Notes: generated by a model from the letters alone, not told the origin. 64,000 nt of DNA from Polyangia bacterium (GCA_035258845.1 DATFWX010000218.1:17354-81353), one strand, 5' to 3'; shown: positions 1-64,000, numbered from the stretch's first letter. Program-made: numbers and translations.

Positions 1-64
1 ACGGCACCGGCCCGGGCCAGCCGTCGATTGCTTTCGGTGGCATCCATTCCCGCGTCGTCCTCCC

Positions 65-472
65 CTAGAGCGGCATGGCGGCCACGACCGTGAGCTGGGA
101 CGGCCCCAGCGAGCTCCAGTCGCGACCCTGAAAAATCGGCGCCACCTGGCACAGCACGGTCACTTCCAGCGCCTGACCGCCCGGGTAGGCACCCGGGACC
201 ACCAGCGTGCGCACCTGCAGCGGCGCGCAGCGCGCCTGCTCGGGGCCCAGTCGGTTCAGGATGGTCTGCTGGATGGTGCCCGCATCGGTCTGCCGCGCCA
301 ACGCCGCCGATCGAGTGGCGTAGCTGACCGCGTCGGCCAGCCGGTGCCGTGTGACCAGCACCCGACCCAGCACGACGCCGCCTGCCACCACCAGCAAGAG
401 CACTGGCACGGCCAGCGCAAACTCGATGGCGGCGGCGCCGCGCTGTCGTCGGGATCGCTCGCATCTAACCAT
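65..472 (-). CDS. TadE-like pilus assembly protein
   Basis: Short N-terminal region followed by a hydrophobic segment, AAIEFALAVPVLLLVV, typical of the TadE/TadG family. It lies directly downstream of cpaA and flp on the same strand and overlaps the cpaA stop by 8 nt. Confidence 0.6.
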   Translation of the reverse strand: MVRCERSRRQRGAAAIEFALAVPVLLLVVAGGVVLGRVLVTRHRLADAVSYATRSAALARQTDAGTIQQTILNRLGPEQARCAPLQVRTLVVPGAYPGGQALEVTVLCQVAPIFQGRDWSSLGPSQLTVVAAMPL

Positions 473-974
473 GGATCCCTCCCGCGAAGATCATCACGAG
501 GGCCGCGGCCGCGCTCAGCGCGACCGCAAGCGGGATCGTGTGCTCGCGCGCGCGTCGCGGCACCTCGGGTGCGCTCTGGGTCAGAAGAGCAAAGCGCAGG
601 TTGTGCCCGACCTCGCGGCGCAGCGAGCGGCCGCCCCGCCACAGGATGACGAGCGCCAGCAGGCCTCCGCCCGCGAGCCCGAGCAGCGTGGCCGCGAGCA
701 CGCCGCCCGGTCCCAACCAGGCCCCGATCGCAACGGCGAGCTTGACGTCGCCAGCGCCCATCCAGCCGGCCGCGAACGGGAGCAGGAGCAGCGCGAGCCC
801 GGCCGCTGCGCCCACAAGGCCCGCACCGAGGGCGGGCGGGCCGCCCATCATCACGCGCACGCCCAGCCCGGCCAAAAGGAGGGCCAGGTTGAGCCGGTTG
901 GGCAGCCGCCGCTGGCGCAGGTCGAACGCCGCCGCAACAGCCATCCCGGCGCAGAACAGCGCTTGCACCCACAT
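465..974 (-). CDS. cpaA: prepilin peptidase, A24 family, CpaA-like
   Basis: Polytopic membrane protein with a GAGDVKL motif matching the type IV prepilin peptidase active-site region. Start set at the internal Met (MWVQALF...). Sits next to the flp pilin gene. Confidence 0.6.
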   Translation of the reverse strand: MWVQALFCAGMAVAAAFDLRQRRLPNRLNLALLLAGLGVRVMMGGPPALGAGLVGAAAGLALLLLPFAAGWMGAGDVKLAVAIGAWLGPGGVLAATLLGLAGGGLLALVILWRGGRSLRREVGHNLRFALLTQSAPEVPRRAREHTIPLAVALSAAAALVMIFAGGIHG

Positions 975-1005
975 GAGCTGAGGTCCGCGGCCGCGAAGCG
1001 CCGCC

Positions 1006-1179
1006 CTACTGCGCGTTGATCTGGTTCGACTGGCGATCGAACAGGCCGCGCACCGCGTTGCCGAAAAAGCGGAACGCCACGATGAGCGCGACGGCAATGA
1101 CCGCTGCAATCAGCCCATACTCTACGGCGTTGGCGGCGTCCTCTTCCTGCCATAAGCGCTTGAGCAAGCTCTGGTTCAT
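1006..1179 (-). CDS. flp: Flp/Fap family pilin
   Basis: 57-aa product MNQSLLKRLWQEEDAANAVEYGLIAAVIAVALIVAF... with a Flp-type prepilin motif (G/xxxxEY followed by a hydrophobic helix). Strong GGAG RBS 8 nt upstream of the ATG at 1177-1179. Confidence 0.7.
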   Translation of the reverse strand: MNQSLLKRLWQEEDAANAVEYGLIAAVIAVALIVAFRFFGNAVRGLFDRQSNQINAQ

Positions 1180-1308
1180 GCTGTCTTCTCCTGATGGAGT
1201 GGGACTGAGATGGCGGCGACCATAGCCGCACGGTTCGTGCTGGACAATACATTCCGTCGGTGAGTTGCGTTTCCGGTTTGGAAACGGCGTGCTTTCGGTC
1301 ACAGCTGG

Positions 1309-2241
1309 TCACGCGAGCTTCTCCAGCTCTGCGCGCACGGCGACGGCAATCGCCTTTTGGACGCGCGCGCGCACGCGATCGCCGTCGCACGCAAGATAAA
1401 GCGGCTGCCGCACCACCATATTTTCAACTGGCACGGCTTGCAGGCGGCCGCTGGCCACGTGCTCGCGAGCGGCCAGCGCGGGCGCAAACACGAGCTGGCC
1501 CGTGCGCGCCGCCAGATCGAGCGCGCGCGCGATGGTCTGCGCCTCGTGACCAGGCCTGCGATCGGCGCGTGACAGCGGGCAGCCGTCGTCCACGGCGATG
1601 CGCTGGCCGGCCGACCAGTAGGCCAGCCCGACAAACGGCAGATCACGCAGGTCGGCGATCGTGAGCAGCCCCGGCGGCAGCGACGCGGCCACGGCGGGGG
1701 CCGCGTAGAGCGCGAGCTCCAGCCGGCCCAGCGCGACCTTGACCCATTTTTCGGGCAGCACATCGATGGCGGTCGACAAGATCAGGTCGAACTCGCTGTC
1801 GCCTGCCAGCGCGCGCAGAAGCGGCGCCGGCAGCTCGAGACAGCGCACGCGGTGATCCGGGAGCGCCTCGGCCACCGCGGGAACGAACAGCGCCGACAGG
1901 TACGGGCTGGCGGCGATGGTGAGCTCGGGCTGGGCCTTGCGGTCGGCGTGTCGCATGCGTTCGAGTCGATCCACCACTTCGGCGATCTCGGGGCTCAGCC
2001 GCCGACCGGCCTCGGACAGCGAGACCCCGCGCGCGCCCCGCGTGACGAGCGTGGCTTGCAGCCGCTTTTCCAGGCGCGCGATGGCCTTGGACACGTACGA
2101 CGCGGTCACGGCCAGCTCGCGGGCGGCGGCTGTGAGCGATCCCGATCGTGCAACGGCCAGAAAGATCGAGAGATCGCTCAGCCGCAAGCCATCGAGCGCA
2201 GCGGCCGACTGGGCGGTTGGCTTGTCCCGCATTGTAACCAT
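1309..2241 (-). CDS. LysR-family transcriptional regulator
   Basis: N-terminal HTH (LSDLSIFLAVARSGSLTAAARELAVTASYVSKAIARLE) and C-terminal LysR substrate-binding-like region. Divergent from the small membrane protein gene at 2378. Confidence 0.8.
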   Translation of the reverse strand: MVTMRDKPTAQSAAALDGLRLSDLSIFLAVARSGSLTAAARELAVTASYVSKAIARLEKRLQATLVTRGARGVSLSEAGRRLSPEIAEVVDRLERMRHADRKAQPELTIAASPYLSALFVPAVAEALPDHRVRCLELPAPLLRALAGDSEFDLILSTAIDVLPEKWVKVALGRLELALYAAPAVAASLPPGLLTIADLRDLPFVGLAYWSAGQRIAVDDGCPLSRADRRPGHEAQTIARALDLAARTGQLVFAPALAAREHVASGRLQAVPVENMVVRQPLYLACDGDRVRARVQKAIAVAVRAELEKLA

Positions 2242-2377
2242 GTGTGAGAGCCGTCAATCCAACGACGCGCGCTGGGCCGTCTTGTCGCGCCGTGGCGACC
2301 AACTGTTTCATAAGTGGCCGAAACTGTGTGCGCCTTACCGAGAGTCACGCCGGCGCGGCGCCGCTCGTCTTGTGGTC

Positions 2378-2803
2378 ATGACGCGTTTCGTGATGGCCGT
2401 GGCGGCCGCGCACACGGCGGTCGTGATTGCGCACGGCGCCGCCCACGTGGGGCTGGGGGTGCTGGCGTCACCCGCGGAAAGCGTGTTCATCGCGCTGTGC
2501 ATTTATCTGGCGCCGGCGGCGGCCGGGCTGATCGCCTGGCGCGCCCGGGGACCGGGGTGGGCGCGGGCCGCGGCCGCGCTGCTCTCGGCGTCCCTTGCCG
2601 GCTCGCTGCTGTTTGGTCTGCACCATCACTTCGTGGCCATCTCGAGCGACCACGTAGGCCACCTGCCGCCCGGGGGTTGGCGACTGGTGTTCCAGCTGAC
2701 GGCGGTGCTGGCCGCTCTGGTCGACGCCGTCGGCGTGGTGGGCGGGCTGGTCAGCCTGCGCGCCTCCGCGTTGCAATCGCAAGACGGAGCGCGGAGGGGG
2801 TAG
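2378..2803 (+). CDS. small integral membrane protein (hypothetical)
   Basis: 141 aa with 3-4 hydrophobic helices (MTRFVMAVAAAHTAVVIAHG...). Divergently placed from the LysR gene. The longer ORF call 1916..2803 overlaps lysR antisense, so the start was trimmed to ATG 2378. Confidence 0.4.
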   Translation: MTRFVMAVAAAHTAVVIAHGAAHVGLGVLASPAESVFIALCIYLAPAAAGLIAWRARGPGWARAAAALLSASLAGSLLFGLHHHFVAISSDHVGHLPPGGWRLVFQLTAVLAALVDAVGVVGGLVSLRASALQSQDGARRG

Positions 2804-2805
2804 CG

Positions 2806-4587
2806 TCAAGGCAGCTGGATCTCGCGCACGCGCCGGTTGTAGAAGTCGCCCGCCACGACCCGCCGGCCGCTCACGGCCAGGCCCTCGACGTCAAAGAAAC
2901 GCGCGTCGCAGCCGTTGCCATCCGCGAATCGGATGGTGGTGGCGGTTCGCGCGGCGCCCGCCACCGGATCGGGGAGCGCGCTGCCCGCAGGGAGGAGATT
3001 GAGCGTGAAGCCGTCGTCGCTCATGAACAGCAGGGTGCCGGCGGCATCGACCGCGATGGCGGCCGGATTGCCGCGCGGGCCCAGCACGCTGGCCGCAAGA
3101 CGCGTCGTCACCGTTCCGGTGGTGGTGTCGATCTGCCGAATGCTGTTGCCGCTGAAATCGGTGACGTAGAGCGTGGTTCCATCCAGGGCGAGCCCCGAGG
3201 GCAACATGAAGCGGGCGCCCGTGCCCACGCCGTCGGTCGAGCCGAGCATGCCGTTGCCGGCCAGGGTCGTGGTCACGCCGGCCGGCGTGATGGCGCGAAC
3301 TCGAGCATTGCGCGAGTCGGCCACGTAGACGGTGCCGGCCGCGTCGACCGCAATGCCGAGCAGGCTGAGAAACCGAGCGCCCACTCCGGTGCCGTCCTGG
3401 AAGCCGCACGTGCTCGAGCCCGCGAGCGTCCTTACGGTTGCGTTCGCGTCGAGCGTGATGACGCTGCAGCCGGGGTCGAACAGCGCCACATAGAGCGTGC
3501 CCGCGCCGTTGATCGCGATGCCGGCCGGCGTTGCACCGACCCGGGCGAAGGTGGTGACGTCTCCGCTCGGCGTCACCCGCCGGATCTCCGAGTTGAAGGC
3601 GTCGGCCACGTAGGCGTCGCCGTTTGCCGCCAGTGCCACACCGGCTGGCGATCCGAACGTCGCGGTGGTGGCGTTGCCATCCAGGTTGCCCATGGCGCCG
3701 GTACCGGCCAACGTTCGCACCGAGACCTGCGAGCAGGTCGTGGTCCCGCCGTCAGAATTGGTGCCGCCGTCGGAGTTGGTGCCGCCGTCGGGCGACGGGA
3801 GCGGACACTGATTCTGGCTCGAGCTGAGCGCGGGCGGCGAATCAGCGGCCGGGCCGAACGTCGCTATCGCGAACGGCCGAACTCGGTAGCGGTAGGTCGT
3901 GAGCGCGCACGTCGTCCGGTCGATGAGCTGCATCTCGCCACCGCCGACCGAGGCGAACGGCCGGAAGTCGGTGACGTCACTTGCGCCCGCGAACCCGGGC
4001 ACGCTGGCGCGCTCGATGTCGTAGCGCTCGACGGCCCCGCCGCCACCCGCAAGCTGCCAGGTGACGAGCATGCTGCCGTCGCCTTGTGGGGTGGCGAGGA
4101 CGTGCACGACCGCCGACGGACAACCGAGTGGGCAGAAGATGATGCCATGCTGGCTGAACCCGTCCAGCGACGCCGCCACCGTGTGCGCGGCCGGATCGAC
4201 GGTGGGGACCGAGTCGAGCTGGTAGTGGCCGTCGTCGCGCAGCTTGGCGATCGCGTAGTGCGTATCGTCGAGCGCGGTTCCGTCGGCGCGTACGGTCATC
4301 GTCACCGGTTGCGCGAATGGGAGATGGTCCGGCTCCAGCGCATACCCGACCACGAGCGGCGCCACCGGCGCGACCGGCCGCACCGTGATGGCGGTGTCCG
4401 CGGACAGGGCGCCGGGCGGGAAGTCGAGCACGAGCCGGCCGTCGTCGAGAACGAGCCGGCCGCCGGCGGGGCCGATCACGGGGCCGCCTGCCGGGCTGCT
4501 GCAGGCAACCGGCCCGAGCGCGCACGCGAGCGCGAGCATAAGCGTGAGCGTGAGCGAGCGGGCGACAGTGAGCCAAAGTGATCGCAT
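2806..4587 (-). CDS. NHL-repeat lipoprotein (secreted)
   Basis: Signal peptide with lipobox-like LALACALGPVAC. Repeated NHL-type blades (GIAVDAAGTVYVADSRNARVRAI, LYVTDFSGNSIRQID etc.). GG(TNSD) low-complexity linker. Confidence 0.7.
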   Translation of the reverse strand: MRSLWLTVARSLTLTLMLALACALGPVACSSPAGGPVIGPAGGRLVLDDGRLVLDFPPGALSADTAITVRPVAPVAPLVVGYALEPDHLPFAQPVTMTVRADGTALDDTHYAIAKLRDDGHYQLDSVPTVDPAAHTVAASLDGFSQHGIIFCPLGCPSAVVHVLATPQGDGSMLVTWQLAGGGGAVERYDIERASVPGFAGASDVTDFRPFASVGGGEMQLIDRTTCALTTYRYRVRPFAIATFGPAADSPPALSSSQNQCPLPSPDGGTNSDGGTNSDGGTTTCSQVSVRTLAGTGAMGNLDGNATTATFGSPAGVALAANGDAYVADAFNSEIRRVTPSGDVTTFARVGATPAGIAINGAGTLYVALFDPGCSVITLDANATVRTLAGSSTCGFQDGTGVGARFLSLLGIAVDAAGTVYVADSRNARVRAITPAGVTTTLAGNGMLGSTDGVGTGARFMLPSGLALDGTTLYVTDFSGNSIRQIDTTTGTVTTRLAASVLGPRGNPAAIAVDAAGTLLFMSDDGFTLNLLPAGSALPDPVAGAARTATTIRFADGNGCDARFFDVEGLAVSGRRVVAGDFYNRRVREIQLP

Positions 4588-4930
4588 GCGCGGGGCCCAG
4601 AGCAAGCCGAGGGCCAGCCCGCTGTGCGCTCAGGGCATCGCAAGGGCGCGCTTCCTTTGGCCTGACCCAACCCGGCGCTCTGCCACGTCCCATGAGACGT
4701 CCACGCTCACCCATGAGACAGCTTCGGGGGCGCCAAACCGAACCGCGCGCGCGGGCACAAGTCAACGCGAGCGCGGGCGGGCCGCAGGCCGGCGATCCGG
4801 CTCACTGGACCACGCTGCGCAAGCTGCAGCGCCGGCTACGCGAGTTGCCGGCCTGCCGCAAGGGCCCTCTCTCTAGCGACGAAATCTCGTTACTCCGCCC
4901 TCTTGGCGGTGCTGCAACCGATCGAACCGA

Positions 4931-6247
4931 TTGGCACCCGAGTTGCTTGTCGCTCGCCCGTTGCGAAGCGCTCCCGCATTTGCGCTGGCCATCCTCCTGG
5001 CCATTCCGGCCCCGGCCTGGGCTGGGCCGCCCTCTGGCGCACCGCGCGTGCGCACCCGCAACGGGAGCAGCACACCCCGCGCACGCACGTACTTCGGGTA
5101 TCACGGCAAGGAGGTCCCCCACTACTACCATCCCGAAACCGGCGCGTTTCTCTATCGGCCCCCGCGCCCGCACGTGCTTCCGCTCGACAACGGCGACGAG
5201 CCGCTCCGTTTCGTCCGGCTCAACTTCCCGAGCTCCCAGAATCTGGAGGGGATGTTCCGGGAGGTGCTGACCGATTGGGTCCATGCGTTGACCAAGATCG
5301 GAAGCATGCGGCTCAAAATCCTGGTCAACGAGGGCGATCAGGCTCGGCTCGCCGCGCTGATGCAGGACCTGCCGCCGGGGCTGCGCGCGCGCATCGAACC
5401 GGTCCCGATCGCAGGCGACAACCACGTGCGGCCCTGGCCCCGCGACCCGTCGGTGCTCCTGGCGGGCGGCCGGAAGCTGCTCCTGCCGCGAGCGCGCATG
5501 CTTGGCCACGAGGAGGAGGAGCATGAGCATCCCCAGCGGATCGCGGACTACTTCGGGGTGGTCGAGAAGTACGCGCACGCCGCCGGGTTGCCGCTCGAAC
5601 GCTCGGCCTTCCGGTTCGAAGGCGGGAACATCCTGGTGGGTCGCCGCCACGTCTTCGTCGGCTCGGACATCGTTCAAAATGCCATGGCCGATTACGACAT
5701 CACGGAGGAGGAGGCAGTCGCCGCGCTCTCGCGCGAGTTTGGCAGACCCGTGCTCTCGATTGGCAGGCGTGATGCCCAACACCCGCGCTCCGAGCTACGC
5801 CAGCCCAGACAGCACATCGATCTCGCGATGGCCGTCGTGCGCGATCGCCGGAGCGGCCGGGAGGTTGTCCTGCTGGAATCGCCGAAGCTGGCGCGAGATC
5901 TACTGGGCGATCGCCTAGGGAGCGTTGAACCCGAAGGCGCGCTCTGGCGCGATGATGAGAATTCCGAGGCCGATTTCGATGCGGCCAGGCGGGCCCTGCG
6001 CGGTGAGGGCTACGAAGTCATCGACGTGCCGGGGCTGACCACCGGGTGGGCCAGCTCGCTCAACTATACCAACGCCGTGCTGGCCTCAGGTCACGCAATG
6101 ATTCCACAGCTCGATATCCCCGAGCTCGATGTTTATGCGGCCAACGTCTATCGCCGGCTGGGCTATGAGGTGATCCCGATGCGCTCGGCCCGTCGGTCGC
6201 TCGAGCTCAATGGCGGGCCCCGCTGCCTCGGCGAGCACTGCCGCTAA
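4931..6247 (+). CDS. secreted amidinotransferase-superfamily protein (agmatine/peptidyl-arginine deiminase-like)
   Basis: N-terminal signal peptide. C-terminal ...NYTNAVLASGHAMIPQL... NGGPRCLGEHC resembles the GGGxHC catalytic-Cys end of the Porphyromonas-type deiminase / guanidino-modifying fold. Assignment from motif resemblance only. Confidence 0.45.
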   Translation: MAPELLVARPLRSAPAFALAILLAIPAPAWAGPPSGAPRVRTRNGSSTPRARTYFGYHGKEVPHYYHPETGAFLYRPPRPHVLPLDNGDEPLRFVRLNFPSSQNLEGMFREVLTDWVHALTKIGSMRLKILVNEGDQARLAALMQDLPPGLRARIEPVPIAGDNHVRPWPRDPSVLLAGGRKLLLPRARMLGHEEEEHEHPQRIADYFGVVEKYAHAAGLPLERSAFRFEGGNILVGRRHVFVGSDIVQNAMADYDITEEEAVAALSREFGRPVLSIGRRDAQHPRSELRQPRQHIDLAMAVVRDRRSGREVVLLESPKLARDLLGDRLGSVEPEGALWRDDENSEADFDAARRALRGEGYEVIDVPGLTTGWASSLNYTNAVLASGHAMIPQLDIPELDVYAANVYRRLGYEVIPMRSARRSLELNGGPRCLGEHCR

Positions 6248-6662
6248 CCCTGGGCACTCGGCAACAACTTTCAGGTGGCCGGCGTGGCCAGCGTCTATCT
6301 CGTGATGCTTGGCTGCAGAAGCGATTTGCGGCTCACGAGCGCGGCCACATAGAGGCTGGCCAGAGGGTCCGAGCGCGCGATCACATAGGTTCCGTGCGGC
6401 TCTGCGTCGTGCACGCCCAGCTCAGGTCCACAGCCAGGCGGCACTTGTCGTGCACCGTCGACAACAGGGCGTAACCGGGAGAGAGCGGCCGGCAGTCCCC
6501 AGCCCTGGCTAGTCTAGTCAGGCGCAACCGGGGTGGTCATTGCGAGTCGCCTCGCGGCGACCGCGATCGCGATTAGACGCATAGCGGGGAACCCGGTGGA
6601 GGCGCGGACCGGTGCGGCCGGCGACGCGCGCGGATGTCAAAGTCTGGCCGCGCGGTCGGGTC

Positions 6663-6947
6663 TTACCACAAGCCGTAATAAGCGCAGGCAGGTCCGTTCC
6701 AAGCCGCGTTTGCGGCGTCGTTCGCCACGCTCCACGTGGCGTCGTTCCAATCGCTTACGTTAACACCTGGGGCAAAGTCTTCTCCCGCATTTGCCGCGGC
6801 GCGCCACACCGATTCGGTGCAGGAGTAAGTCGCCAGGTTATCGAACGCCCAGTAGTTCCACACATCTAAACCTTTGCCTCCAACCACGCTCCCGAGCACC
6901 GATGCTTCGATCGAAACCAACCGCGCCTGCTTGTTCTTCTTGTTCAT
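6663..6947 (-). CDS. double-glycine-leader bacteriocin-like peptide precursor (copy 1)
   Basis: MNKKNKQARLVSIEASVLGSVVGG followed by a 70-aa Trp-rich core with 2 Cys. Hydrophobic residues at leader positions -4, -7, -12, -15 and GG at -2/-1 fit the class II / GG-leader consensus. Paralog of 7058..7342. Confidence 0.6.
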   Translation of the reverse strand: MNKKNKQARLVSIEASVLGSVVGGKGLDVWNYWAFDNLATYSCTESVWRAAANAGEDFAPGVNVSDWNDATWSVANDAANAAWNGPACAYYGLW

Positions 6948-6988
6948 AAGATGTCCTCCAGACTCTGCCTCAGCCTGCCAACTGCTTG

Positions 6989-7004
6989 TGCAGCTCGCGT
7001 GCCA
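6989..7004 (-). promoter_or_regulatory. sigma-54-type -24/-12 promoter element (TGGCACGcgagCTGCA) upstream of peptide copy 1
   Basis: In gene orientation, ctcgcctcTGGCACGCGAGCTGCAcaag lies about 50 nt upstream of the ATG. GG and GC are spaced as in the TGGCAC-N5-TTGC consensus. The identical element precedes copy 2. Confidence 0.5.
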
Positions 7005-7057
7005 GAGGCGAGAACGCCCCGTCGGCGAATGTCAACGTCTGGCCGCGCGGTCGGGTC

Positions 7058-7342
7058 TCACCACCAGCCGTAATTGGCGCAGGCAGGTCCGTTCCAAGCC
7101 GCGTATGCGGCGTCGTTCGCCACGCCCCACGTAGCTTCGTTCCAATCGCTTACGTTAACACCTGGGGCAAAGTCTTGTCCTGCATTTGCCCCGGCCTTCC
7201 ACACCGCTTCGTAGCAGGAGTTACTCGCCAGAAAAGCGAACGTCCATTCGTTCCACACATCTAAACCTCGGCCTCCAGCCACGCTCCCGAGCACCGATGC
7301 GTCGATCGAAGCCAACCGCGCCAGCTTGTTCTTCTTTTTCAT
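7058..7342 (-). CDS. double-glycine-leader bacteriocin-like peptide precursor (copy 2)
   Basis: MKKKNKLARLASIDASVLGSVAGG followed by a 70-aa Trp-rich core ending ..NGPACANYGWW. About 75% identical to copy 1. Confidence 0.6.
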   Translation of the reverse strand: MKKKNKLARLASIDASVLGSVAGGRGLDVWNEWTFAFLASNSCYEAVWKAGANAGQDFAPGVNVSDWNEATWGVANDAAYAAWNGPACANYGWW

Positions 7343-7383
7343 GATATGCCCTCAAAGCTCTGCCCTGAGCTGCCAGCCTGAAG

Positions 7384-7399
7384 TGCAGCTCGCGTGCCA
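7384..7399 (-). promoter_or_regulatory. sigma-54-type -24/-12 promoter element upstream of peptide copy 2
   Basis: Same TGGCACGCGAGCTGCA 16-mer as at 6989-7004, in the equivalent position relative to the ATG at 7342. Confidence 0.5.
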
Positions 7400-7452
7400 G
7401 AGGGCGAGAACGCCCGTAGGCGGATGTCAACGTCTGGTCGTGCGGTCGGTTC

Positions 7453-7479
7453 TCACCACCAGCCGTAATTGGCGCAGGC
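7453..7479 (-). pseudogene. 3' remnant (last 8 codons plus stop) of a third GG-leader peptide gene
   Basis: The rc reads ACANYGWW*, identical to the copy 2 C-terminus. The sequence 5' of it (in gene sense) is replaced by unrelated DNA that belongs to the integrase fragment. Confidence 0.5.
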
Positions 7480-8008
7480 ATGGTGTTCGCGATGCGCAGC
7501 AAGGAGCAAAGACGAGGTATCCGGGCGTGCAGCGAATCAACGACACAACGTGCCGAGTGCGGATCAAGTTGCGCGATCCGCGCAGCGGGAAAACGCGGGA
7601 GGTGGACAGGCTCGTCGAGGCGACGAGCGTCAGAGAAGCCGCAAGAAAACGCGCACTGCTCATGTCCGAGAAGCGCGCGGAAAACTCCGAGAGAAATTGG
7701 GGCCTCCGATCAGGGTGGGTATTCCGGTCGGACAACGGAACGCTGCGTGAGCCGAGTTCGCTTCGCAAGGCGTGGCGGGGCAGCCTCAAGGCGGCGAAGA
7801 TCGAGAAGCACTTCACCGTCCACGGGTTGCGGCGCACCTTCAACGACCTCGCAGGGCGTGCAGGCGTCGATGCGGTCGTGACGCGGGCGATCACGGCCAC
7901 GTGACCGAGCAGATGCGCGAGCACGATTCGACGGTCGGTCTGGATGAGAAGCAGGCCGCCGTGGCAAACGTTCTGCGGCTCGTTCCAGCGACGAATGTCG
8001 GGACTTAG
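7469..8008 (+). pseudogene. tyrosine recombinase (phage-type integrase), 5'-truncated and frameshifted
   Basis: Only the C-terminal catalytic half is present (...[50 protein letters not shown] / [15 protein letters not shown]...). The H-x-x-R and GH boxes are split between two frames near 7895. No N-terminal domain or start codon. Ends 63 nt before the tRNA-Gly. Confidence 0.6.
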
Positions 8009-8070
8009 GTGGAGGCGCGAGGGATCGGCCTTGACACACGCCGATGATTCGCCAATGCTCTCCCAAGTTT

Positions 8071-8143
8071 GCGGGCTTAGCTCAGTTGGTAGAGCGTCGG
8101 CTTCCCAAGCCGAAGGTCGCCGGTTCGAGACCGGTAGCCCGCT
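8071..8143 (+). tRNA. tRNA-Gly (anticodon CCC)
   Basis: Hand-folded cloverleaf. Acceptor stem GCGGGCT/AGCCCGC (7 bp). D arm GCTC-AGTTGGTAG-GAGC. Anticodon stem TCGGC/GCCGA with loop TTCCCAA, giving anticodon CCC. T arm GCCGG-TTCGAGA-CCGGT. Discriminator T. No encoded CCA. Confidence 0.85.
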
Positions 8144-8875
8144 CCGCTGCGTGAGGCCCCGGGTTGACGCAACCTGGGCACCGCTCCAGGCGCCGGCCGC
8201 GCCCACGCCACCATCCGCCGTGGTCCTCGCTGTCGCGTGTCGACCCGTCGTCCAGCGGGGGTCCACCGTCCTTCTGATTCCCGGTGATCGACGCCGATTC
8301 GCATCCGGTCCAGCAGCCCGTCGCCATCGCCAGGCCGCAAAGAAGATTCGGCAAGCAGGGCCGAGGCATCTGCTTTCTGCCGTCAAGGCTAGCAGGAACC
8401 ACACCCACAGTCAGCGCCGCGGGCGGAGCGTCCGCTATGGGAAGCTGCGATCGTGTGGGCGGGGATGAGGGCGGCGGCGTACTTCAGCTCGTTGCTGATC
8501 TTCTTGCGTTCCTGCTCGAGCCGCTCGCGCCACTCCCGTTCCCGAGGAAAATCCCTCTGGTGAACGCCGCACCAGCCAGAACGAGGGGAATAGACGGGTC
8601 TTCATGAACGCGCGAGAGCATGATATATGTCACCTCTCGATCAGCTGCAATTGATGGCGTGACGGGGGCGTGGAGTGCGACATTCCTGTCCGATCGGCCT
8701 CGTTGGCCAGACGAAACGAGTGACGAGCTGCCCTGGAGGGTTCGATCAGACGTCCGGAACTCTGCTCGGATCACCCGAGCGTCTTTGTGGACGCCACGAT
8801 GGCCGAGCAGCAAGGGCTTCCCTGCGCAGAACTCTGCCCTCGCGGTCCTAACCATTTAGGGATGATTCCCATCGC

Positions 8876-9355
8876 GTGAAGACAGAAGACGTCGCAAGGG
8901 CATACAGGATGCACGGCTATCTGGTCTTGCGACGAGCGCGACGTGTGCTGGGCAACGAGAACGAGGCCGAGGACGTGCTCCAGGAGGTGTTTCTTTCCCT
9001 GCTCGACAAGCCGGCGCAATTCGAAGGTCGGAGCGCGCTGACCACCTGGCTGTATAGTGCGACGACGCACCTTTGCCTGAATCGACTGCGCAATCAACGC
9101 ACGCGGCGCGCGATCTTGGAGCGCGCCGCGCCCCCGTTAGCGTCCCACCCGGCGCCAGGGGCCGAGACCATGGTGGCGCTTCGATTGCTGCTCGCCCAGC
9201 TGCCCGACGCGGTCGCGCGTGTAGCTGTCTACTACTATTGCGACGAGATGACCCAGGACGAGATCGCACGCGTCATGGGCTGCTCGCGCCGCCACGTCGG
9301 CAACCTTCTCGAGCGGCTCAGCGCTGCTCATCAAGACGCGGGAGGATGCGTATGA
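8876..9355 (+). CDS. ECF (sigma-70 family group 4) RNA polymerase sigma factor
   Basis: Region 2 (DVLQEVFLSLL.. TWLYSATTHLCLNRLR) and region 4 HTH (EMTQDEIARVMGCSRRHVGNLLERL). The stop overlaps the start of the anti-sigma gene. Confidence 0.85.
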   Translation: MKTEDVARAYRMHGYLVLRRARRVLGNENEAEDVLQEVFLSLLDKPAQFEGRSALTTWLYSATTHLCLNRLRNQRTRRAILERAAPPLASHPAPGAETMVALRLLLAQLPDAVARVAVYYYCDEMTQDEIARVMGCSRRHVGNLLERLSAAHQDAGGCV

Positions 9356-10089
9356 GCCAGCCGTACCAGCGATCGCGCCCTCCCTCGTGCCCCTCCGATT
9401 TGCGTCTCGACCACTTCCTCCTCGGCGAGCTGGAGGAGCAGGAGACAGCCAGCCTCCGCGCTCATCTGGATAGCTGTTCACACTGCACCGCCCGCCTGGC
9501 CGCCATGGACTCGGAGCGCGAACAGTTTGGCAGACAGTTTGGCGCATGGGTGCCCAGCAAGCCGCGTGGAAGACGATTTCGATGGCGGTTGTGGCCGGTA
9601 TTGTCGCTCGCGGCGGCTGCTGCCGCGATCTTGCTGGTGGTCGAGCTGCGTCCCGAGCGCGGAGGCTTGCCCACCATCCGTGGAAAAGGGCAGAGTCGAC
9701 TGGAGTTCTATGTCCGCCACCAGGGAGTGGTCCGCAGAGGCTCGACGGGAGAAGCGGTGCTCGCAGGTGACGCACTCCGGTTTGCCTACTCCAGCGGCGC
9801 ACCCGGATACCTTGCCGTCATCAGCCTGGACGGCCGTGGACGCGCCACAGTCTACTATCCGCCCCAATCCACCATGATCCCGATCGCGGCCGGTGACGAC
9901 ATCCTCCTACCGGCGAGCACGATCTTGGACGACGCCCCCGGACCAGAGCAGATCTGGGGCGTGTTCTGCCGAGTACCGCTCGATCTCGAGCCGATCCGCG
10001 CTCGCGTGGAAAAAACACGAAGGGCGCCGACCCTGCCCGATGGCTGTCAAATCGACGCAACGTCGATCGAAAAGCGCACGTCGCGATGA
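9346..10089 (+). CDS. zinc-finger (ZAS-type) transmembrane anti-sigma factor
   Basis: N-terminal HLDSCSHC (HxxxCxxC) motif, then one TM helix (WPVLSLAAAAAAILLVV) and a periplasmic domain. Its start overlaps the sigma gene and its stop overlaps the next gene's ATG (ATGA). Confidence 0.7.
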   Translation: MRMSQPYQRSRPPSCPSDLRLDHFLLGELEEQETASLRAHLDSCSHCTARLAAMDSEREQFGRQFGAWVPSKPRGRRFRWRLWPVLSLAAAAAAILLVVELRPERGGLPTIRGKGQSRLEFYVRHQGVVRRGSTGEAVLAGDALRFAYSSGAPGYLAVISLDGRGRATVYYPPQSTMIPIAAGDDILLPASTILDDAPGPEQIWGVFCRVPLDLEPIRARVEKTRRAPTLPDGCQIDATSIEKRTSR

Positions 10090-11663
10090 GCCCTCACCGT
10101 CTTACGGTCACCCTACTCCCGGTCGCGGCCCTGGCTGTGTTCGAAGTGGCGGCGCAGGCGCGCGTGGAGCGCTACGCCGTACTGGTCGGCAACAATCACG
10201 GCACCGCGCAAGAGACGCCCCTTCGCTATGCCGAGGACGACGCGGTTCGCCTGAAGGATGTGCTCGAGCAGCTGGGGGGTTTTCCCGCAGAGAACCTGGT
10301 CCTTATCCGCAATGGAAGCGCCGACTCGCTCACGCGCGCTTTGATTGCGACCAATGATCGAATTCGCGCAACCACGAGCGGCGGCGGAAGAGCGGTCCTG
10401 TTCGTCTATTATTCGGGACATGCGGACGCTGAGGCGCTTCATCTGGGGGCGAGCCGCCTCGAGCTCAGGGAGCTCGAGCAGCTGGTTCGCGGCTCTGCGG
10501 CCGGCTTTCGCATCCTGGTGCTCGACGCTTGCCGTTCCGGCCGGCTCACCCACGTCAAGGGGGGAAAGCTGGCGCCACCTTTCGACGTCGAGCTCGAACG
10601 CACACTCGCCAGCGAGGGAACCGTTTTCCTGACCGCCAGCGCGGCAGGCGAGGACGCGCAGGAATCCGATGAGCTCGCCGCCTCGTTCTTTACCCACTAC
10701 TTCGTCTCGGGGCTGCTGGGTGCGGCGGATCAGGACGAAAATGGCGCGGTCACGCTCGACGAAGCGTACCGGTACGCCTACGAGAACACGCTCCGATCGA
10801 GCAGTCGAACGGCAGGGAACGTGCAGCACCCGACCTTCGAATACGACCTTCGGGGGCAAGGAACTGTCGTGGTGACCATGCCCGAGCGGGGACGGCCCGA
10901 CCGTGCAACCCTGTCGTTCCCGCCTGGACGGTTCTTTCTGGTCCTACAAGGCGATGCGGACGGGCGCGTGGTAGCTGAGCTGGGGGCGCGCGAGCGCACG
11001 CGGCGGCTCAGCGTTCGACCCGGCCGATACTTTCTTCGCAGCCGAGGTCCGACCAGCCTCCTCGAAGGAACCGTCACCGCGTCGGCAGGGCGGGAAACCC
11101 TCATCGATGAAAGCCGGCTGGTACGGGTCGAATACGGCCGGCTCGTCCGCAAGGGCGAGGGCATCCGCCGAGTGGCGCACGGACTCGAGGTCGGATACCA
11201 GGTAAGGACGCCACTCTACGAGGGAGCTTTTCTCTGCCAGGGCGGTTTCGTGGGCTACGTCCTCGAGCTCGCGGCCTTGAGCATCGAACCAAGGCTCGCG
11301 TTCTGTCGGGATACAATCGACGGCGTGAACATCGCAACCACCGCGTACGACGCTGATCTCGAGCTGCGGCTGACCCATGCTTGGGACATTGGGCGCTGGA
11401 CGCTGTCGCTGGGAGGCGGCGGCGGACTGGGCCTTCTGTATGAAACCTTCGTCATCCGGGGCAAGGCACCCGATCGGGCCAGTGCCGCCGCCCAGCTCGC
11501 GGGCGAAATTGGGGTTGGGCGTGATCTGGCGCGCCACCTTTACTGGCAATGCCGTGCTGAGGGGCTGCTGTTCCTCTTTGATCGCCAGGATGCCGAGGGC
11601 CGCGTCACGTTTGGATCTGCTCTTGCGGTCCGCGGCAGCCTGGGCCTGGGATGGCATTTTTGA
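10086..11663 (+). CDS. secreted caspase-domain (peptidase C14) protein with C-terminal beta-barrel-like domain
   Basis: Signal peptide. Caspase His/Cys dyad context (VLFVYYSGHADAEAL ... FRILVLDACRSGRL). The C-terminal ~270 aa show alternating hydrophobic beta-strand patterns and end ...SLGLGWHF, an aromatic-terminal outer-membrane beta-barrel signature. Confidence 0.65.
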   Translation: MSPHRLTVTLLPVAALAVFEVAAQARVERYAVLVGNNHGTAQETPLRYAEDDAVRLKDVLEQLGGFPAENLVLIRNGSADSLTRALIATNDRIRATTSGGGRAVLFVYYSGHADAEALHLGASRLELRELEQLVRGSAAGFRILVLDACRSGRLTHVKGGKLAPPFDVELERTLASEGTVFLTASAAGEDAQESDELAASFFTHYFVSGLLGAADQDENGAVTLDEAYRYAYENTLRSSSRTAGNVQHPTFEYDLRGQGTVVVTMPERGRPDRATLSFPPGRFFLVLQGDADGRVVAELGARERTRRLSVRPGRYFLRSRGPTSLLEGTVTASAGRETLIDESRLVRVEYGRLVRKGEGIRRVAHGLEVGYQVRTPLYEGAFLCQGGFVGYVLELAALSIEPRLAFCRDTIDGVNIATTAYDADLELRLTHAWDIGRWTLSLGGGGGLGLLYETFVIRGKAPDRASAAAQLAGEIGVGRDLARHLYWQCRAEGLLFLFDRQDAEGRVTFGSALAVRGSLGLGWHF

Positions 11664-11722
11664 TCTCCATGCCCAAAGGGAGGGATGGCGGTCCAAAGAG
11701 AAAAACGTTTCGGGAGGACGCC

Positions 11723-12748
11723 ATGCACGTTCGATGGAAGACGGTCCCGGTCATGCTCCTTTGTGGAGGCATCGCATGCGACGCGCAGACCGATCGGAGC
11801 TACCGGGGAGAAGTGTTGGCCACCATCCACGGCCGGATCACGAAAGCAGACGTGCCGACGCCGCCCGAGGTACGCGTCGCCCTGGCTTGGTATCAGCCTC
11901 AGGCGAGCTCATCGCAATGGCACCTGGTCACGCAAGATCAGGGGGTGCGCGCCCAGTTTCCAGCCAGTTTCACCTTGGACGTGACAGTTCTGCCGCCGGA
12001 GTCTGCATTCACTCATCCGAGCATGCATACCATCCAGACTTTCAATCTCGATCCCAACACCCGCTGGGCTTCTGGATTCCTGGTTGTCTACGAAGATGGG
12101 AACGGCAACCAGAGCCTGGATATCGTCTCGTCTGCCGACCAGACTTCACCCGATCGAATCCTCGCCGTGCCGTTCGATTACAACATCGAATATCTGGAAG
12201 GCACGCCATTCCCCAATACTGGGCTTGGAAAATACTTTCCCCACAGCGTGGGCTTCCAGCTGGTCAGACTGGCGCCCAACCAGGATCAACGCCCCGAGGA
12301 CTGCGAAGACCCGGTCGGTACCCACTATTACACCGCCTGCGATCCTGTGCCGGTTGGACCTCAAGAAGATTTGGCCGCGTCGACCGAGATCCCGATCGAG
12401 CTGACCGGATCGCCTGAACTGCAACATTACGCTTGCGACAGGTACTTCGGTGCAGGGGAGTGGGCGGATTGGTTTGTCTACGAGACCAAGAACAACATTC
12501 GGGATGGGTCCGAGCTCTGCGATCGGCCCGACTGCCCGTTTTGTGACAATCTCTTGGATGACAGTATGAGGTGTCCGATCGATCTTCCCCCGTCTGGCGC
12601 TCCGGTGACGTGCAGCCAGGATCGGCGAGCCTACGTCTACAAAACCTGCCAAATGGATGCTTCGCTGTGTGGAACCACAGTCTGCCATTTTGGTCACTGG
12701 GGCCTTGCTTCTACCGATCCGATTCCGGCGGGATGGCCTTGCCTCTGA
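11723..12748 (+). CDS. Cys-rich secreted lipoprotein (hypothetical)
   Basis: MHVRWKTVPVMLLCGGIAC signal/lipobox. About 14 Cys concentrated in the C-terminal half (CDRPDCPFCDN, CQMDASLCGTTVCHF). Third codon positions are noticeably less G/C-rich than in neighbouring genes. Confidence 0.5.
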   Translation: MHVRWKTVPVMLLCGGIACDAQTDRSYRGEVLATIHGRITKADVPTPPEVRVALAWYQPQASSSQWHLVTQDQGVRAQFPASFTLDVTVLPPESAFTHPSMHTIQTFNLDPNTRWASGFLVVYEDGNGNQSLDIVSSADQTSPDRILAVPFDYNIEYLEGTPFPNTGLGKYFPHSVGFQLVRLAPNQDQRPEDCEDPVGTHYYTACDPVPVGPQEDLAASTEIPIELTGSPELQHYACDRYFGAGEWADWFVYETKNNIRDGSELCDRPDCPFCDNLLDDSMRCPIDLPPSGAPVTCSQDRRAYVYKTCQMDASLCGTTVCHFGHWGLASTDPIPAGWPCL

Positions 12749-13070
12749 GGGGAACCGCCGAGCAGGAGGAGTAGCGCGAGCTGGATGAGGGAAATCTCAC
12801 TCCGCCAGCCCTCGACGAGCGATACGCAGAAATGCCCGGCCCGGGGATACCCACAGCGCGCCCGCGTCGATCCGCCCGGAAGCTCGCGGATCTCTGCCCC
12901 GGGGGCCTGCGCCCGAATCGGAGGCTCATCGCCGCGACTCGCAGCCGGGATCCCCATCAGGAGAGCCCAAGCCGACGAGCGCCGCTCAAGTCACGCGTCA
13001 GAACCTTCCCGAAACCGCGAGGCCGGTCAGCCCCTGGCGGCCATGGCTGCCCGGAAGCGCCCGCCCGGGC

Positions 13071-13310
13071 TCAGCCGATCCCCCAGCCGCCGTTCCCGTT
13101 TTCGTCCGGTACGACGTCAGTCGGGTCGAAATTGAACCACGGCCCATCGATAGGCAAATTCTCAGGCCACCACTCGCCATTTAGGTTTCTGTAGCCCCAG
13201 TCGCCGTCGATTTCGACGCCGCCGCCGTAAGGGTACAGGTCTGCACCCCCGCGTACGTTTTGGAGCTCCGAGACCGAAAGCTCTTGTTGCGTCCACGTCG
13301 TTTCTTTCAT
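13071..13310 (-). CDS. double-glycine-leader, Gly/Trp-rich bacteriocin-like peptide precursor
   Basis: MKETTWTQQELSVSELQNVRGG matches the LSxxELxxVxGG leader consensus, with GG immediately before a 57-aa Gly/Trp/Asp-rich core (GGGVEIDGDWGYRNLNGEWW..GNGGWGIG). Strong RBS GGAGGGAG 7 nt upstream of the ATG. Confidence 0.6.
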   Translation of the reverse strand: MKETTWTQQELSVSELQNVRGGADLYPYGGGVEIDGDWGYRNLNGEWWPENLPIDGPWFNFDPTDVVPDENGNGGWGIG

Positions 13311-13336
13311 GGTTGCTCCCTCCTTCGGCAGACGGG

Positions 13337-13352
13337 AGCAACGCGCGTGCCG
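13337..13352 (-). promoter_or_regulatory. sigma-54-type -24/-12 element (cGGCACGcgcgTTGCt) upstream of the Gly/Trp peptide gene
   Basis: In gene orientation, ccGGCACGCGCGTTGCTccc lies about 25 nt upstream of the ATG. GG-N10-GC spacing fits the sigma-54 consensus. Confidence 0.45.
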
Positions 13353-13633
13353 GCGCGCAATGAGGCCGAGTCGCGTGACTCGCCACGTCTCAGACAGGGA
13401 CCGACCACTCCACCCGCTGCGGTTTCGACACCGCACCTTCACAGGGGGGGTCGCGATGTCGACAGATGTTGACACTTTGCGCGCGCTTGCACGCCCGCCA
13501 AAGCGGATGCCTGCACAAAGAATCCCGAGCCACCATGAGACGCGTTTCTGGCCACCCGAGTAGCCGGCCAGCCCCCCCTGAGCGTAGCATAAGCTATTGA
13601 TTCGTACGGTTACCTCGTGGCCTCGGAATTGCT

Positions 13634-14803
13634 TTGCCTCACGCCGTGGGACGTTGTTACCTCATCCTGGTTGCGATCGCGATTCTCGCGACCGGAGCAC
13701 ACGCACAAACGCGGGGCGCCCGCGCTCGTGCGCCCAAAAAGACTCTCGAGCAGCGCGATTCGGAAGTCCTGCGCCGCGGCCTGCGCCTGCAGTACCGCGA
13801 CCACACGCGCGCCGTGGGAGTGCAGGCACAGCAGGTCAGCGCGCTGGAGCCGCACTATAAGGAGCTCGGCAGCTGGCACGGCCCGGCCGACGAGCAGGCG
13901 GTCATGGACGCGGTGAACCGGGTGCTGGCCAAGCTGCCCGCTTCTGTGACCAACGGCGCGCGTCTCCAGCCGGAGCGCGATCGACGGTCCTTCTTTGACG
14001 ACGGCCCGTCCACGCAAGCACGGACATGGTACACAGTCGTCAAGGGGGTTCTGGAAAACCTGCAGCAGCAACATCCGGACGTCATGCGCTCGCGTAGTGC
14101 GATCGCCGCGGTCGAAACCGAGCTGCACAAGCGCTTGGACAAGAAATTCCTGGAAGGCCGAGCGGCGTGGAAACAGCGGCTCCAGGAGGCGTCGCCCCAG
14201 GAGTTGTACGCGCAAGCGGTGGGGCTGATCCACCTTCTCGATGACTGGACAGCACGCAGCATCCGCAAAGAGCCGGTCGCGAGCGGATCCTTTTCATCTT
14301 CGGCCAGCGCGGGCACGCACGGGCTATTCAGTGGCAGCACCTTTTCGAGCTCCTCGTCCGGCGGCTTCAAGAGCAGTCAGCTCGTGATCGGGGCCGCAAC
14401 GTACGAGGTGGCGATTCGAGCCTTGCCGCCTCATGACATGGAGCGAGGGCCCAGCAACGTCGGGGAGTTCACCCCAATCGAAGCGCGCATGATTGCCGAG
14501 ATCGCACTCGAGGTCAGCGAGATCGGCCATGCGCTCCGGCGTTCTCCGGAGGTCGCTGCGACGCTCAACAATTGGGTGGAGAACTCGACGGTCCGTTTCG
14601 TACACTATGAGCCAGAGAATAGCTGGGACCTGAACAAGGGAGGCCCCAGCGTCCGGCTGAAACCGGTCACCACCGAGCTCCAGGTCATTCAGGCCGCGAG
14701 GGATTTCGAGAAGCTCGTCCCGCTCGGCATCATGTCAAAGGCGGTATCGAATCGGCTCCAGGGCGAGATCAAGCGTCGCGTCCGCGATCGCCTGGCCCAG
14801 TAG
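13634..14803 (+). CDS. secreted hypothetical protein
   Basis: N-terminal signal peptide (LILVAIAILATGAHA). Good GC3 bias in this frame. The antisense ORF 13610..14233 was rejected. No recognisable catalytic motif. Confidence 0.5.
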   Translation: MPHAVGRCYLILVAIAILATGAHAQTRGARARAPKKTLEQRDSEVLRRGLRLQYRDHTRAVGVQAQQVSALEPHYKELGSWHGPADEQAVMDAVNRVLAKLPASVTNGARLQPERDRRSFFDDGPSTQARTWYTVVKGVLENLQQQHPDVMRSRSAIAAVETELHKRLDKKFLEGRAAWKQRLQEASPQELYAQAVGLIHLLDDWTARSIRKEPVASGSFSSSASAGTHGLFSGSTFSSSSSGGFKSSQLVIGAATYEVAIRALPPHDMERGPSNVGEFTPIEARMIAEIALEVSEIGHALRRSPEVAATLNNWVENSTVRFVHYEPENSWDLNKGGPSVRLKPVTTELQVIQAARDFEKLVPLGIMSKAVSNRLQGEIKRRVRDRLAQ

Positions 14804-15087
14804 GCTTCCGCTTCCGCTTCCGGTTTCGGTTTGTCCACGAAATGGCCTGCCCCGCAACCGGTTCCTGCTGCAACACCACGAGTTGCGGTAGGCTCTAGCA
14901 AGCGTGTTCGCGCCACACGAAACCACCAGGGACCCCCAACCTTCCCGTTTCGCGGCCGCGTAGCCAGTCGGCGACATGAAGGCACGCTTCTTGCTGTTCT
15001 GCCCCCCAACATGTCTGGCCCCGCACAGCGGCGCCGCTCATCGACGGTCATGCCGCCGCAAAGTACAGGTGCAATCGGCATTTCCCC

Positions 15088-15756
15088 ATGATGAGCGCCC
15101 CCCTTCGTGAAGCACGGCTGGCCGGCCACTCCGGTCGCCGGCCCGGACGCGCGCGCTTGGCCGTCGCGGCAGGGCTCGTCGCGCTGCTCGCGTCTGCCTC
15201 GGCGTCCGCCGGCCAGGTCCGGGTGGTGCACAGCATTTCCGGGCGTGTACGAGTTCACTCGTCGAGCGTCTACGGCTCCCCCGATGAGGCCAACCGGATC
15301 CAGCGAAGCCTCGAACGTCTCAACGGTGTCGAGTCCGTCGAGACCAATGCGCTGACGGGCAGCGTGCTGGTTCGATACCGGCCTCAGGAGGTCACCGAGA
15401 CGCGCATCGTGCGTGCGCTCCGCGGCAGTCGGGCCCCATCCAAATCGGCCGCGCCACCGCAGGATCAACCCACCCAGCCCGACGGCCTCCCGACCAAGGT
15501 GGCTCACGCTGCCGTTCGAGCGGTCGCTCGCGAGACCGCCGAGCGGATGGCGATGAAAACGGGGGCAAAGGCTTTGGAGCGAATCATCGGTGAGGAAGCA
15601 GCCGAAGCCATCATTCCAGGGGTTGGTGTGGCGCTGACGGCCTTGGATCTCGTCTCGAGCGTGCGCAGCACTTCGCAAGCGAAGGCGGATCCGGTGCCGC
15701 CGTGGCTCAACTTGGGGGTCAAGCTCCTCGCGACCGCGCTCGTAGCGGCGTTCTGA
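15088..15756 (+). CDS. secreted hypothetical protein with HMA-like (ferredoxin-fold) domain lacking CxxC
   Basis: Signal peptide. The segment VHSISGRVRVHSSSVYGSPDEANRIQRSLERLNGVESVETNALTGSVLVRY follows the beta-alpha-beta-beta-alpha-beta pattern of heavy-metal-associated domains but has no metal-binding cysteines. Confidence 0.4.
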   Translation: MMSAPLREARLAGHSGRRPGRARLAVAAGLVALLASASASAGQVRVVHSISGRVRVHSSSVYGSPDEANRIQRSLERLNGVESVETNALTGSVLVRYRPQEVTETRIVRALRGSRAPSKSAAPPQDQPTQPDGLPTKVAHAAVRAVARETAERMAMKTGAKALERIIGEEAAEAIIPGVGVALTALDLVSSVRSTSQAKADPVPPWLNLGVKLLATALVAAF

Positions 15757-15824
15757 GTCGATGATAGGTCAAAGCTTCCCTGCAGCGACGCTCATCGTGA
15801 TGACGGACGCGGTCGTGGCCGCCA

Positions 15825-16079
15825 TCAGCCAACCATGTGAACGAGCCATCGCTTGAATTGAGGCCAGAGATTCAATCGCCCCACAACGCAAATGTCGCCG
15901 ACACGCAGGTCCTTTCCCTGCTCAAGTCGGTCTATCCCGTCTACGAGAGATTCATTCCACATGACCAGTATCGGAAATTCGTCGTTCTCGCGCAGGTTTC
16001 GAACAACTATCACATGGGTTGCGTCTTTCTCCCTGGCCTCTTGAAGCCAGCGCCGGATATCGGCGGCAGTCGCGAGCAT
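15825..16079 (-). CDS. small hypothetical protein in a lower-GC patch
   Basis: 84-aa ORF (..KDATHVIVVRNLRENDEFPILVMWNESLVDGIDRL..) in a ~300-bp stretch clearly lower in GC than its surroundings. The coding call is tentative. Confidence 0.3.
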   Translation of the reverse strand: MLATAADIRRWLQEAREKDATHVIVVRNLRENDEFPILVMWNESLVDGIDRLEQGKDLRVGDICVVGRLNLWPQFKRWLVHMVG

Positions 16080-16104
16080 TTCGGAACGCTATTTGAAATC
16101 AGCC

Positions 16105-17205
16105 CTAGCTCCGGATCCCGATGGGCGGGCAGCCGAAGATGGCGTGCACGTCGGTGATGCTGCCGCTCTGCAGCATGTTGCACCAGGACCCGTAGAACGT
16201 GATGGACATGTTGCCGGCACCAAAGTCCCAGCCATTCATGTGCGTCGTGTCGCGCGGCACAATCGTTCCGTTGGCCGTGACGCGAACCATGTTGGGATCG
16301 GGCGGCTGCATGGTCAGTTGGAACGTGCACGACACGACCTGACCCGTGATCGCGTTGATCGCATTCACGAAGTCGGACTGGTTGTTGACCGAGTAGTAGT
16401 AGGGCGGACCGCCCGCGCGCGCCTCACCGCCGTTTTGCGCCATCTGATTGAGCACGCCGTCGGCCATGCTGCCGGCCGAGATTCCGATGACGAAGGTACG
16501 GATGCCCATGTTGGCGGCATCGGTGACCGCCTGCTCGGCCCCTGCGTTGTCGTTGACCCCGAAGGAGCAGTTGGGCTCTCCGTCGGTCGACAGGACGATG
16601 TATCTGGGATTGCTGTCGGCAAGGCCCAGCAGGTACGAGGTGGCGTCGCGCACCGCGTGCTGCGTAGGCGTGGCCCCTCCAGGCGAAGTGCCCGCAATCG
16701 CCGACTGCACCGCACCCGCGTTGTTCGGGCCCACCGGCACGCTGGGCGTCGACGAGGTCCCGCACAGGATGTCGCTCGGGAAGAACACGAGCCCCCATCG
16801 AATCTGCGCCTGCGACATCACGACCGACATGCTGAGCGCGGTTGTGATCTGCTGCCACTTGGAAGCCCCGCCGCCCGACGGCGGATCATTCATCGATCCC
16901 GATTTGTCCTGCACGATGAGCAGGTCGGGCGGCAGCCGCTGTAGCGTGAAGTCCTGCATGCCGCAGCTCATGGCGTCGGGCGAGTTGTCGATGCCGCCGC
17001 CGCCGCCCGAGCCCCCGCTTCCGCCGAAACCTCCGGAGCCGCCGGCTCCACCGCCGCTGCCTGCGGTGCCGCCGCCGCCACCTCGGCCGCCGCTCCCGCC
17101 GCCGCTCGCGCCCCCGCTCCCGCTCCCGGTTCCGGTCGGTCCGCAGCCCAAACCCAAAAGTGCGATGCTTGCGCTGATCAGAAAGCTCACTGTCGCGCGG
17201 CGCAT
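16105..17205 (-). CDS. VWA-domain lipoprotein with Gly/Ser-rich linker
   Basis: Lipobox LLGLGC. Long GGSGG linker. MIDAS-type motif LLIVQDKSGSM. RBS GGAGGTG upstream of the ATG at 17203-17205. Confidence 0.65.
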   Translation of the reverse strand: MRRATVSFLISASIALLGLGCGPTGTGSGSGGASGGGSGGRGGGGGTAGSGGGAGGSGGFGGSGGSGGGGGIDNSPDAMSCGMQDFTLQRLPPDLLIVQDKSGSMNDPPSGGGASKWQQITTALSMSVVMSQAQIRWGLVFFPSDILCGTSSTPSVPVGPNNAGAVQSAIAGTSPGGATPTQHAVRDATSYLLGLADSNPRYIVLSTDGEPNCSFGVNDNAGAEQAVTDAANMGIRTFVIGISAGSMADGVLNQMAQNGGEARAGGPPYYYSVNNQSDFVNAINAITGQVVSCTFQLTMQPPDPNMVRVTANGTIVPRDTTHMNGWDFGAGNMSITFYGSWCNMLQSGSITDVHAIFGCPPIGIRS

Positions 17206-17314
17206 GGTCACCTCCTGCGCTGCCTGACCCCAGCGCGCATCATACGCGTCGACGCCGGGGTTGCAAAGCATCGTCCGACGGAAATGTGCTGATTCCGCGC
17301 TCGGACGACTCTGA

Positions 17315-20300
17315 TCACGCGGGCAATCGCCGCCCTTTCCAGGCCAAGTAAACCGCCGGATACACCATCAGCTCCAGAATGGCCGACGTCACCACGCCGC
17401 CGACCATGGGCGCGGCGATGCGCTTCATGACATCCGCGCCCGTGCCCTGCGACCACAGAACCGGCAGAAGGCCCGCCAGAATGGTCGCGACCGTCATCAT
17501 CTTGGGGCGGATGCGCTTGACGGCACCATGGAAAATCGCTTCCTTGGCCGCCTCGCGCGTCTGCGGCGCCCACTCGCGCCAGGCCAGGTCGAGGTAGAGC
17601 AGCATCACGATCCCGGTCTCGGCATCGAGCCCGGCCAGAGCGATGATGCCGACCCAGACCGCGACCGACAGGTTGTAACCAAGCAGCGACAACAACCAGA
17701 AGGCGCCCACCAGCGAGAAGGGAACCGCGAGCATGACCAGCAGAGCCTCGGTCACGCTGCGCGAGTTGAAGAAGAGCAGAATGAAGATGATCGCGAGCGT
17801 CACCGGGACCACGACCAGGAGGCGCGCTTTCGCTCGTTCCAGGTAGCGGTACTGCCCCGCCCACTCCAAGCGGCAGCCGGCCGGAAGCGTGAGCCGAGCG
17901 ATCGCCTTGCGGGCATCCCCGACGTAGTCCTCGATCGGCCGCGCGGTGTCGGCGAACACGTAGCCATAGAGCTGGCCGCCCTGGTCGCGCAGCATCGACG
18001 GGCCGTCGCGCGACGAAAGGCGGGCGAGCTGACCCAGCGGCACCTGGGCACCGTCCATCGTCGCCACCAGGACGCGCTCGAGATCGGGCACGCTGGCGCG
18101 GAAGTCGCGCGCGTAGCGCACGGTGACCGGGTAGCGCTCGCGCCCCTCGATGGTCGTGGTCAGGGTCTTGCCGCCGATTGCGCTCTCGATGGCATCCTCG
18201 ACGTCCTCGACATTGAGGCCATAGCGCGCAGCCGCGTCGCGGTCGATGTCGAAGTCCAGGTAGTGCCCCCCACCGAAGCGCTCGGCGAACGCGCTGCGCG
18301 TGCCCGGCACCGTGCGCAGCGCGGCCTCGACCTTGCGCGCGACCTCGTCGATCACGTCGAGGTTGGGGCCCAGGACCTGGATGCCGAGCGGGCTGCGCAC
18401 GCCGGTCGCCAGCATCTCGGTGCGGGTCTGAATCGGCATCCACCAGACATTCGGCATTCCCGGAAATTGCATCGCGTCGTCGAGCTTCTTGAGCAGCGCG
18501 TCCCAGTCCTCGCCCGGGGGCCACTTCTCGCGCGGCTGGAGCTCGACCACGGTCTCGAACATCTCGAGCGGCGCCGGGTCGGTCGCGGTCGAGAAACGGC
18601 CGGCCTTGCCGAACACGCGCCGGACCTCGGGGAACTGGGCCAGCACCCGGTCCATCCGCTGCAAGGTATCGCGCGCGGTCTCGCCGCTCATGCCGGGGAC
18701 CGAGCTCGGCATGTAGAGCAGCGTGCCCTCGTTGAGCGGCGGCATGAACTCGCTGCCCAGGCTCCTCACGATCGGCACCGTCGCCGCCACCAGCAGCGCG
18801 GCCGCGCCGATGACGAGGTACCGCCTGCGCAAGGCAAAGCGGCACACGGGCCCGTACAGGGCCGCCAGCGCGCGCGTGATCGGATTTTGGTCCTCGCTGC
18901 GAATGCGGCCCCGAATGAACAGCGCAGCAATCGCCGGCACCAGCGTGACCGACAAGATGGCGGCGAAGCCCATCGAGAAGGTCTTCGTAAAAGCCAGCGG
19001 CTTGAACAGGCGTCCCTCGGTGCCCTCGAGCGTGAACACCGGCAAGAAGCCGACGGTGATGACCAGAAGCGAGAAGAAGATGGGCCGACCAACTTCGGTC
19101 AGCGCCGACGTCACGACCTCGTGGCGCGGCTGCGGCCGGCCCGCCTGCTCCCAGCGTTCCAACCGCTTGTGGACGTTTTCGACCACGATGATGGCGGCGT
19201 CCACCATCGCGCCGATCGCGATCGCAATTCCGCCCAGGCTCATGATGTTTGCGGTCAGCCCCATGCGCGCCATCGGGATGAACGCCAGCAAGACCGCAAT
19301 CGGCAGCATGGCGACCGGCACCAGCGTCGAGCGCACATGCAGGAGGAAGACCAGGATGACCAGGCTGACCACGATCATCTCTTCGAATAGAGTGAGCCGC
19401 AGCGTGTGGATGCTGGCGCGGATCAGCTCCGAGCGATCGTAGGTCGGGACGACCTGGACGCCCGCCGGCAGAGTGGCTCTGAGCTCGTCGAGCCGGGCCG
19501 TGACCGCGCCGATGACGGCGAGCGCGTTCTCGCCCTGGCGCATGATGACCACCGCGCCCACGACCTCGCCCCTGCCGTCGAGCTCGGCCAGCCCGCGCCG
19601 CTGGGCCGGCCCGATGCGCACCCGTGCCAGGTCGCGCAGCATGATCGGCGTGCCCTTCTCGCTGCCCAGCACGACTTTCTCCAGATCGGCGGGCTGCTTC
19701 ACGTATCCGCGACCCCGGATGAAATGCTCGGTGCCCGAGATCTCCAAGACCCGCCCTCCCACGTCATTGTTGGATTTGCGCACCGCGTTCATGACCTGCA
19801 TCAGCGAGACGCCGAACTGCTGCAGGCGATTGGGATCGAGATCGATCTGGTACTCCTTGCCAAAGCTGCCCACGCTGGCGACCTCGGCCACGCCGGGCAC
19901 CGATTGCAGCGCGTAGCGCAGCGTCCAGTCCTGGAGCGACTGCAACTGCTCGAGCGTGTGCTGGCCGCTGCTGTCGGTCAGCGCGTACTCGAATACCCAG
20001 CCCACGCCGGTCGCGTCCGGGCCCAGAGTCGGCGTCACGCCGGCGGGCAGCTTGGCTCCGATCGCCGACAGGTACTCGAGCACGCGGCTGCGCGCCCAGT
20101 ACAGGTCCGCGCCCTCCTCGAAGATGACGTGGACGAACGACATGCCAAACATCGACTGGCCGCGCACCGCGGTCACGTGCGGGGCGCCGACCAGCGTGGT
20201 CACGATGGGATACGTGACCTGGTCTTCCACGAGGTCGGGCGAACGGCCCATCCACTCGCTGAAAATCGTGACCTGGACATCCGACAGGTCGGGCAGCGCG

Positions 20301-20410
20301 TCGAGCGGCGTCGCGCCCAGCGACTGCACGCCGTAGGCGCCGCCCAGCACGACCAGCGCGACCGTCAAGATGCGATGGCGCGCACAGAGCGCAATCAGGC
20401 GCGCGATCAT
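17315..20410 (-). CDS. czcA: heavy-metal RND efflux pump, CzcA/CusA family (HME-RND)
   Basis: 1031 aa, 12-TM RND architecture. Conserved stretches such as GAVVIMRQGENAL and AIGAMVDAAIIVVEN. Last gene of a three-gene operon whose coding regions overlap. Confidence 0.9.
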   Translation of the reverse strand: MIARLIALCARHRILTVALVVLGGAYGVQSLGATPLDALPDLSDVQVTIFSEWMGRSPDLVEDQVTYPIVTTLVGAPHVTAVRGQSMFGMSFVHVIFEEGADLYWARSRVLEYLSAIGAKLPAGVTPTLGPDATGVGWVFEYALTDSSGQHTLEQLQSLQDWTLRYALQSVPGVAEVASVGSFGKEYQIDLDPNRLQQFGVSLMQVMNAVRKSNNDVGGRVLEISGTEHFIRGRGYVKQPADLEKVVLGSEKGTPIMLRDLARVRIGPAQRRGLAELDGRGEVVGAVVIMRQGENALAVIGAVTARLDELRATLPAGVQVVPTYDRSELIRASIHTLRLTLFEEMIVVSLVILVFLLHVRSTLVPVAMLPIAVLLAFIPMARMGLTANIMSLGGIAIAIGAMVDAAIIVVENVHKRLERWEQAGRPQPRHEVVTSALTEVGRPIFFSLLVITVGFLPVFTLEGTEGRLFKPLAFTKTFSMGFAAILSVTLVPAIAALFIRGRIRSEDQNPITRALAALYGPVCRFALRRRYLVIGAAALLVAATVPIVRSLGSEFMPPLNEGTLLYMPSSVPGMSGETARDTLQRMDRVLAQFPEVRRVFGKAGRFSTATDPAPLEMFETVVELQPREKWPPGEDWDALLKKLDDAMQFPGMPNVWWMPIQTRTEMLATGVRSPLGIQVLGPNLDVIDEVARKVEAALRTVPGTRSAFAERFGGGHYLDFDIDRDAAARYGLNVEDVEDAIESAIGGKTLTTTIEGRERYPVTVRYARDFRASVPDLERVLVATMDGAQVPLGQLARLSSRDGPSMLRDQGGQLYGYVFADTARPIEDYVGDARKAIARLTLPAGCRLEWAGQYRYLERAKARLLVVVPVTLAIIFILLFFNSRSVTEALLVMLAVPFSLVGAFWLLSLLGYNLSVAVWVGIIALAGLDAETGIVMLLYLDLAWREWAPQTREAAKEAIFHGAVKRIRPKMMTVATILAGLLPVLWSQGTGADVMKRIAAPMVGGVVTSAILELMVYPAVYLAWKGRRLPA

Positions 20411-21849
20411 GGCGCAGCTCGCCAGCGCGGAAGCGCATCCCGGAGCTTGGCCTCGCTCGAGAGCAGAAAGGTGGCCGACAGCGCGACCCGGTCTCCGGCT
20501 GCAAGCCCCGCTTTCACCTCGTGGTACTCGCCGGCCTGCACGCCCACCTGCACCTCCACCGGCTGCAGCCGACCCTGGCCCCGATCCACGAACGCGTAGC
20601 GGTGCTCTCCCGACAAGAGCAGCGCGCTGTCGGGCACCGCGAGCGCGACGCCCAGCGGCACTTCGATGACGACATCGGCAAACATGCCCGGGCGCAGGGT
20701 CAGGCGCGGATTGATGAGCTCCAGGCGCGCCTCCAGCGTGCGCGTCTTCTGGTCGACGGTCGGCGCCACGAACGTCACCCGCGCCTCCAGAGCGCTGTCG
20801 GGCTGCGACGGCAGCGTGATGGTGGCGGGCTGGCCGACCGCGACCCGCGCGGCGTCACGTTCGTAGATGGCCGCCTGCACCCACACCCGTCCCAGATTGC
20901 CGATCCGGTACAGCATGGTGCCCGGCATCACGTGGGCGCCCTCGACCACGTTCTTCTCCAGGACCACGCCGCTGGCCGGCGAATAGATGGTGGCCCGGCC
21001 GTCGGCCTTGTCACGCCGTTCAAGGGCCGCGATCTGGTCCTTGGTGATGTCCCAGTGGGTGAGGCGCTGGGTGATTGCGCCCACGATCTCGGGCGCGCCG
21101 CCGGTGCGTCGCGCAGCCAGAAGCTCCTGCTCGGCCGCCAACAGGTCGGGGCTGTAGAGCGTTGCCAGCGCCTGCCCCGTTCGCACCGCCTTGCCGGTCT
21201 CGCCGACCAGGAGCTTCTCGACGAAGGCCTCGTACTTGAGCGTGACCTCGCCCACTTTGCGCTCGTCCACCTCGACCAGGCCGGCGGCGCGCAGGGTCAC
21301 CGCGAGTGGTCGCTGCTCGACGGTCGCGAAGGTGACGCCGATGAGCTGCTGGCGCTCGGGTGAGACTTCGATGACCGCGCCCGTGCCGGTGCCCGTGCCC
21401 GCACCCGCGCCCGCGCCCGCGCCCGCTACGCTGCCGCGGCCGCTCTGCACCCGGAACCCTTTGTGCGGGGGCGATACTTTGAGCCCGACCTCCTGGTGCG
21501 GATGGCCTTGCGCATCGATGCCAAGCGTGAGCGACCAGTCGCCAGCCATGGGCAGCCGGTACGTGATCTGGTAGCGCCCGCGGTCTTGCGGCTTGACCTC
21601 GCCGCCGCCCTTCATTTCGGGCATCGCGCCCATCGCAGGCATGCCATAAACGAACGCGATGTGGGCACCGTCGACCGGGTTGCCGCTCGCGTCCTTGATC
21701 GTGACCAGAAGCCGGTTGTCGCCGCTGGTCGGCGGATCGGGATCGATCGCGAGCGCGAGCTCGAGATCGCCGACGGCGGCCGTCTGCGGCGCGCCTTTGG
21801 CGCAGCTCAAAACCGCAAGCGCGGCCCAAAGGAGGGTTCTTGTCTTCAT
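20407..21849 (-). CDS. czcB: RND membrane-fusion protein (CzcB/CusB-like) with N-terminal FixH/YtkA-like Met-rich domain
   Basis: Signal peptide. N-terminal Ig-like domain with MPAMGAMPEM. (GA)n(GT)n linker. Then MFP lipoyl/beta-barrel regions. Overlaps czcA and czcC. Confidence 0.85.
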   Translation of the reverse strand: MKTRTLLWAALAVLSCAKGAPQTAAVGDLELALAIDPDPPTSGDNRLLVTIKDASGNPVDGAHIAFVYGMPAMGAMPEMKGGGEVKPQDRGRYQITYRLPMAGDWSLTLGIDAQGHPHQEVGLKVSPPHKGFRVQSGRGSVAGAGAGAGAGTGTGTGAVIEVSPERQQLIGVTFATVEQRPLAVTLRAAGLVEVDERKVGEVTLKYEAFVEKLLVGETGKAVRTGQALATLYSPDLLAAEQELLAARRTGGAPEIVGAITQRLTHWDITKDQIAALERRDKADGRATIYSPASGVVLEKNVVEGAHVMPGTMLYRIGNLGRVWVQAAIYERDAARVAVGQPATITLPSQPDSALEARVTFVAPTVDQKTRTLEARLELINPRLTLRPGMFADVVIEVPLGVALAVPDSALLLSGEHRYAFVDRGQGRLQPVEVQVGVQAGEYHEVKAGLAAGDRVALSATFLLSSEAKLRDALPRWRAAP

Positions 21850-23156
21850 GGCTCATGCTCCTCTCGGGTTCCAGATTGGGCAGCCTGGGCCAGGCCCAGA
21901 TCGGCCGCGACGGCCCGCTCCAGCTCGGCCAGGCGCTGCTCGTACATCGCCATGTGCGTCGCGAGATCGAGCTCGTGCATCTGGAGATCGCGGTCGGCAT
22001 CGAGCACCATCAGGAAGCTGCCCCGACCAGCCACGTAGGCGGCGGTTGCGCTGTGCAAGGCCTGCCGCGCCACCGGAATCAGTTGATGGTGCAGCTCGAC
22101 CTGCCGCTTTTCGGCTGCCACTTCGGCCGCGGCATCCGCGACCTCGGCCAGCACCTTGTTCTCGAGCGCCTTAAGGTCGGCGCGCGCGGCCTCGAGCTGC
22201 GCCGACGCGGCGGCTTGCTGGGGCTGATTCTTGCTGGCGCCGAAGATGGGCAGGTTGCCCTGGAGACCGACGAACAGGAAATCCGAGACGCCCGGCCCCG
22301 ACATTCCGAAGGTGTGCATCTCACCCGCGATCAGCCCCAGGTCGGGCACACGCTGCGCCTCGGCGAGAGTGATGTGCGCCTGCGCCTGCGCGATGGCGGC
22401 GCGCGCGGCCCAAAGCTCGGGGCGCCCGGAGAGCGCGCGATCGCGTAGCTCCGCGAAAGCCGGCAACGCGGGCACCAGGCTGGGCTCGGCGGTCGTCCCC
22501 ATCTCCGATCCGGGCGGACGGTCGAGCAGCGCCACCAGCTTGGCGTTGGCCGCCACCCGGCGCGCCTGCGCCGCTTCGCGATCCGACTCGACCTTGAGCA
22601 GCTCGGCCTGCGCACGCAACGCCTCCGACTGCTCGCCGCGCCCGGCCGCAATGCGCGCGGAGGCCGCGCCCAGCAGCGAGCGCAGCGTGCGCTCGATTTC
22701 GCGATCGACCTCGATCGTGCGCTCGGCCAGAAACAGATCGAAATAGGCCTTGGCCAGCCCGGCTTCGACGTCGCGCAGCCTGGCCTCGGCCTGGGCCCGC
22801 GCCATCGCCTCGGCGCCCCGCGCCAGGTCACGCCGGGCCGCGCGCTTGCCGCCCAGCGGAACCGTCTGGGTGAGCTGGAACATCACCGGCACGGTCGAGA
22901 AATCGACCGGCGCGTTCCACAGCTCCACCATCAGCATCGGGTCGTCGAGGGCGCCCGCGGGTGCGACCGAGGACGTGGCGGCGCGCGCTTGCGCCCGCGC
23001 GGCCCGCACCTCGGGATTCTTTTGACGGGCTTCGGCGATGAGCGCGGCCAGCCGGATCACGGGGGGCCGCTCCTGCGCGCGGGCGGGCCCGGCCAGCCCG
23101 ACCACGGCAAGACACAACGCGAGCTTTCTCATCTGACACCTCACGGACAGATCCAT
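21846..23156 (-). CDS. czcC: outer-membrane efflux protein (TolC/CzcC family)
   Basis: Signal peptide followed by two coiled-coil/beta-barrel repeats typical of OEP family proteins. First gene of the czc operon. Confidence 0.8.
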   Translation of the reverse strand: MDLSVRCQMRKLALCLAVVGLAGPARAQERPPVIRLAALIAEARQKNPEVRAARAQARAATSSVAPAGALDDPMLMVELWNAPVDFSTVPVMFQLTQTVPLGGKRAARRDLARGAEAMARAQAEARLRDVEAGLAKAYFDLFLAERTIEVDREIERTLRSLLGAASARIAAGRGEQSEALRAQAELLKVESDREAAQARRVAANAKLVALLDRPPGSEMGTTAEPSLVPALPAFAELRDRALSGRPELWAARAAIAQAQAHITLAEAQRVPDLGLIAGEMHTFGMSGPGVSDFLFVGLQGNLPIFGASKNQPQQAAASAQLEAARADLKALENKVLAEVADAAAEVAAEKRQVELHHQLIPVARQALHSATAAYVAGRGSFLMVLDADRDLQMHELDLATHMAMYEQRLAELERAVAADLGLAQAAQSGTREEHEP

Positions 23157-23207
23157 GCTCAGCGGACCGGCCGAAACCGGCCCGCGCCCAAGATCCGTGC
23201 GCGCGAA

Positions 23208-23630
23208 TCAGATCAGAAGGGCGTGCTTGAGGAGCACGAGCGGGGGCCCGTGCGTACGCCCGAGGTCGAGCTCGCCCGCGGGGCGGGCGGGCCTGGCAAT
23301 GGCCACCGCCAGCGCGGTGACGGCGTCGGAAATCGGGGGCGGCGCGAACGAGGGATTCGCGGTGCCCGACGGTTCGAGCGCGGCGTGAACGGTTTCGACG
23401 TCGCAGCAGCTGCGCGGCCGTACGGTGGCCAGGTCGGTCGCCTCGGACTCGGCCGGGCAGCAACAGGCGCGACGCGCCACGCCATCGGAGCGGCAGCGGA
23501 AAAGCTGTGCGCTCGCGCCCAGGCTCGCCCACCCCACCACGGGTACGAGCACGCCTGCCCAGAGCCGTCGCGCAAGAGCCTGGCGCCGCATATCCTCCAT
23601 CAACGTAAGCTCCCGATCCGACTCTGTCAA
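23208..23630 (-). CDS. small Cys-rich periplasmic protein upstream of czcCBA (hypothetical)
   Basis: TM/signal segment (LWAGVLVPVVGWASLGASA) followed by CRSDGVARRACCCPAESEATD...SCCDVETVH, i.e. CCC and CC clusters. Position suggests a role in metal sensing or binding. Frame choice versus 23213..23575 is uncertain. Confidence 0.3.
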   Translation of the reverse strand: MTESDRELTLMEDMRRQALARRLWAGVLVPVVGWASLGASAQLFRCRSDGVARRACCCPAESEATDLATVRPRSCCDVETVHAALEPSGTANPSFAPPPISDAVTALAVAIARPARPAGELDLGRTHGPPLVLLKHALLI

Positions 23631-23637
23631 ACCCGGG

Positions 23638-25611
23638 TCAGGGCCGAAAGCCCACGCTTTGCCACAGCGGTGCCGGATCGAACATGCGGCCGCGGGCGAT
23701 CACCCGCCGGAGGCGGCGCGTGTCGGCGATGTTCTCGAGCGGGTTCCCGTCGACCACGATGAGATCGGCGCGCTTGCCTGGCTCCACCGTGCCCAGCTCG
23801 CGCTCGCGCTTCATCACGCGCGCCGGGACCAGCGTCGCCGCCTGAATGGCCTCCATCGGCGTGAAGCCGGCCTGCACGTACAGCTCCAGCTCGCGATGCA
23901 GGCTGTGGCCGGGCACGGCCTGGTCGGTGCCGGCCACGATGCGGACGCCCGCGCGGTGGAGCGCGCGCAGAATCGCGAGGTGCTGGTCCCAGGACTTGCG
24001 CCGCTCGGCGGCGGCTGCGGGTGGGAAGGGCGCATCGGCAAAAACGGCCGCCAGCGCGGGCGGCAGCTTGCCCAGGCCGGGCTCTCGCGCAGCGGCCGGC
24101 CCGAGCGTGCCGATCTCGTAGAGCGCCATGGTCGGATCCACGACGGTCCCCCGTTGGGCCAGCACCGCCAGTTTCTGGCGCGCATCGGTCGACTCCGGGT
24201 CGACCCGTGCCACCGCTTGGGCACGCGCCGACCCGCGCAGCCCGCGCGCCTGGGGCGGCAGGAGGAGGCTTACGATGAAGCTGATGTGGTTGATCTGATC
24301 CATGCCGGCCGCCACCGCCTGCAAGGCGTCCATACCGCGCGGCACGTGCCCGGTCACGCTCAGGCCGCGCGCATGCGCCTCCGCCGCAATCACCGGCACC
24401 AGCGCCGGATCGAGCGACTCGTAGATCTTGATTTGTGCGAAACCGGCGGCGGCATAGCGCGCGACCAGCGCGCGCGCCTCGGTCGGGCTTTGGGCTCGAT
24501 CGACGCCGATCGCCATCGGGCCCTTGCCATCGACGATTCCGGCCAGCACGAGGCGCGGGCCCAGGCCGCGCCCGGCCTCGACGGCATCGCGCACGGCCGT
24601 GATGAACTCGAGCTCGTTGCCGCAGTCGCGCGCGCTGGTGACGCCCGCCGCCAGGTAGATGGGGCCCCACTCGACCTGCTCGAAGTGGGCGTGCATGTCC
24701 CAGAGCCCCGGCAGAATGGTCTGTCCATGCGCGTCGACGACCGTGGCACCGGCCGGTATCGTCACGCCGGCGCGCGGACCCGCCGCCACGATGCGGTCGC
24801 CCTCGACCACCACGGCTGCATCTGGGACCGGCGGCCGGCCGGTGCCGTCGACCAGCCGCCCGCCCACGATCGCGAGCCGGCCGCAGTCGGGCGGCGCCAG
24901 GCGGGCCCCGAGCCCGGCCAGAACCGCCATCCCGTCCTCGGCTGCGCGCGCCACGAAGCTGCGCAGGCTGGTCTCGAAGCCCTCGCGCACCGCTTCGAAA
25001 TGATCGAATTCGGCGTCGGTCGTGATCGCCGCCACCAGCGCGCCCGCATCGTCGAGCCACAGCCACTCGCGACCCCAGATCAGGCCGTCGATCGCAAAGC
25101 GGGTCAGGGTCACCTGGCGGCCTGCCGACTCGATCTGGTCGTGGCCGCGCCGCTCGATGGTGACCAGGCCGCGCGGGAACGTCTGCAGCCGCGCCGGCTC
25201 GCCGTGCTGCTGCCAGTAGCGCACGAGCAGCATCTGGACCGCGATGGGCGCATAGCCGTCGATGGTGAACGCAGGCGCGGGCGCGCTGGAGGGGCCCACG
25301 ATTTCGTTGATCGCGGATGAGCGCGACGTGCGGCCGCGGATCTCGAGCGCGATCGGCGTCAGGTCGGATCGCGCGCGCAGCGTGGCCGACAGCGGCACGC
25401 GGGTTCCCCGATCCGAGAACTCGAATTGCGTGCGCAGCGTGAGCGTGTCGCCGGCGCTCGTGATCTCGTAACGCTCCTCGCCGATGGGCTGCAGAAACTT
25501 GTGCAGGATGAAGCGGCCGGCCTCGATGCGCCGGGGCGGCGCCGCCGCGTGCGCGCACGCGACGGCAAGAGCGGCCACGAGCCAGGTCAGCTCCCTGCGA
25601 AAAGCCCGCAT
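23638..25611 (-). CDS. secreted amidohydrolase-family metallohydrolase
   Basis: Signal peptide. Metal-binding HxH (LWDMHAHF), conserved Lys/His (ITGHVP) and Asp (AGTDQ) positions of the amidohydrolase TIM barrel, preceded by an N-terminal beta-sandwich domain. Confidence 0.8.
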   Translation of the reverse strand: MRAFRRELTWLVAALAVACAHAAAPPRRIEAGRFILHKFLQPIGEERYEITSAGDTLTLRTQFEFSDRGTRVPLSATLRARSDLTPIALEIRGRTSRSSAINEIVGPSSAPAPAFTIDGYAPIAVQMLLVRYWQQHGEPARLQTFPRGLVTIERRGHDQIESAGRQVTLTRFAIDGLIWGREWLWLDDAGALVAAITTDAEFDHFEAVREGFETSLRSFVARAAEDGMAVLAGLGARLAPPDCGRLAIVGGRLVDGTGRPPVPDAAVVVEGDRIVAAGPRAGVTIPAGATVVDAHGQTILPGLWDMHAHFEQVEWGPIYLAAGVTSARDCGNELEFITAVRDAVEAGRGLGPRLVLAGIVDGKGPMAIGVDRAQSPTEARALVARYAAAGFAQIKIYESLDPALVPVIAAEAHARGLSVTGHVPRGMDALQAVAAGMDQINHISFIVSLLLPPQARGLRGSARAQAVARVDPESTDARQKLAVLAQRGTVVDPTMALYEIGTLGPAAAREPGLGKLPPALAAVFADAPFPPAAAAERRKSWDQHLAILRALHRAGVRIVAGTDQAVPGHSLHRELELYVQAGFTPMEAIQAATLVPARVMKRERELGTVEPGKRADLIVVDGNPLENIADTRRLRRVIARGRMFDPAPLWQSVGFRP

Positions 25612-25639
25612 GGTTGCCCGAGCCTACACCGAAGCCCGG

Positions 25640-25840
25640 TCAGCGGGTCGCGCTGAAGAACTGGCCCTGTCCGGCGCCGTCGGGAAAGCTGCACCACCCG
25701 TTGCTTTCACAAAAACCGGCGGTGCTATGAAACAGGCAGCTCGCCGACTGCGTGCAGCCATAGCTGCCCAGGTGGGTGCAGCCTCCCGGCGCCAGGACGG
25801 CAACCAGCGCAGCCAGCGGCGACGCGCGCACCCGCGACAT
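25640..25840 (-). CDS. small secreted Cys-rich peptide (hypothetical)
   Basis: MSRVRASPLAALVAVLAPGG signal-like N-terminus, then a 45-aa mature part with 6 Cys (CTHLGSYGCTQSASCLFHSTAGFCESNGWCSF). Lies 29 bp upstream of the amidohydrolase on the same strand. Confidence 0.3.
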   Translation of the reverse strand: MSRVRASPLAALVAVLAPGGCTHLGSYGCTQSASCLFHSTAGFCESNGWCSFPDGAGQGQFFSATR

Positions 25841-26129
25841 CGTACCACTCGTCACTACTGGCCGTTTGAATCCGTGATCAGGCGCGCTTCTCGCGCCCGC
25901 GCGCCGGCTGGCGCAGCTTGCGCCCCCGATTGCGCTCCAAGCGCCAGGATGGCACCTCGTGCGCCACCTGATCGTTTGTTGAATTCTTGATCAGGGCGCA
26001 TAGTTCAGGGTTCGGGCTGACGATTCGTCAAGGGGCTCGAGTTGGCGCGCTTCCTGCCCTCCATATACCTGGCAGGTTGGCGTCCATGGGGGAGGCTCAT
26101 CCGCCACCTACATCAGGAGGGAGCAGAAC

Positions 26130-27554
26130 ATGAAGAGAATGGCTCGGTGGGTCGGTGTTTTGTTACCGGGAGCGCTGCTGGTAGGGTGCAATACCGCACC
26201 CGACCCGAGCACCTCGCAAACCTCGCAAGCTGTCGACGACTGCGACACGGGGACTATGTTCTCCGACAGTGACTTCGCGCTGCTGCATACGCTCTCCCCG
26301 CTACCGGATCTCCCGGTCGACACCACGAACAAGTACATCGACTCGGCGGCGGCAGCGACTCTAGGCCAGAAGCTGTTCTTCGAGCCGCGGCTGTCGGGTC
26401 CCATCCAGACCGGCACGCCCGCGAACGGCCAGCTGGGCGCGATCGGCGAGAAGTTCAAGATCGCATGCCGCAACTGCCACATGCCGGAGTCGCGCTGGAT
26501 GTACGACATCCGCTCCAACAACCTCGGACCGATTCCGAATGCGACCGCGCTCGGCTCGCTGTGGATGACGCGCAATGTGTCGAGCGTCGTCAACACGGTC
26601 TTCTACACCGCGGGCGGCTTCGGCCGCAGCAACGCGCATTGGCGCGAGAACGACGGCTTCTCGGACTCGGAGTGGTTCGATGCGCAGAGCGAGCCGGAAG
26701 GGCCTCCGGTGCAGAACGGCAGCCGCCTCCAGCTCGCGCACGTGATCTTCGACCACTACCACAGCGACTACGAGGCCGCCTTCCCGGAGTGGCCACTGAA
26801 CCCCGCTCTGGGCAACCTGCAGCGCTTTCCGGCGACCGGCTCGCCCTACACCGACACCGCGAACTGGAACAGCCTGAGCCCGAGCGACAAAGAGACCGTG
26901 AACCGGATCCTGGTCAACTATGGCAAGGCGATCGAGGCTTATCTGCGCAAGCTGATCAGCCGCAACGCGCCCTTCGATCGTTTCGTGGCCGGTGATCGCA
27001 ACGCCATCAGCTGCGACGCCAAGCGGGGCCTGCAGCTGTTCATCGGCAAGGCGCACTGCGTGCAGTGCCACAATCAACCGCTGCTGTCCGACGACCTGTT
27101 CCACGTCATCGGCCTGCGCATCGATACCACCCTGTCGCCGCACGCCGATCCCACTGAAATCGGCCGCGCCTTCAATCAGGCTCTGATCTGCGATCCCACG
27201 GTCGCGGACGGCGACTTCAACGTCAACGGCCACTTCAGCGACGATCGAAACACGGGCCGCGACGGCAATTTCTGCAGCCAGACCATACCAATCGGGATGT
27301 GGCGCACCAAGGGGCTGCGGCAGGTTGCCGAGACGGAACCGTATTTCCGGGATGGCCAGGCGGCGACGCTCGCCGACGTGATCGAGTTCTACGACCGCGG
27401 CGGCGATCCCGAGGGCACGTTCCTGGGTGGACCGAAGGAGATCGTTCCGCTGCACCTGGGCAGGGGGGAGCACCGCCAGCTCATCGAGTTCCTGAAGACC
27501 CTGACCGGCGACCCGGTGCCCGCCCAGTTCATGGTCGACATGCACAATCCATAA
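26130..27554 (+). CDS. di-heme cytochrome c peroxidase (CCP/MauG family)
   Basis: Lipoprotein signal (LLVGC). Two CxxCH heme c motifs (CRNCHM, CVQCHN) in CCP-like spacing. C-terminal conserved Met/Trp region. Confidence 0.85.
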   Translation: MKRMARWVGVLLPGALLVGCNTAPDPSTSQTSQAVDDCDTGTMFSDSDFALLHTLSPLPDLPVDTTNKYIDSAAAATLGQKLFFEPRLSGPIQTGTPANGQLGAIGEKFKIACRNCHMPESRWMYDIRSNNLGPIPNATALGSLWMTRNVSSVVNTVFYTAGGFGRSNAHWRENDGFSDSEWFDAQSEPEGPPVQNGSRLQLAHVIFDHYHSDYEAAFPEWPLNPALGNLQRFPATGSPYTDTANWNSLSPSDKETVNRILVNYGKAIEAYLRKLISRNAPFDRFVAGDRNAISCDAKRGLQLFIGKAHCVQCHNQPLLSDDLFHVIGLRIDTTLSPHADPTEIGRAFNQALICDPTVADGDFNVNGHFSDDRNTGRDGNFCSQTIPIGMWRTKGLRQVAETEPYFRDGQAATLADVIEFYDRGGDPEGTFLGGPKEIVPLHLGRGEHRQLIEFLKTLTGDPVPAQFMVDMHNP

Positions 27555-27747
27555 GCGACCTAGCGACCCGCGATTGACCAGCCTGAACCTGTAAACCCGA
27601 CGAGACATCTTCTCGCGACCGCCGTCACCGGGTGGCAACAACAGAAGCCGCCGACCGCTGGCGCCGCCTGCTGGACAACTCCCTGATCTGCCGAGGTCGG
27701 GCGCTGGCACACCAGCTGCAGTTCGTCCCTCTCGAGGTGACGACGCC

Positions 27748-29127
27748 ATGGCCCACGCGCCGAGCGAAGCACGGATGTCGAAGCGGACGTGCTCCGCTGC
27801 GCAGCCGAGCCAGCGCACGCGGGCGACGGCTTCCTCCTCAGTCCTGCGTGCCCTGCGGCTGCTCGCCACCCTGTGGGCCGGCGTCGCCTGCCAGGCCCAG
27901 CCCGACCTGCCGGCCGCAGATCGGCTGACCGTCGAGGTGCGCGTGGATCGAGCCGCCATCGGCGTGGTGGCGGTGGCTCGTGCCGGCACGACCGGCGCAG
28001 CGCGCCCGAGCGAGGTCGGGCTGGGCCGTGGCGTCCTGGTCGGACGGCCGCTGTTCTTCGAGCTGCGCGGCGACAGGGGCCTTTTGATCGCTTCTGGAAG
28101 CACGGTCGATCCACGCGCGGTCCACGCCGAGCTGCCGACCCGGAATGGCTTGCGCCGCGTCGAGGCCCAGTCGGGCGTGGGCATGGTGGCACTCGACCTG
28201 CCCGCGCTCGCCGGCGACCTTTCCATGGCCGAGGATCTGAAGGCCGATGGCTCGCTGGGCAGCCTGGTCGGCCAGACCCATTTCGACCCCAGCCTGGGAA
28301 CCAGCTCGCCGAGCTTGCTCACGCCCGGCGACGTGCTCGGCGCGTCCGTCAAATTCGTGGATCACGGTGATGCGCGCAACAATCTCAATCTGCTCTTCCT
28401 GCCCGAGGGCTATCAGGAGGCCGAGCTGAGCGCGTTTCACCGCGACGCCACGCAGATGATGAACGGTCTGCTCGCACATCCGAGCTACCAGCGCTACGCA
28501 CAGCGTTTCAACGCCTCCTATCTGGATGTGCGCTCGCACGATTCCGGCATCGACGACCCGGATCAGGGCGTCAGCGTCGACACCGCTTTCGACGCCACCT
28601 TCGGGCACGGCGACCTGCATCGTTTGACCACGGTGGGCGACGCCGCCATCCCGCAGCTGTACGAGCTGGCCCGCTCCGCGGGCGCGGACGTGGTGGTCGT
28701 GATCGCCAACTCGGACCAGTGGGGTGGCTCGGGCGGACAGTGGACGGTCGTCACGCGCGCAACCGGGATCGCAAATGGTCTGAGCCACGAGCTGGGCCAT
28801 CGGTTGTTCGGGCTGGGCGACGAATACGAGTATCCCGGTGACGATTGTGACGGGTCGCGCCATTGGAGCCAGATGCCCGCCAACCTGTCGCCAGTCGGCA
28901 TGGGCGACGGGATCCCGTGGCAAGATCTGATTGCGCCGGGCACGCCGCTGCCGACGCCAAGCCAGGACGCCTATGCGGCCACCGTGGGTGCCTTCGCGGG
29001 AGCCGGTTACTGCTCGAGCTTCTATCGGCCGCAGCTGAGCTGCCTGATGCGGAGTGTCGACGCCCAGATGTGCGCGGTGTGCCGGCGCGAAATGGCTCGC
29101 TTCTTCGAGCGGCTCGTAGACCGCTAG
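27748..29127 (+). CDS. secreted zinc metallopeptidase (HExxH, M64-like)
   Basis: Signal peptide. HELGHRLFGLGDEY motif: HExxH followed by a GxxDEY-type third ligand. Family assignment is by motif only. Confidence 0.55.
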   Translation: MAHAPSEARMSKRTCSAAQPSQRTRATASSSVLRALRLLATLWAGVACQAQPDLPAADRLTVEVRVDRAAIGVVAVARAGTTGAARPSEVGLGRGVLVGRPLFFELRGDRGLLIASGSTVDPRAVHAELPTRNGLRRVEAQSGVGMVALDLPALAGDLSMAEDLKADGSLGSLVGQTHFDPSLGTSSPSLLTPGDVLGASVKFVDHGDARNNLNLLFLPEGYQEAELSAFHRDATQMMNGLLAHPSYQRYAQRFNASYLDVRSHDSGIDDPDQGVSVDTAFDATFGHGDLHRLTTVGDAAIPQLYELARSAGADVVVVIANSDQWGGSGGQWTVVTRATGIANGLSHELGHRLFGLGDEYEYPGDDCDGSRHWSQMPANLSPVGMGDGIPWQDLIAPGTPLPTPSQDAYAATVGAFAGAGYCSSFYRPQLSCLMRSVDAQMCAVCRREMARFFERLVDR

Positions 29128-29141
29128 ACCGCTAGCCTAGT

Positions 29142-32100
29142 CTAGCGCTCCGCGAGCGGGTGTTTGCGCAACCAAGTGGCCATCTCCTGCAGATGGCGCT
29201 GATTCGATGACTGCGGGTAGCTGTCGCGGGCCTGCCCGGCCAGCGCGAAGGCCCGCCTCTGATCGCCGCCGCTCTCCCACAGCGCGCGCGCCAGCGCGAA
29301 CCGGGTGTCGCTGAGCCGTTCGGGCGCGCACGCGCCGGCATGCTCGAGCAGCGCGAGCGCCCGCTCGAGCGGGGCCACAGCTGCGGTCGGGGCTCGTTGG
29401 GCCAGCTGCGCCTGCCCCAGGCCGAGCAGGGCCTCGGCCAGGCCCGGGTTGTCGCGACCGAGGTAATGCTCGCGCAGCGCGAGCGCCTGCCCGAGCTCGG
29501 CCAGCGCGGCCTCGGGATGACCACCCTCGAGGTGCCAGCGGCCCAGCGCTTCGCGCGCAGCCGCCTGCATGGCCAGCGACTCACGGCGGTCGCGGCGGGA
29601 AGAGGCAAGGGCCCGTTGCAGGAACCCCAGTGCCTCCGCATGCCGGCCCAGCGCCTCCAGCGAGCGGGCGACCTCGATGAGCAGGATGGCGCCGTGGTCA
29701 TCCTGGGGCGTGACCTGCTCGATCACGGCCAGCGCGCGCTGCTCGAGCTTGAGCCCCTCTACGGGCTTGCCGACGCGCACAAGCGCCATGCCGGTGTGGC
29801 CGTTCACCCACGCCGACAACACTGCAGACGAGCGCGGCCCGTGGCTTAACACAGCATCGGCGCGGCCAAATGCGGCCAGCGCCTCCTGGTAGCGCCCGAG
29901 CTCCATCTGGAGCACGCCCAGCTCGTCCCAGCTGCGGCCGGTCGATGGATGCTGGGGACCGAGCGCGGCTTCTCGCGCGGCCAGCGCGCGACGCTGATAG
30001 TCCAGCGCTTCCGACACCCGGCCCAGCTCGGCGAACAGCACGCCCATGTTGAACAGGGCCCGCGCGGTCTCGGGATGTCGGGCCCCCAGCGAGCGCTCTC
30101 GAATGGCCAGCGCGCGTCGGGCATGGGGAACCGCCATGTCGTACTGCTCGGCAATGCGGTACGCGGAAGCGAGCATGCTCTCGGTGGCGCCGACGTCGGG
30201 ATGGTCCAGTCCCAGGTACTTCTCGCGCAGGGCCAGCGCGCGCCGCAGGGGCTCGATGGCCTCCAGCGGCTTGGCCTCCGAGATGAGCAGCCCGCCGATC
30301 GCCATGTGAACCGTCGCCTCGGTCGACGGGTCGTGCTTGAGCCCCGCGAGCGCGGCCACCGCGGGCTCGCTCCACTGGCGCGCCAGCTCGCCCTTGGCCT
30401 GCGAGTACAGCACGCTCACGAGCGTCGACGAGGCGCGAGCGACCACGACCTGCTGCGAGCTGGCCTCGCCCGCCCAGACCGCGCGCATCAGAGTTTTTTC
30501 GGCCGCCGGCAGGTCGCCGAGCTTGTTCTGGAGCGATCCTTTGAGCTCGAGCGCCTCCGCCTCCAGGGATCGGTCCCCGAGCGGGCCGGCTTCGCGCGCC
30601 ACCGGCTCGACCAGCTTGAGGCCGTCCGCGTACTTGCCGGCATCGAGCAGCGACTTGGAACGCACCAGGGCGTAGCCGAACTGCTCGCTGCGTTTGCGCG
30701 CCACCGGGTCCAGCGGCAGCGGCGCTGGCGCGTGCATGGCATCGACCTCCAGGCACTGCTCGACCGGCGTCAGCGCATGCGCGGCCGAGATGGACTGCTC
30801 CAGAATCTGGTCGTCTGGCTGCGCAAGCAGATCGGTGAGCGCGCCCAGCTCCTGGCGACGCCGCTCGAGGCACACCATGCGCAGCGAAAGCGGGCTGTTC
30901 GAGCGCCCGCCCACTCCGAGGCCGGCTGCGCAGGCCTCGGCCCGGACAGATGCCCAGCGGCTTGCGAAGTCGTCGAGCACGCGGGCCGTGCGCGTCCAGG
31001 CTTCGGCCGCGTAGGATCTGCCGGTGGCCAAAAAAGCGCGCTCGAGCGCGAGCTTGCGGCTGGGGCTCCACACGCTGGCGAGCTGGTCGGCAGCGCTGGC
31101 ACCCCCGCAGATCCCAAGTTGCTCCGCCCGCCGCCCGCGGAGCGCGGCCGCGGCCTCGAATCCTGCGATGAGCAGCAGGGCGACCGCGAGCACGAGCTTG
31201 CCCCAGCGTGCACGCCCAACTTGCAAAAGCTCCGCCAGCAGCGCATCCATCGACGGATGGCGCGCCTCTGGCGACTCGCTCAAGCCGCGCACGAGGGCGC
31301 GCTGCACCCGTGCCGGGGCGCGCCGCTCACGCGGGGGGTGTAGGGTCCATCGATCCGCCTCGCCCGCAGGATGGCGCTCGAATGGGTGTTGACCGTTGAG
31401 CGCCTCGTAGAGCGCAACGCAGAAGCTGAACTGGTCGGCGCGGGCGTCGACCGCATGGCCGCGAAACTGCTCGGGCGACATGTAGGGCGGTGAGCCGACC
31501 ACAGCCCCCGCCTGGGTCAATGGCGTCACCAGAGCATCCCGATAGGGGATCGGCGAGGCGTCCTCGTCCTCCGAGGCCGGGGCAAGGTCAGGCTCGGCGG
31601 CGAGATCGCGCTCGTCGGTGGCCGCGCGCTCGATGGCGCGCACGACGCCGAAATCCATGATGCACACGCGGCCGTCGCGACGAATGATCACGTTGTCGGG
31701 CTTGAAGTCGCGATGGACCAGCCCGGCGGCGTGAACCGCAGCCAGGCCCCGCCCCGCCGCCACGAACACCTTGAGGACCTCGCTCGGAGGCGGGCGCGTC
31801 TCCAGCCATTTGCGCAGGGTCTCGCCCTCGACCAGCTCCATGGCCAGAAAAACCTGCCCGCCCACGCTCCCGACATCGTGGATCGCGACCACGTTCGGAT
31901 GGGAGACCTGCGCCAGCGCTTGCGCCTCGCGCAAAAGGCGCGTCTGCTGGGCGGGTTGGGGCTGGGCGCGGGTCCGGCGCGGCTGCACCATTTTGAGCGC
32001 GACCTTTCGATCGAGCTCCGGATCGTAGGCCGCGTAGACGGCGCCCATGCCGCCCCGGCCGATTCGATCGAGCACCACGTATCGGCCCAGGGTGGCGCCG

Positions 32101-32240
32101 CGCGCGAGCAGCTCGGGGGGCTGTGGCCAGGGCTCGGCGCGCACCGGGGCCAGGTCGACGACCGTTCCAGCCTCACTGCTCGCGGTCGAGCCGCTGCTCT
32201 CGCTGGAGCGACCCTCACCGTGTTCCCCAGAGCCCATCAC
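29142..32240 (-). CDS. Ser/Thr protein kinase with C-terminal TPR-repeat region
   Basis: Canonical Hanks motifs: GRGGMGAVY, VALK, HRDFKPDN, DFG, SPEQ. One TM segment. Roughly 600 aa of TPR-like repeats follow. Confidence 0.85.
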   Translation of the reverse strand: MMGSGEHGEGRSSESSGSTASSEAGTVVDLAPVRAEPWPQPPELLARGATLGRYVVLDRIGRGGMGAVYAAYDPELDRKVALKMVQPRRTRAQPQPAQQTRLLREAQALAQVSHPNVVAIHDVGSVGGQVFLAMELVEGETLRKWLETRPPPSEVLKVFVAAGRGLAAVHAAGLVHRDFKPDNVIIRRDGRVCIMDFGVVRAIERAATDERDLAAEPDLAPASEDEDASPIPYRDALVTPLTQAGAVVGSPPYMSPEQFRGHAVDARADQFSFCVALYEALNGQHPFERHPAGEADRWTLHPPRERRAPARVQRALVRGLSESPEARHPSMDALLAELLQVGRARWGKLVLAVALLLIAGFEAAAALRGRRAEQLGICGGASAADQLASVWSPSRKLALERAFLATGRSYAAEAWTRTARVLDDFASRWASVRAEACAAGLGVGGRSNSPLSLRMVCLERRRQELGALTDLLAQPDDQILEQSISAAHALTPVEQCLEVDAMHAPAPLPLDPVARKRSEQFGYALVRSKSLLDAGKYADGLKLVEPVAREAGPLGDRSLEAEALELKGSLQNKLGDLPAAEKTLMRAVWAGEASSQQVVVARASSTLVSVLYSQAKGELARQWSEPAVAALAGLKHDPSTEATVHMAIGGLLISEAKPLEAIEPLRRALALREKYLGLDHPDVGATESMLASAYRIAEQYDMAVPHARRALAIRERSLGARHPETARALFNMGVLFAELGRVSEALDYQRRALAAREAALGPQHPSTGRSWDELGVLQMELGRYQEALAAFGRADAVLSHGPRSSAVLSAWVNGHTGMALVRVGKPVEGLKLEQRALAVIEQVTPQDDHGAILLIEVARSLEALGRHAEALGFLQRALASSRRDRRESLAMQAAAREALGRWHLEGGHPEAALAELGQALALREHYLGRDNPGLAEALLGLGQAQLAQRAPTAAVAPLERALALLEHAGACAPERLSDTRFALARALWESGGDQRRAFALAGQARDSYPQSSNQRHLQEMATWLRKHPLAER

Positions 32241-32288
32241 CTGGGACGAGTATACTGGGGCCGGCCCCGCGCTGCCCAGAGCCCGCGT

Positions 32289-34310
32289 CTACTTCTTCGG
32301 CGGCTCGTCGAGATAGTGCTCGATGCGCCGGACGCCGTCGTAGTCCGAGTCGCGACCCTTCTGGAATCCGATGATGCCGCCGTGCCTCTCGAAGATCTGG
32401 TGCGCGATCTCGCTGCCCGGTGTGAGCGACAGGAGCGCGTCCTGGATGGATCGGACCAGGTCCCGCGCCACCCCCGGGTGCGTGCAGTAGGCGTCGTAGG
32501 GGATGCGCTCGGTGGTGGCAAGGATGCGAAACGTGTCGGGAGCGATGCCGTGCGCCTTGGCGTCGAACAAGATGGACGAATAGACAGCCGCGCCGTCGCA
32601 CGCACCGGTCGAGAGCGCCCGCAGCGCGGTCAGGTGGTCGCCCGCAAAGCGGGTGGCCGCAAACGCGCGATCGGGATCGATGCCGACCCGTTTGAACAGG
32701 GCGCGCGGATACAGGTAGCCCGAGGTGGAGCTGGGATTGGTGTAGCAGAAGATCTTGCCTTTCAAGTCGTCCAGATGCGCGATGCCGCTTTCGGCGCGCG
32801 CCAGGATGACCCCCTCGTAGGAAGCGCCCCCGCTCGTGACCGGCGTCGCCAGCAGCACGAGCTTGGGCAGCTTGCGCTTGACCCGAACGTACGAGTACGG
32901 CGAGAGCGCAACCAGGTCCAGCTCGCCGCGGCCGAGCCGCGTGTCCAGATCGAGGTAGTCTTCCGGGATCACGAGGCGAGCCGGCCGGCCCAGCCGCTGC
33001 GACAGATACTCCGTCAGGGGCGCGTAGCTGTCCCGGATCTGGTCGGTCGGTAGATATTGCGCGACGCCGAATCGAAGCTCCCGCGTTGGCGTGAGCGCGC
33101 CGATCCCGGCCCCGGCCGCCGCGCTGGCCGGCTGCCGGCTGTGGCGCCAAAACCAGAAACCTGCCGACGCCAGCGCCGCCAAGACCAGTCCGCCTGCCAA
33201 AAGCGCGCGCCGACTGGCCGCACGGCGGGCTGTGCGGTCGGCGGTGCGCCGGGCCTGCAGCGCCTGCGGGCTGGCCGCGACCGTTCTCTCGGCCGGATGC
33301 GGGGTCGCGGTTCCGACGGGAACCGGGATGTCGGTCACCCCTTCGGACGGGTCGCCTGCTACCGCCTCGGGCGCCGCGCCCGCGACCGAGAGCCGGTAGT
33401 GTCCGGCCACGACCGGGACGGCGCGCCCGAGGTCGGCCAGAAAAGCCGTCGCGTCGGGATAGCGATCCTCGCGGCGGGTGGCCATCGCGCGCAGGATCAC
33501 CTGCTCGAGCGCCTCCGGCAGCTCCGGGCGCAGCTCGCGCGGCTTCTGGAAGATGCCCTCGCGGATCAGCCGCGACACGTCGTCGGCGGTGTCCCCGGCG
33601 AACGGCAGCCGCCCGGTGGTGAGCGTGTACAGCGTGACCCCGACCGCGTACAGGTCGACGCGTTGATCCACCGACGGATTGTTGCCCAGCTGCTCGGGCG
33701 CCATGTAGCGCAGAGTGCCCACCATTGCGCCCGCCAGCGTGACCGTGATGTCGTGCAGGCCGTCCTCGAGCACCTTGGCGATGCCGAAGTCCAGGATCTT
33801 GACGCGCAGGGCTCCACCCGGCATCTGCGCGATCAGCATGTTGGCTGGCTTGAGGTCGCGGTGCACGATCTTGGCGGCATGCGCGACCGCGAGCCCGTGC
33901 AGAACCTCGGCCACGATCGCGGCCGCCAGCGTCGGGGGCAGCCGGCCCTGTCGTCCCAGCAGCGCCTGCACGCTCTCGCCCCGCAAAAGCTCCATGACCA
34001 TGAACGGCCGGCCGTCCTCGTCGGCATCGATGTCGGTCACGGCCACGATGTTCTCGTGGCGGACGGCGGCGGCCGCGCGCGCCTCGCGACGAAAGCGCGC
34101 GATCACCTCGGGATTCGCGCCCCACATAGAGCTCAGGATCTTGATCGCGACCTGCGTGCCCAGACCGATGTGCTCGGCCGCGTAGACGGCGCCCATGCCG
34201 CCCTCACCCAGTAGCTCATGCAGGCGGTACTTGCCCGCCAGCAAGCGCGTCGGAGCAATTCGATCGGTGCGCTCGAGCCTCTCTTCGGGCGGATTCGCCA
34301 TACCCCTCAA
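32289..34310 (-). CDS. Ser/Thr protein kinase fused to PhnD/SsuA-like periplasmic binding domain
   Basis: Canonical kinase motifs (GEGGMGAVY, VAIK, HRDLKPAN, DFGIAK), a TM helix, then a C-terminal domain resembling phosphonate/sulfonate ABC substrate-binding proteins (LRFGVAQYLPTDQIRDSYAPLTEYL...). Confidence 0.8.
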   Translation of the reverse strand: MRGMANPPEERLERTDRIAPTRLLAGKYRLHELLGEGGMGAVYAAEHIGLGTQVAIKILSSMWGANPEVIARFRREARAAAAVRHENIVAVTDIDADEDGRPFMVMELLRGESVQALLGRQGRLPPTLAAAIVAEVLHGLAVAHAAKIVHRDLKPANMLIAQMPGGALRVKILDFGIAKVLEDGLHDITVTLAGAMVGTLRYMAPEQLGNNPSVDQRVDLYAVGVTLYTLTTGRLPFAGDTADDVSRLIREGIFQKPRELRPELPEALEQVILRAMATRREDRYPDATAFLADLGRAVPVVAGHYRLSVAGAAPEAVAGDPSEGVTDIPVPVGTATPHPAERTVAASPQALQARRTADRTARRAASRRALLAGGLVLAALASAGFWFWRHSRQPASAAAGAGIGALTPTRELRFGVAQYLPTDQIRDSYAPLTEYLSQRLGRPARLVIPEDYLDLDTRLGRGELDLVALSPYSYVRVKRKLPKLVLLATPVTSGGASYEGVILARAESGIAHLDDLKGKIFCYTNPSSTSGYLYPRALFKRVGIDPDRAFAATRFAGDHLTALRALSTGACDGAAVYSSILFDAKAHGIAPDTFRILATTERIPYDAYCTHPGVARDLVRSIQDALLSLTPGSEIAHQIFERHGGIIGFQKGRDSDYDGVRRIEHYLDEPPKK

Positions 34311-34395
34311 CCGACCCCTAAGACAACCACTGTTTTTCGGCCACGGTCAAGGGGTCCAGTGCCGACGGCGGCCGAGGCAGGCTATCATCGCGCCC

Positions 34396-35580
34396 ATGCT
34401 GGGTGAAGCGAGCCAGATCTACGAGCAAACACTCTGTGAGCTGCGTGACGCCGGCCTGGAGAAGATCGAGCGTGAGCTCGAATCCGCGCAAGGAGTGGAG
34501 ATCCGGATTGGCGGGCGCACGGTCCTGAACTTTTGCAACAACAACTACCTGGGCCTGGCGGCGCATCCAGAGGTGCGGGCGGCGGCCCATGCCGCGCTCG
34601 ATCGGTGGGGCTTCGGCCTGGCGGCCGGTCGCCTGCTGAGCGGCACGCAAACGCAACACCGCGAGCTGGAGCGGCGGCTGGCCGGCTTCGTGGGCAGCGA
34701 AGACGCAATCCTGTTCTCGAGCTGCTTCGACGCCAACGGCGGCCTGTTCGAGGCGCTTCTGGGCCCGGACGATGCCGTGCTTTCGGACGCGCTCAATCAC
34801 GCTTCCATCATCGACGGCATCCGGCTGTGCAAGGCCGCGCGCTACCGCTATGCCAACTGCGACCTCACGGAGCTCGAGCGCCTGCTCGTCGAGACCCAAT
34901 CCCGGAGACTGCGCCTGATTGCAACCGACGGCGTGTTCTCGATGGATGGTGCGCTGGCGCCGCTCGACCGCATCTGCGCTCTGGCGCAAAAGTACCGCGC
35001 GCTCGTCATGGTCGACGACTCGCACGCGACCGGGATCGTGGGCCCGCGCGGCCGCGGGACGCCCGAGCACTTCGGCGTGACCGGAGAGGTCGATCTTTTG
35101 ACCTCGACGCTGGGCAAGGCGCTGGGCGGGGCGGCCGGCGGATTCGCCGCCGGGCGCGGCCCGCTCGTGGCCATGCTCAGGCAGCGTGCACGCCCGTATA
35201 TTTTTTCGAACTCGCTGCCGCCGGTCATCGTGGGCGCATCGCTGCGCGTGCTCGATCTGCTGGAGGCATCGAGCGAGCTTCGCGAGCGGTTGCAGGCGCA
35301 CACGCGCCGGTTTCGCCAGGCCCTGCAGTCGGCCGGCTTCCGCATTCTGGGTCAGGAGCACCCGCTGGTGCCGGTGCTGCTCGGCGACGCGCACCTGGCC
35401 AATGCGATGGCGGCCGCGCTGTTCGACCAGGGCATCAACGTGGTCGGCTTTGCCTACCCGATCGTGCCGCCGGGACAGGCGCGCATCCGGGTCCAGCTCT
35501 CGGCCGCCCACAGCCGCGAGCACATCGAGCGGGCGATTGAGGCGTTTGTGCAGGTGGGCCGCCAGCTGGCGGTCCTCTGA
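34396..35580 (+). CDS. kbl: glycine C-acetyltransferase / 2-amino-3-ketobutyrate CoA ligase (alpha-oxoamine synthase family)
   Basis: PLP-dependent AOS family signatures: NNYLGL, DALNHASIIDG, DDSHATG and the Lys motif TLGKALGG. The start was chosen at MLGEASQ, so the 5' extension of the ORF call is not used. Confidence 0.8.
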   Translation: MLGEASQIYEQTLCELRDAGLEKIERELESAQGVEIRIGGRTVLNFCNNNYLGLAAHPEVRAAAHAALDRWGFGLAAGRLLSGTQTQHRELERRLAGFVGSEDAILFSSCFDANGGLFEALLGPDDAVLSDALNHASIIDGIRLCKAARYRYANCDLTELERLLVETQSRRLRLIATDGVFSMDGALAPLDRICALAQKYRALVMVDDSHATGIVGPRGRGTPEHFGVTGEVDLLTSTLGKALGGAAGGFAAGRGPLVAMLRQRARPYIFSNSLPPVIVGASLRVLDLLEASSELRERLQAHTRRFRQALQSAGFRILGQEHPLVPVLLGDAHLANAMAAALFDQGINVVGFAYPIVPPGQARIRVQLSAAHSREHIERAIEAFVQVGRQLAVL

Positions 35581-35661
35581 GGGTGGCCGGGGGGTCGGCT
35601 CAACCTGTGATCTGCCGCACCCTTAGCAAGCCGAGCCTCCCGGGCGCGTAATAACAAGCCG

Positions 35662-37062
35662 ATGAGTCCAGCGTCGGTTACAATAGGCCTGCCGATGTCC
35701 GCGGAAACTTTAGGCCAGGCCGTGCGCATCGTGGTGGGGGCAGCGAAGCAGCCCGAAACCCACGAGTTCATCTACGATCACCTGCCGATCCGAATCGGAC
35801 GTAACCCGCTCAACGAGCTGCAGCTCGATGACCGACATGTCTCACAATGGCATGCAGTGGTGCTCTACCTCGACGGTGCGATCCGGGTCGCAGATGTAGG
35901 CAGCCGCAACGGCACCTATGTCGACGGCCGTTCACTGACCGTGGGCGAGGCGGTTCCGCTGCTCGGATCGAGCCGCGTCGAGATCCGCCCGTTCACGCTC
36001 GAGGTCGATCCGCTCGATGAGCCCGCGGCCGCCAAGCCGCAGATGCTGCGCGCGCAGGGCCGGCAATGGGTCGATCACACGCGCACCTATGAAGCCGAGC
36101 AGGCGGAGTCCGACTCGGCCTCGACCTCGCTGGTGACGGCATGGAAGGCCGACCTGCTCTCGCAGCTGCGGCCGCTCTACCTGGCCTACGAGGGCGACTG
36201 GGCTTTCCTGTGCGATCGGCTGCGCGAGTACCTCGATCAGGTGGGGCCGCAGATGCGCCTGGCGCTGCTGCGCGAGCTGCAGGCCGAGCTGCCCGCGTAT
36301 CGTTGGGACAGTGCCTTTCCGGAGCTGCGCGCCGACGAGAAAACGCCCGCCCCCTCTTTCGACCCCGAGCATCCCGCGATGCCCGCATTGCGCGATCTGG
36401 CGGAGCATCTGATGGGACGCAAGCACGCGCTGGCAAGCCCCGCGGAGGTGATCGCGTTTTTGGCCCGCGTCCGCGACATCACCGACGTGTTTTTGCATTT
36501 TACGCACAGCCTGCTCAAGGGCTCGCGCCAGATCGAGTCGAGCCTCGCGATGCCGCTGTTCGAGCGCGAGAGCAACCCACTGCATCGCGTGCGGGACGTC
36601 GGCGATCTGGGTGCGCGCCTGTTGGATTTCGAGGCCGATCGAGAGGGTCGCGCGCCGCCCTGGCTCGAAGCCGCTTTCAAAAGTGTGCTCATGCAGCAGA
36701 TCGTGATGCTGAGTGGGATGATGAACGGTGTGCGCACGCTGCTCGACGAGCTGGCGCCCGAGCGGGTGGCCGAGGAGCTGAAGCTGGGCAAAAAGCGCGT
36801 GGGGCCATTCCGCGCCCAAAGACTGTGGCAGGCCTATCAGGCGCGCCACCGCCAGCTCAGCCAGGAGGATAAGGCCACCTTCGAGCGCATCTTTGGTCCC
36901 CATCTCGCGCGCGCGTACGACGAGATCATGGGTGAATGCTACGACTCGCGAGGAGCCGGCAGGCCCGGGACGGCGAGCCAGCCCGGGGGGGCCACGGGCC
37001 CGACCCGCGTCGTGGTGGGGCCGAAGGCGCGTGCCAGCCGCGGCGGCCGCAAGCCGCGCTAG
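35662..37062 (+). CDS. FHA-domain protein (T6SS Fha/TagH-like)
   Basis: N-terminal FHA domain (IRIGRNPLNELQLDDRHVSQWHAVVLYLDGAIRVADVGSRNGTYVDG) plus a ~350-aa C-terminal region. Lies immediately upstream of the PAAR gene and near tssM/tssL and a PpkA-like kinase. Confidence 0.75.
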   Translation: MSPASVTIGLPMSAETLGQAVRIVVGAAKQPETHEFIYDHLPIRIGRNPLNELQLDDRHVSQWHAVVLYLDGAIRVADVGSRNGTYVDGRSLTVGEAVPLLGSSRVEIRPFTLEVDPLDEPAAAKPQMLRAQGRQWVDHTRTYEAEQAESDSASTSLVTAWKADLLSQLRPLYLAYEGDWAFLCDRLREYLDQVGPQMRLALLRELQAELPAYRWDSAFPELRADEKTPAPSFDPEHPAMPALRDLAEHLMGRKHALASPAEVIAFLARVRDITDVFLHFTHSLLKGSRQIESSLAMPLFERESNPLHRVRDVGDLGARLLDFEADREGRAPPWLEAAFKSVLMQQIVMLSGMMNGVRTLLDELAPERVAEELKLGKKRVGPFRAQRLWQAYQARHRQLSQEDKATFERIFGPHLARAYDEIMGECYDSRGAGRPGTASQPGGATGPTRVVVGPKARASRGGRKPR

Positions 37063-37189
37063 TGTCCTTTTCCGAGGACGTAGGCCCCAGTTTGCCGTCA
37101 ACGACCTTTCAACTCGCCACACTAAGCGGCGCAACGGCAGGGGATTCGCCCCTTTGACAGCCTCTGGGGGCCAAGTATCCTTAAGGGTT

Positions 37190-37810
37190 ATGAGCCGGGG
37201 AGGCCGGCCCGCGGCCCACGTCGGGAGCAAGACCAATCACGGGATCACCAGCGCGGACAAGCAGACCGTCCACGTAGGGGGCCGGCCGGTCTCGTACGTC
37301 AACGCCCCGCATAGCTGCAAAATGCACAAGGGGAAAGGCCGCAAGGTCGCCTCGGGCGCCCCCACCGTGCTGGTTTACGGTGTGCCCGTGACCCGGGTCG
37401 ACGAGAAGATGACCTGCAGCTGCAAGGTTGTGGACGGCGTCCAGAACGTGCTGGTCGGCGACGCCAAGCCCGAGCTGGGCCCGCTCGAGCCGGTCGATCT
37501 CTGGATCCGCCTCGATCTGGACCCCCAGGCGGCGTCGGTGTGCTCGGATCGCTACATCCTGACCGCGTCGGACGGCTCGTATCGACGCCAGAAGATTGTG
37601 CTGTCCAACCACATTCCCAACCAAGAGACGGTCGACCTGCATTACCTGGGCTTGCATCGCAGCAAGAGCTACAGCCTGGAGGTGATCGAAGAAGGCGGAG
37701 CCTCCACGTTCGTGTTCCAGAACGTGCCGTACCCACAGCTGGCGGGGCTCAAGGGACCCGCGCGCACGCCCCCGCCCGCAGGCGGCGGCTCGTGCTCCTG
37801 CCATTCCTAG
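37190..37810 (+). CDS. PAAR-domain protein (T6SS spike tip) with C-terminal extension
   Basis: N-terminal PAAR-like repeats (HGITSADKQTVHVGGRPVSYVNAPHSC ... VLVYGVPVTRVDEKMTCSCKVVDG). Start trimmed to ATG 37190. A vgrG is nearby. Confidence 0.65.
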   Translation: MSRGGRPAAHVGSKTNHGITSADKQTVHVGGRPVSYVNAPHSCKMHKGKGRKVASGAPTVLVYGVPVTRVDEKMTCSCKVVDGVQNVLVGDAKPELGPLEPVDLWIRLDLDPQAASVCSDRYILTASDGSYRRQKIVLSNHIPNQETVDLHYLGLHRSKSYSLEVIEEGGASTFVFQNVPYPQLAGLKGPARTPPPAGGGSCSCHS

Positions 37811-37811
37811 C

Positions 37812-38591
37812 ATGGCGGTTGCGCTGACCAGCGATCTGCAGGGGCCCGACCATCCCGGTCCGACCGTCCACGTTCAGAAGAAGATCAAGCTGGTCATGTA
37901 CCCGGGCGAGTCCACCAACGCCAGCGGTACGACGCTCGGGCATATCTACGTGGTGGGCGGCAACGGCGAGTCGTACGAGATTGCGGCCGGGCCGCCGGCC
38001 GGATTCGCCGACCGGGGCGGCCACTCGGCCATCCCGACCCCGGCTGGCAAGTACGTGCTCGGTCCCAAGCACCATCACGTGACGCCGGGCTGGCCGGCTT
38101 CGACGGTGCCGTGGGGCGCCGATCTGCGCACCGACACAAACGGCGAGGTCGAGTTCTCGCCCGATGGCGGCAAGAGCTGGCGCAAGGCGACCGGGATGAA
38201 TGGCGCCACCACGCAGGCGTCGATTCGGTTCCTCGAGAAGGATTGGAAGCGGCCGCTGACCGAGGACGAGAAGCAGCAGGTGAACGCCCAGGCGCGCGGC
38301 TTGTTCTACGACGACACGGGCAAGCTGCAGACCCCTTATCGCGGCAACGACTTTGGCAACTGGGCCTGGAACCTGACCCGAGGCGGGGCGGTCACACCGT
38401 ATTACCTGCACACCACCCCACCCGACGAGGCCGCGAGCGCGGCCGGGCAGCCGGTCAGCCTGGTCAACTCGCACGGCTGCGTGCACATCCGCCCGGCCGA
38501 CCGCGACGAGATGATGCAGAAGGGCTATCTGCGGAAGGGCGTCGAGATCGAGGTCAAGCCGTACGGGCAGAAGGGTCCTCCCAAACCGTGA
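37812..38591 (+). CDS. putative T6SS effector with L,D-transpeptidase (YkuD) fold, Tlde1-like
   Basis: C-terminal ...YYLHTTPP...SLVNSHGCVHIRP matches the YkuD catalytic SHGC(V/I)R motif, with a His about 20 residues upstream. The gene starts 1 nt after the PAAR stop. No signal peptide. Confidence 0.5.
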   Translation: MAVALTSDLQGPDHPGPTVHVQKKIKLVMYPGESTNASGTTLGHIYVVGGNGESYEIAAGPPAGFADRGGHSAIPTPAGKYVLGPKHHHVTPGWPASTVPWGADLRTDTNGEVEFSPDGGKSWRKATGMNGATTQASIRFLEKDWKRPLTEDEKQQVNAQARGLFYDDTGKLQTPYRGNDFGNWAWNLTRGGAVTPYYLHTTPPDEAASAAGQPVSLVNSHGCVHIRPADRDEMMQKGYLRKGVEIEVKPYGQKGPPKP

Positions 38592-39484
38592 CGTCCCTGC
38601 GCGGGGTTCTGCTGCTCGTCATGCTGGGCGGGACTGGCCCGGCGGCGGCCGCCGATTCGACCTGTGGGGCGCGCAGCCGTGAGGTGGCGGCCTCGCTCGG
38701 GCGGGCCCGGCTGGCCATGTCGCCCGAGGCAGCGGTGCGGGCGAGCTTCGAGGGAGCCGTGCGCGCGCTCGCCGAGTGCGTGGGCGACGAGGAGCTGTGG
38801 TACCTGCTGGTGCGGTCGGCCGAGCTCGGCGGCGGCGTGTTCCCGACGCAGGTTGCGAATAGCACGGTCGCCGACCTCAAGGCCGCGGTCGAGCTGGCGG
38901 CGCGTCGGAATCCCAGGTCGGCGCGCATCGCGACCATTCGCGCGCGCGTGATCGGGGGTCTGCAGGCGGCGCGCCAGGCGGTCGCGCTCGATCCGGCCTA
39001 CGCACCCGCCCAAGTGACGCTGGCGGCCGCGCTGTTCGCGGCCCGCGACGCCAAGGCGGCCCGCAGCGTGCTGGCGGCGCGTACCGACCTCGCGCGCGTC
39101 CCGGGCGCGTGCGCGCTGCTGGCGCGGGCCTGTCTGGCCGAGGGCGACGCGAGCGAGGCCATCGCGGTCGCCGAGCGGGAGCCGGCCCCGAGCGCGCTCG
39201 ATCTCTACGAGCCCGGCGCCCGCGACGAGCGGCCCCGGCGCGATGCGGTCGAGGTGGCCGGGCTGGCGTACCTGCACAGCGGACAGTTCGACCCGGCGGC
39301 CCAGCGGCTGCTTCAGGCGGCGGCCGAGGGCTCAGCGGCTGCGCGCACCGCACTGGAGACCGGAAGCCCCGAGCTCCGGCGGGCGCTGGACCGGCTGGCC
39401 CGACGCAAGGGGCTGGCGCCGCGCGAACGGGCCCTGCTGCGCGAGCTCAAAACCCCACCGGCCCGCCGCACTCACCCCCAGTAA
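38588..39484 (+). CDS. putative periplasmic immunity protein (helical/TPR-like)
   Basis: GTG start overlapping the effector stop (GTGA). Signal peptide LLLVMLGGTGPAAAA. Ala/Leu-rich helical repeats. Immunity function is inferred from position only. Confidence 0.4.
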   Translation: MTSLRGVLLLVMLGGTGPAAAADSTCGARSREVAASLGRARLAMSPEAAVRASFEGAVRALAECVGDEELWYLLVRSAELGGGVFPTQVANSTVADLKAAVELAARRNPRSARIATIRARVIGGLQAARQAVALDPAYAPAQVTLAAALFAARDAKAARSVLAARTDLARVPGACALLARACLAEGDASEAIAVAEREPAPSALDLYEPGARDERPRRDAVEVAGLAYLHSGQFDPAAQRLLQAAAEGSAAARTALETGSPELRRALDRLARRKGLAPRERALLRELKTPPARRTHPQ

Positions 39485-39512
39485 CGCCTTTCGATAGTGG
39501 TAAGAAGGCCGT

Positions 39513-40418
39513 TCAGGCGGCGGGCTCGCCGCCGCCCACGACGCCCTGATAGCTCGGGAAGTGATCGAGAAACACCTTCACCGAGGGAGCGCGCGCCATC
39601 GCGACCGCGTATCGGGGCGCCGGGTAGCCCTCGGCGAGCGCATCCGCGACGTCGGACATCCAGCCCAGCGTGGCGCGATAGTCCTCGAGCGGCCGGTGCT
39701 GATGCACGTACTCGTAGGCGACCTCTCCGTCGCGGGTGTCGATCGCGCACAGGATGGTCGCGCGCAGCCCGCCCTCGTGGCCCACCAGCGGATGCGTGGG
39801 CACGGCCAGCGCGGGCGCCGGTCGGATTTTCTCACGCAGCGGCCAGGGCAGAAGGCGCCAGGCTTTGCGCACCGCGTGGCTCAGCTCGCCCACCGCTGCC
39901 GCTGCCAGCACTGCCGCCTGCTGCGCCCCCGGCTGGCCGCGTACCGCTTGCTCGAGGTGCGCCAGAAAGCCCTCGAGCAGCTCGTCGCAGCCCGACAGCA
40001 CCCGGAACGGACGCTCGACGCCGCTCAAGATGAGCTCGAACAGGCCCTCGCATAGAATGGTCCGCACGTCTCCGGTGAAGCCGGGCGACAGCACGAACCG
40101 GCGCTCGTACAGGGTCGCCACCGGAAGGGTCGTGACCTGCAGGACGTAGGGCTCGGCGGCCCCGTCCGGATGCAGCACGAACTCGATCCAGCCTCGGATC
40201 CACTGCTGAGGCGCGTCCAGGTACAACTGATCCCGCACCTCGAGACGCCCGCCAAAGCTCTTGCGCAGGCGGCTCTCGAGCGTGCGGATCTCGTCGCCAC
40301 CGTCCGAGAGCCGGCCCAGGCACAGTCGGCCTACACCGACGTCGAAGAAGTCTCCATCCTTGCGCACGATCACGCCCACCACCTCGCGGTCGAGGATCTC
40401 ACTGAGGCGATCGTGCAT
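39513..40418 (-). CDS. hypothetical protein (T6SS-associated by position)
   Basis: 301 aa from MHDRLSEILD... Last gene of the minus-strand tssL-tssM operon. No recognisable motif. Confidence 0.4.
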   Translation of the reverse strand: MHDRLSEILDREVVGVIVRKDGDFFDVGVGRLCLGRLSDGGDEIRTLESRLRKSFGGRLEVRDQLYLDAPQQWIRGWIEFVLHPDGAAEPYVLQVTTLPVATLYERRFVLSPGFTGDVRTILCEGLFELILSGVERPFRVLSGCDELLEGFLAHLEQAVRGQPGAQQAAVLAAAAVGELSHAVRKAWRLLPWPLREKIRPAPALAVPTHPLVGHEGGLRATILCAIDTRDGEVAYEYVHQHRPLEDYRATLGWMSDVADALAEGYPAPRYAVAMARAPSVKVFLDHFPSYQGVVGGGEPAA

Positions 40419-41922
40419 CGGGCTCGTCGGGGCCTGGGGGGGCGGGCGCCGCCGCGGCGCGCATCCGGGGCGGCTTGGCCTTGCCGGACACCCAGACGCC
40501 GTGCAGCGCCAGCTCGGGCACACCGGTTTCGATGCGCCAGCCGCCCTCGCTTCGGGTCAGGATCACACTGTAGCCACTGCGCTTGCCCAGGGCCATAACG
40601 GTGCTTCCGCCACCGGCCGAAACCACTTCGTCGACCGGCAGCGTCTCCTGGGTCCAGCCGGCTGGACCCAGCACGAGCGCGGCGCCGCTCGACGAGACCA
40701 GCCCTTCTTCCCACTCCCAGCCGCTCCAGCCGCCCAGGATGGCGCCCACCGGGGGCACGCGGCCGTCGCGCGACCAGCGCCCACGCGAAAACAGCATGAC
40801 CTCGGCGCCCGCCTCCGACCCGCCGGCCGCGATCACGGTGCCGCCGACCGCGCTGATGCGATGGACGGTGGCCGCCACCGGCAGCTCCAATCGCTTCCAG
40901 CCGTAGCCGTCGAAGTGCACCACGTAGCCGCCCTCCTCGCCGATGTACACGTCGCCGGGGCGGCTCGAAAAGATGCAGCGCAACGAGCCCCGGCTCGGCA
41001 CCTCGACCCGCCGCCACCCGGCGTGGTCGAGCACCAGCACGGTGCCCTGGTCGCCCACCGCGCACAGCGAATTTTCATCGAGCGGCCAGAGCGCATGAAG
41101 GTCGGCCGTGGTCGGCGCCTGCAGGCGCCGCCAGCGACCGTCGCGCAGCTCGGTCACGGCGCCGCCCGCGCCCACCGCCAGCGCCCGGTCCTGAAAGCCG
41201 CACACCGCGCGCAGCTCGGCGTCGCAATCCGAGCTCATCAGCTTCCACACGCCATCGAAGCGGCCGAGCGCGGTCCCGTAGGCGCCCACCGCGAGTGCGT
41301 CCGCGCGCCGGTCCTCGGCCGCCTGACCCTCCGCCACCAGCAGAAATTCCTCGAGATAGCTCTGGCACCCGGTGAGCCGGCCCAGCAGCGGCTCGGGCGC
41401 CGAGGCCGCCGACGCGGTGGCCAGATCGACGCCCAGCTTGGCAAACAGCGGGCCCGCGTCCGTCCACGGCAGCCCTTCGCGGACCGACTTCCAGGCATCG
41501 CACAGATCGGTCAGCCGCTGCAGAAGCGCGCGCGCCTGGCCGACCTCGAGCCCCCGAAACAGCGCGACCGGAAACAGGGCCACCCGGCCCCGTTCGCTGC
41601 GCTCGAGCGCCCGCACCAGAAGCGCGCACGCGCTGCGCAGCCCATCGGCCTGCGCCGGGATCTTGGCCGCCAGCGCCTGCAGGCGCTCGCTCGCCACCCC
41701 AACCGGGCTGCATGCGAAGAAACACGCCACTCCGCCGGCGTCGGCCACCTCGGTCTCGTCGTAGTCGAAAAGAGCAGTCCAGAGCGGCGGTACATCGCCC
41801 TGGGTCAAGGCCACCGCCGCCTGCGAATGCGTGGCCACGGCCAGCGCCTCCGACTTGGAGGCAACCGCCAGAAGTCGCAGCTCGGGAGCCAGCGGGGGCG
41901 CCTTCTCGGCGGATCGAATCAT
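40399..41922 (-). CDS. hypothetical protein with beta-propeller-like repeats (T6SS-associated by position)
   Basis: 507 aa. C-terminal repeated G-x-x-G-x-V-x-x-DG-x-W-x-R blocks. Start codon 1 nt after the tssM stop. Confidence 0.45.
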   Translation of the reverse strand: MIRSAEKAPPLAPELRLLAVASKSEALAVATHSQAAVALTQGDVPPLWTALFDYDETEVADAGGVACFFACSPVGVASERLQALAAKIPAQADGLRSACALLVRALERSERGRVALFPVALFRGLEVGQARALLQRLTDLCDAWKSVREGLPWTDAGPLFAKLGVDLATASAASAPEPLLGRLTGCQSYLEEFLLVAEGQAAEDRRADALAVGAYGTALGRFDGVWKLMSSDCDAELRAVCGFQDRALAVGAGGAVTELRDGRWRRLQAPTTADLHALWPLDENSLCAVGDQGTVLVLDHAGWRRVEVPSRGSLRCIFSSRPGDVYIGEEGGYVVHFDGYGWKRLELPVAATVHRISAVGGTVIAAGGSEAGAEVMLFSRGRWSRDGRVPPVGAILGGWSGWEWEEGLVSSSGAALVLGPAGWTQETLPVDEVVSAGGGSTVMALGKRSGYSVILTRSEGGWRIETGVPELALHGVWVSGKAKPPRMRAAAAPAPPGPDEPDARSPQ

Positions 41923-41923
41923 G

Positions 41924-44900
41924 TCATCGCACCTGCGCGGGACAGGTCAGCGGGGGCGGACGCTGCAGCGGATTGGCGGTCCGCTCGGGCCGGATGTCGA
42001 GCCGCACCTGGGCTCCGGTCTTGAGCGTCCACGTGAGCTGGTAAATTCCACCGCTCGCCTTGACCATGTGGGCCGCATCAAACAGGTGAAACGGTGCCCA
42101 TTCGCCCTGGAACTGCAAGGCATCGATGACGCCGTTCGCTCCGGCCACGCTCAGGCGCGCGCCGTGCTTCTTGGTCGCCGACGGCCACTCGTAGTGCCAG
42201 CGCTCCTCGGGCGTGTTGCGGAACGTGTTCTTCTTGCCCTCGATCTCGAGGGTCAGCGCGCCCACGTTGCTGCCCACCGGCTGCGGCCGCACCTCGAACG
42301 CGAACTGCGGGGTGGCGGCGCCGGTAGGAAACAGCGCGTTCTGCCACATGGCGGCACTGTGCAGACAGGAAAGGAGCGAGCCCGAGAACATCTTGCCGTA
42401 GCGCGGCTCGGGACGAAAGATGACGCCGTCGCGCGGCAGATAGCGCGCCAGATGTTGGTCGTAATGCTTCCACAAAAGGCCGTTCTCGCGCAGAAACTCG
42501 CTGGAATCGGCGATCGTCGCATCCGGTCCATGATGCGCGAACGGATAGCGCCCGGCGATGCTGTTCGAGTAGGCCGAAAAGACCCCTTGACCCCACGACC
42601 CCGACAGCCGGTCGCTCGAGGTCCTGATGGTGGTCTGGGTCGACAGCGAGACCGGCTGCTCGAATAGCTGCCCGACCATCGAGCGCGTCTGCTCGTCCAT
42701 GGCCTCGTTGAGCAGGCGCTGCGTGAACTCCTGGGCGGCCCGGGTCTCGTCGCTGGCCTTGGTCGATTCGCCGGCGCCCATCTCCTGCTCCGAGCGCATG
42801 GCCGTGCCCAGCCGGGACAGGACGGCCAGATACTGCCCGAGCGGCGCGTCGGCCTTGCCGGGCGGCTGACCGGTCAGGCTGCGGATGCGCGCGAAATCCG
42901 ACTCCAGAGGAGCCACGATCTTGGGCAGGTCGGGCGGACGCATGCCCAGCCCGGCGTCGGGCAGGCCCAGGCGGCCCTCGATGCGGCCCTCCACCTTGGA
43001 GGTCAGCCGCCGCAGCGCAGCGTCCTCGGGCTCCTCGTCGGGCGGAATCGAGGTTTCGTCGATCACGTGCTTGAACAGGCGCACGTAGGGCGGATTGTCC
43101 CCGGTCAGGACCTGGATGTCGCGCAGCATGTCGTGCGGATTTCCGGTCGGGCGCACGGACAGGCCCCGCAGAAAGCTCTTCCAGGCGGCCGCGTAGCTGC
43201 GGAAATAGGCGGCGTAAAGGGCCTCGCGCGCCACGTCATGGCCGCTCGCGCAGTCGGTGGCCAAAACCCACGAGTCCTCGGACATGCGCGAGCGCACCTC
43301 GCGCAGGCGCCGTCTCACGAACTGCTCCCAGCCTCGGCGCGTGTAGCAGCCCGGCACCGAGCCGGCGGAGCGCACCACGGTCTGCACCAGGCCGTCGAGC
43401 GCATCGTTGAGCTCGAACGGCCGCACGCGGCTCTTCGCCTCCGCAATCGCCTCCTCGACCATGGATTCGTCGGCGCGAGCGCGCAGAAGCGAGGAGCGCG
43501 CGCCTGCGACCAGCGCCTCGTCGGGCGCCTGCGGCAGCTTTCCGTGCGCGATGGCGCCGCTCAGCATGCGCAGGTGCGGGCTCAGCTGCATGTCGGACGG
43601 CAGGCTGCGCCGCCGACGCAGAAAATCCTTCCACAAGGGCAAGAGCTGGCGCTCCAGGAACCCGCGATCGATGTGCTTCTTGCATTGCCCGTCGGCCAGC
43701 ATCAGATAGGTCTTGAGCGTGTCGAAATCCTCGCGGTACGACTCGGGTGTGCGGCGACCGCCGCCTCCAATCCAGGACAACCGCTCCTCGAGCATGGCGG
43801 TGACCGGACGGGTCAGGATGGTCGCCAGCTCGGTGAAGTAGAATCGTTCCACCGGCGGTTGGAGAATGCGCCCGCGAAACATCCCAAAGCCCAGCGACAG
43901 CGGCGGCCCGTCGGCGTTCCAACCCTCGATTTCCTCGAGCTGCGCGCGCAGCTTGTCGAGCCGCTCGAAGTCTTCGGCCGTCCGGTCGGCCTCGCCCCAG
44001 GGCACCTTGGCCACCTGACGGCTGTTCTCCTTGACGTCGGCGGAAAGACGCAGGTTGCTGTAGCCGGACACGATGCCGCCCAGCAGGATGAGGCCGCCCA
44101 GCGTGCCCGCGACCGCCGAAGCCACCATCTGCACGCGTGAGCGCGCGCGCCTTTGACCCAGCGACAGCCCGGCCAGATCGCCGTCGGGGAAGATGACCCG
44201 CGTGAACAGATCGTGCAAGAAGTAGCTCTTGCGCTCACGCTGGCCCTTGAACAGGTTTTCGACCGCGCGATCGGGCAGCCCGAACACTCGCCCCACCTCG
44301 CTCATCACGCGGTCGATGGGGCGGCCTTCCTGGGTGCCGCTGGTAAAATAGACGCCGCGCAGGATGGGCACCTGCTGGTACGGGTTGGGCCGGAACAGCT
44401 GTTGCAGGAAGTAGAGCAGATCTTCGCGTTGGCGCGCGAACTGGCGCGGGAACTGGAACACGGCCTCGCGCACCTCCAGCTCCGTCTCCTGCGACACCCG
44501 GTACAGCATGCGCTCGTACAGCTTGTCGCTCAAAAGGTCGAACTCGCGCGCGCACGCTTCCTCGGGATGCGCGGGCGTGTCGAGCGGCAGCGTGAAGCCC
44601 AGGATCTGCCCGGCGTCGCGGCCCATGTCGCCGAAGTACTCGACGAAACCGCGCAGAAGGTCGCTCTTGGTCACGAGCACGTAAGCGGGCAGGGTCAGCT
44701 CCAGCTTCTCCATGATCTCGCTCATGCGAGCGCGCACCTTGGCCGCCATGTCGCCGAGCTCGTTGCGGGGCGCGCCTAGCGACGGCACCGGCACCGCAAC
44801 CATGATGCCGTTGAGCGGCCTTTTGCGCCGATGCTTCTTGAGCATCTGCAGAAAGGCGACCCACTCCTCGGCGTCCTCGTCCTCGATCATGTAGCGGCCC

Positions 44901-45403
44901 GCGGTGTCGAGCAGGATGGCCTCGTCCGCGAACCACCAGGTGCAGTTGCGCGTCCCGCCCATGCCGCGGATGCCACGCGCGCCTGTGGGCAGGTAGGGGA
45001 ACGACAAGCCCGAGGCCAAAAGAGCGGTCGATTTGCCGGCCGAGGGCGGGCCCACGATCATGTACCAGGGCAGCGCATACAGCGCGGCCTGGCCTCGTCC
45101 GCGGCCCAGCGAGGAGCGCTTGAGCGCGCTCAGGGCGCGCTTCATCTCGCTTGCCAGCGCAGCGATCTCCTCGCGCCGGTCCGGGTGCGCCGCGCCCGGC
45201 TCCTCGATCCCCTTCTCGATCGCGCGCGCGCGCCGCACCCGCACGATGCGGCGCCAGATGAGAAGCACGATGAACGGGACCCAGATCAGCGCCAAGATCA
45301 GCAGGCGCAGAAGCACGCTCGAGAGCCCCAGGGGCGGCCCGAACAGCCAGATTAACAGCGACACGAAGACGAGAGCGACCAGGAGGAGGATGATCTTGAG
45401 CAT
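41924..45403 (-). CDS. tssM: type VI secretion membrane protein TssM (IcmF family)
   Basis: Three N-terminal TM helices, Walker A (GPPSAGKST), and a long periplasmic IcmF-like C-terminal region. Start taken at MLKIILLL (45401-45403). The longer ORF call adds an N-terminal extension that would overlap tssL. Confidence 0.8.
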   Translation of the reverse strand: MLKIILLLVALVFVSLLIWLFGPPLGLSSVLLRLLILALIWVPFIVLLIWRRIVRVRRARAIEKGIEEPGAAHPDRREEIAALASEMKRALSALKRSSLGRGRGQAALYALPWYMIVGPPSAGKSTALLASGLSFPYLPTGARGIRGMGGTRNCTWWFADEAILLDTAGRYMIEDEDAEEWVAFLQMLKKHRRKRPLNGIMVAVPVPSLGAPRNELGDMAAKVRARMSEIMEKLELTLPAYVLVTKSDLLRGFVEYFGDMGRDAGQILGFTLPLDTPAHPEEACAREFDLLSDKLYERMLYRVSQETELEVREAVFQFPRQFARQREDLLYFLQQLFRPNPYQQVPILRGVYFTSGTQEGRPIDRVMSEVGRVFGLPDRAVENLFKGQRERKSYFLHDLFTRVIFPDGDLAGLSLGQRRARSRVQMVASAVAGTLGGLILLGGIVSGYSNLRLSADVKENSRQVAKVPWGEADRTAEDFERLDKLRAQLEEIEGWNADGPPLSLGFGMFRGRILQPPVERFYFTELATILTRPVTAMLEERLSWIGGGGRRTPESYREDFDTLKTYLMLADGQCKKHIDRGFLERQLLPLWKDFLRRRRSLPSDMQLSPHLRMLSGAIAHGKLPQAPDEALVAGARSSLLRARADESMVEEAIAEAKSRVRPFELNDALDGLVQTVVRSAGSVPGCYTRRGWEQFVRRRLREVRSRMSEDSWVLATDCASGHDVAREALYAAYFRSYAAAWKSFLRGLSVRPTGNPHDMLRDIQVLTGDNPPYVRLFKHVIDETSIPPDEEPEDAALRRLTSKVEGRIEGRLGLPDAGLGMRPPDLPKIVAPLESDFARIRSLTGQPPGKADAPLGQYLAVLSRLGTAMRSEQEMGAGESTKASDETRAAQEFTQRLLNEAMDEQTRSMVGQLFEQPVSLSTQTTIRTSSDRLSGSWGQGVFSAYSNSIAGRYPFAHHGPDATIADSSEFLRENGLLWKHYDQHLARYLPRDGVIFRPEPRYGKMFSGSLLSCLHSAAMWQNALFPTGAATPQFAFEVRPQPVGSNVGALTLEIEGKKNTFRNTPEERWHYEWPSATKKHGARLSVAGANGVIDALQFQGEWAPFHLFDAAHMVKASGGIYQLTWTLKTGAQVRLDIRPERTANPLQRPPPLTCPAQVR

Positions 45404-45404
45404 G

Positions 45405-46304
45405 TCAGCGACCCTGTGCTTCGCCGTACTCCTTGAGCTGCGTTGCCGTGTCGGTGGCGCTCTTGTCCGAGAGCTGGGCCAGGCCAAACAAGAGCACCAG
45501 CACCCCGACCACGGCCAGGGCCACGGTGGCGAAGCCGGGCAGCCGCCGCTTCTGCGCGGGCGCCGTGTCGGGGCGCTCGCCATGGGGCGACAGCGACGGG
45601 CTGGTGCGCCGTCCGCGCTGCGGCAACACCTCGCGCCGAACTTCCTCGAGCAGCACGGCCAGCTCGGGCGTCGAGCCCAGCCGATAGCGGCCCTCGAATC
45701 CCAGGGCCAGGCACAGGTAGTACACCTCCAGCGCCTGGGCGGCGTCGCGTGCCTTCCGGATCTGGTCCAGATGCTGGAAAAACACCTCGCCGGCGATGTT
45801 TTCCGCAAAATACTGGATCTGCAGGGGCTGCTTGACCCAGTCGTCGCGGACCGGGGACTTGGTGTGCAGGATGGTCTCGTCGATCAGAGCGACCAGCCCA
45901 TACCGAGCGTGCTCGACCTCGGTGGGCGAGATCTGGTACTCGACCGCATCGGTGTCGAGCTGATCGAACAGCTCCTTGAGCTTGCGTGCCAGCAGGGAAG
46001 CCGCCGGTACCTCACCGGTCGTGCGGATACGCAGGACCAGCGAGAAAAAGTCCATGCAGAGCTGCGCCAGCCGCGGGGTCGAGCTCTCCTCCTCGTCCGC
46101 CGGCTGGGGCCGATCCATGCCGAGCGCGGACGCCCACCAGCGCGCATTCCGCGGGGGCTCGCTCATGGGCGGCGGACGCCGCGGCTCGTCCTCGGCACGC
46201 CCGCCCGCGCCCGCACCGTCGAACGACGCGGGTCGGGTCGAGCGGGCTCGGCCGCCTTGAGCTCCGGCAGGGCCGCGATCAGAGCGCCGATAGCCCGACA
46301 TCAC
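45405..46304 (-). CDS. tssL: type VI secretion protein TssL (DotU family)
   Basis: Cytoplasmic DotU-like domain (..LVALIDETILH.. YYLCLALGFEGRY) followed by a single C-terminal TM helix (VALAVVGVLVLLFGLA). Immediately upstream of tssM. Confidence 0.7.
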   Translation of the reverse strand: MMSGYRRSDRGPAGAQGGRARSTRPASFDGAGAGGRAEDEPRRPPPMSEPPRNARWWASALGMDRPQPADEEESSTPRLAQLCMDFFSLVLRIRTTGEVPAASLLARKLKELFDQLDTDAVEYQISPTEVEHARYGLVALIDETILHTKSPVRDDWVKQPLQIQYFAENIAGEVFFQHLDQIRKARDAAQALEVYYLCLALGFEGRYRLGSTPELAVLLEEVRREVLPQRGRRTSPSLSPHGERPDTAPAQKRRLPGFATVALAVVGVLVLLFGLAQLSDKSATDTATQLKEYGEAQGR

Positions 46305-47887
46305 TCCCTCGTGGGCTCGAGCGTGACGTCAATCGCGATCTGCTGACCTGGCTGCAAGGTCACCTCCCGCTCCACCGTGCGATAACCAGGGGCTGCCACC
46401 ACCAACCCGTGGGCGCCCGGCTCCTTGGTTTCGATACGCGCCCGCCGGACCGATCGCGCTACCATTTGGTGGTCGAGCCAGATCCGCGCCTCCACATTGA
46501 CCTTTAGTGTAATCACGCTGGGCTCGTGCCCTGGGGTGGGCGGCGTGTTGAGCTGCATCGGCGGCATGGATGGTCGCGCGCTCGACCCATCCCTGCCGTC
46601 CCAACGCTGATACAGCGCCCAGCCGGCCAGGATGACGCCCACACCCACCGTCAACGCGAGCAGGAACAAGAACACCGGCGAGATCCGCTCGTGCTCGGGC
46701 GCGGCCGTCACCTCGCGGCGCGGCTCCGGGGTGAGGCTCAGCTCGGGCTCGAGCTCGGGCTCGAGCTCGGGCTCAGGCTCGAGCTCGGGCTCAGGCTGGA
46801 ACTCGAGCTCGGGCTCGCGCTTGGGACCGGGACTGAGCACCCGCGCACCCGGCGACGAACCGCTCGGCGGCGACGGGCGCATGAGCGCGGGAGCCGGGTT
46901 GCGAACGATGGGGCCGGCCGGCCGCCGCACGGTTCGCGACCGCCGGGGCTCGGGCAGCTGCTGGTCGGGCGGAAGAACTTTGGTCTCGCCCACGCCCGCG
47001 AACGGGTTGAGCGCGCGCCGCGAAGGCGACGAGCCCGGCTCCTCGGGCAGGGAGGCGCTCTGATCGAGCAGCTGATCGCGCACATCCTGCACGGTCGGGC
47101 GCTTTTGCGGATCCTTGTCGAGCATGCGTAGGAGCAGGCGCTCGAGCTGCTGCGGGATGTCGGGCCACAGCTCGCGCGGCTCTGGCTCCACCACCGAGTG
47201 GGCCTTCACGGGACGGCGCCCCAGCAGCATCTCGAACGCCATCACACCGAGCGAGTAGACGTCGGATTCGGGGCTGATCGCGAGCGCGTGCGTCTGCTCC
47301 GGGGACGCGTAGGCAGCCGCGCTGAGCACCACGGTGGGCGCATTGTACGCGCGGTCACCGGACAGCAACTTGGCGATGCCCACATCCGCCACCTTCACCA
47401 GATCGAACCGGGTGGGCAAGAGAATCAGGAAAACATTGCTGGGATGGAGCCCTCCGTGCGCCACGCCCTGGCCATGGCAGAACTCGAGGCCATCGCACAC
47501 CTGCACCAGGATGTCGATCGCATCCAGGTGGCGCAGTCTGCGGTCACGCATCCGCGCGGCCAGCGTCTCCCCCTCGATCCAGTCGCGGATGACGTAGAAG
47601 CAGCCATCGGGCAGAGTCCCGAAGGCCAAAACATCCGCGAGGTTCGGGTGCCGGATGCGGTTCAGGATCCGGACTTCATCGAGAAAGCAGTGCACCGCGC
47701 CAGGGGGCAGACCGGCCGAGATGATGCGGAGTGCCACTTCTTTGCCCACGGAGGGCTGTCGCGCGCGGTAGACAGCGCTAAGCGCGTCCTCCGCGATCTT
47801 GTCATGCACCTGGTAGTCGACCGCAAACTCTCGAGGAACCCCAGGGCTCGGTAGGTCCCCAGCAGCCGGCCGCTCCCTCATCGCCAT
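46301..47887 (-). CDS. PpkA-like Ser/Thr pseudokinase with periplasmic C-terminal domain
   Basis: Kinase fold present but catalytic signatures are degenerate. Gly-loop IAEDALSAVY (no GxGxxG). VALR instead of VAIK. HGGLHPSN instead of HRDLKPxN. DVG instead of DFG. APE retained as SPE. A PEPELE tandem repeat is followed by a TM helix (VFLFLLALTVGVGVILAGWAL) and a ~100-aa C-terminal domain. Confidence 0.7.
   Translation of the reverse strand: MAMRERPAAGDLPSPGVPREFAVDYQVHDKIAEDALSAVYRARQPSVGKEVALRIISAGLPPGAVHCFLDEVRILNRIRHPNLADVLAFGTLPDGCFYVIRDWIEGETLAARMRDRRLRHLDAIDILVQVCDGLEFCHGQGVAHGGLHPSNVFLILLPTRFDLVKVADVGIAKLLSGDRAYNAPTVVLSAAAYASPEQTHALAISPESDVYSLGVMAFEMLLGRRPVKAHSVVEPEPRELWPDIPQQLERLLLRMLDKDPQKRPTVQDVRDQLLDQSASLPEEPGSSPSRRALNPFAGVGETKVLPPDQQLPEPRRSRTVRRPAGPIVRNPAPALMRPSPPSGSSPGARVLSPGPKREPELEFQPEPELEPEPELEPELEPELSLTPEPRREVTAAPEHERISPVFLFLLALTVGVGVILAGWALYQRWDGRDGSSARPSMPPMQLNTPPTPGHEPSVITLKVNVEARIWLDHQMVARSVRRARIETKEPGAHGLVVAAPGYRTVEREVTLQPGQQIAIDVTLEPTRE
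46738..46815. repeat. 12-bp tandem repeat (ctcgggctcgag / ctcaggctcgag, ~6 units) encoding (PELE/PEPE)n linker
   Basis: Read directly at 46741-46815. Lies within the pseudokinase gene, just upstream of its TM segment in protein coordinates. Confidence 0.7.
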
Positions 47888-47979
47888 ATCCAGAAGGAGA
47901 ATCTACTTCGGCCAAGGCTTCGGGTCAATTCGGGAAATAGGCGATCGACAGATGTGGGCCCGACACCTATAATCTCCCC

Positions 47980-48768
47980 ATGGCACAGAATCTGTCGCAG
48001 CCGAGCGGATGGAAAGGCTCGACGGTCACGGACCCCACGCGGCCGCGCGTGTACACGGGCTTTTTCGATGGCAGCAACGAAGCGGAGCGCCAGTTTCTGG
48101 CCGCCCTGCCCAAGGTGACCAAGTTCATCAACGATCGCTTGAAAGCGGGCGGCTATGCCTTCGACGTCCACCAGGCCGAGATCGCAACCAACTTCATCGG
48201 GGAAGGCGGCTACTATCCGCTGCACTGGAACTACTGGCAGCACATCGACGGCTTTGGCGCGCTGGGAATCGACACCTTCGTGCAGCGGCGCCAGGCGCTC
48301 AAGCGTTGGGTCCCCGATTCGGTCATGAAGCTGGCCGACGACCCCCACCACGTCGGCAAGACTCTGAATGAAAAGCGCGAGACGGTGACGTTCCTCACCG
48401 ATCTCGACATGGAGCAGGGCCTGTACGCGAACGCGGGCATGTTCGCGCTGTGCATCGCCACGGCTGCCAACGACATCCCCGGATTTGCGCAGCTCCCGCG
48501 CAAAGTCCGCTTCTTCTGGGCAACCGTCTACTACAATTCGGGCGAGGGCAAGGGACGCTCGCTGCTCAAGCAGCACGGCGTCGACTACTACAAGACTCCG
48601 TGGAAGGGCCCCGAGAACATGATGTCGCCGCTCTTCAACGCGCTCTGGCGCATGCGCACCATGGAGACGCTGCTGCAGGCGCTGTGGCCGGGAACCGATC
48701 GTCCCCCGCCGGCGGCGCCGTCCAGCAACCCCGACCCGGCGTCGAGCGAAAAGGACCCGAATTCGTAG
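47980..48768 (+). CDS. hypothetical protein
   Basis: 262 aa with good GC3 bias. No signal peptide or recognisable motif. Convergent with vgrG. Confidence 0.45.
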   Translation: MAQNLSQPSGWKGSTVTDPTRPRVYTGFFDGSNEAERQFLAALPKVTKFINDRLKAGGYAFDVHQAEIATNFIGEGGYYPLHWNYWQHIDGFGALGIDTFVQRRQALKRWVPDSVMKLADDPHHVGKTLNEKRETVTFLTDLDMEQGLYANAGMFALCIATAANDIPGFAQLPRKVRFFWATVYYNSGEGKGRSLLKQHGVDYYKTPWKGPENMMSPLFNALWRMRTMETLLQALWPGTDRPPPAAPSSNPDPASSEKDPNS

Positions 48769-48778
48769 CTTCGTTCGC

Positions 48779-50524
48779 TCAGCAGTTCAGCTTGACCATA
48801 CCGCCCTTGATGTCGTTGACGTTCTGCGCAACCGCATCGATGTCGGGCGCCGTGATGCTGATCCGGTCGGGCGTGAGAACGACTTTCGAGTTGCCGACCT
48901 GGATCTCGATCCGATCGGTCGCGGTGAGCGAGATGGTCTTGGCGGAGTGCTTGGCGTCGTTGACGACTTCGGTTTCCCAGTCGTGTCCGACCTGCATCCG
49001 GCTGTCTTTCTGCGCGCGGATGTAGACCTCCTCCGAGCCCGCCGCGTCTTCGAACCGCAGCTCGTTGTGCCCGTTGTTGCCCGGCGACGAGCTGGTCATG
49101 ATGGTCGAGATGGTCTTGGACTTGGGCAGATCGTAGGGCACCGGGTGGGAGCCGTTGTAGGTCTGGCCGACGATGACGGGCCGATCGGGATCGCCTTCCA
49201 GAAACTGGACCAGCACCTCCTGACCCACGCGAGGGATGAAGATGGCGCCCCAGCGTGCGCCTGCCCACGCCTGCGCCACCCGGATCCAGCAGGAGCTGTC
49301 GGGGTTGTCTCCGCCGCCGCGGTCCCACCGGAAGCGCACCTTGACGCGGCCGAACGAATCGACGTCGATCTCCTCGCCCGCCTTGCCCACGACTTCGGCC
49401 GAGTGGAGCCCGAGGACGATTGGACGCGGCGTGACGCGTGAAGGCCGGTACAGAACAGCCGCGCCGTCGTTGCCCTTGTCCTTGGTCGGCACCGCCAAGA
49501 AGTCGTTGGAATACCCGAGCGCGCCGCCGGCGTGGTTGACCGACTCGACCAGATACTCCTGGTTCAAGTCTTCGCGCGGGTAGCGCAGGCCCTCGTGAAC
49601 TGCGTCCCCCAGATCGAAGGTCAGGCCCGGCACCAGGCGGTTGCAATTGCTGTGACCGTGACCCGTGAACTTGGTGGCCTGGAGCTCTTCGAGGCGCACC
49701 TTGGCCAGGCGGGACGCCAGATCGGTGTCGACGCACTCGGCCGGATAGTCGTAGATCTGCCCGGCCGCCTCCTGCGCCGCGGCGGTGGCACCCACATCCA
49801 GACGCGGGCTCTTGAAGCTGTAGTCGCGCAGCGTGACCTGGTGCGGCCGCAGATCCTTGCGGAACGTCAGATCCCAGATCGAATCGAGGTCCTGCGACAT
49901 CCCGTGCTCGGGCGTATAGGCGATGGCGGCGTCGGTCTTGCTTTCGGAGATGGAACGGAAACCTGATACGTCGTCGGTGCAGACCATCTTCAGGTGGTCT
50001 TGGCTGTGCTCGAAGTAATAGGTGATGCCCTCTTCCTCGAGCAGGCGTGAGATGAACTCGAGATCCTGCTCGCGATACTGCACGCAGTAATCGCGCGGCG
50101 TGTAATTGGCCTTGAGCTTCCACTCCACCTCGGTCTGGATGCCGCCCTTCTGCAGCACGTCGGTGACGACCTGGCGGGTCGTCTTGTGCTGGTAGATGCG
50201 CAGGTTTCGGTTGAGCGACAGCCTGAGCAGCGGCGGCGTCAGCACGACCCGGTTGACCACATAGTTTTCGAGCGGTGTGCGCTCGTTGGCGATGGTTTGT
50301 ACGCGGAAGATGACACCGTGCACGTTCCGGGTGGCCTGGCGCCCGGGAACGATCAGGCAGCCCTTCTTTCCCAGCATGGATTCGAACGGATAAGACAATG
50401 GGAGCAAGAGGTCGATGTGAAACTGGTAGGGTGTCGAAAGCGCCTCGGTCCCCGAAAAGCTCTGGACACGAATCTGCTCGTCGGACCCTTCGACCGTGAA
50501 ACGAAAAGGGAATTGCAGTTGCAT
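48779..50524 (-). CDS. vgrG: type VI secretion spike protein VgrG (TssI)
   Basis: gp27-like N-terminal and gp5-like OB-fold regions (..VLTPPLLRLSLNRNLRIYQ.., ..GRVKVRFRWDRGG.., ..RVAQAWAGARWGAIFIPRVGQEVLVQFLEGDPDRPVIVG..). No long C-terminal effector extension. Confidence 0.85.
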   Translation of the reverse strand: MQLQFPFRFTVEGSDEQIRVQSFSGTEALSTPYQFHIDLLLPLSYPFESMLGKKGCLIVPGRQATRNVHGVIFRVQTIANERTPLENYVVNRVVLTPPLLRLSLNRNLRIYQHKTTRQVVTDVLQKGGIQTEVEWKLKANYTPRDYCVQYREQDLEFISRLLEEEGITYYFEHSQDHLKMVCTDDVSGFRSISESKTDAAIAYTPEHGMSQDLDSIWDLTFRKDLRPHQVTLRDYSFKSPRLDVGATAAAQEAAGQIYDYPAECVDTDLASRLAKVRLEELQATKFTGHGHSNCNRLVPGLTFDLGDAVHEGLRYPREDLNQEYLVESVNHAGGALGYSNDFLAVPTKDKGNDGAAVLYRPSRVTPRPIVLGLHSAEVVGKAGEEIDVDSFGRVKVRFRWDRGGGDNPDSSCWIRVAQAWAGARWGAIFIPRVGQEVLVQFLEGDPDRPVIVGQTYNGSHPVPYDLPKSKTISTIMTSSSPGNNGHNELRFEDAAGSEEVYIRAQKDSRMQVGHDWETEVVNDAKHSAKTISLTATDRIEIQVGNSKVVLTPDRISITAPDIDAVAQNVNDIKGGMVKLNC

Positions 50525-50739
50525 GACGTCTCCTCCCGGGCTTGTCCGCTGGTCCTACGGGCAGTGTAGCACCCCCCATCGGGCGGGGTGGCAGGGAACA
50601 CTTTTCGGGGTTCCGGGAAACGTGCGCTCGCTCACCGTTGGAGCTTTCAGCCGCCGTGGCTAGCGCGTGCGTTTATATCAAGGTAGCATGTCCGCCGCAC
50701 CAACCGCGACATCACCAAACCATCAACCAGGAGCGCACC

Positions 50740-51150
50740 ATGGGTCTTGCCGAGCGTCGTGCCGCTAAGGAGTACGAGACCAAGCATCTGCCCAGGCTCA
50801 AGCAGGAGATCGTGCAGGCAGCCGGGTTCGAGGTCCCCATCGAGATCAACTGGGAGTCTTTGAGCGCGCCCGACCAGGCTCATCTGTACGAGGAGTGTTG
50901 GACCAAGGTCTACTTCACGCCCCTTATCGGTGCCTTCAAGGCCATCTGTGTCGACGACCTAGGTAAGGATGCGCTCAAGGGCAGCCTGAAGAAAATCGTG
51001 ATCACCAACACCGCCGGGATCTACTACGGCGACCGCATGGCGAGCTTCATGGACGGCGTGCTCACGCTCAATCACGAGCCGACCACCAATGTCGACTCGA
51101 TCGAGGAGAGGCAGAAGGGCATCCAGAAGACCCTCGAAGCCGCCCTGTAG
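50740..51150 (+). CDS. hypothetical protein
   Basis: 137 aa. RBS caGGAGcgcacc upstream of the ATG. Divergent from vgrG. Confidence 0.45.
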   Translation: MGLAERRAAKEYETKHLPRLKQEIVQAAGFEVPIEINWESLSAPDQAHLYEECWTKVYFTPLIGAFKAICVDDLGKDALKGSLKKIVITNTAGIYYGDRMASFMDGVLTLNHEPTTNVDSIEERQKGIQKTLEAAL

Positions 51151-51164
51151 CCTCGCGTTCCCGA

Positions 51165-51884
51165 ATGGACCCGAAGCTGGACGTCCTTCAACGCCTGCCC
51201 CCGCGGCCCCTGAGTCGGCTGCTCGGCGACCTGGCGGCCCTCCGGCAGCGCGCTGCGGCCGGGGAGTCGGTTTCAGTGCCCCTGACTACCCTGCACCTGC
51301 GCACGGGACGCGATGTGGTGGGCTGGGTGGTCGCACTCGACCAGGCCGGATGGTTGCTCGTCCACGGCGCCGGCCCCGACCCGCGCCAACCCGGCTACGA
51401 CGCGGTGTATCTGCCGCTGGCGGCGGTCGAGGCGCTGACCGTGCACGATGCGCCCGCGGCGGCGCCGTTCCTGTCCGAGGGCCGACTGGCCGCGCCCGAG
51501 CAGCCCGCGCCCGGGCTGGGACCACCGCCCTCGCGTCTCGAGCTCAAGCGCAAGCTGGCCGAGCACACGAACGCGCTGCGCGCTGCGGTTGGCTCTTCCC
51601 TATCGGTCGAGGTGGAGTGGTCGGGCGTGGCGGCCGAGGGCGAGGCGTTGCGCACGCTCGACCGGCTGATCGAGGACACCGTCAAGGTCGCCATGGAGTT
51701 GGCGAAAGACGAGATGGGGCGGTCCGCGCTCGGTCGGCTCACCCGGCTGTGCTTTGGCGAGGGGTCGTCGCCCGACGTGCGGCTTGATGGGACGGCAGTG
51801 CTGGTGGTGGCGCGGCTCGCGCTCGGAGTCGCCGGCCGCCTCGGTCGCAGCCAGCTCAAGGAGGCGCTCGAGCGGGTGCTGTAG
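51165..51884 (+). CDS. hypothetical protein
   Basis: 239 aa, Ala/Leu-rich. No motif recognised. 14 bp downstream of the previous gene. Confidence 0.4.
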   Translation: MDPKLDVLQRLPPRPLSRLLGDLAALRQRAAAGESVSVPLTTLHLRTGRDVVGWVVALDQAGWLLVHGAGPDPRQPGYDAVYLPLAAVEALTVHDAPAAAPFLSEGRLAAPEQPAPGLGPPPSRLELKRKLAEHTNALRAAVGSSLSVEVEWSGVAAEGEALRTLDRLIEDTVKVAMELAKDEMGRSALGRLTRLCFGEGSSPDVRLDGTAVLVVARLALGVAGRLGRSQLKEALERVL

Positions 51885-51948
51885 GCGCGCCGGCCGCTGG
51901 CGGCGGGTTGCGAGGAGCGCGCGCCCGTCCTACTCTTCCAGGGCTGGC

Positions 51949-53178
51949 ATGAGCCCCTGGCAGCTTTTTCGGGTCGCCCTGCGCGCGCTCGCGCGCAACA
52001 AGGGCCGCTCGTTCCTGACCGTCCTTGGCATCATCATCGGGGTGGCGGCGGTGATCGCGATGGTTGCCATCGGCGAGGGGGCGCGCGTTCGGGTCAAAGA
52101 GGCTTTTTCCGCGATGGGCACCAACCTTCTCATCGTCCGATCGGGCAGCTCGCACTGGGGCGGCGTGCGCGGCGGCTTCGGCTCGCAGCCCACCATCACC
52201 TGGGACGATTTTCGGGCCATCCAGCAACTTCCGAGCGTGCGCCACGCGACCGTGCGGCCCGAGGTGAGGGCGCAGGTGCAGAGCGAAGAGTCGAACTGGT
52301 CGACCGATCTGGGCGGCGTGACGCCGGACTTTTTTCAGATCCGGATCTGGCCCATTCTGTCGGGCCGCCACATCAGTCAGAGTGACGTCGACAACGGCAA
52401 CAAGGTCATGGTGCTGGGCCAGACCGTGGCCGCCCGCCTGTTCGGCCCCGGCACCGATCCGCTCGGGCAGCAGGTGCGGGTCGGCAATGTTCCCTTCACG
52501 GTCATCGGGATCCTCACGCACAAGGGCCAGACGCCGCACGGCTCCGATCTGGACGACAACGCCTACATCCCGGCCTCGACCTTTCGCGCCAAGATCCTGG
52601 GCAGCCTGAAGAACTACATCGACGGCGCGCTGTTCGTGAGCGCGATCTCGGAAGCGGCGGCTGCGCGCACCGAGCAGCAGATCGTCGAGCTCCTGCGCGA
52701 CCGCCATCATCTGCAGGCCGGGCTCGACGATGATTTTCAGGTGCGCAACATGGTCGAGCTGGCGTCGGCCCAGGACGACGGCGTGCGCGCCATGCGAACT
52801 CTCTTGGCCGGCGTGGCGGCGGTGTCACTGGTCATCGCGGGCATCGGGATCATGAACATCATGCTGGTCAGCGTCACCGAGCGAACGCGCGAGATCGGGG
52901 TGCGGCTGGCGGTGGGCGCCCATGCACGCGACATTCTCTGGCAGTTTCTCGCGGAGGCGCTGATGCTGTCGCTGGTCGGGGGCGTGCTCGGCGTCGGCCT
53001 GGGCATCCTGGCCTCCGAGCGCATGAGCACGTGGTTCGACTGGCCGCTGCTCCTGCGGACCGACAGCATCGTGGCGGCGGTCTTGGTGAGCGCGACGGTG
53101 GGCGTCGTGTTCGGCCTCTATCCGGCCTGGCGGGCGGCCGCGCTCGATCCCATCGAGGCGCTGCGCTTCGAGTCCTAG
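51949..53178 (+). CDS. ABC transporter permease, MacB/FtsX family
   Basis: N-terminal TM helix, a large periplasmic domain, then 3 C-terminal TM helices with the FtsX-type conserved region (LVSVTERTREIGVRLAVGA). Confidence 0.75.
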   Translation: MSPWQLFRVALRALARNKGRSFLTVLGIIIGVAAVIAMVAIGEGARVRVKEAFSAMGTNLLIVRSGSSHWGGVRGGFGSQPTITWDDFRAIQQLPSVRHATVRPEVRAQVQSEESNWSTDLGGVTPDFFQIRIWPILSGRHISQSDVDNGNKVMVLGQTVAARLFGPGTDPLGQQVRVGNVPFTVIGILTHKGQTPHGSDLDDNAYIPASTFRAKILGSLKNYIDGALFVSAISEAAAARTEQQIVELLRDRHHLQAGLDDDFQVRNMVELASAQDDGVRAMRTLLAGVAAVSLVIAGIGIMNIMLVSVTERTREIGVRLAVGAHARDILWQFLAEALMLSLVGGVLGVGLGILASERMSTWFDWPLLLRTDSIVAAVLVSATVGVVFGLYPAWRAAALDPIEALRFES

Positions 53179-53189
53179 GCGGCGGGTGA

Positions 53190-54734
53190 TTGACCGTCCG
53201 GGCCGCCACGGCTACGCTCAGAAGCGCAGTGTTGCGACCACCACTGTCGCTGCTTGTTGGCAGTGCGTTGGCGCTCGCCTGTTCGGGTGATCCGCCCGCG
53301 CCGGCGACGTCGACGCATGTGCGCGCTCTGAACGGCGCGCTCAGCAACTGGACGCAAACGGGCGCGCTCAACGAGGGCAAGGTCGGGCACGGGGTCGCCA
53401 CCGCCAACGGCTACCTGTACGCGATCGGGAGCGCGAACGGCTCTGGCGACGTCGAGTACGCGCATCCCGATCCGAGCACCGGGGTGATCGCGAACTGGTC
53501 GCGCGGGAGCCCACTGCCGGCTGGAAAGCAGGCCCTGGGCGCCGCCGCCACAAATGGTTTTCTCTACGCGCTCAGCGGATCCAATACCAGCGGTGCGCCC
53601 GCCACCCCCGACGTGGTCGTGGCCCCGATCGACCCGGCCACGGGCGCGGTCGGGACGTGGACCTACACGACCGCGCTTCCCGACGCGCGCTCGGGCGCCG
53701 CCGCTGCCACCTCGGGCGGCTATCTGTACGTGATCGGGGGTGGAGCCAGAACCACCTGCTGCTTCAACACCGTCTTCTACGCGCAGATAAACCCGAGCAA
53801 CGGAACGCCGGGAAGCTGGAGCATGGCGACCATGCCTGTGCTCGTGCTGGGTGCGGCCGCCGTCGCCCACAATGGTTTCTTGTACGTCGCGGGCGGGCTC
53901 GGCGGCCCAGCGCTGCCACCGCACAACCTGAACACCGTGATGTACGCGCAGCTGCAAGCCAACGGAGCGCCCGGCGCCTGGACCACGGTGAGCGCGCCCT
54001 GGACCGCGCGCCGTGATCTGGCTGTGGCCGCCCTCGGCGACTACCTGTACGTGGTGGGGGGGACCGCCGACAACAACCATCCCGCCACCAGCGACCTGCC
54101 GGACGTGTGGGTGGCCCCGCTCAACTCCAATGGCTCCATCGGCACCTGGACCACCACCAGCGCGCTGCCGTCACCGCGGCGACGCGTCGGGCTGGCGGGG
54201 CTGGGCACCTTTCTGTACGCGACCGGCGGCACGGCAGGAAACGCATCCAACAAGACCTCGCAGGTGCTTTATGCCTCGGCCAGCCCGTGCATTGGCGCGC
54301 CCAACGGCACGCCCTGCTCGGACGGCGACCCGTGCAACGGGATGGAGACCTGCCAGGGTGGCGTCTGCATGCGCGGCACGCCGCTCACCTGCGATGACCA
54401 GAATCCGTGCACGGACGATTCGTGCGCGGCTCCGGGCGGCTGCCAGTATACGCCCCGACCCGACGGCACGCCGTGCCCGAGCGGGAGCTGCTCGGGCGGG
54501 CTCTGCCGGACCGGAGGCGGGGGCGCGGGCGGATTCGGGGGTGGAGTCGGCGGAGGCGGCGGCCACGCGGGATCGGGCGGGACGGCCGGGACGGCGGGCA
54601 ACCGCAACCAGCTCGGGGTCGAGGGCTGCGCATGCCGCGCGGCGGCAGCGCAGGCAGGCGAGACCGGCGGCGGTGGCTGGGCCCTTTTTGCCCTGGCGGT
54701 CGGCCTGATGGGGCGGCGGCGCCGTAGCTCGTGA
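53190..54734 (+). CDS. Kelch-repeat protein with Cys-rich stalk and MYXO-CTERM-like anchor
   Basis: Signal peptide. About 6 Kelch-like blades (GYLYAIGG, GFLYALSG, GYLYVIGG, GFLYVAGG, DYLYVVGG, TFLYATGG). Cys-rich EGF-like stretch. C-terminus GCACRAAAAQAGETGGGGWALFALAVGLMGRRRRSS*. Confidence 0.75.
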   Translation: MTVRAATATLRSAVLRPPLSLLVGSALALACSGDPPAPATSTHVRALNGALSNWTQTGALNEGKVGHGVATANGYLYAIGSANGSGDVEYAHPDPSTGVIANWSRGSPLPAGKQALGAAATNGFLYALSGSNTSGAPATPDVVVAPIDPATGAVGTWTYTTALPDARSGAAAATSGGYLYVIGGGARTTCCFNTVFYAQINPSNGTPGSWSMATMPVLVLGAAAVAHNGFLYVAGGLGGPALPPHNLNTVMYAQLQANGAPGAWTTVSAPWTARRDLAVAALGDYLYVVGGTADNNHPATSDLPDVWVAPLNSNGSIGTWTTTSALPSPRRRVGLAGLGTFLYATGGTAGNASNKTSQVLYASASPCIGAPNGTPCSDGDPCNGMETCQGGVCMRGTPLTCDDQNPCTDDSCAAPGGCQYTPRPDGTPCPSGSCSGGLCRTGGGGAGGFGGGVGGGGGHAGSGGTAGTAGNRNQLGVEGCACRAAAAQAGETGGGGWALFALAVGLMGRRRRSS

Positions 54735-54784
54735 TCGCACGCGCATTGACCTGAGCCACTGGCCGAGGTAGTATTTTTTTGTCG

Positions 54785-54850
54785 CCTGGGCGCTCGCGCC
54801 CGGGTTTTTTTTTGCCGTCTGGAGCCGACCTCCAGGCGGCGTTTTTCATT
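54785..54850 (+). terminator. two tandem rho-independent terminator hairpins after the Kelch gene
   Basis: Hairpin 1 is CCTGGGCG-ctcg-CGCCCGGG followed by T9 (54785-54813). Hairpin 2 is CTGGAG-ccgac-CTCCAG followed by gcggcgTTTTT (54819-54846). Confidence 0.6.
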
Positions 54851-54863
54851 TTGGAGGTTCGCG

Positions 54864-55139
54864 ATGGCGCAGGATGTCAGCAAGTACGAGCCCATCATCA
54901 CGCTGTTTCTGGCGGGCCGCCTGCCGCGCATGAACCACGCCCGTCATGTTGCAGTGGCCAACATCCTGCGCCACCTGCCCCATGGTCGCGCGCTCATGCA
55001 CCTGGGGATTCAGGTCACCGCGGTGCGCGCGGGCGTGCCCGAAAAATACAGCCGGGAAGTGACCGATTCCTACTGGGACCTACTGGACGGCGCGTTGCCC
55101 AGCCTCGACGAGTTCGCCGACGTGCTGCCCAAAGAGTGA
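54864..55139 (+). CDS. small hypothetical protein
   Basis: 91 aa. RBS GGAGGttcgcgATG. Good GC3 bias. Its 3' end overlaps the 3' tail of the convergent beta-helix gene by about 125 nt. Confidence 0.45.
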   Translation: MAQDVSKYEPIITLFLAGRLPRMNHARHVAVANILRHLPHGRALMHLGIQVTAVRAGVPEKYSREVTDSYWDLLDGALPSLDEFADVLPKE

Positions 55140-57105
55140 GCGCGCCCAGCACGACCAGGAGCGCGCGCGCGTCCCCCCCGGAGCCGGCCCGGCCGAGCGT
55201 GCAGCCGCAGCCGCCCGCAGCCTCGCCGCCCGCGCGATTGCCCCCGCTGCCCCCGCCGCCGCTGCCCGCGTTGCCCCCGCTGCCGCCACTTCCGCCCGCA
55301 CCCGCCGCGCCGCCGCCGCCTCCGCTGCCGCCGCTTCCTCCGCTGCCGCCGCCGCCAGGCGTGCAGCCGACCGGCTCGTTCGATTCGTCCGTGCCCTCGG
55401 GGCGGGGTCCATAGATCGGAAGCGGGCAGCCGACCTCGAATGCGCCCAGGTCGGGAGCGGCGCCGGTGAAGCCGTCATTGATGTTGGGCAGCACGGTGCC
55501 GTGATCGATCGCGTCGGACCCGGGCGCCAGCGTCACATCCTGCGGGGTCAGCATGATTTGATAGGTAGCCGGTGGCCCCAGGCCATTTGCAAACGCCTGC
55601 GCGCCCACGACCCGGCCGTGCATCTCCAGCCCCGCCGCCTGCACGGCCGCAAAATTTGCAAAGGTCTGATAAGTCCCGCCGATTGCGTACGAGAAGCGGG
55701 CGTCGGGGAAGTAGCCGTTCCAGTCGAACCGGCCGTCGTCGATGCCGCCGGTCCAGTCGACCGTGCGCATGGCGTCGGGTGCGGCGGGGCCGTAAAAGAG
55801 GTTGTTCCCGAGTGCAAAATGGTGGCTGGTTGCGGAGGTCTGCAGGCTCAGCGCATGCGCGGGGCTCACGAAGGTGTTGTGGTAAACCAGCATTCCGCTC
55901 GGCTCTTCCGGCGGCGTGCCGCCGAGCGCGTGGAACTTGAGCTGCTCGTTGGCCACGTTGACCACCACGTTGCGAATCGCATAGGCCGGGCCGCCGAAGA
56001 TGGGCTGAAAGCTGAGGGTGGCGTAGGTGTTCGTGAACCGATTTCGAAACGCGCGGGTGTTGCCTTCCGAGCCGTCGAGCTCGAGGCCGTTGTCATAGCT
56101 CCACAGCACCTCGTTGCCGTAAAAATCGACCGCGCGTGCGCCGTCCTGCTCGGTTTTCATGGCGTCGCCGAAGCCGGACAGGCGGTTGTGGCACACCACG
56201 TGGCCAAATCCTTCGACATGAATGCCGTCGTCGTTGGCGTGGGCTCCGCCGTCGCTCGTATACACGAGCGGCCACCCCAGAGTGGGCCCGACCAGGCGGC
56301 CCTCGAGCACGTTGTCACACAGATAGAAGTCGAGCTGGTTCGGCTGCGAGCCCACGCCCAGCGTCACGTCGTGGACGTGCACGCGCCGGACCACGTTGCC
56401 CTGCGTGCCCGGGCCCTGGAAGCGCAGCGCGCGCGACGCGTTGCGGATGCTCAGGCGCTCGAGATGCACGAAGCTGCCGTAGATCTCGACCACGTTGCAG
56501 CCCGTGCAGCCCATGCCGTCGAGGATGGTGCCGTCCATGCTGGCACCGCGGATCACGATCGGGTTTTGTGCGGTTCCGCTGGCGCTCGCGTCGAGCGTGA
56601 AGGGGCCGGCGTAGGTGCCGTCGGCGAGCGCGATCACGTCGCCCGGCTGGGCGGCTGCGAGCGCGGTGCGCAGCGCGGCCGCATCGCCGACCGGGACCAT
56701 GCGAGGCGTGGCCGGGTCGCCGGGCACGGCGCGCGTGGAGCCGCTCAGCAGCAGGCGCTGATCGACCGCGCCGTCGGGATCGACCGCGCGCAGCTCGATC
56801 TCGTAGCTTTGTGCCGGCTTGAGATCGAAGATCGAGCCGGCGAACTGGGCGGGCGGGATGTGGCCGACCACCGTGGAGCGAACGCGCAGAAGCGGCAGCG
56901 CGTCGTGCCAGGCGTTCTCGCCCACGCGGCGATAGCGCGCGGTCACGGTCGCATTGAAGTTGTCGTCGCCCGCGATGAAAAGTTGCACGCCCAGCGTCAC
57001 CACCGTCGGGCGATCGAGCTGCGCCATCTGCACGTGCAGCACATCATCGGCGCGCGCGAGGCCCACGCCGCTAAGCAGCAGCGAGAGAGCCCAGACAGCC
57101 CGCAT
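55015..57105 (-). CDS. secreted right-handed beta-helix (pectate-lyase-like fold) protein with Gly-rich linker and MYXO-CTERM-like tail
   Basis: Signal peptide. Parallel beta-helix repeat signatures (NVVRRVHVHDV.., IHVEGFGHVVCHNRL..). (GGSGGSGG)n linker. C-terminal GGCGCTLG..ALLVVLGALTLWAARRRTRRG followed by about 28 extra residues. Confidence 0.7.
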   Translation of the reverse strand: MRAVWALSLLLSGVGLARADDVLHVQMAQLDRPTVVTLGVQLFIAGDDNFNATVTARYRRVGENAWHDALPLLRVRSTVVGHIPPAQFAGSIFDLKPAQSYEIELRAVDPDGAVDQRLLLSGSTRAVPGDPATPRMVPVGDAAALRTALAAAQPGDVIALADGTYAGPFTLDASASGTAQNPIVIRGASMDGTILDGMGCTGCNVVEIYGSFVHLERLSIRNASRALRFQGPGTQGNVVRRVHVHDVTLGVGSQPNQLDFYLCDNVLEGRLVGPTLGWPLVYTSDGGAHANDDGIHVEGFGHVVCHNRLSGFGDAMKTEQDGARAVDFYGNEVLWSYDNGLELDGSEGNTRAFRNRFTNTYATLSFQPIFGGPAYAIRNVVVNVANEQLKFHALGGTPPEEPSGMLVYHNTFVSPAHALSLQTSATSHHFALGNNLFYGPAAPDAMRTVDWTGGIDDGRFDWNGYFPDARFSYAIGGTYQTFANFAAVQAAGLEMHGRVVGAQAFANGLGPPATYQIMLTPQDVTLAPGSDAIDHGTVLPNINDGFTGAAPDLGAFEVGCPLPIYGPRPEGTDESNEPVGCTPGGGGSGGSGGSGGGGGAAGAGGSGGSGGNAGSGGGGSGGNRAGGEAAGGCGCTLGRAGSGGDARALLVVLGALTLWAARRRTRRGWATRRPVGPSRNRSLPGCIFRARPRAPR

Positions 57106-57368
57106 GGCGCCATCATAGAGCGTCAGGGCGTTTCCTGGAACCTGCGCACTGCCTCCAGCGCGTTCGGCCGCACGTTGCCGAACACGGCCAGCTGGTTGCC
57201 GCTCGGGTCGGCAACCGTGAAGCAGGGACCATCCTCGACGAAGCGACTGCTGCCCATATAAAGGTACTTGAGCATGCCGAGCGGATGCATCCGGTTAGGC
57301 GGTCTGACCCGGCCCTGGGCGGCAAGCTCGAGGTAGCGCGCGCCGCGCCGAGGTGTTATGGGCTAGAC

Positions 57369-59117
57369 ATGCGCATCGCGCTTCACCTGCGGCTCGCCGC
57401 CACCTACGTGGCCGTGTCGGCGCTTGCGCTGGGCATCGGCGGGGGGCTGGTCGAGCATCGGGTGGCCGACCAGGTGCGGGACCAGATCGCTCAGCGGCTG
57501 CGCCAGCAGGCACGCTTTTTGGCGAGCGAGCTCGAGCACAGCGCTCCCGACGCCGCCGACGCCGACGCGTGGGCGGATGCGCGCGGGGCCCTGGCGGGCG
57601 CGCGGGTCACCTTGATTGCCGAAGACGGCCGCGTGCTCGGCGACTCCAGCCTGAGCCCCCAAGAAGTGCGGGCGATCGAGAATCACGGCACGCGGCCCGA
57701 GGTCGTGCAGGCGCGCGCCAGCGGGTTCGGCGAGTCCATGCGTTTTTCGTCCACGCTCGGGCAGGACCTCTTGTACGTGGCGGCGCGCTACCCGGGCGGG
57801 GTGGTGCGCGTCTCCATGCCGCTCGATCGGGTCACGCGCGCGGTGACGGCCGTGCGGGGCACGCTGGCGGCGGCGCTGGTGCTGGCGCTCGCGGCCTCGC
57901 TCGTCATCGCGTACCTGACCGCGCGACTGGTCACGCGGCCGGTCGAGGAGCTGACCGCGACCGCCCGCCAGATGGCCCAGGGCCGCTTCGAGCGCAAGCT
58001 CAGCCGGCACGCCAACGACGAGCTGCGCGACCTGGCCGAGGCCATGAATCAGCTGGCGACCGACCTGGATGCGCACATGACCAGCCTGCGCGACGAGGGG
58101 GCACGGCTGCGCGCGGTCCTGGACGGCATGGCCGAGGGCGTGATGGTGACCGATCACGACGGCCGCATCGCGCTCTGGAACGACGCCTTCGGGCGCCTGT
58201 TCCAGGGCATCTCGCCGGCCGGCCGGCTGCCCATCGAGGTGGTGCGCTCGGCGGCCCTGCAGGATGCGCTGGCCGAGGCTGCGCGCGAGCCGGCGCCGGT
58301 CGCGCGCGAGGTCACGCTCGGCGAGCGCACGTTCATCGTGCGGCTGGCGCGCATCCAGCGCGAGGTGGGACCGAGCGAGCGCATCGTGGCCGTGTTCAAC
58401 GAGGTGACCGAGCTGCGGCGTGCCGAGCGCATGCGCCGGGACTTCGTGGCCAACGCCTCGCACGAGCTGCGCACGCCCATCGCGACGGTGCGAGCGGCCG
58501 CCGAGACGCTCCTGGGCGCCGGTGACGCGCTGCCACCCGAGCTGCGCCGCTTCGCCGACATGATCCACCGGCAGTCCGAGCGCATGGGCCGGCTGGTCGA
58601 CGACATGCTGCGATTGTCGGAGCTGGAGTCGTCGTATCGACCCAGCCCGCAGTCGGTCGACCTGGCCCAGCTGGCGGATCAGGTGGTGGCGGCAGCGCGG
58701 GCTCGTCTGGGCGAGCGCGCGCCGCGGCTCGAGCTGGCCATCGAAAACGGTGTGCGGGCGTGGGCCGACCCGGCGGCGGTCGAGCAGATCCTGACCAACC
58801 TGGTCGACAACGCGTGCAAGCACACGCCGGAGGGCGGGCAGGTGTCCGTGCGGGCGCGCGGCGATGCCACCCGGGTGGTGCTGGAGGTGGCCGACACCGG
58901 ACCCGGCATTGCGCGCGAGCACCTGCCGCGCGTGTTCGAGCGCTTCTACCGGATTGATCCGGGTCGGGCGCGCGAGCAGGGCGGCGCCGGCCTCGGGCTG
59001 GCCATCGTCAAGCACCTGACGGTGGCCAATCGGGGCGAGGTGGCGGTCGACAGTCAGATTGGAAAGGGATCCGTGTTTTTGGTGCGACTGCCGGCGGCAA
59101 AGGCGGCGCGCCGCTAG
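57369..59117 (+). CDS. sensor histidine kinase (TM-HAMP-PAS-HisKA-HATPase)
   Basis: Two TM helices flanking a periplasmic loop. HAMP. PAS-like segment. H-box ASHELRTPI. N, G1 and G2 boxes (DNACKHTP, DTGPGI, GGAGLGLAI). Start trimmed to MRIALHLRL. Confidence 0.85.
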   Translation: MRIALHLRLAATYVAVSALALGIGGGLVEHRVADQVRDQIAQRLRQQARFLASELEHSAPDAADADAWADARGALAGARVTLIAEDGRVLGDSSLSPQEVRAIENHGTRPEVVQARASGFGESMRFSSTLGQDLLYVAARYPGGVVRVSMPLDRVTRAVTAVRGTLAAALVLALAASLVIAYLTARLVTRPVEELTATARQMAQGRFERKLSRHANDELRDLAEAMNQLATDLDAHMTSLRDEGARLRAVLDGMAEGVMVTDHDGRIALWNDAFGRLFQGISPAGRLPIEVVRSAALQDALAEAAREPAPVAREVTLGERTFIVRLARIQREVGPSERIVAVFNEVTELRRAERMRRDFVANASHELRTPIATVRAAAETLLGAGDALPPELRRFADMIHRQSERMGRLVDDMLRLSELESSYRPSPQSVDLAQLADQVVAAARARLGERAPRLELAIENGVRAWADPAAVEQILTNLVDNACKHTPEGGQVSVRARGDATRVVLEVADTGPGIAREHLPRVFERFYRIDPGRAREQGGAGLGLAIVKHLTVANRGEVAVDSQIGKGSVFLVRLPAAKAARR

Positions 59118-59118
59118 G

Positions 59119-59487
59119 CTACGCGCGTCCGGCCGGGTCCAGATCGGCCAGCCCCACCGGCTCCGGCGGCGGCTCCCGGTCCAGCTCGTCGCCATCCGCG
59201 TCGTCACGTGCAACGAATTGGTCGGCAATCAGGGCCACCCGCTCGCGGATGTCGGGATGGATGTCGCGGGCCCGGAACTCGCCGGGCTCGACCGCCGTCC
59301 ACTCGATCCAGATGGCGACCTTGGCGGCCAACCGCTCGAGCGAGCGCACGTTCGCGGGCGCGTCGTCGCGGCCCGGCGGGCCGCCGTGCGACTCCAACAG
59401 GTTGCCCAGCCGGTCGAGCTTCAGCACCGGGCATCCGAGCGAATCGGTGATCAGCACGTTCCGGCCGCGCCATGGCTTGAGCCTCAT
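59119..59487 (-). CDS. hypothetical protein
   Basis: 122-aa ORF convergent with the histidine kinase. No motif. The coding call is tentative. Confidence 0.3.
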   Translation of the reverse strand: MRLKPWRGRNVLITDSLGCPVLKLDRLGNLLESHGGPPGRDDAPANVRSLERLAAKVAIWIEWTAVEPGEFRARDIHPDIRERVALIADQFVARDDADGDELDREPPPEPVGLADLDPAGRA

Positions 59488-59570
59488 CGTGACCTCCCAC
59501 CTTCACAGATAAGCCAGTCACGCGCCCGCGCGGGCAACGATCTGCCGAATTCTTGGTAACAGTTCACCCC

Positions 59571-60287
59571 TCACCCACCCGCGGGCTGAAAGCGATACCC
59601 GAGGCCGCGCACGGTCTGGATGTAGGCCCCGGCCGGTCCCAGCTTTCGCCGCAGCCGCTTGATGCGCGAGTCAATCGCACGGCCGGACAGTGGCACTGCC
59701 CGTTTGGCCTGCACCTTGAGCGCGAGCACCTTGCGCGATAGCACCTCACCGGGCTGATTGAGCAGGAGCAGCAAGAGCCGGAACTCGAGCGCGGACAGGC
59801 GCACCGGCTGGCCCGCCACCAGCACCCGAAAGCCTTCCGGGTCGACCTGCAGCTCGCCCACGCGGCGCGCGCCCGGGGCCTTGGCGGTGGGCTCGGGTCG
59901 CACCTCGCTCAAACGGGCCCGCACGCGCAAGAGCAGCTCGCGCACGCTGAACGGCTTGGTGATGTAATCATCGGCCCCGCTCTCGAAGCCGCGCACCCGG
60001 TCCGACTCCTCGCACAGCGCGCTCTCGATGATGATGGGCGTGCGGACGAAGCGGCGATCACCACGCAGCTCACGGCACAGATCCAGGCCCGAGACCCCCG
60101 GCAGCGCCGCCTCGGTCAGGACCAGCGAAGGCAGCCACTCGTTCGCAATCGCCAGCGCGCGCGCGACCGTGTCGGCTTCCAAGACTCGATAGCCCTCGTT
60201 GCGCAGCGAGGCCCCGAGCAGGCGCAGGATCTCCGGGTCCTGGTCGACCAGCAGGATGCGATGATCGGACGGGCGAAACAAACGCAT
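59571..60287 (-). CDS. OmpR/PhoB-family response regulator with Glu at the phospho-acceptor position
   Basis: Receiver plus winged-helix. LVDQD acidic pocket and ITKPF Lys are conserved, but the usual LxxDxxMP is LVLTEAALPG (Asp replaced by Glu). Confidence 0.8.
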   Translation of the reverse strand: MRLFRPSDHRILLVDQDPEILRLLGASLRNEGYRVLEADTVARALAIANEWLPSLVLTEAALPGVSGLDLCRELRGDRRFVRTPIIIESALCEESDRVRGFESGADDYITKPFSVRELLLRVRARLSEVRPEPTAKAPGARRVGELQVDPEGFRVLVAGQPVRLSALEFRLLLLLLNQPGEVLSRKVLALKVQAKRAVPLSGRAIDSRIKRLRRKLGPAGAYIQTVRGLGYRFQPAGG

Positions 60288-60518
60288 CTTGGGCACCGAC
60301 GCCCACACACCCTATCTCCGAGCGATGGGAGTTCGGTTACGAGCGGGTGACAGTTTCGCGAACTTGCAACCGATTGATGCTGTACACAGGAATCACCAGT
60401 TCCCTTTCAGGCGATTCACAAGCCATGAACAGAGCGCCCGGTGTCAAAAATTTGCGAAGTGTTCACGGTCATGTTGCCATGATGCAGCGAGGCTTGGGCA
60501 TACTGGGAGACCGAAGCG

Positions 60519-60956
60519 ATGGCAGCAGCTCCCCGTTTATTTGCGATCGCGCCGGCCGGAAAGTGGATCTCCGCGGGTGGAGTGGTGTTCGATCAAAAGG
60601 GGCGGATCGCTCTGGTGCGGCAGTGGGACCGTTCCAGCCGGCTGCGCTGGACCCTGCCCAAAGGCCGGCTCGATCCCGGCGAGACGCTCACGGCGGCGGC
60701 GCTGCGCGAGGTGTACGAAGAGGCCGGGGTGCGCGTGCGCATCACGTCCTATCTGGGCCGCTACAAGGGCAAACGCCACTTCACGCACTACTTCCGAATG
60801 CTTTTGGTGCGCGACGATGGCTGTCACGACACCAGCGAGACCGCGGAGGTGCGCTTCGTCAAGCCGGCCAAGGCACGCCGGCTGATGCGCTCGCGCCGCG
60901 ACCGGACCGTGCTCGAGTGGGCGCAGGCGGTCAGTGCGCAAGCGCGCGCAGCCTGA
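60519..60956 (+). CDS. NUDIX hydrolase
   Basis: Nudix box GRLDPGETLTAAALREVYEEAGV. Confidence 0.75.
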   Translation: MAAAPRLFAIAPAGKWISAGGVVFDQKGRIALVRQWDRSSRLRWTLPKGRLDPGETLTAAALREVYEEAGVRVRITSYLGRYKGKRHFTHYFRMLLVRDDGCHDTSETAEVRFVKPAKARRLMRSRRDRTVLEWAQAVSAQARAA

Positions 60957-62379
60957 GCTCGGGCTCCTCGGTCACCTCGCGCACCAGGTACGGGGCCAGC
61001 CAGTCGGGCACCTCCAGAGCGGCTGCATCCACGAGCGGCCGCGCAACCGCCAGGCATAGCTCGCGATCGCGCAGCTTGCGGATGTCCCAGCTGGCGGCGT
61101 CCTGGCCGATCGCATAGCTTTGGAAGCGCACTCGCCGGCCCGCGGTCAGCGGCCACAGCGCACGAAAAACCGGGCTTTCAATGGGCTCGACAACCGCACC
61201 GTCGCGCGCGCGCACGATGCGCTGACAGCGCTCGCCGGCCGGCTCGCTCACGCGGCGCACCTGCTCCTCGATGGTCTGTCCGGGCAAGAAGCCCACTTCG
61301 ATCTCGACCGGCTCGGCGGCGGCTGCACGCTCGGGCAGGGCGCGCAGAAGGTAGATGCGCGCGCCCGTTTCGTCGTCGCCGCCGGAAGCGGCCAGGCGAT
61401 ACGCGATCTGGCGCAGCTCGGCAAAAAGCGCGTCGCCACGCCCGGCCAAAAAGTGCGCCTCCAGATCGCCAAACCGCTTGTCGCGGCGCTGTTTGACCAA
61501 CCGCGCCAGCGCGAGCAGCCCCGGGCGGGCGTCGCTCCCTGTGCGCGCGTCCGTGGGCGAGTCCGCAACCGCGAGGTCGTGCACCTGACGGGCGCGCTCG
61601 GCGGCCGCCTCCTCCACGGCCGGTCGGATCTGGTCGGCCAGCACCACCGCGTCGTGCAGGTCGCCCAGCACCTCCTGGAGCTGCTTCATGTGGGCGATGG
61701 CGGCCGCGCACGCGGGCACCTGGGCGCGCAGGGGCTCGAGCAGGTAACGCAGCCGTTTGGCGCTGATGCGGGCTTGATGGGCTTCGGTCTCGTCGGCCGG
61801 CGAGCGGACGTGTTGCAGGTGATCCTCGAGATCGGCCACGTGAGTGTGCACAAGCTCGGCGGTGACCTGTGCAAAGCTGCGCAGGGCGGTCGCGTGATCG
61901 CGGCGCACCGGCGCCTGATAGACCGACAGGCGTCGCGTGAGGCGCCGGCGCAGGTGGGCAAACTCGGCCGCCACCTGGCCGCGGATGTGCCGGTATGCGT
62001 CCTGGCGGCGCTGCTCCAGCCGGTCCACCAGCCAGCGCAGGCCGGGCCGCTGGCGCGGATTGAGCTTTTTCTTGTGGGCGGTCTTGGCCAGCCACTCGAG
62101 CTGCACCTCGGTGTCGCGCCCCACGGTGGTGGCGGCCGCGAGCTCGCGCAGCTGGCGCCGCAGCTTCTTGGGCAGGCTGCGCCGGAGGTAGGGCCGGTAG
62201 GCGCGCAGCGAGCTGCGCAGGCGCCGCAGGGCGACCCGAAAGTCGTGCAGGGCCTCGGCGTCGTCGGGATCGGCCAATCGGCGCAGCCCCTCGGCGGCCG
62301 CGTCGAGATGGTCGAGCGCGATCAGGCGCGCCGCCTCTTCGGCGGGTCGGCCCAAAAGGTCATGCGTTGCGGTCGTCAT
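60931..62379 (-). CDS. CHAD-domain protein
   Basis: CHAD signature helices with conserved His (ALHDFRVALRRLRSSLRAY, ..TEAHQARISAKRLRYLLEPL). Start at MTTATHDLL overlaps the sixA-like stop (TGATG). Confidence 0.65.
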   Translation of the reverse strand: MTTATHDLLGRPAEEAARLIALDHLDAAAEGLRRLADPDDAEALHDFRVALRRLRSSLRAYRPYLRRSLPKKLRRQLRELAAATTVGRDTEVQLEWLAKTAHKKKLNPRQRPGLRWLVDRLEQRRQDAYRHIRGQVAAEFAHLRRRLTRRLSVYQAPVRRDHATALRSFAQVTAELVHTHVADLEDHLQHVRSPADETEAHQARISAKRLRYLLEPLRAQVPACAAAIAHMKQLQEVLGDLHDAVVLADQIRPAVEEAAAERARQVHDLAVADSPTDARTGSDARPGLLALARLVKQRRDKRFGDLEAHFLAGRGDALFAELRQIAYRLAASGGDDETGARIYLLRALPERAAAAEPVEIEVGFLPGQTIEEQVRRVSEPAGERCQRIVRARDGAVVEPIESPVFRALWPLTAGRRVRFQSYAIGQDAASWDIRKLRDRELCLAVARPLVDAAALEVPDWLAPYLVREVTEEPELRLRALAH

Positions 62380-62885
62380 CAGCCGCCCAGCTTGCGCAGC
62401 TGCGCCGGCGTGAGCGCGCAGCGCAGCCGGGCCGCGCCCGCGCGTCCGCCCTCGGGCAGGTCCAAAAGGCAGGCGCCTCCTTTTTTCAAAATCAGAAAGC
62501 CGCTCGCGCCACCGGTCAGGAGCAGCCCGATCAGGCGCGACAGATGCGGCTCGTGGCCGACGACCGCCAGATTGGCGCTCGCCTTCTGTTTGCCCAGCCA
62601 CTCCAGCAGCTGGGCCGGATCGCGCTCGGGCTCCAGGGCCTCCAGCTCGACCGGCGTCCCCGTGCCGAGCACGTCCGCGACGACGTCGGCGGTCTGACGG
62701 GCGCGGACCAGCGGGCTCGACGCGAGCAGGTCGAGCGCAGGTGCGATCTCGCGCAGGCCGCGGGCCGCGCGCGCCATCTTTTTCTTGCCGGCCCGGGTCA
62801 ACGGACGGAGCCCGTCGTCCTGACCGGTGGTTGCAAACACCTCGCGGTCCTCCGCAATCGCGTGGCGAATCACCAGCAGCTTCAT
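62379..62885 (-). CDS. sixA: histidine phosphatase family protein (SixA-like phosphohistidine phosphatase)
   Basis: N-terminal LVIRHAIAE (RHG-like catalytic His), a downstream RAG motif and GHEP segment, consistent with the SixA branch of the PGM/histidine phosphatase superfamily. Confidence 0.65.
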   Translation of the reverse strand: MKLLVIRHAIAEDREVFATTGQDDGLRPLTRAGKKKMARAARGLREIAPALDLLASSPLVRARQTADVVADVLGTGTPVELEALEPERDPAQLLEWLGKQKASANLAVVGHEPHLSRLIGLLLTGGASGFLILKKGGACLLDLPEGGRAGAARLRCALTPAQLRKLGG

Positions 62886-62927
62886 GGGATGCTCCGGGGA
62901 CAGATCTACCGCAACCGGAGCGGGTTT

Positions 62928-63143
62928 TCACGCCCCGCGCAAGCGCGCCGGGTCGCCATGGAAACGGCTGGCGATCTGCTCGAGGGCAGCCTTGGCCTCC
63001 GCGAGAGTATCGAAGGGGCCCAGCGACAGCTCACCCAGCGCCTGCGAGGTGTAGGCGCGCCAGCGCCGGTCACGCGTCGCCAGGATGACGCCGATCTCGT
63101 CCAGCACATGGGCGCCGTCGGGCAACACGACCCACTTCGGCAT
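62928..63143 (-). CDS. small hypothetical protein
   Basis: 71 aa from MPKWVVLPDG.... The longer ORF was trimmed. Weak support. Confidence 0.25.
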   Translation of the reverse strand: MPKWVVLPDGAHVLDEIGVILATRDRRWRAYTSQALGELSLGPFDTLAEAKAALEQIASRFHGDPARLRGA

Positions 63144-63205
63144 GCCCTTTTGGGATAGCCGGCGGCTCGGGTCCAGGCCGCAACAAATCTGTGACAATTG
63201 TGCGA

Positions 63206-63430
63206 CTATCGCGTGCCGGATGGAGCTTGTGGGGCCGCGCGCCGACCGCGCTGCTTCTCGGCGCGCAGATAGAGCCAGCCGCAGTGCGCGCAACTGCGCG
63301 CGCGCACGGTGACCGTGAAGACCATCCCGGTTACGCCCTCCACCGCTGGGAGATCGCGACCGCATCTGCCGCATTTCATGCCGACCACCATCCCCGATCG
63401 TACGCGCGTAGCCAAGCGAACTTCCTGCAA
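63206..63430 (-). CDS. small zinc-ribbon-like protein (hypothetical)
   Basis: CGRCG ... CAHCG pair of CxxC motifs within about 50 aa. Weak support. Confidence 0.25.
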   Translation of the reverse strand: MQEVRLATRVRSGMVVGMKCGRCGRDLPAVEGVTGMVFTVTVRARSCAHCGWLYLRAEKQRGRRAAPQAPSGTR

Positions 63431-63533
63431 ATTCGCAGTGACGTCCCTGTCGATTGATCATTTGCCAACAACTTTCGAAGAGTTTTCTGGTTTGCGGCCA
63501 TGCTGTCACTGTGGCCGTTCACAATTGTCAGCA

Positions 63534-64000
63534 ATGATGAGCACAATCAGTTTGGCTCTGCTTGTCCTGGCAGCGGGCGGCTTTGCCCTTTTGGCCGTGC
63601 AGCTGGCGGCGCTGGTGGAGCACATGCGGCAGCCGGTTCCCAAGCTCGCGCACTCAGCGCCCATCTCGATCCTCAAGCCGCTCTGCGGCCTCGACGACAA
63701 TCTGGCCGCCAACCTGGAGAGCTTCGCGAGCCTGGCCTACCCCACCTACGAGGTGCTGCTCGGGGTCAAAGATACGCGCGACCTGGCCTATCCGCTCGCG
63801 CGCTCGATGGCCACCCGCTACCCGGGCCTGATGCGCCTGGTTCTGCAGCAGGGCGAGCCCGGCCTCAATCCGAAGGTGAATCAACTGATGACGCTGGCCG
63901 CGGCCGCGCGCTACGACACTCTGGTCGTCAGCGACTCCAACGTTCGGGTCGCGCCCAGCTACCTGGCCGAGATCGCCGCGCACCTGGCCGACCCCGAAGT
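63534..64000 (+). CDS. family-2 glycosyltransferase (ceramide glucosyltransferase / HpnI-like), 3'-truncated by window end
   Basis: Hand translation: MMSTISLALLVLAAGGFALLAVQ...PISILKPLCGLDDNLAANLESFASLAYPTYEVLLGV..GEPGLNPKVNQLM... This gives an N-terminal TM helix followed by the GT2 SILKPLxG..D motif. The frame runs past position 64000. Confidence 0.55.
   Translation, partial: MMSTISLALLVLAAGGFALLAVQLAALVEHMRQPVPKLAHSAPISILKPLCGLDDNLAANLESFASLAYPTYEVLLGVKDTRDLAYPLARSMATRYPGLMRLVLQQGEPGLNPKVNQLMTLAAAARYDTLVVSDSNVRVAPSYLAEIAAHLADPE

Follow-up and report, generated by a model that had tools for sequence, protein, structure and literature searches.

[quoted passage not shown] We infer that it has no kinase activity. 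On balance, and with somewhat better than even confidence, we favor a role as a non-catalytic regulator or scaffold, or as a sensor, of the TssL-TssM complex, with an active receptor Ser/Thr kinase (STK) of myxobacteria as its ancestor.

The pseudokinase gene (Table 1) is an unbroken frame of 1587 nt in a genome of 68% GC, with a coding-type GC3 of 0.84, and exact copies of it are present on Logan, ENA and JGI contigs. An alternative start at Met3 (coordinate 47881), used by gene callers on identical metagenome contigs, gives a 526-aa product; this 526-aa sequence is absent from the clustered protein collection. The stop codon of the gene overlaps the start of tssL (GTGATG), and two promoter-like sites lie in the 92-bp gap upstream, which as matches to consensus only compares with 0.3 expected. 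Based on the overlap with tssL, and on the fact that promoter-like sites were found upstream only, the pseudokinase gene opens an operon that continues with tssL and tssM. Its product is thus synthesized along with the inner-membrane complex of the T6SS.

The link to a T6SS, already drawn in the earlier note on this DNA, is borne out by this overlap, by tssM coming next, and by genes for TagH/Fha, PAAR and VgrG nearby, with one opposite-strand gene between vgrG and the pseudokinase gene. TagH/Fha scores 83 bits against TIGR03354, which is under the cutoff of that model, and its pThr-binding residues (GR, SxxH and NG) are intact. The window also encodes two other kinases, both within ~17 kb of the pseudokinase gene, whose motifs are canonical in our alignments, as had been noted before. 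No sheath, tube, baseplate, ClpV, TssJ or TssK genes were found within the 64-kb window. Pfam scans of its ORFs, and tblastn with the PP2C of another T6SS locus (L010), found no PP2C (PppA) there either; such a gene may sit outside the window. Searches at Pfam E values up to 5 and by tblastn with the L010 T6SS proteins likewise found no PP2C, TagF, TssA, TssJ or TssK hidden among the unannotated operon genes. The ORF at 40399-41922, which has only two homologues, was considered as a hidden T6SS part and rejected, as its model is a 7-bladed beta-propeller of generic type whose matches are Ycf48/WD40-like. A defense-system reading was also rejected, because the PADLOC matches (mad6 and PD-T4-6) hit kinase domains in general and come without partner genes.

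Table 1. Features of the pseudokinase gene, its product and its T6SS neighborhood (coordinates of the window).
Feature	Coordinates	Strand	Basis and remarks
TagH/Fha gene (FHA domain and T6SS_FHA_C)	35662..37062	+	Pfam
tssM (IcmF), with Walker A GPPSAGKST	41924..45403	-	Pfam IcmF-related_N, IcmF-related, IcmF_C; start taken from gene calls of locus L004
tssL (DotU)	45405..46304	-	Pfam DotU E 1.5e-47; 78-aa N-terminal extension
Pseudokinase gene	46301..47887	-	528 aa; ORF list; Pfam Pkinase E 4.5e-32
PEGA beta-sandwich, C-terminal, predicted extracytoplasmic	46304..46534	-	~residues 452-528; Pfam and AF2
Single transmembrane helix	46613..46684	-	Residues 402-425; Kyte-Doolittle 19-residue maximum 2.54
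Disordered juxtamembrane linker	46685..47032	-	Residues 286-401; AF2 pLDDT <50
Tandem DNA repeat, unit GAGCYC (12-bp and 18-bp readings also fit)	46735..46825	-	TRF score 112; encodes EPELEFQPEPELEPEPELEPELEPEL
Predicted Hanks-type kinase fold, cytoplasmic, catalytically degenerate	47033..47830	-	Residues 20-285; AF2, Foldseek
DVG motif	47378..47386	-	Metal-binding Asp168 kept; Phe to Val
Catalytic loop HGGLHPSN	47435..47458	-	Aligned on HRDIKPQN
VALR, Arg54 in place of the beta3 Lys (VAIK)	47726..47737	-	Alignments to solved kinases and homologues
Degenerate Gly-rich loop IAEDALSAVY	47768..47797	-	Family form LGxGGMGxVY; all three glycines lost
Promoter-like hexamers TTGACC, 17 nt, TAGATT	47900..47928	-	In 92-bp gap 5' of pseudokinase gene
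Divergent promoter-like partner site	47945-47973	+	Same 92-bp gap
vgrG	48779..50524	-	Pfam Phage_GPD, Phage_base_V, Gp5_trimer_C

The protein consists of five parts, namely a Hanks-type kinase fold, a disordered linker, one transmembrane (TM) helix, a short spacer and a C-terminal PEGA beta-sandwich. Pfam Pkinase (PF00069) matches residues 25-270 with 111.9 bits against a cutoff of 31.7, AF2 models this part with pLDDT >90, and Foldseek gives target-normalized TM scores of 0.76-0.80 against PknS, Stk1, PknB and PknA. Sequence and predicted fold thus both place it among the Hanks-type kinases and suggest that the fold has been retained, as had been proposed. The linker is rich in Pro, Glu and Arg (26, 18 and 14 residues in 118 aa) and holds a TxxL site at T302 (TKVL); TxxL motifs are common. 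The previously proposed TM helix is found; its mean Kyte-Doolittle hydropathy across 19 residues is 2.5. At the C terminus, Pfam PEGA (PF08308) matches residues 485-526 with 28.4 bits, above its gathering cutoff of 20.8, and the AF2 model is all-beta with five to six strands (pLDDT ~93), which points to a PEGA / CarboxypepD_reg-like domain. The protein is probably bitopic, with the kinase-like part in the cytoplasm and the PEGA domain in the periplasm.

Catalytic motifs were placed through HMMER alignments to the solved kinases Stk1, PknB and PknA, together with the 120 nearest homologues and 149 further representatives. The motif register was identical in every independent alignment; the losses named in the earlier note at the Gly-rich loop, VAIK and HRD positions all hold in it. 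In the Gly-rich loop, which aligns with LGGGGMSTVY, two acidic residues (E33 and D34) occupy the phosphate-binding place. The beta3 Lys, replaced here by Arg54, is 100% conserved across 78 relatives (alignment A1). In the catalytic loop the Arg and Asp of HRD are both replaced by Gly (the Asp by Gly146) and the following Lys by His148, while His144 and Asn151 are kept; the loop is identical in the strain variant L016. A shifted alignment that would restore the canonical Lys or Asp was looked for and rejected, since the independent alignments give one register. K49 (in GKE) was considered as a substitute Lys and also rejected, because it is present in the family consensus and is thus no replacement for the beta3 Lys.

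Two of the points reported earlier have to be read differently. The change from DFG to DVG is real, but it removes no catalytic residue, since the metal-binding Asp is kept and relatives also use DWG, DLG and DMG at this position. Similarly, the APE-like SPE is kept, but SPE is the normal form of the family and no deviation. There are further losses that had not been listed, including Arg67 of alphaC to Cys, M101R and E102D in the hinge, and GTP to SAA in the P+1 loop. Altogether, 30 of the 82 family-conserved columns (at least 85% conserved) are changed, as compared with a median of 3 among family members. The structural residues E71 (the alphaC Glu), H144, N151, D168, E197 and D209 are kept, as is the hydrophobic core.

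A bacterial pseudokinase is generally defined as a Hanks fold without at least one of the VAIK Lys, HRD Asp and DFG Asp (10.1101/2025.01.12.632604). In the alignments two of these three are lost here, and Asp168 of the DFG position is the only one left of the residues expected of a catalytically competent Hanks-type kinase. In principle the protein could still bind a nucleotide, given that Asp168 and Asn151 are kept and that Arg54 might contact phosphate.

The closest homologues are receptor STKs of 470-580 aa from Polyangia/Kofleriaceae (e.g., P0184, P0201 and P0208), with 37-44% identity. Like the pseudokinase, they consist of kinase, linker, TM helix and C-terminal domain where the alignment is full-length; unlike it, they have canonical motifs, and the three contexts checked are not T6SS loci. 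Since all the nearest relatives are canonical, the motif loss is derived and specific to the pseudokinase lineage. Seven conserved bacterial pseudokinase families are recognized (ActPs1-3, DLHK, GLW, CP1 and DYD), each with its own constraint pattern and with relatives that are pseudokinases too; the canonical nearest relatives of the present protein make membership in an old family of this kind less likely. Degenerate domains with HGGL/HGGI motifs were found in tandem multi-kinase proteins. An older "HGG" pseudokinase family was considered and rejected, because these domains score far lower against the query than canonical single-domain kinases do, so that common descent is unsupported. The closest kinases were also considered as T6SS-linked orthologues that had kept activity, and rejected because no T6SS genes were found in the contexts of P0007, P0002 and P0011. 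Two further sets of loci (L001-L003 and L017-L019) contain unrelated kinases and were rejected as orthologues.

The lineage has evolved at an accelerated rate. Its identity to outgroup kinases is 31.0%, versus 37.6 +/- 1.1% for the ingroup, and its NJ root-to-tip distance is 1.33, versus 0.99 +/- 0.05, making the branch ~7 SD too long. No orthologues beyond the source population were found in a word-indexed search of 5.8 billion proteins, in an exhaustive HMMER search of 1.84 billion representatives, or in scans of GTDB genomes and JGI metagenomes; these searches returned only same-population copies at least 99% identical and paralogues at up to 44%. The pseudokinase is so far recorded from one uncultured soil population only.

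Amino-acid variation within this population falls in the linker. Across four variants, 4 synonymous and no non-synonymous sites were counted in the kinase, TM and PEGA parts together. The linker has 1 synonymous site, 3 non-synonymous sites, which are the only amino-acid polymorphisms of the gene, and a single 12-bp indel that keeps the frame; for comparison, tssM has 6 synonymous and 2 non-synonymous sites. The indel lies in the tandem repeat, for which TRF reports periods of 6 (14 copies) and 18 (5 copies). The repeat encodes (EPEL)n, and the array stops ~17 residues short of the TM helix. The earlier note had pointed to the 12-bp repeat as a slippage hotspot and had called for a check of repeat number, and the strain variant L016 indeed lacks exactly GAGCCCGAGCTC, having lost one EPEL unit through a 12-bp deletion that preserves the frame, which confirms repeat slippage. 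Overall, the intact frame, the GC3 and the polymorphism pattern, whose evidence for selection amounts to 8 SNPs, indicate a gene that is not decaying.

The favored reading, that of a non-catalytic regulator, scaffold or sensor, may be outlined as follows. The ancestor would have been an active receptor kinase laid out as kinase, linker, TM helix and PEGA domain, and ATP-binding, catalytic and substrate-binding residues would have been lost in this lineage while a well-folded kinase scaffold was kept in a bitopic protein. In the periplasm, the PEGA domain would signal an envelope cue, and in the cytoplasm partners would dock on the pseudokinase domain and on the long linker with its acidic and proline-rich sequence. 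The role would probably also depend on phosphorylation. We further conjecture that a Thr of the linker (e.g., T302) or T76 (TPRL) in the N-terminal extension of TssL is phosphorylated in trans by one of the active STKs of the genome, for which the two canonical STKs nearby would be candidates, and that the phosphothreonine recruits TagH/Fha through its intact pThr pocket.

Kinase families are very large in myxobacterial genomes, so that redundant copies are expected, and a duplicated receptor kinase could have landed 5' of tssL and be decaying there, functionless and with eroding motifs. The very long branch, the number of conserved columns changed and the lack of orthologues beyond one population would all agree with such a relic, as does the gene order in the nearest relatives of TssL, in which tssK and not a kinase precedes tssL. 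We nevertheless consider it unlikely, as the frame is intact at coding-type GC3 in a GC-rich genome, the hydrophobic core and structural residues are kept under a confident fold prediction, the polymorphisms of the folded parts are all synonymous with the sole indel in frame, and translational coupling ties the gene to tssL. The gene could alternatively encode an atypical enzyme that, in the manner of WNK, CASK or SelO-type proteins, binds a nucleotide and relies on non-canonical residues for phosphotransfer or another reaction such as AMPylation. Asp168, Asn151 and Glu71 are retained, the change of Lys to Arg54 is conservative, and some pseudokinases retain nucleotide binding (10.1101/2025.01.12.632604, PMC12599244). 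This is very unlikely, however, given that Gly stands in place of the catalytic base in a loop without any acidic residue, that acidic residues have taken the phosphate place from three lost glycines, that hinge and P+1 loop are altered, and that pseudokinases degraded in several motifs almost never bind ATP, according to reviews (PMC12599244).

The protein could also be a constitutive structural T6SS component like EssB/YukC, with phosphorylation irrelevant, Fha binding elsewhere, and perhaps contacts of TssJ or TssK replaced. Its gene occupies the place 5' of tssL where relatives have tssK, the window has no tssJ, tssK or PP2C, and the architecture matches that of EssB/YukC (PMC12599244). 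But TssK is a baseplate protein of quite different fold and may be encoded elsewhere, the intact pThr pocket of TagH argues that phospho-signaling persists, and there are no orthologues to show co-inheritance with tssL-tssM, so that we hold a purely structural role to be rather unlikely.

To our knowledge, post-translational control of T6SS firing is known only through the active PpkA/PppA/Fha pathway and TagF. If the proposed regulatory role is correct, this pathway would run with a kinase acting in trans, or would have been rewired to a non-catalytic scaffold. Among the papers listed as pairing "pseudokinase" with "type VI secretion" or PpkA, no title or abstract describes a T6SS-encoded pseudokinase, and the present protein would add a case from a Gram-negative secretion system to the few bacterial pseudokinases with an assigned role (MviN and EssB/YukC). 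The weight of this case is limited by its source, one uncultured soil population, and by the degenerate paralogues expected in kinase-rich myxobacteria.

PpkA of P. aeruginosa carries a periplasmic vWA domain. [quoted passage not shown] PpkA phosphorylates Thr14 of TssL, and the phosphorylated TssL then binds Fha (PMC3953482). Unlike PpkA, the pseudokinase has lost the Gly-loop along with the HRD Asp and the catalytic Lys. It has PEGA and not vWA in the periplasm, and no PppA (PP2C) was found in the 64-kb window. The label "PpkA-like" given earlier therefore does not stand as a statement of homology: the nearest relatives are ordinary receptor STKs, of which the three checked lie outside T6SS clusters, and in the nearest TssL relatives tssL is preceded by tssK and not by a kinase gene. 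Judged by its sequence, the pseudokinase is not a PpkA orthologue and comes from another STK family.

Closer in some respects is an uncharacterized T6SS module at loci L010 and L020, in which a kinase (813-836 aa), a PP2C and three FHA proteins are encoded divergently from tssJ-K-L-M. TssL of these loci is 39-43% identical to that of the window, and their kinases are, like the pseudokinase, T6SS-linked membrane proteins with a TM helix and periplasmic PEGA domains, of which they have several. Unlike it, they retain canonical VAIK, HRDIKPGN and DFG motifs and have a PP2C alongside, and over the kinase domain they share only 31% identity with it.

The proposed mechanism has a counterpart in MviN (ActPs3) of M. 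tuberculosis, a membrane-anchored pseudokinase without ATP binding, in which PknB phosphorylates a flanking segment in trans, whereupon FhaA, an FHA protein, is recruited (PMC12599244). MviN differs in being fused to a lipid II flippase, in its truncated activation loop, and in being an actinobacterial protein that controls peptidoglycan synthesis and not secretion. The two are known to be related only through the shared kinase fold.

EssB/YukC is a membrane pseudokinase encoded within the T7SSb, which it scaffolds (PMC12599244), and it shares with our protein the order of cytoplasmic pseudokinase domain, one TM helix and extracytoplasmic domain (PMC12599244; bioRxiv 10.1101/2020.05.09.085852), a likeness of architecture only. 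EssB and YukC are absent among the best 60 PDB sequence matches and the 50 Foldseek matches listed. EssB/YukC belongs to another secretion system and phylum, is much more degenerate, having lost all three motifs and kept a reduced activation loop, and is a conserved core component, whereas the pseudokinase is found in one lineage. A bolder and in our view doubtful extension is that a dead receptor kinase was taken over by a T6SS to serve specifically as a subunit or sensor of TssL-TssM, convergently with EssB/YukC of the T7SS, and that a non-catalytic, ligand-gated scaffold, with a spacer tuned by slippage, replaces the PpkA/PppA switch.

The gene that heads the tssL-tssM operon is present as the earlier note gave it, and, in a window of 68% GC, its GC at the three codon positions (0.74/0.48/0.84) marks it as a real gene. 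In three independent metagenome assemblies the called gene begins at 47881, two codons further in, with an identical 526-aa product. In an AlphaFold2 model with 78 homologues as input, residues from about 20 to 285 have pLDDT above 90, those from about 291 to 448 fall below 50, and those from about 450 to 526 form an all-beta domain with pLDDT of about 93. Foldseek related the N-terminal domain of the model to the bacterial kinases of Hanks type X. citri PknS, S. aureus Stk1/PknB and M. tuberculosis PknA (target-normalised TM 0.76-0.80). The disordered linker comprises 118 aa with 26 Pro, 18 Glu and 14 Arg. Together with the Pfam domains and hydropathy, the model predicts a cytoplasmic kinase-like domain followed by the disordered linker, a TM helix, a short Pro-rich spacer and a PEGA beta-sandwich, in agreement with the kinase fold, TM helix and C-terminal domain proposed earlier, the last now being identified as PEGA.

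Features of the pseudokinase gene, its product and the neighbouring genes
Feature	Position	Strand	Remarks
Canonical Ser/Thr kinase	29142-32240		second such kinase of the window
Canonical Ser/Thr kinase	32289-34310	-	fused to periplasmic phosphonate-binding (PhnD-like) domain (PF12974, E 4.8e-59)
PAAR gene	within 36893-38591	+	PF05488, E 3.7e-12
YkuD/L,D-transpeptidase-fold gene	within 36893-38591	+	PF03734, E 7e-6; 1-nt gap after PAAR gene
Orphan gene	39513-40418	-	coupled to tssM 3' end
Orphan gene	40399-41922	-	coupled to tssM 3' end
tssM	directly after tssL		IcmF domains; Walker A GPPSAGKST
tssL	45405-46304	-	DotU, E 1.5e-47; 78-aa N-terminal extension
Pseudokinase ORF	46301-47887	-	528 aa
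Pkinase domain	residues 25-270		Pfam, E 4.5e-32
Tandem repeat array	46735-46825		period 6 x 14 copies, period 18 x 5 copies; TRF score 112
Single TM helix	residues 402-425		19-residue hydropathy maximum 2.5
PEGA domain, C-terminal	residues 485-526		Pfam, 28.4 bits (gathering score 20.8)
Orphan gene	47980-48768	+	262 aa; between pseudokinase and vgrG, divergent from pseudokinase
vgrG	beyond 262-aa orphan		upstream side of pseudokinase gene

HMMER alignments to solved kinases bear out the reported loss of the Gly-rich loop (AEDALS at the GxGxxG position) and the changes of VAIK to VALR and of HRDxKPxN to HGGLHPSN. DVG does replace DFG, but no catalytic residue is lost there, because the metal-binding Asp is kept and relatives carry DWG, DLG or DMG too; SPE is likewise present, but as the normal form of the family and not as a deviation. 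The motif register is identical when MAFFT aligns the protein with its 120 nearest homologues in the database, when phmmer aligns it with 149 representatives taken from an exhaustive search, and when it is aligned with the other two kinases of the window, which are canonical, as had been stated. Measured against 78 relatives, the protein deviates at 30 of the 82 columns conserved at 85% or more (family median 3). The changes cluster in the nucleotide pocket (G32A, G34D, G35A, M36L, K54R and, in the hinge, M101R and E102D), the regulatory alphaC Arg (R67C), the catalytic loop (R145G, D146G, K148H) and the activation and P+1 loops (T182N, G185T, G189S, T190A, P191A), while the structural residues E71, H144, N151, D168, G170, E197 and D209 are kept. 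Residues for ATP positioning, catalysis and peptide binding are lost on a preserved scaffold.

When 1.84 billion cluster representatives were searched exhaustively with HMMER, no orthologue came up and no match exceeded 44% identity. The best single-domain matches are canonical receptor kinases of Polyangia or Kofleriaceae type (480-580 aa); for two of them, P0201 and P0208, the alignment is full-length. The neighbourhoods of three such relatives on long contigs contain no T6SS genes. In a relative-rate comparison, 39 ingroup members share 37.6 +/- 1.1% identity with outgroup kinases and the kinase domain of our protein 31.0%, and its NJ root-to-tip distance is 1.33 versus 0.99 +/- 0.05. Canonical relatives and this rate excess argue that the degeneration is derived and lineage-specific, and was accompanied by accelerated evolution. 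Degenerate 'HGG' domains also occur in tandem multi-kinase proteins (phmmer alignment of the exhaustive-search representatives), where they are much more distant from our protein than the canonical kinases are. The giant proteins ranking top by summed score in that search (P0162-P0177, P0198, P0254 and P0309) contain 3-10 kinase-like domains in tandem, for the most part degenerate (HGGL, HGNL, HRN and similar), and look like a class of tandem pseudokinase arrays.

The pseudokinase stop codon overlaps the tssL start (GTGATG), and the gene is co-cistronic with tssL-tssM. The TssL extension is Arg/Pro/Ser-rich, precedes the DotU domain and carries G31D in the variant copies L005 and L016; the window's TssL has no C-terminal peptidoglycan-binding domain. 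Of the two orphans behind tssM, the one adjoining it is modelled as a generic 7-bladed beta-propeller (Ycf48/WD40-like) with a low-confidence helical N-terminal region and has only two database homologues, and the other has no detectable relatives or domains. The 92-bp gap upstream of the pseudokinase gene contains divergent promoter-like hexamers; the 262-aa orphan beyond it is called as a gene on the independent contigs L004 and L006, and neither Pfam nor NCBIfam nor PADLOC gave a match to it, also when thresholds were relaxed. The FHA protein mentioned in the earlier note is encoded by a TagH-type Fha gene (+ strand, about 9 kb downstream) with FHA and T6SS_FHA_C domains and intact pThr-binding GR, SxxH and NG motifs. 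The PhnD-like fusion kinase lies 1.3 kb from it and is a candidate trans-acting kinase. The PAAR and YkuD genes, in the same region, look like a PAAR-linked cell-wall effector pair of Tlde1 type, with a candidate partner ORF at 38525-39277 (-). Genes for PP2C, TssJ, TssK, sheath, baseplate, Hcp and ClpV are absent from the 64-kb window, as are tssA/B/C/E/F/G, and the T6SS locus (35662-50524; vgrG, tssL, tssM, tagH/fha, PAAR) is partial and rearranged. Elsewhere, positions 6000-16000 have lower GC (0.63-0.65 versus about 0.70), contain an integrase fragment (7326-7904), an ECF-type sigma factor (8876-9355) and a caspase-domain protein (10086-11663), and were possibly acquired as an island.

Among the closest TssL relatives, tssK occupies the place upstream of tssL, and the nearest loci (L010, L020, L021 and L012-L014) have the usual tssJ-tssK-tssL-tssM order. 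Divergent from tssJKLM, two of them (L010:1044-7964 and L020:901-7991) share a conserved module of a kinase, a PP2C and three FHA proteins, apparently a so far undescribed T6SS accessory module; one of its FHA proteins is fused to an SLT lytic transglycosylase. The kinases of these two loci (813-836 aa, 69% identical to each other and 31% to the pseudokinase) have a TM helix, several PEGA domains and canonical motifs. These motifs and the PP2C indicate that T6SS-linked PEGA kinases probably exist in active form with a phosphatase, of which our protein is, as judged from sequence, a catalytically degenerate, phosphatase-less counterpart of independent origin.

Going by what Hanks kinases and pseudokinases are known to do, we infer that the protein phosphorylates nothing and acts through binding. 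Atypical residual activity is a rival to this reading, with the retained metal-binding Asp for it and the residues lost from the ATP and catalytic sites against it. A decaying relic would be another explanation for so degenerate and fast-evolving a kinase, but the polymorphism among four near-identical gene copies from other assemblies, small as the numbers are, has the pattern of a folded protein under constraint whose linker varies freely, rather than that of a pseudogene. Kinase, TM and PEGA regions together have 4 synonymous sites (codons 36, 152, 413 and 417) and 0 amino-acid changes, and the linker has 1 synonymous site, 3 amino-acid changes (M336I, A348G, Q364E) and one in-frame 12-bp deletion; tssM next door shows 6 synonymous and 2 non-synonymous differences. 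The product of the repeat array is EPELEFQPEPELEPEPELEPELEPEL, with about 17 residues between its end and the TM helix. Since variant L016 is shorter by exactly one GAGCCCGAGCTC unit, and so by one EPEL, the predicted 12-bp slippage is directly confirmed; its consequence would be an altered length of the acidic, proline-stiffened spacer between pseudokinase domain and membrane.

Because the pThr pocket of TagH is intact, it probably still has a phosphothreonine ligand to bind. In Agrobacterium PpkA provides this ligand by phosphorylating TssL at Thr14 (PMC3953482), and in M. tuberculosis the ATP-blind pseudokinase domain of MviN recruits the FHA protein FhaA once PknB has phosphorylated MviN beside that domain (PMC12599244). 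By analogy with both, the most economical model would have three elements. An active STK encoded elsewhere would phosphorylate T302 of the linker (TKVL) or T76 of the TssL extension (TPRL), sites that both match the common pTxx[ILV] preference; the pseudokinase would be a membrane-anchored docking or allosteric partner; and its PEGA domain would provide periplasmic input. The rival here is a protein with a structural function alone, as EssB/YukC has in T7SSb (PMC12599244).

Among the matches listed for papers mentioning 'pseudokinase' with 'type VI secretion' or 'PpkA', no title or abstract describes a T6SS-encoded pseudokinase. On that scan the combination of a degenerate kinase with a T6SS is unreported, and it is mechanistically suggestive. 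Its interest is limited because it rests on a single uncultured population, without evolutionary replication, and because degenerate paralogues are to be expected in myxobacteria, which are rich in kinases. The setting is that of the PpkA/PppA/Fha pathway, but the PpkA-like identity proposed earlier does not hold: predicted activity, the vWA domain and, within the window, the PppA partner are missing, and orthology fails too. By the general definition (10.1101/2025.01.12.632604) the protein is a bacterial pseudokinase and, because all its relatives are active kinases, appears to stand outside the old conserved pseudokinase families.
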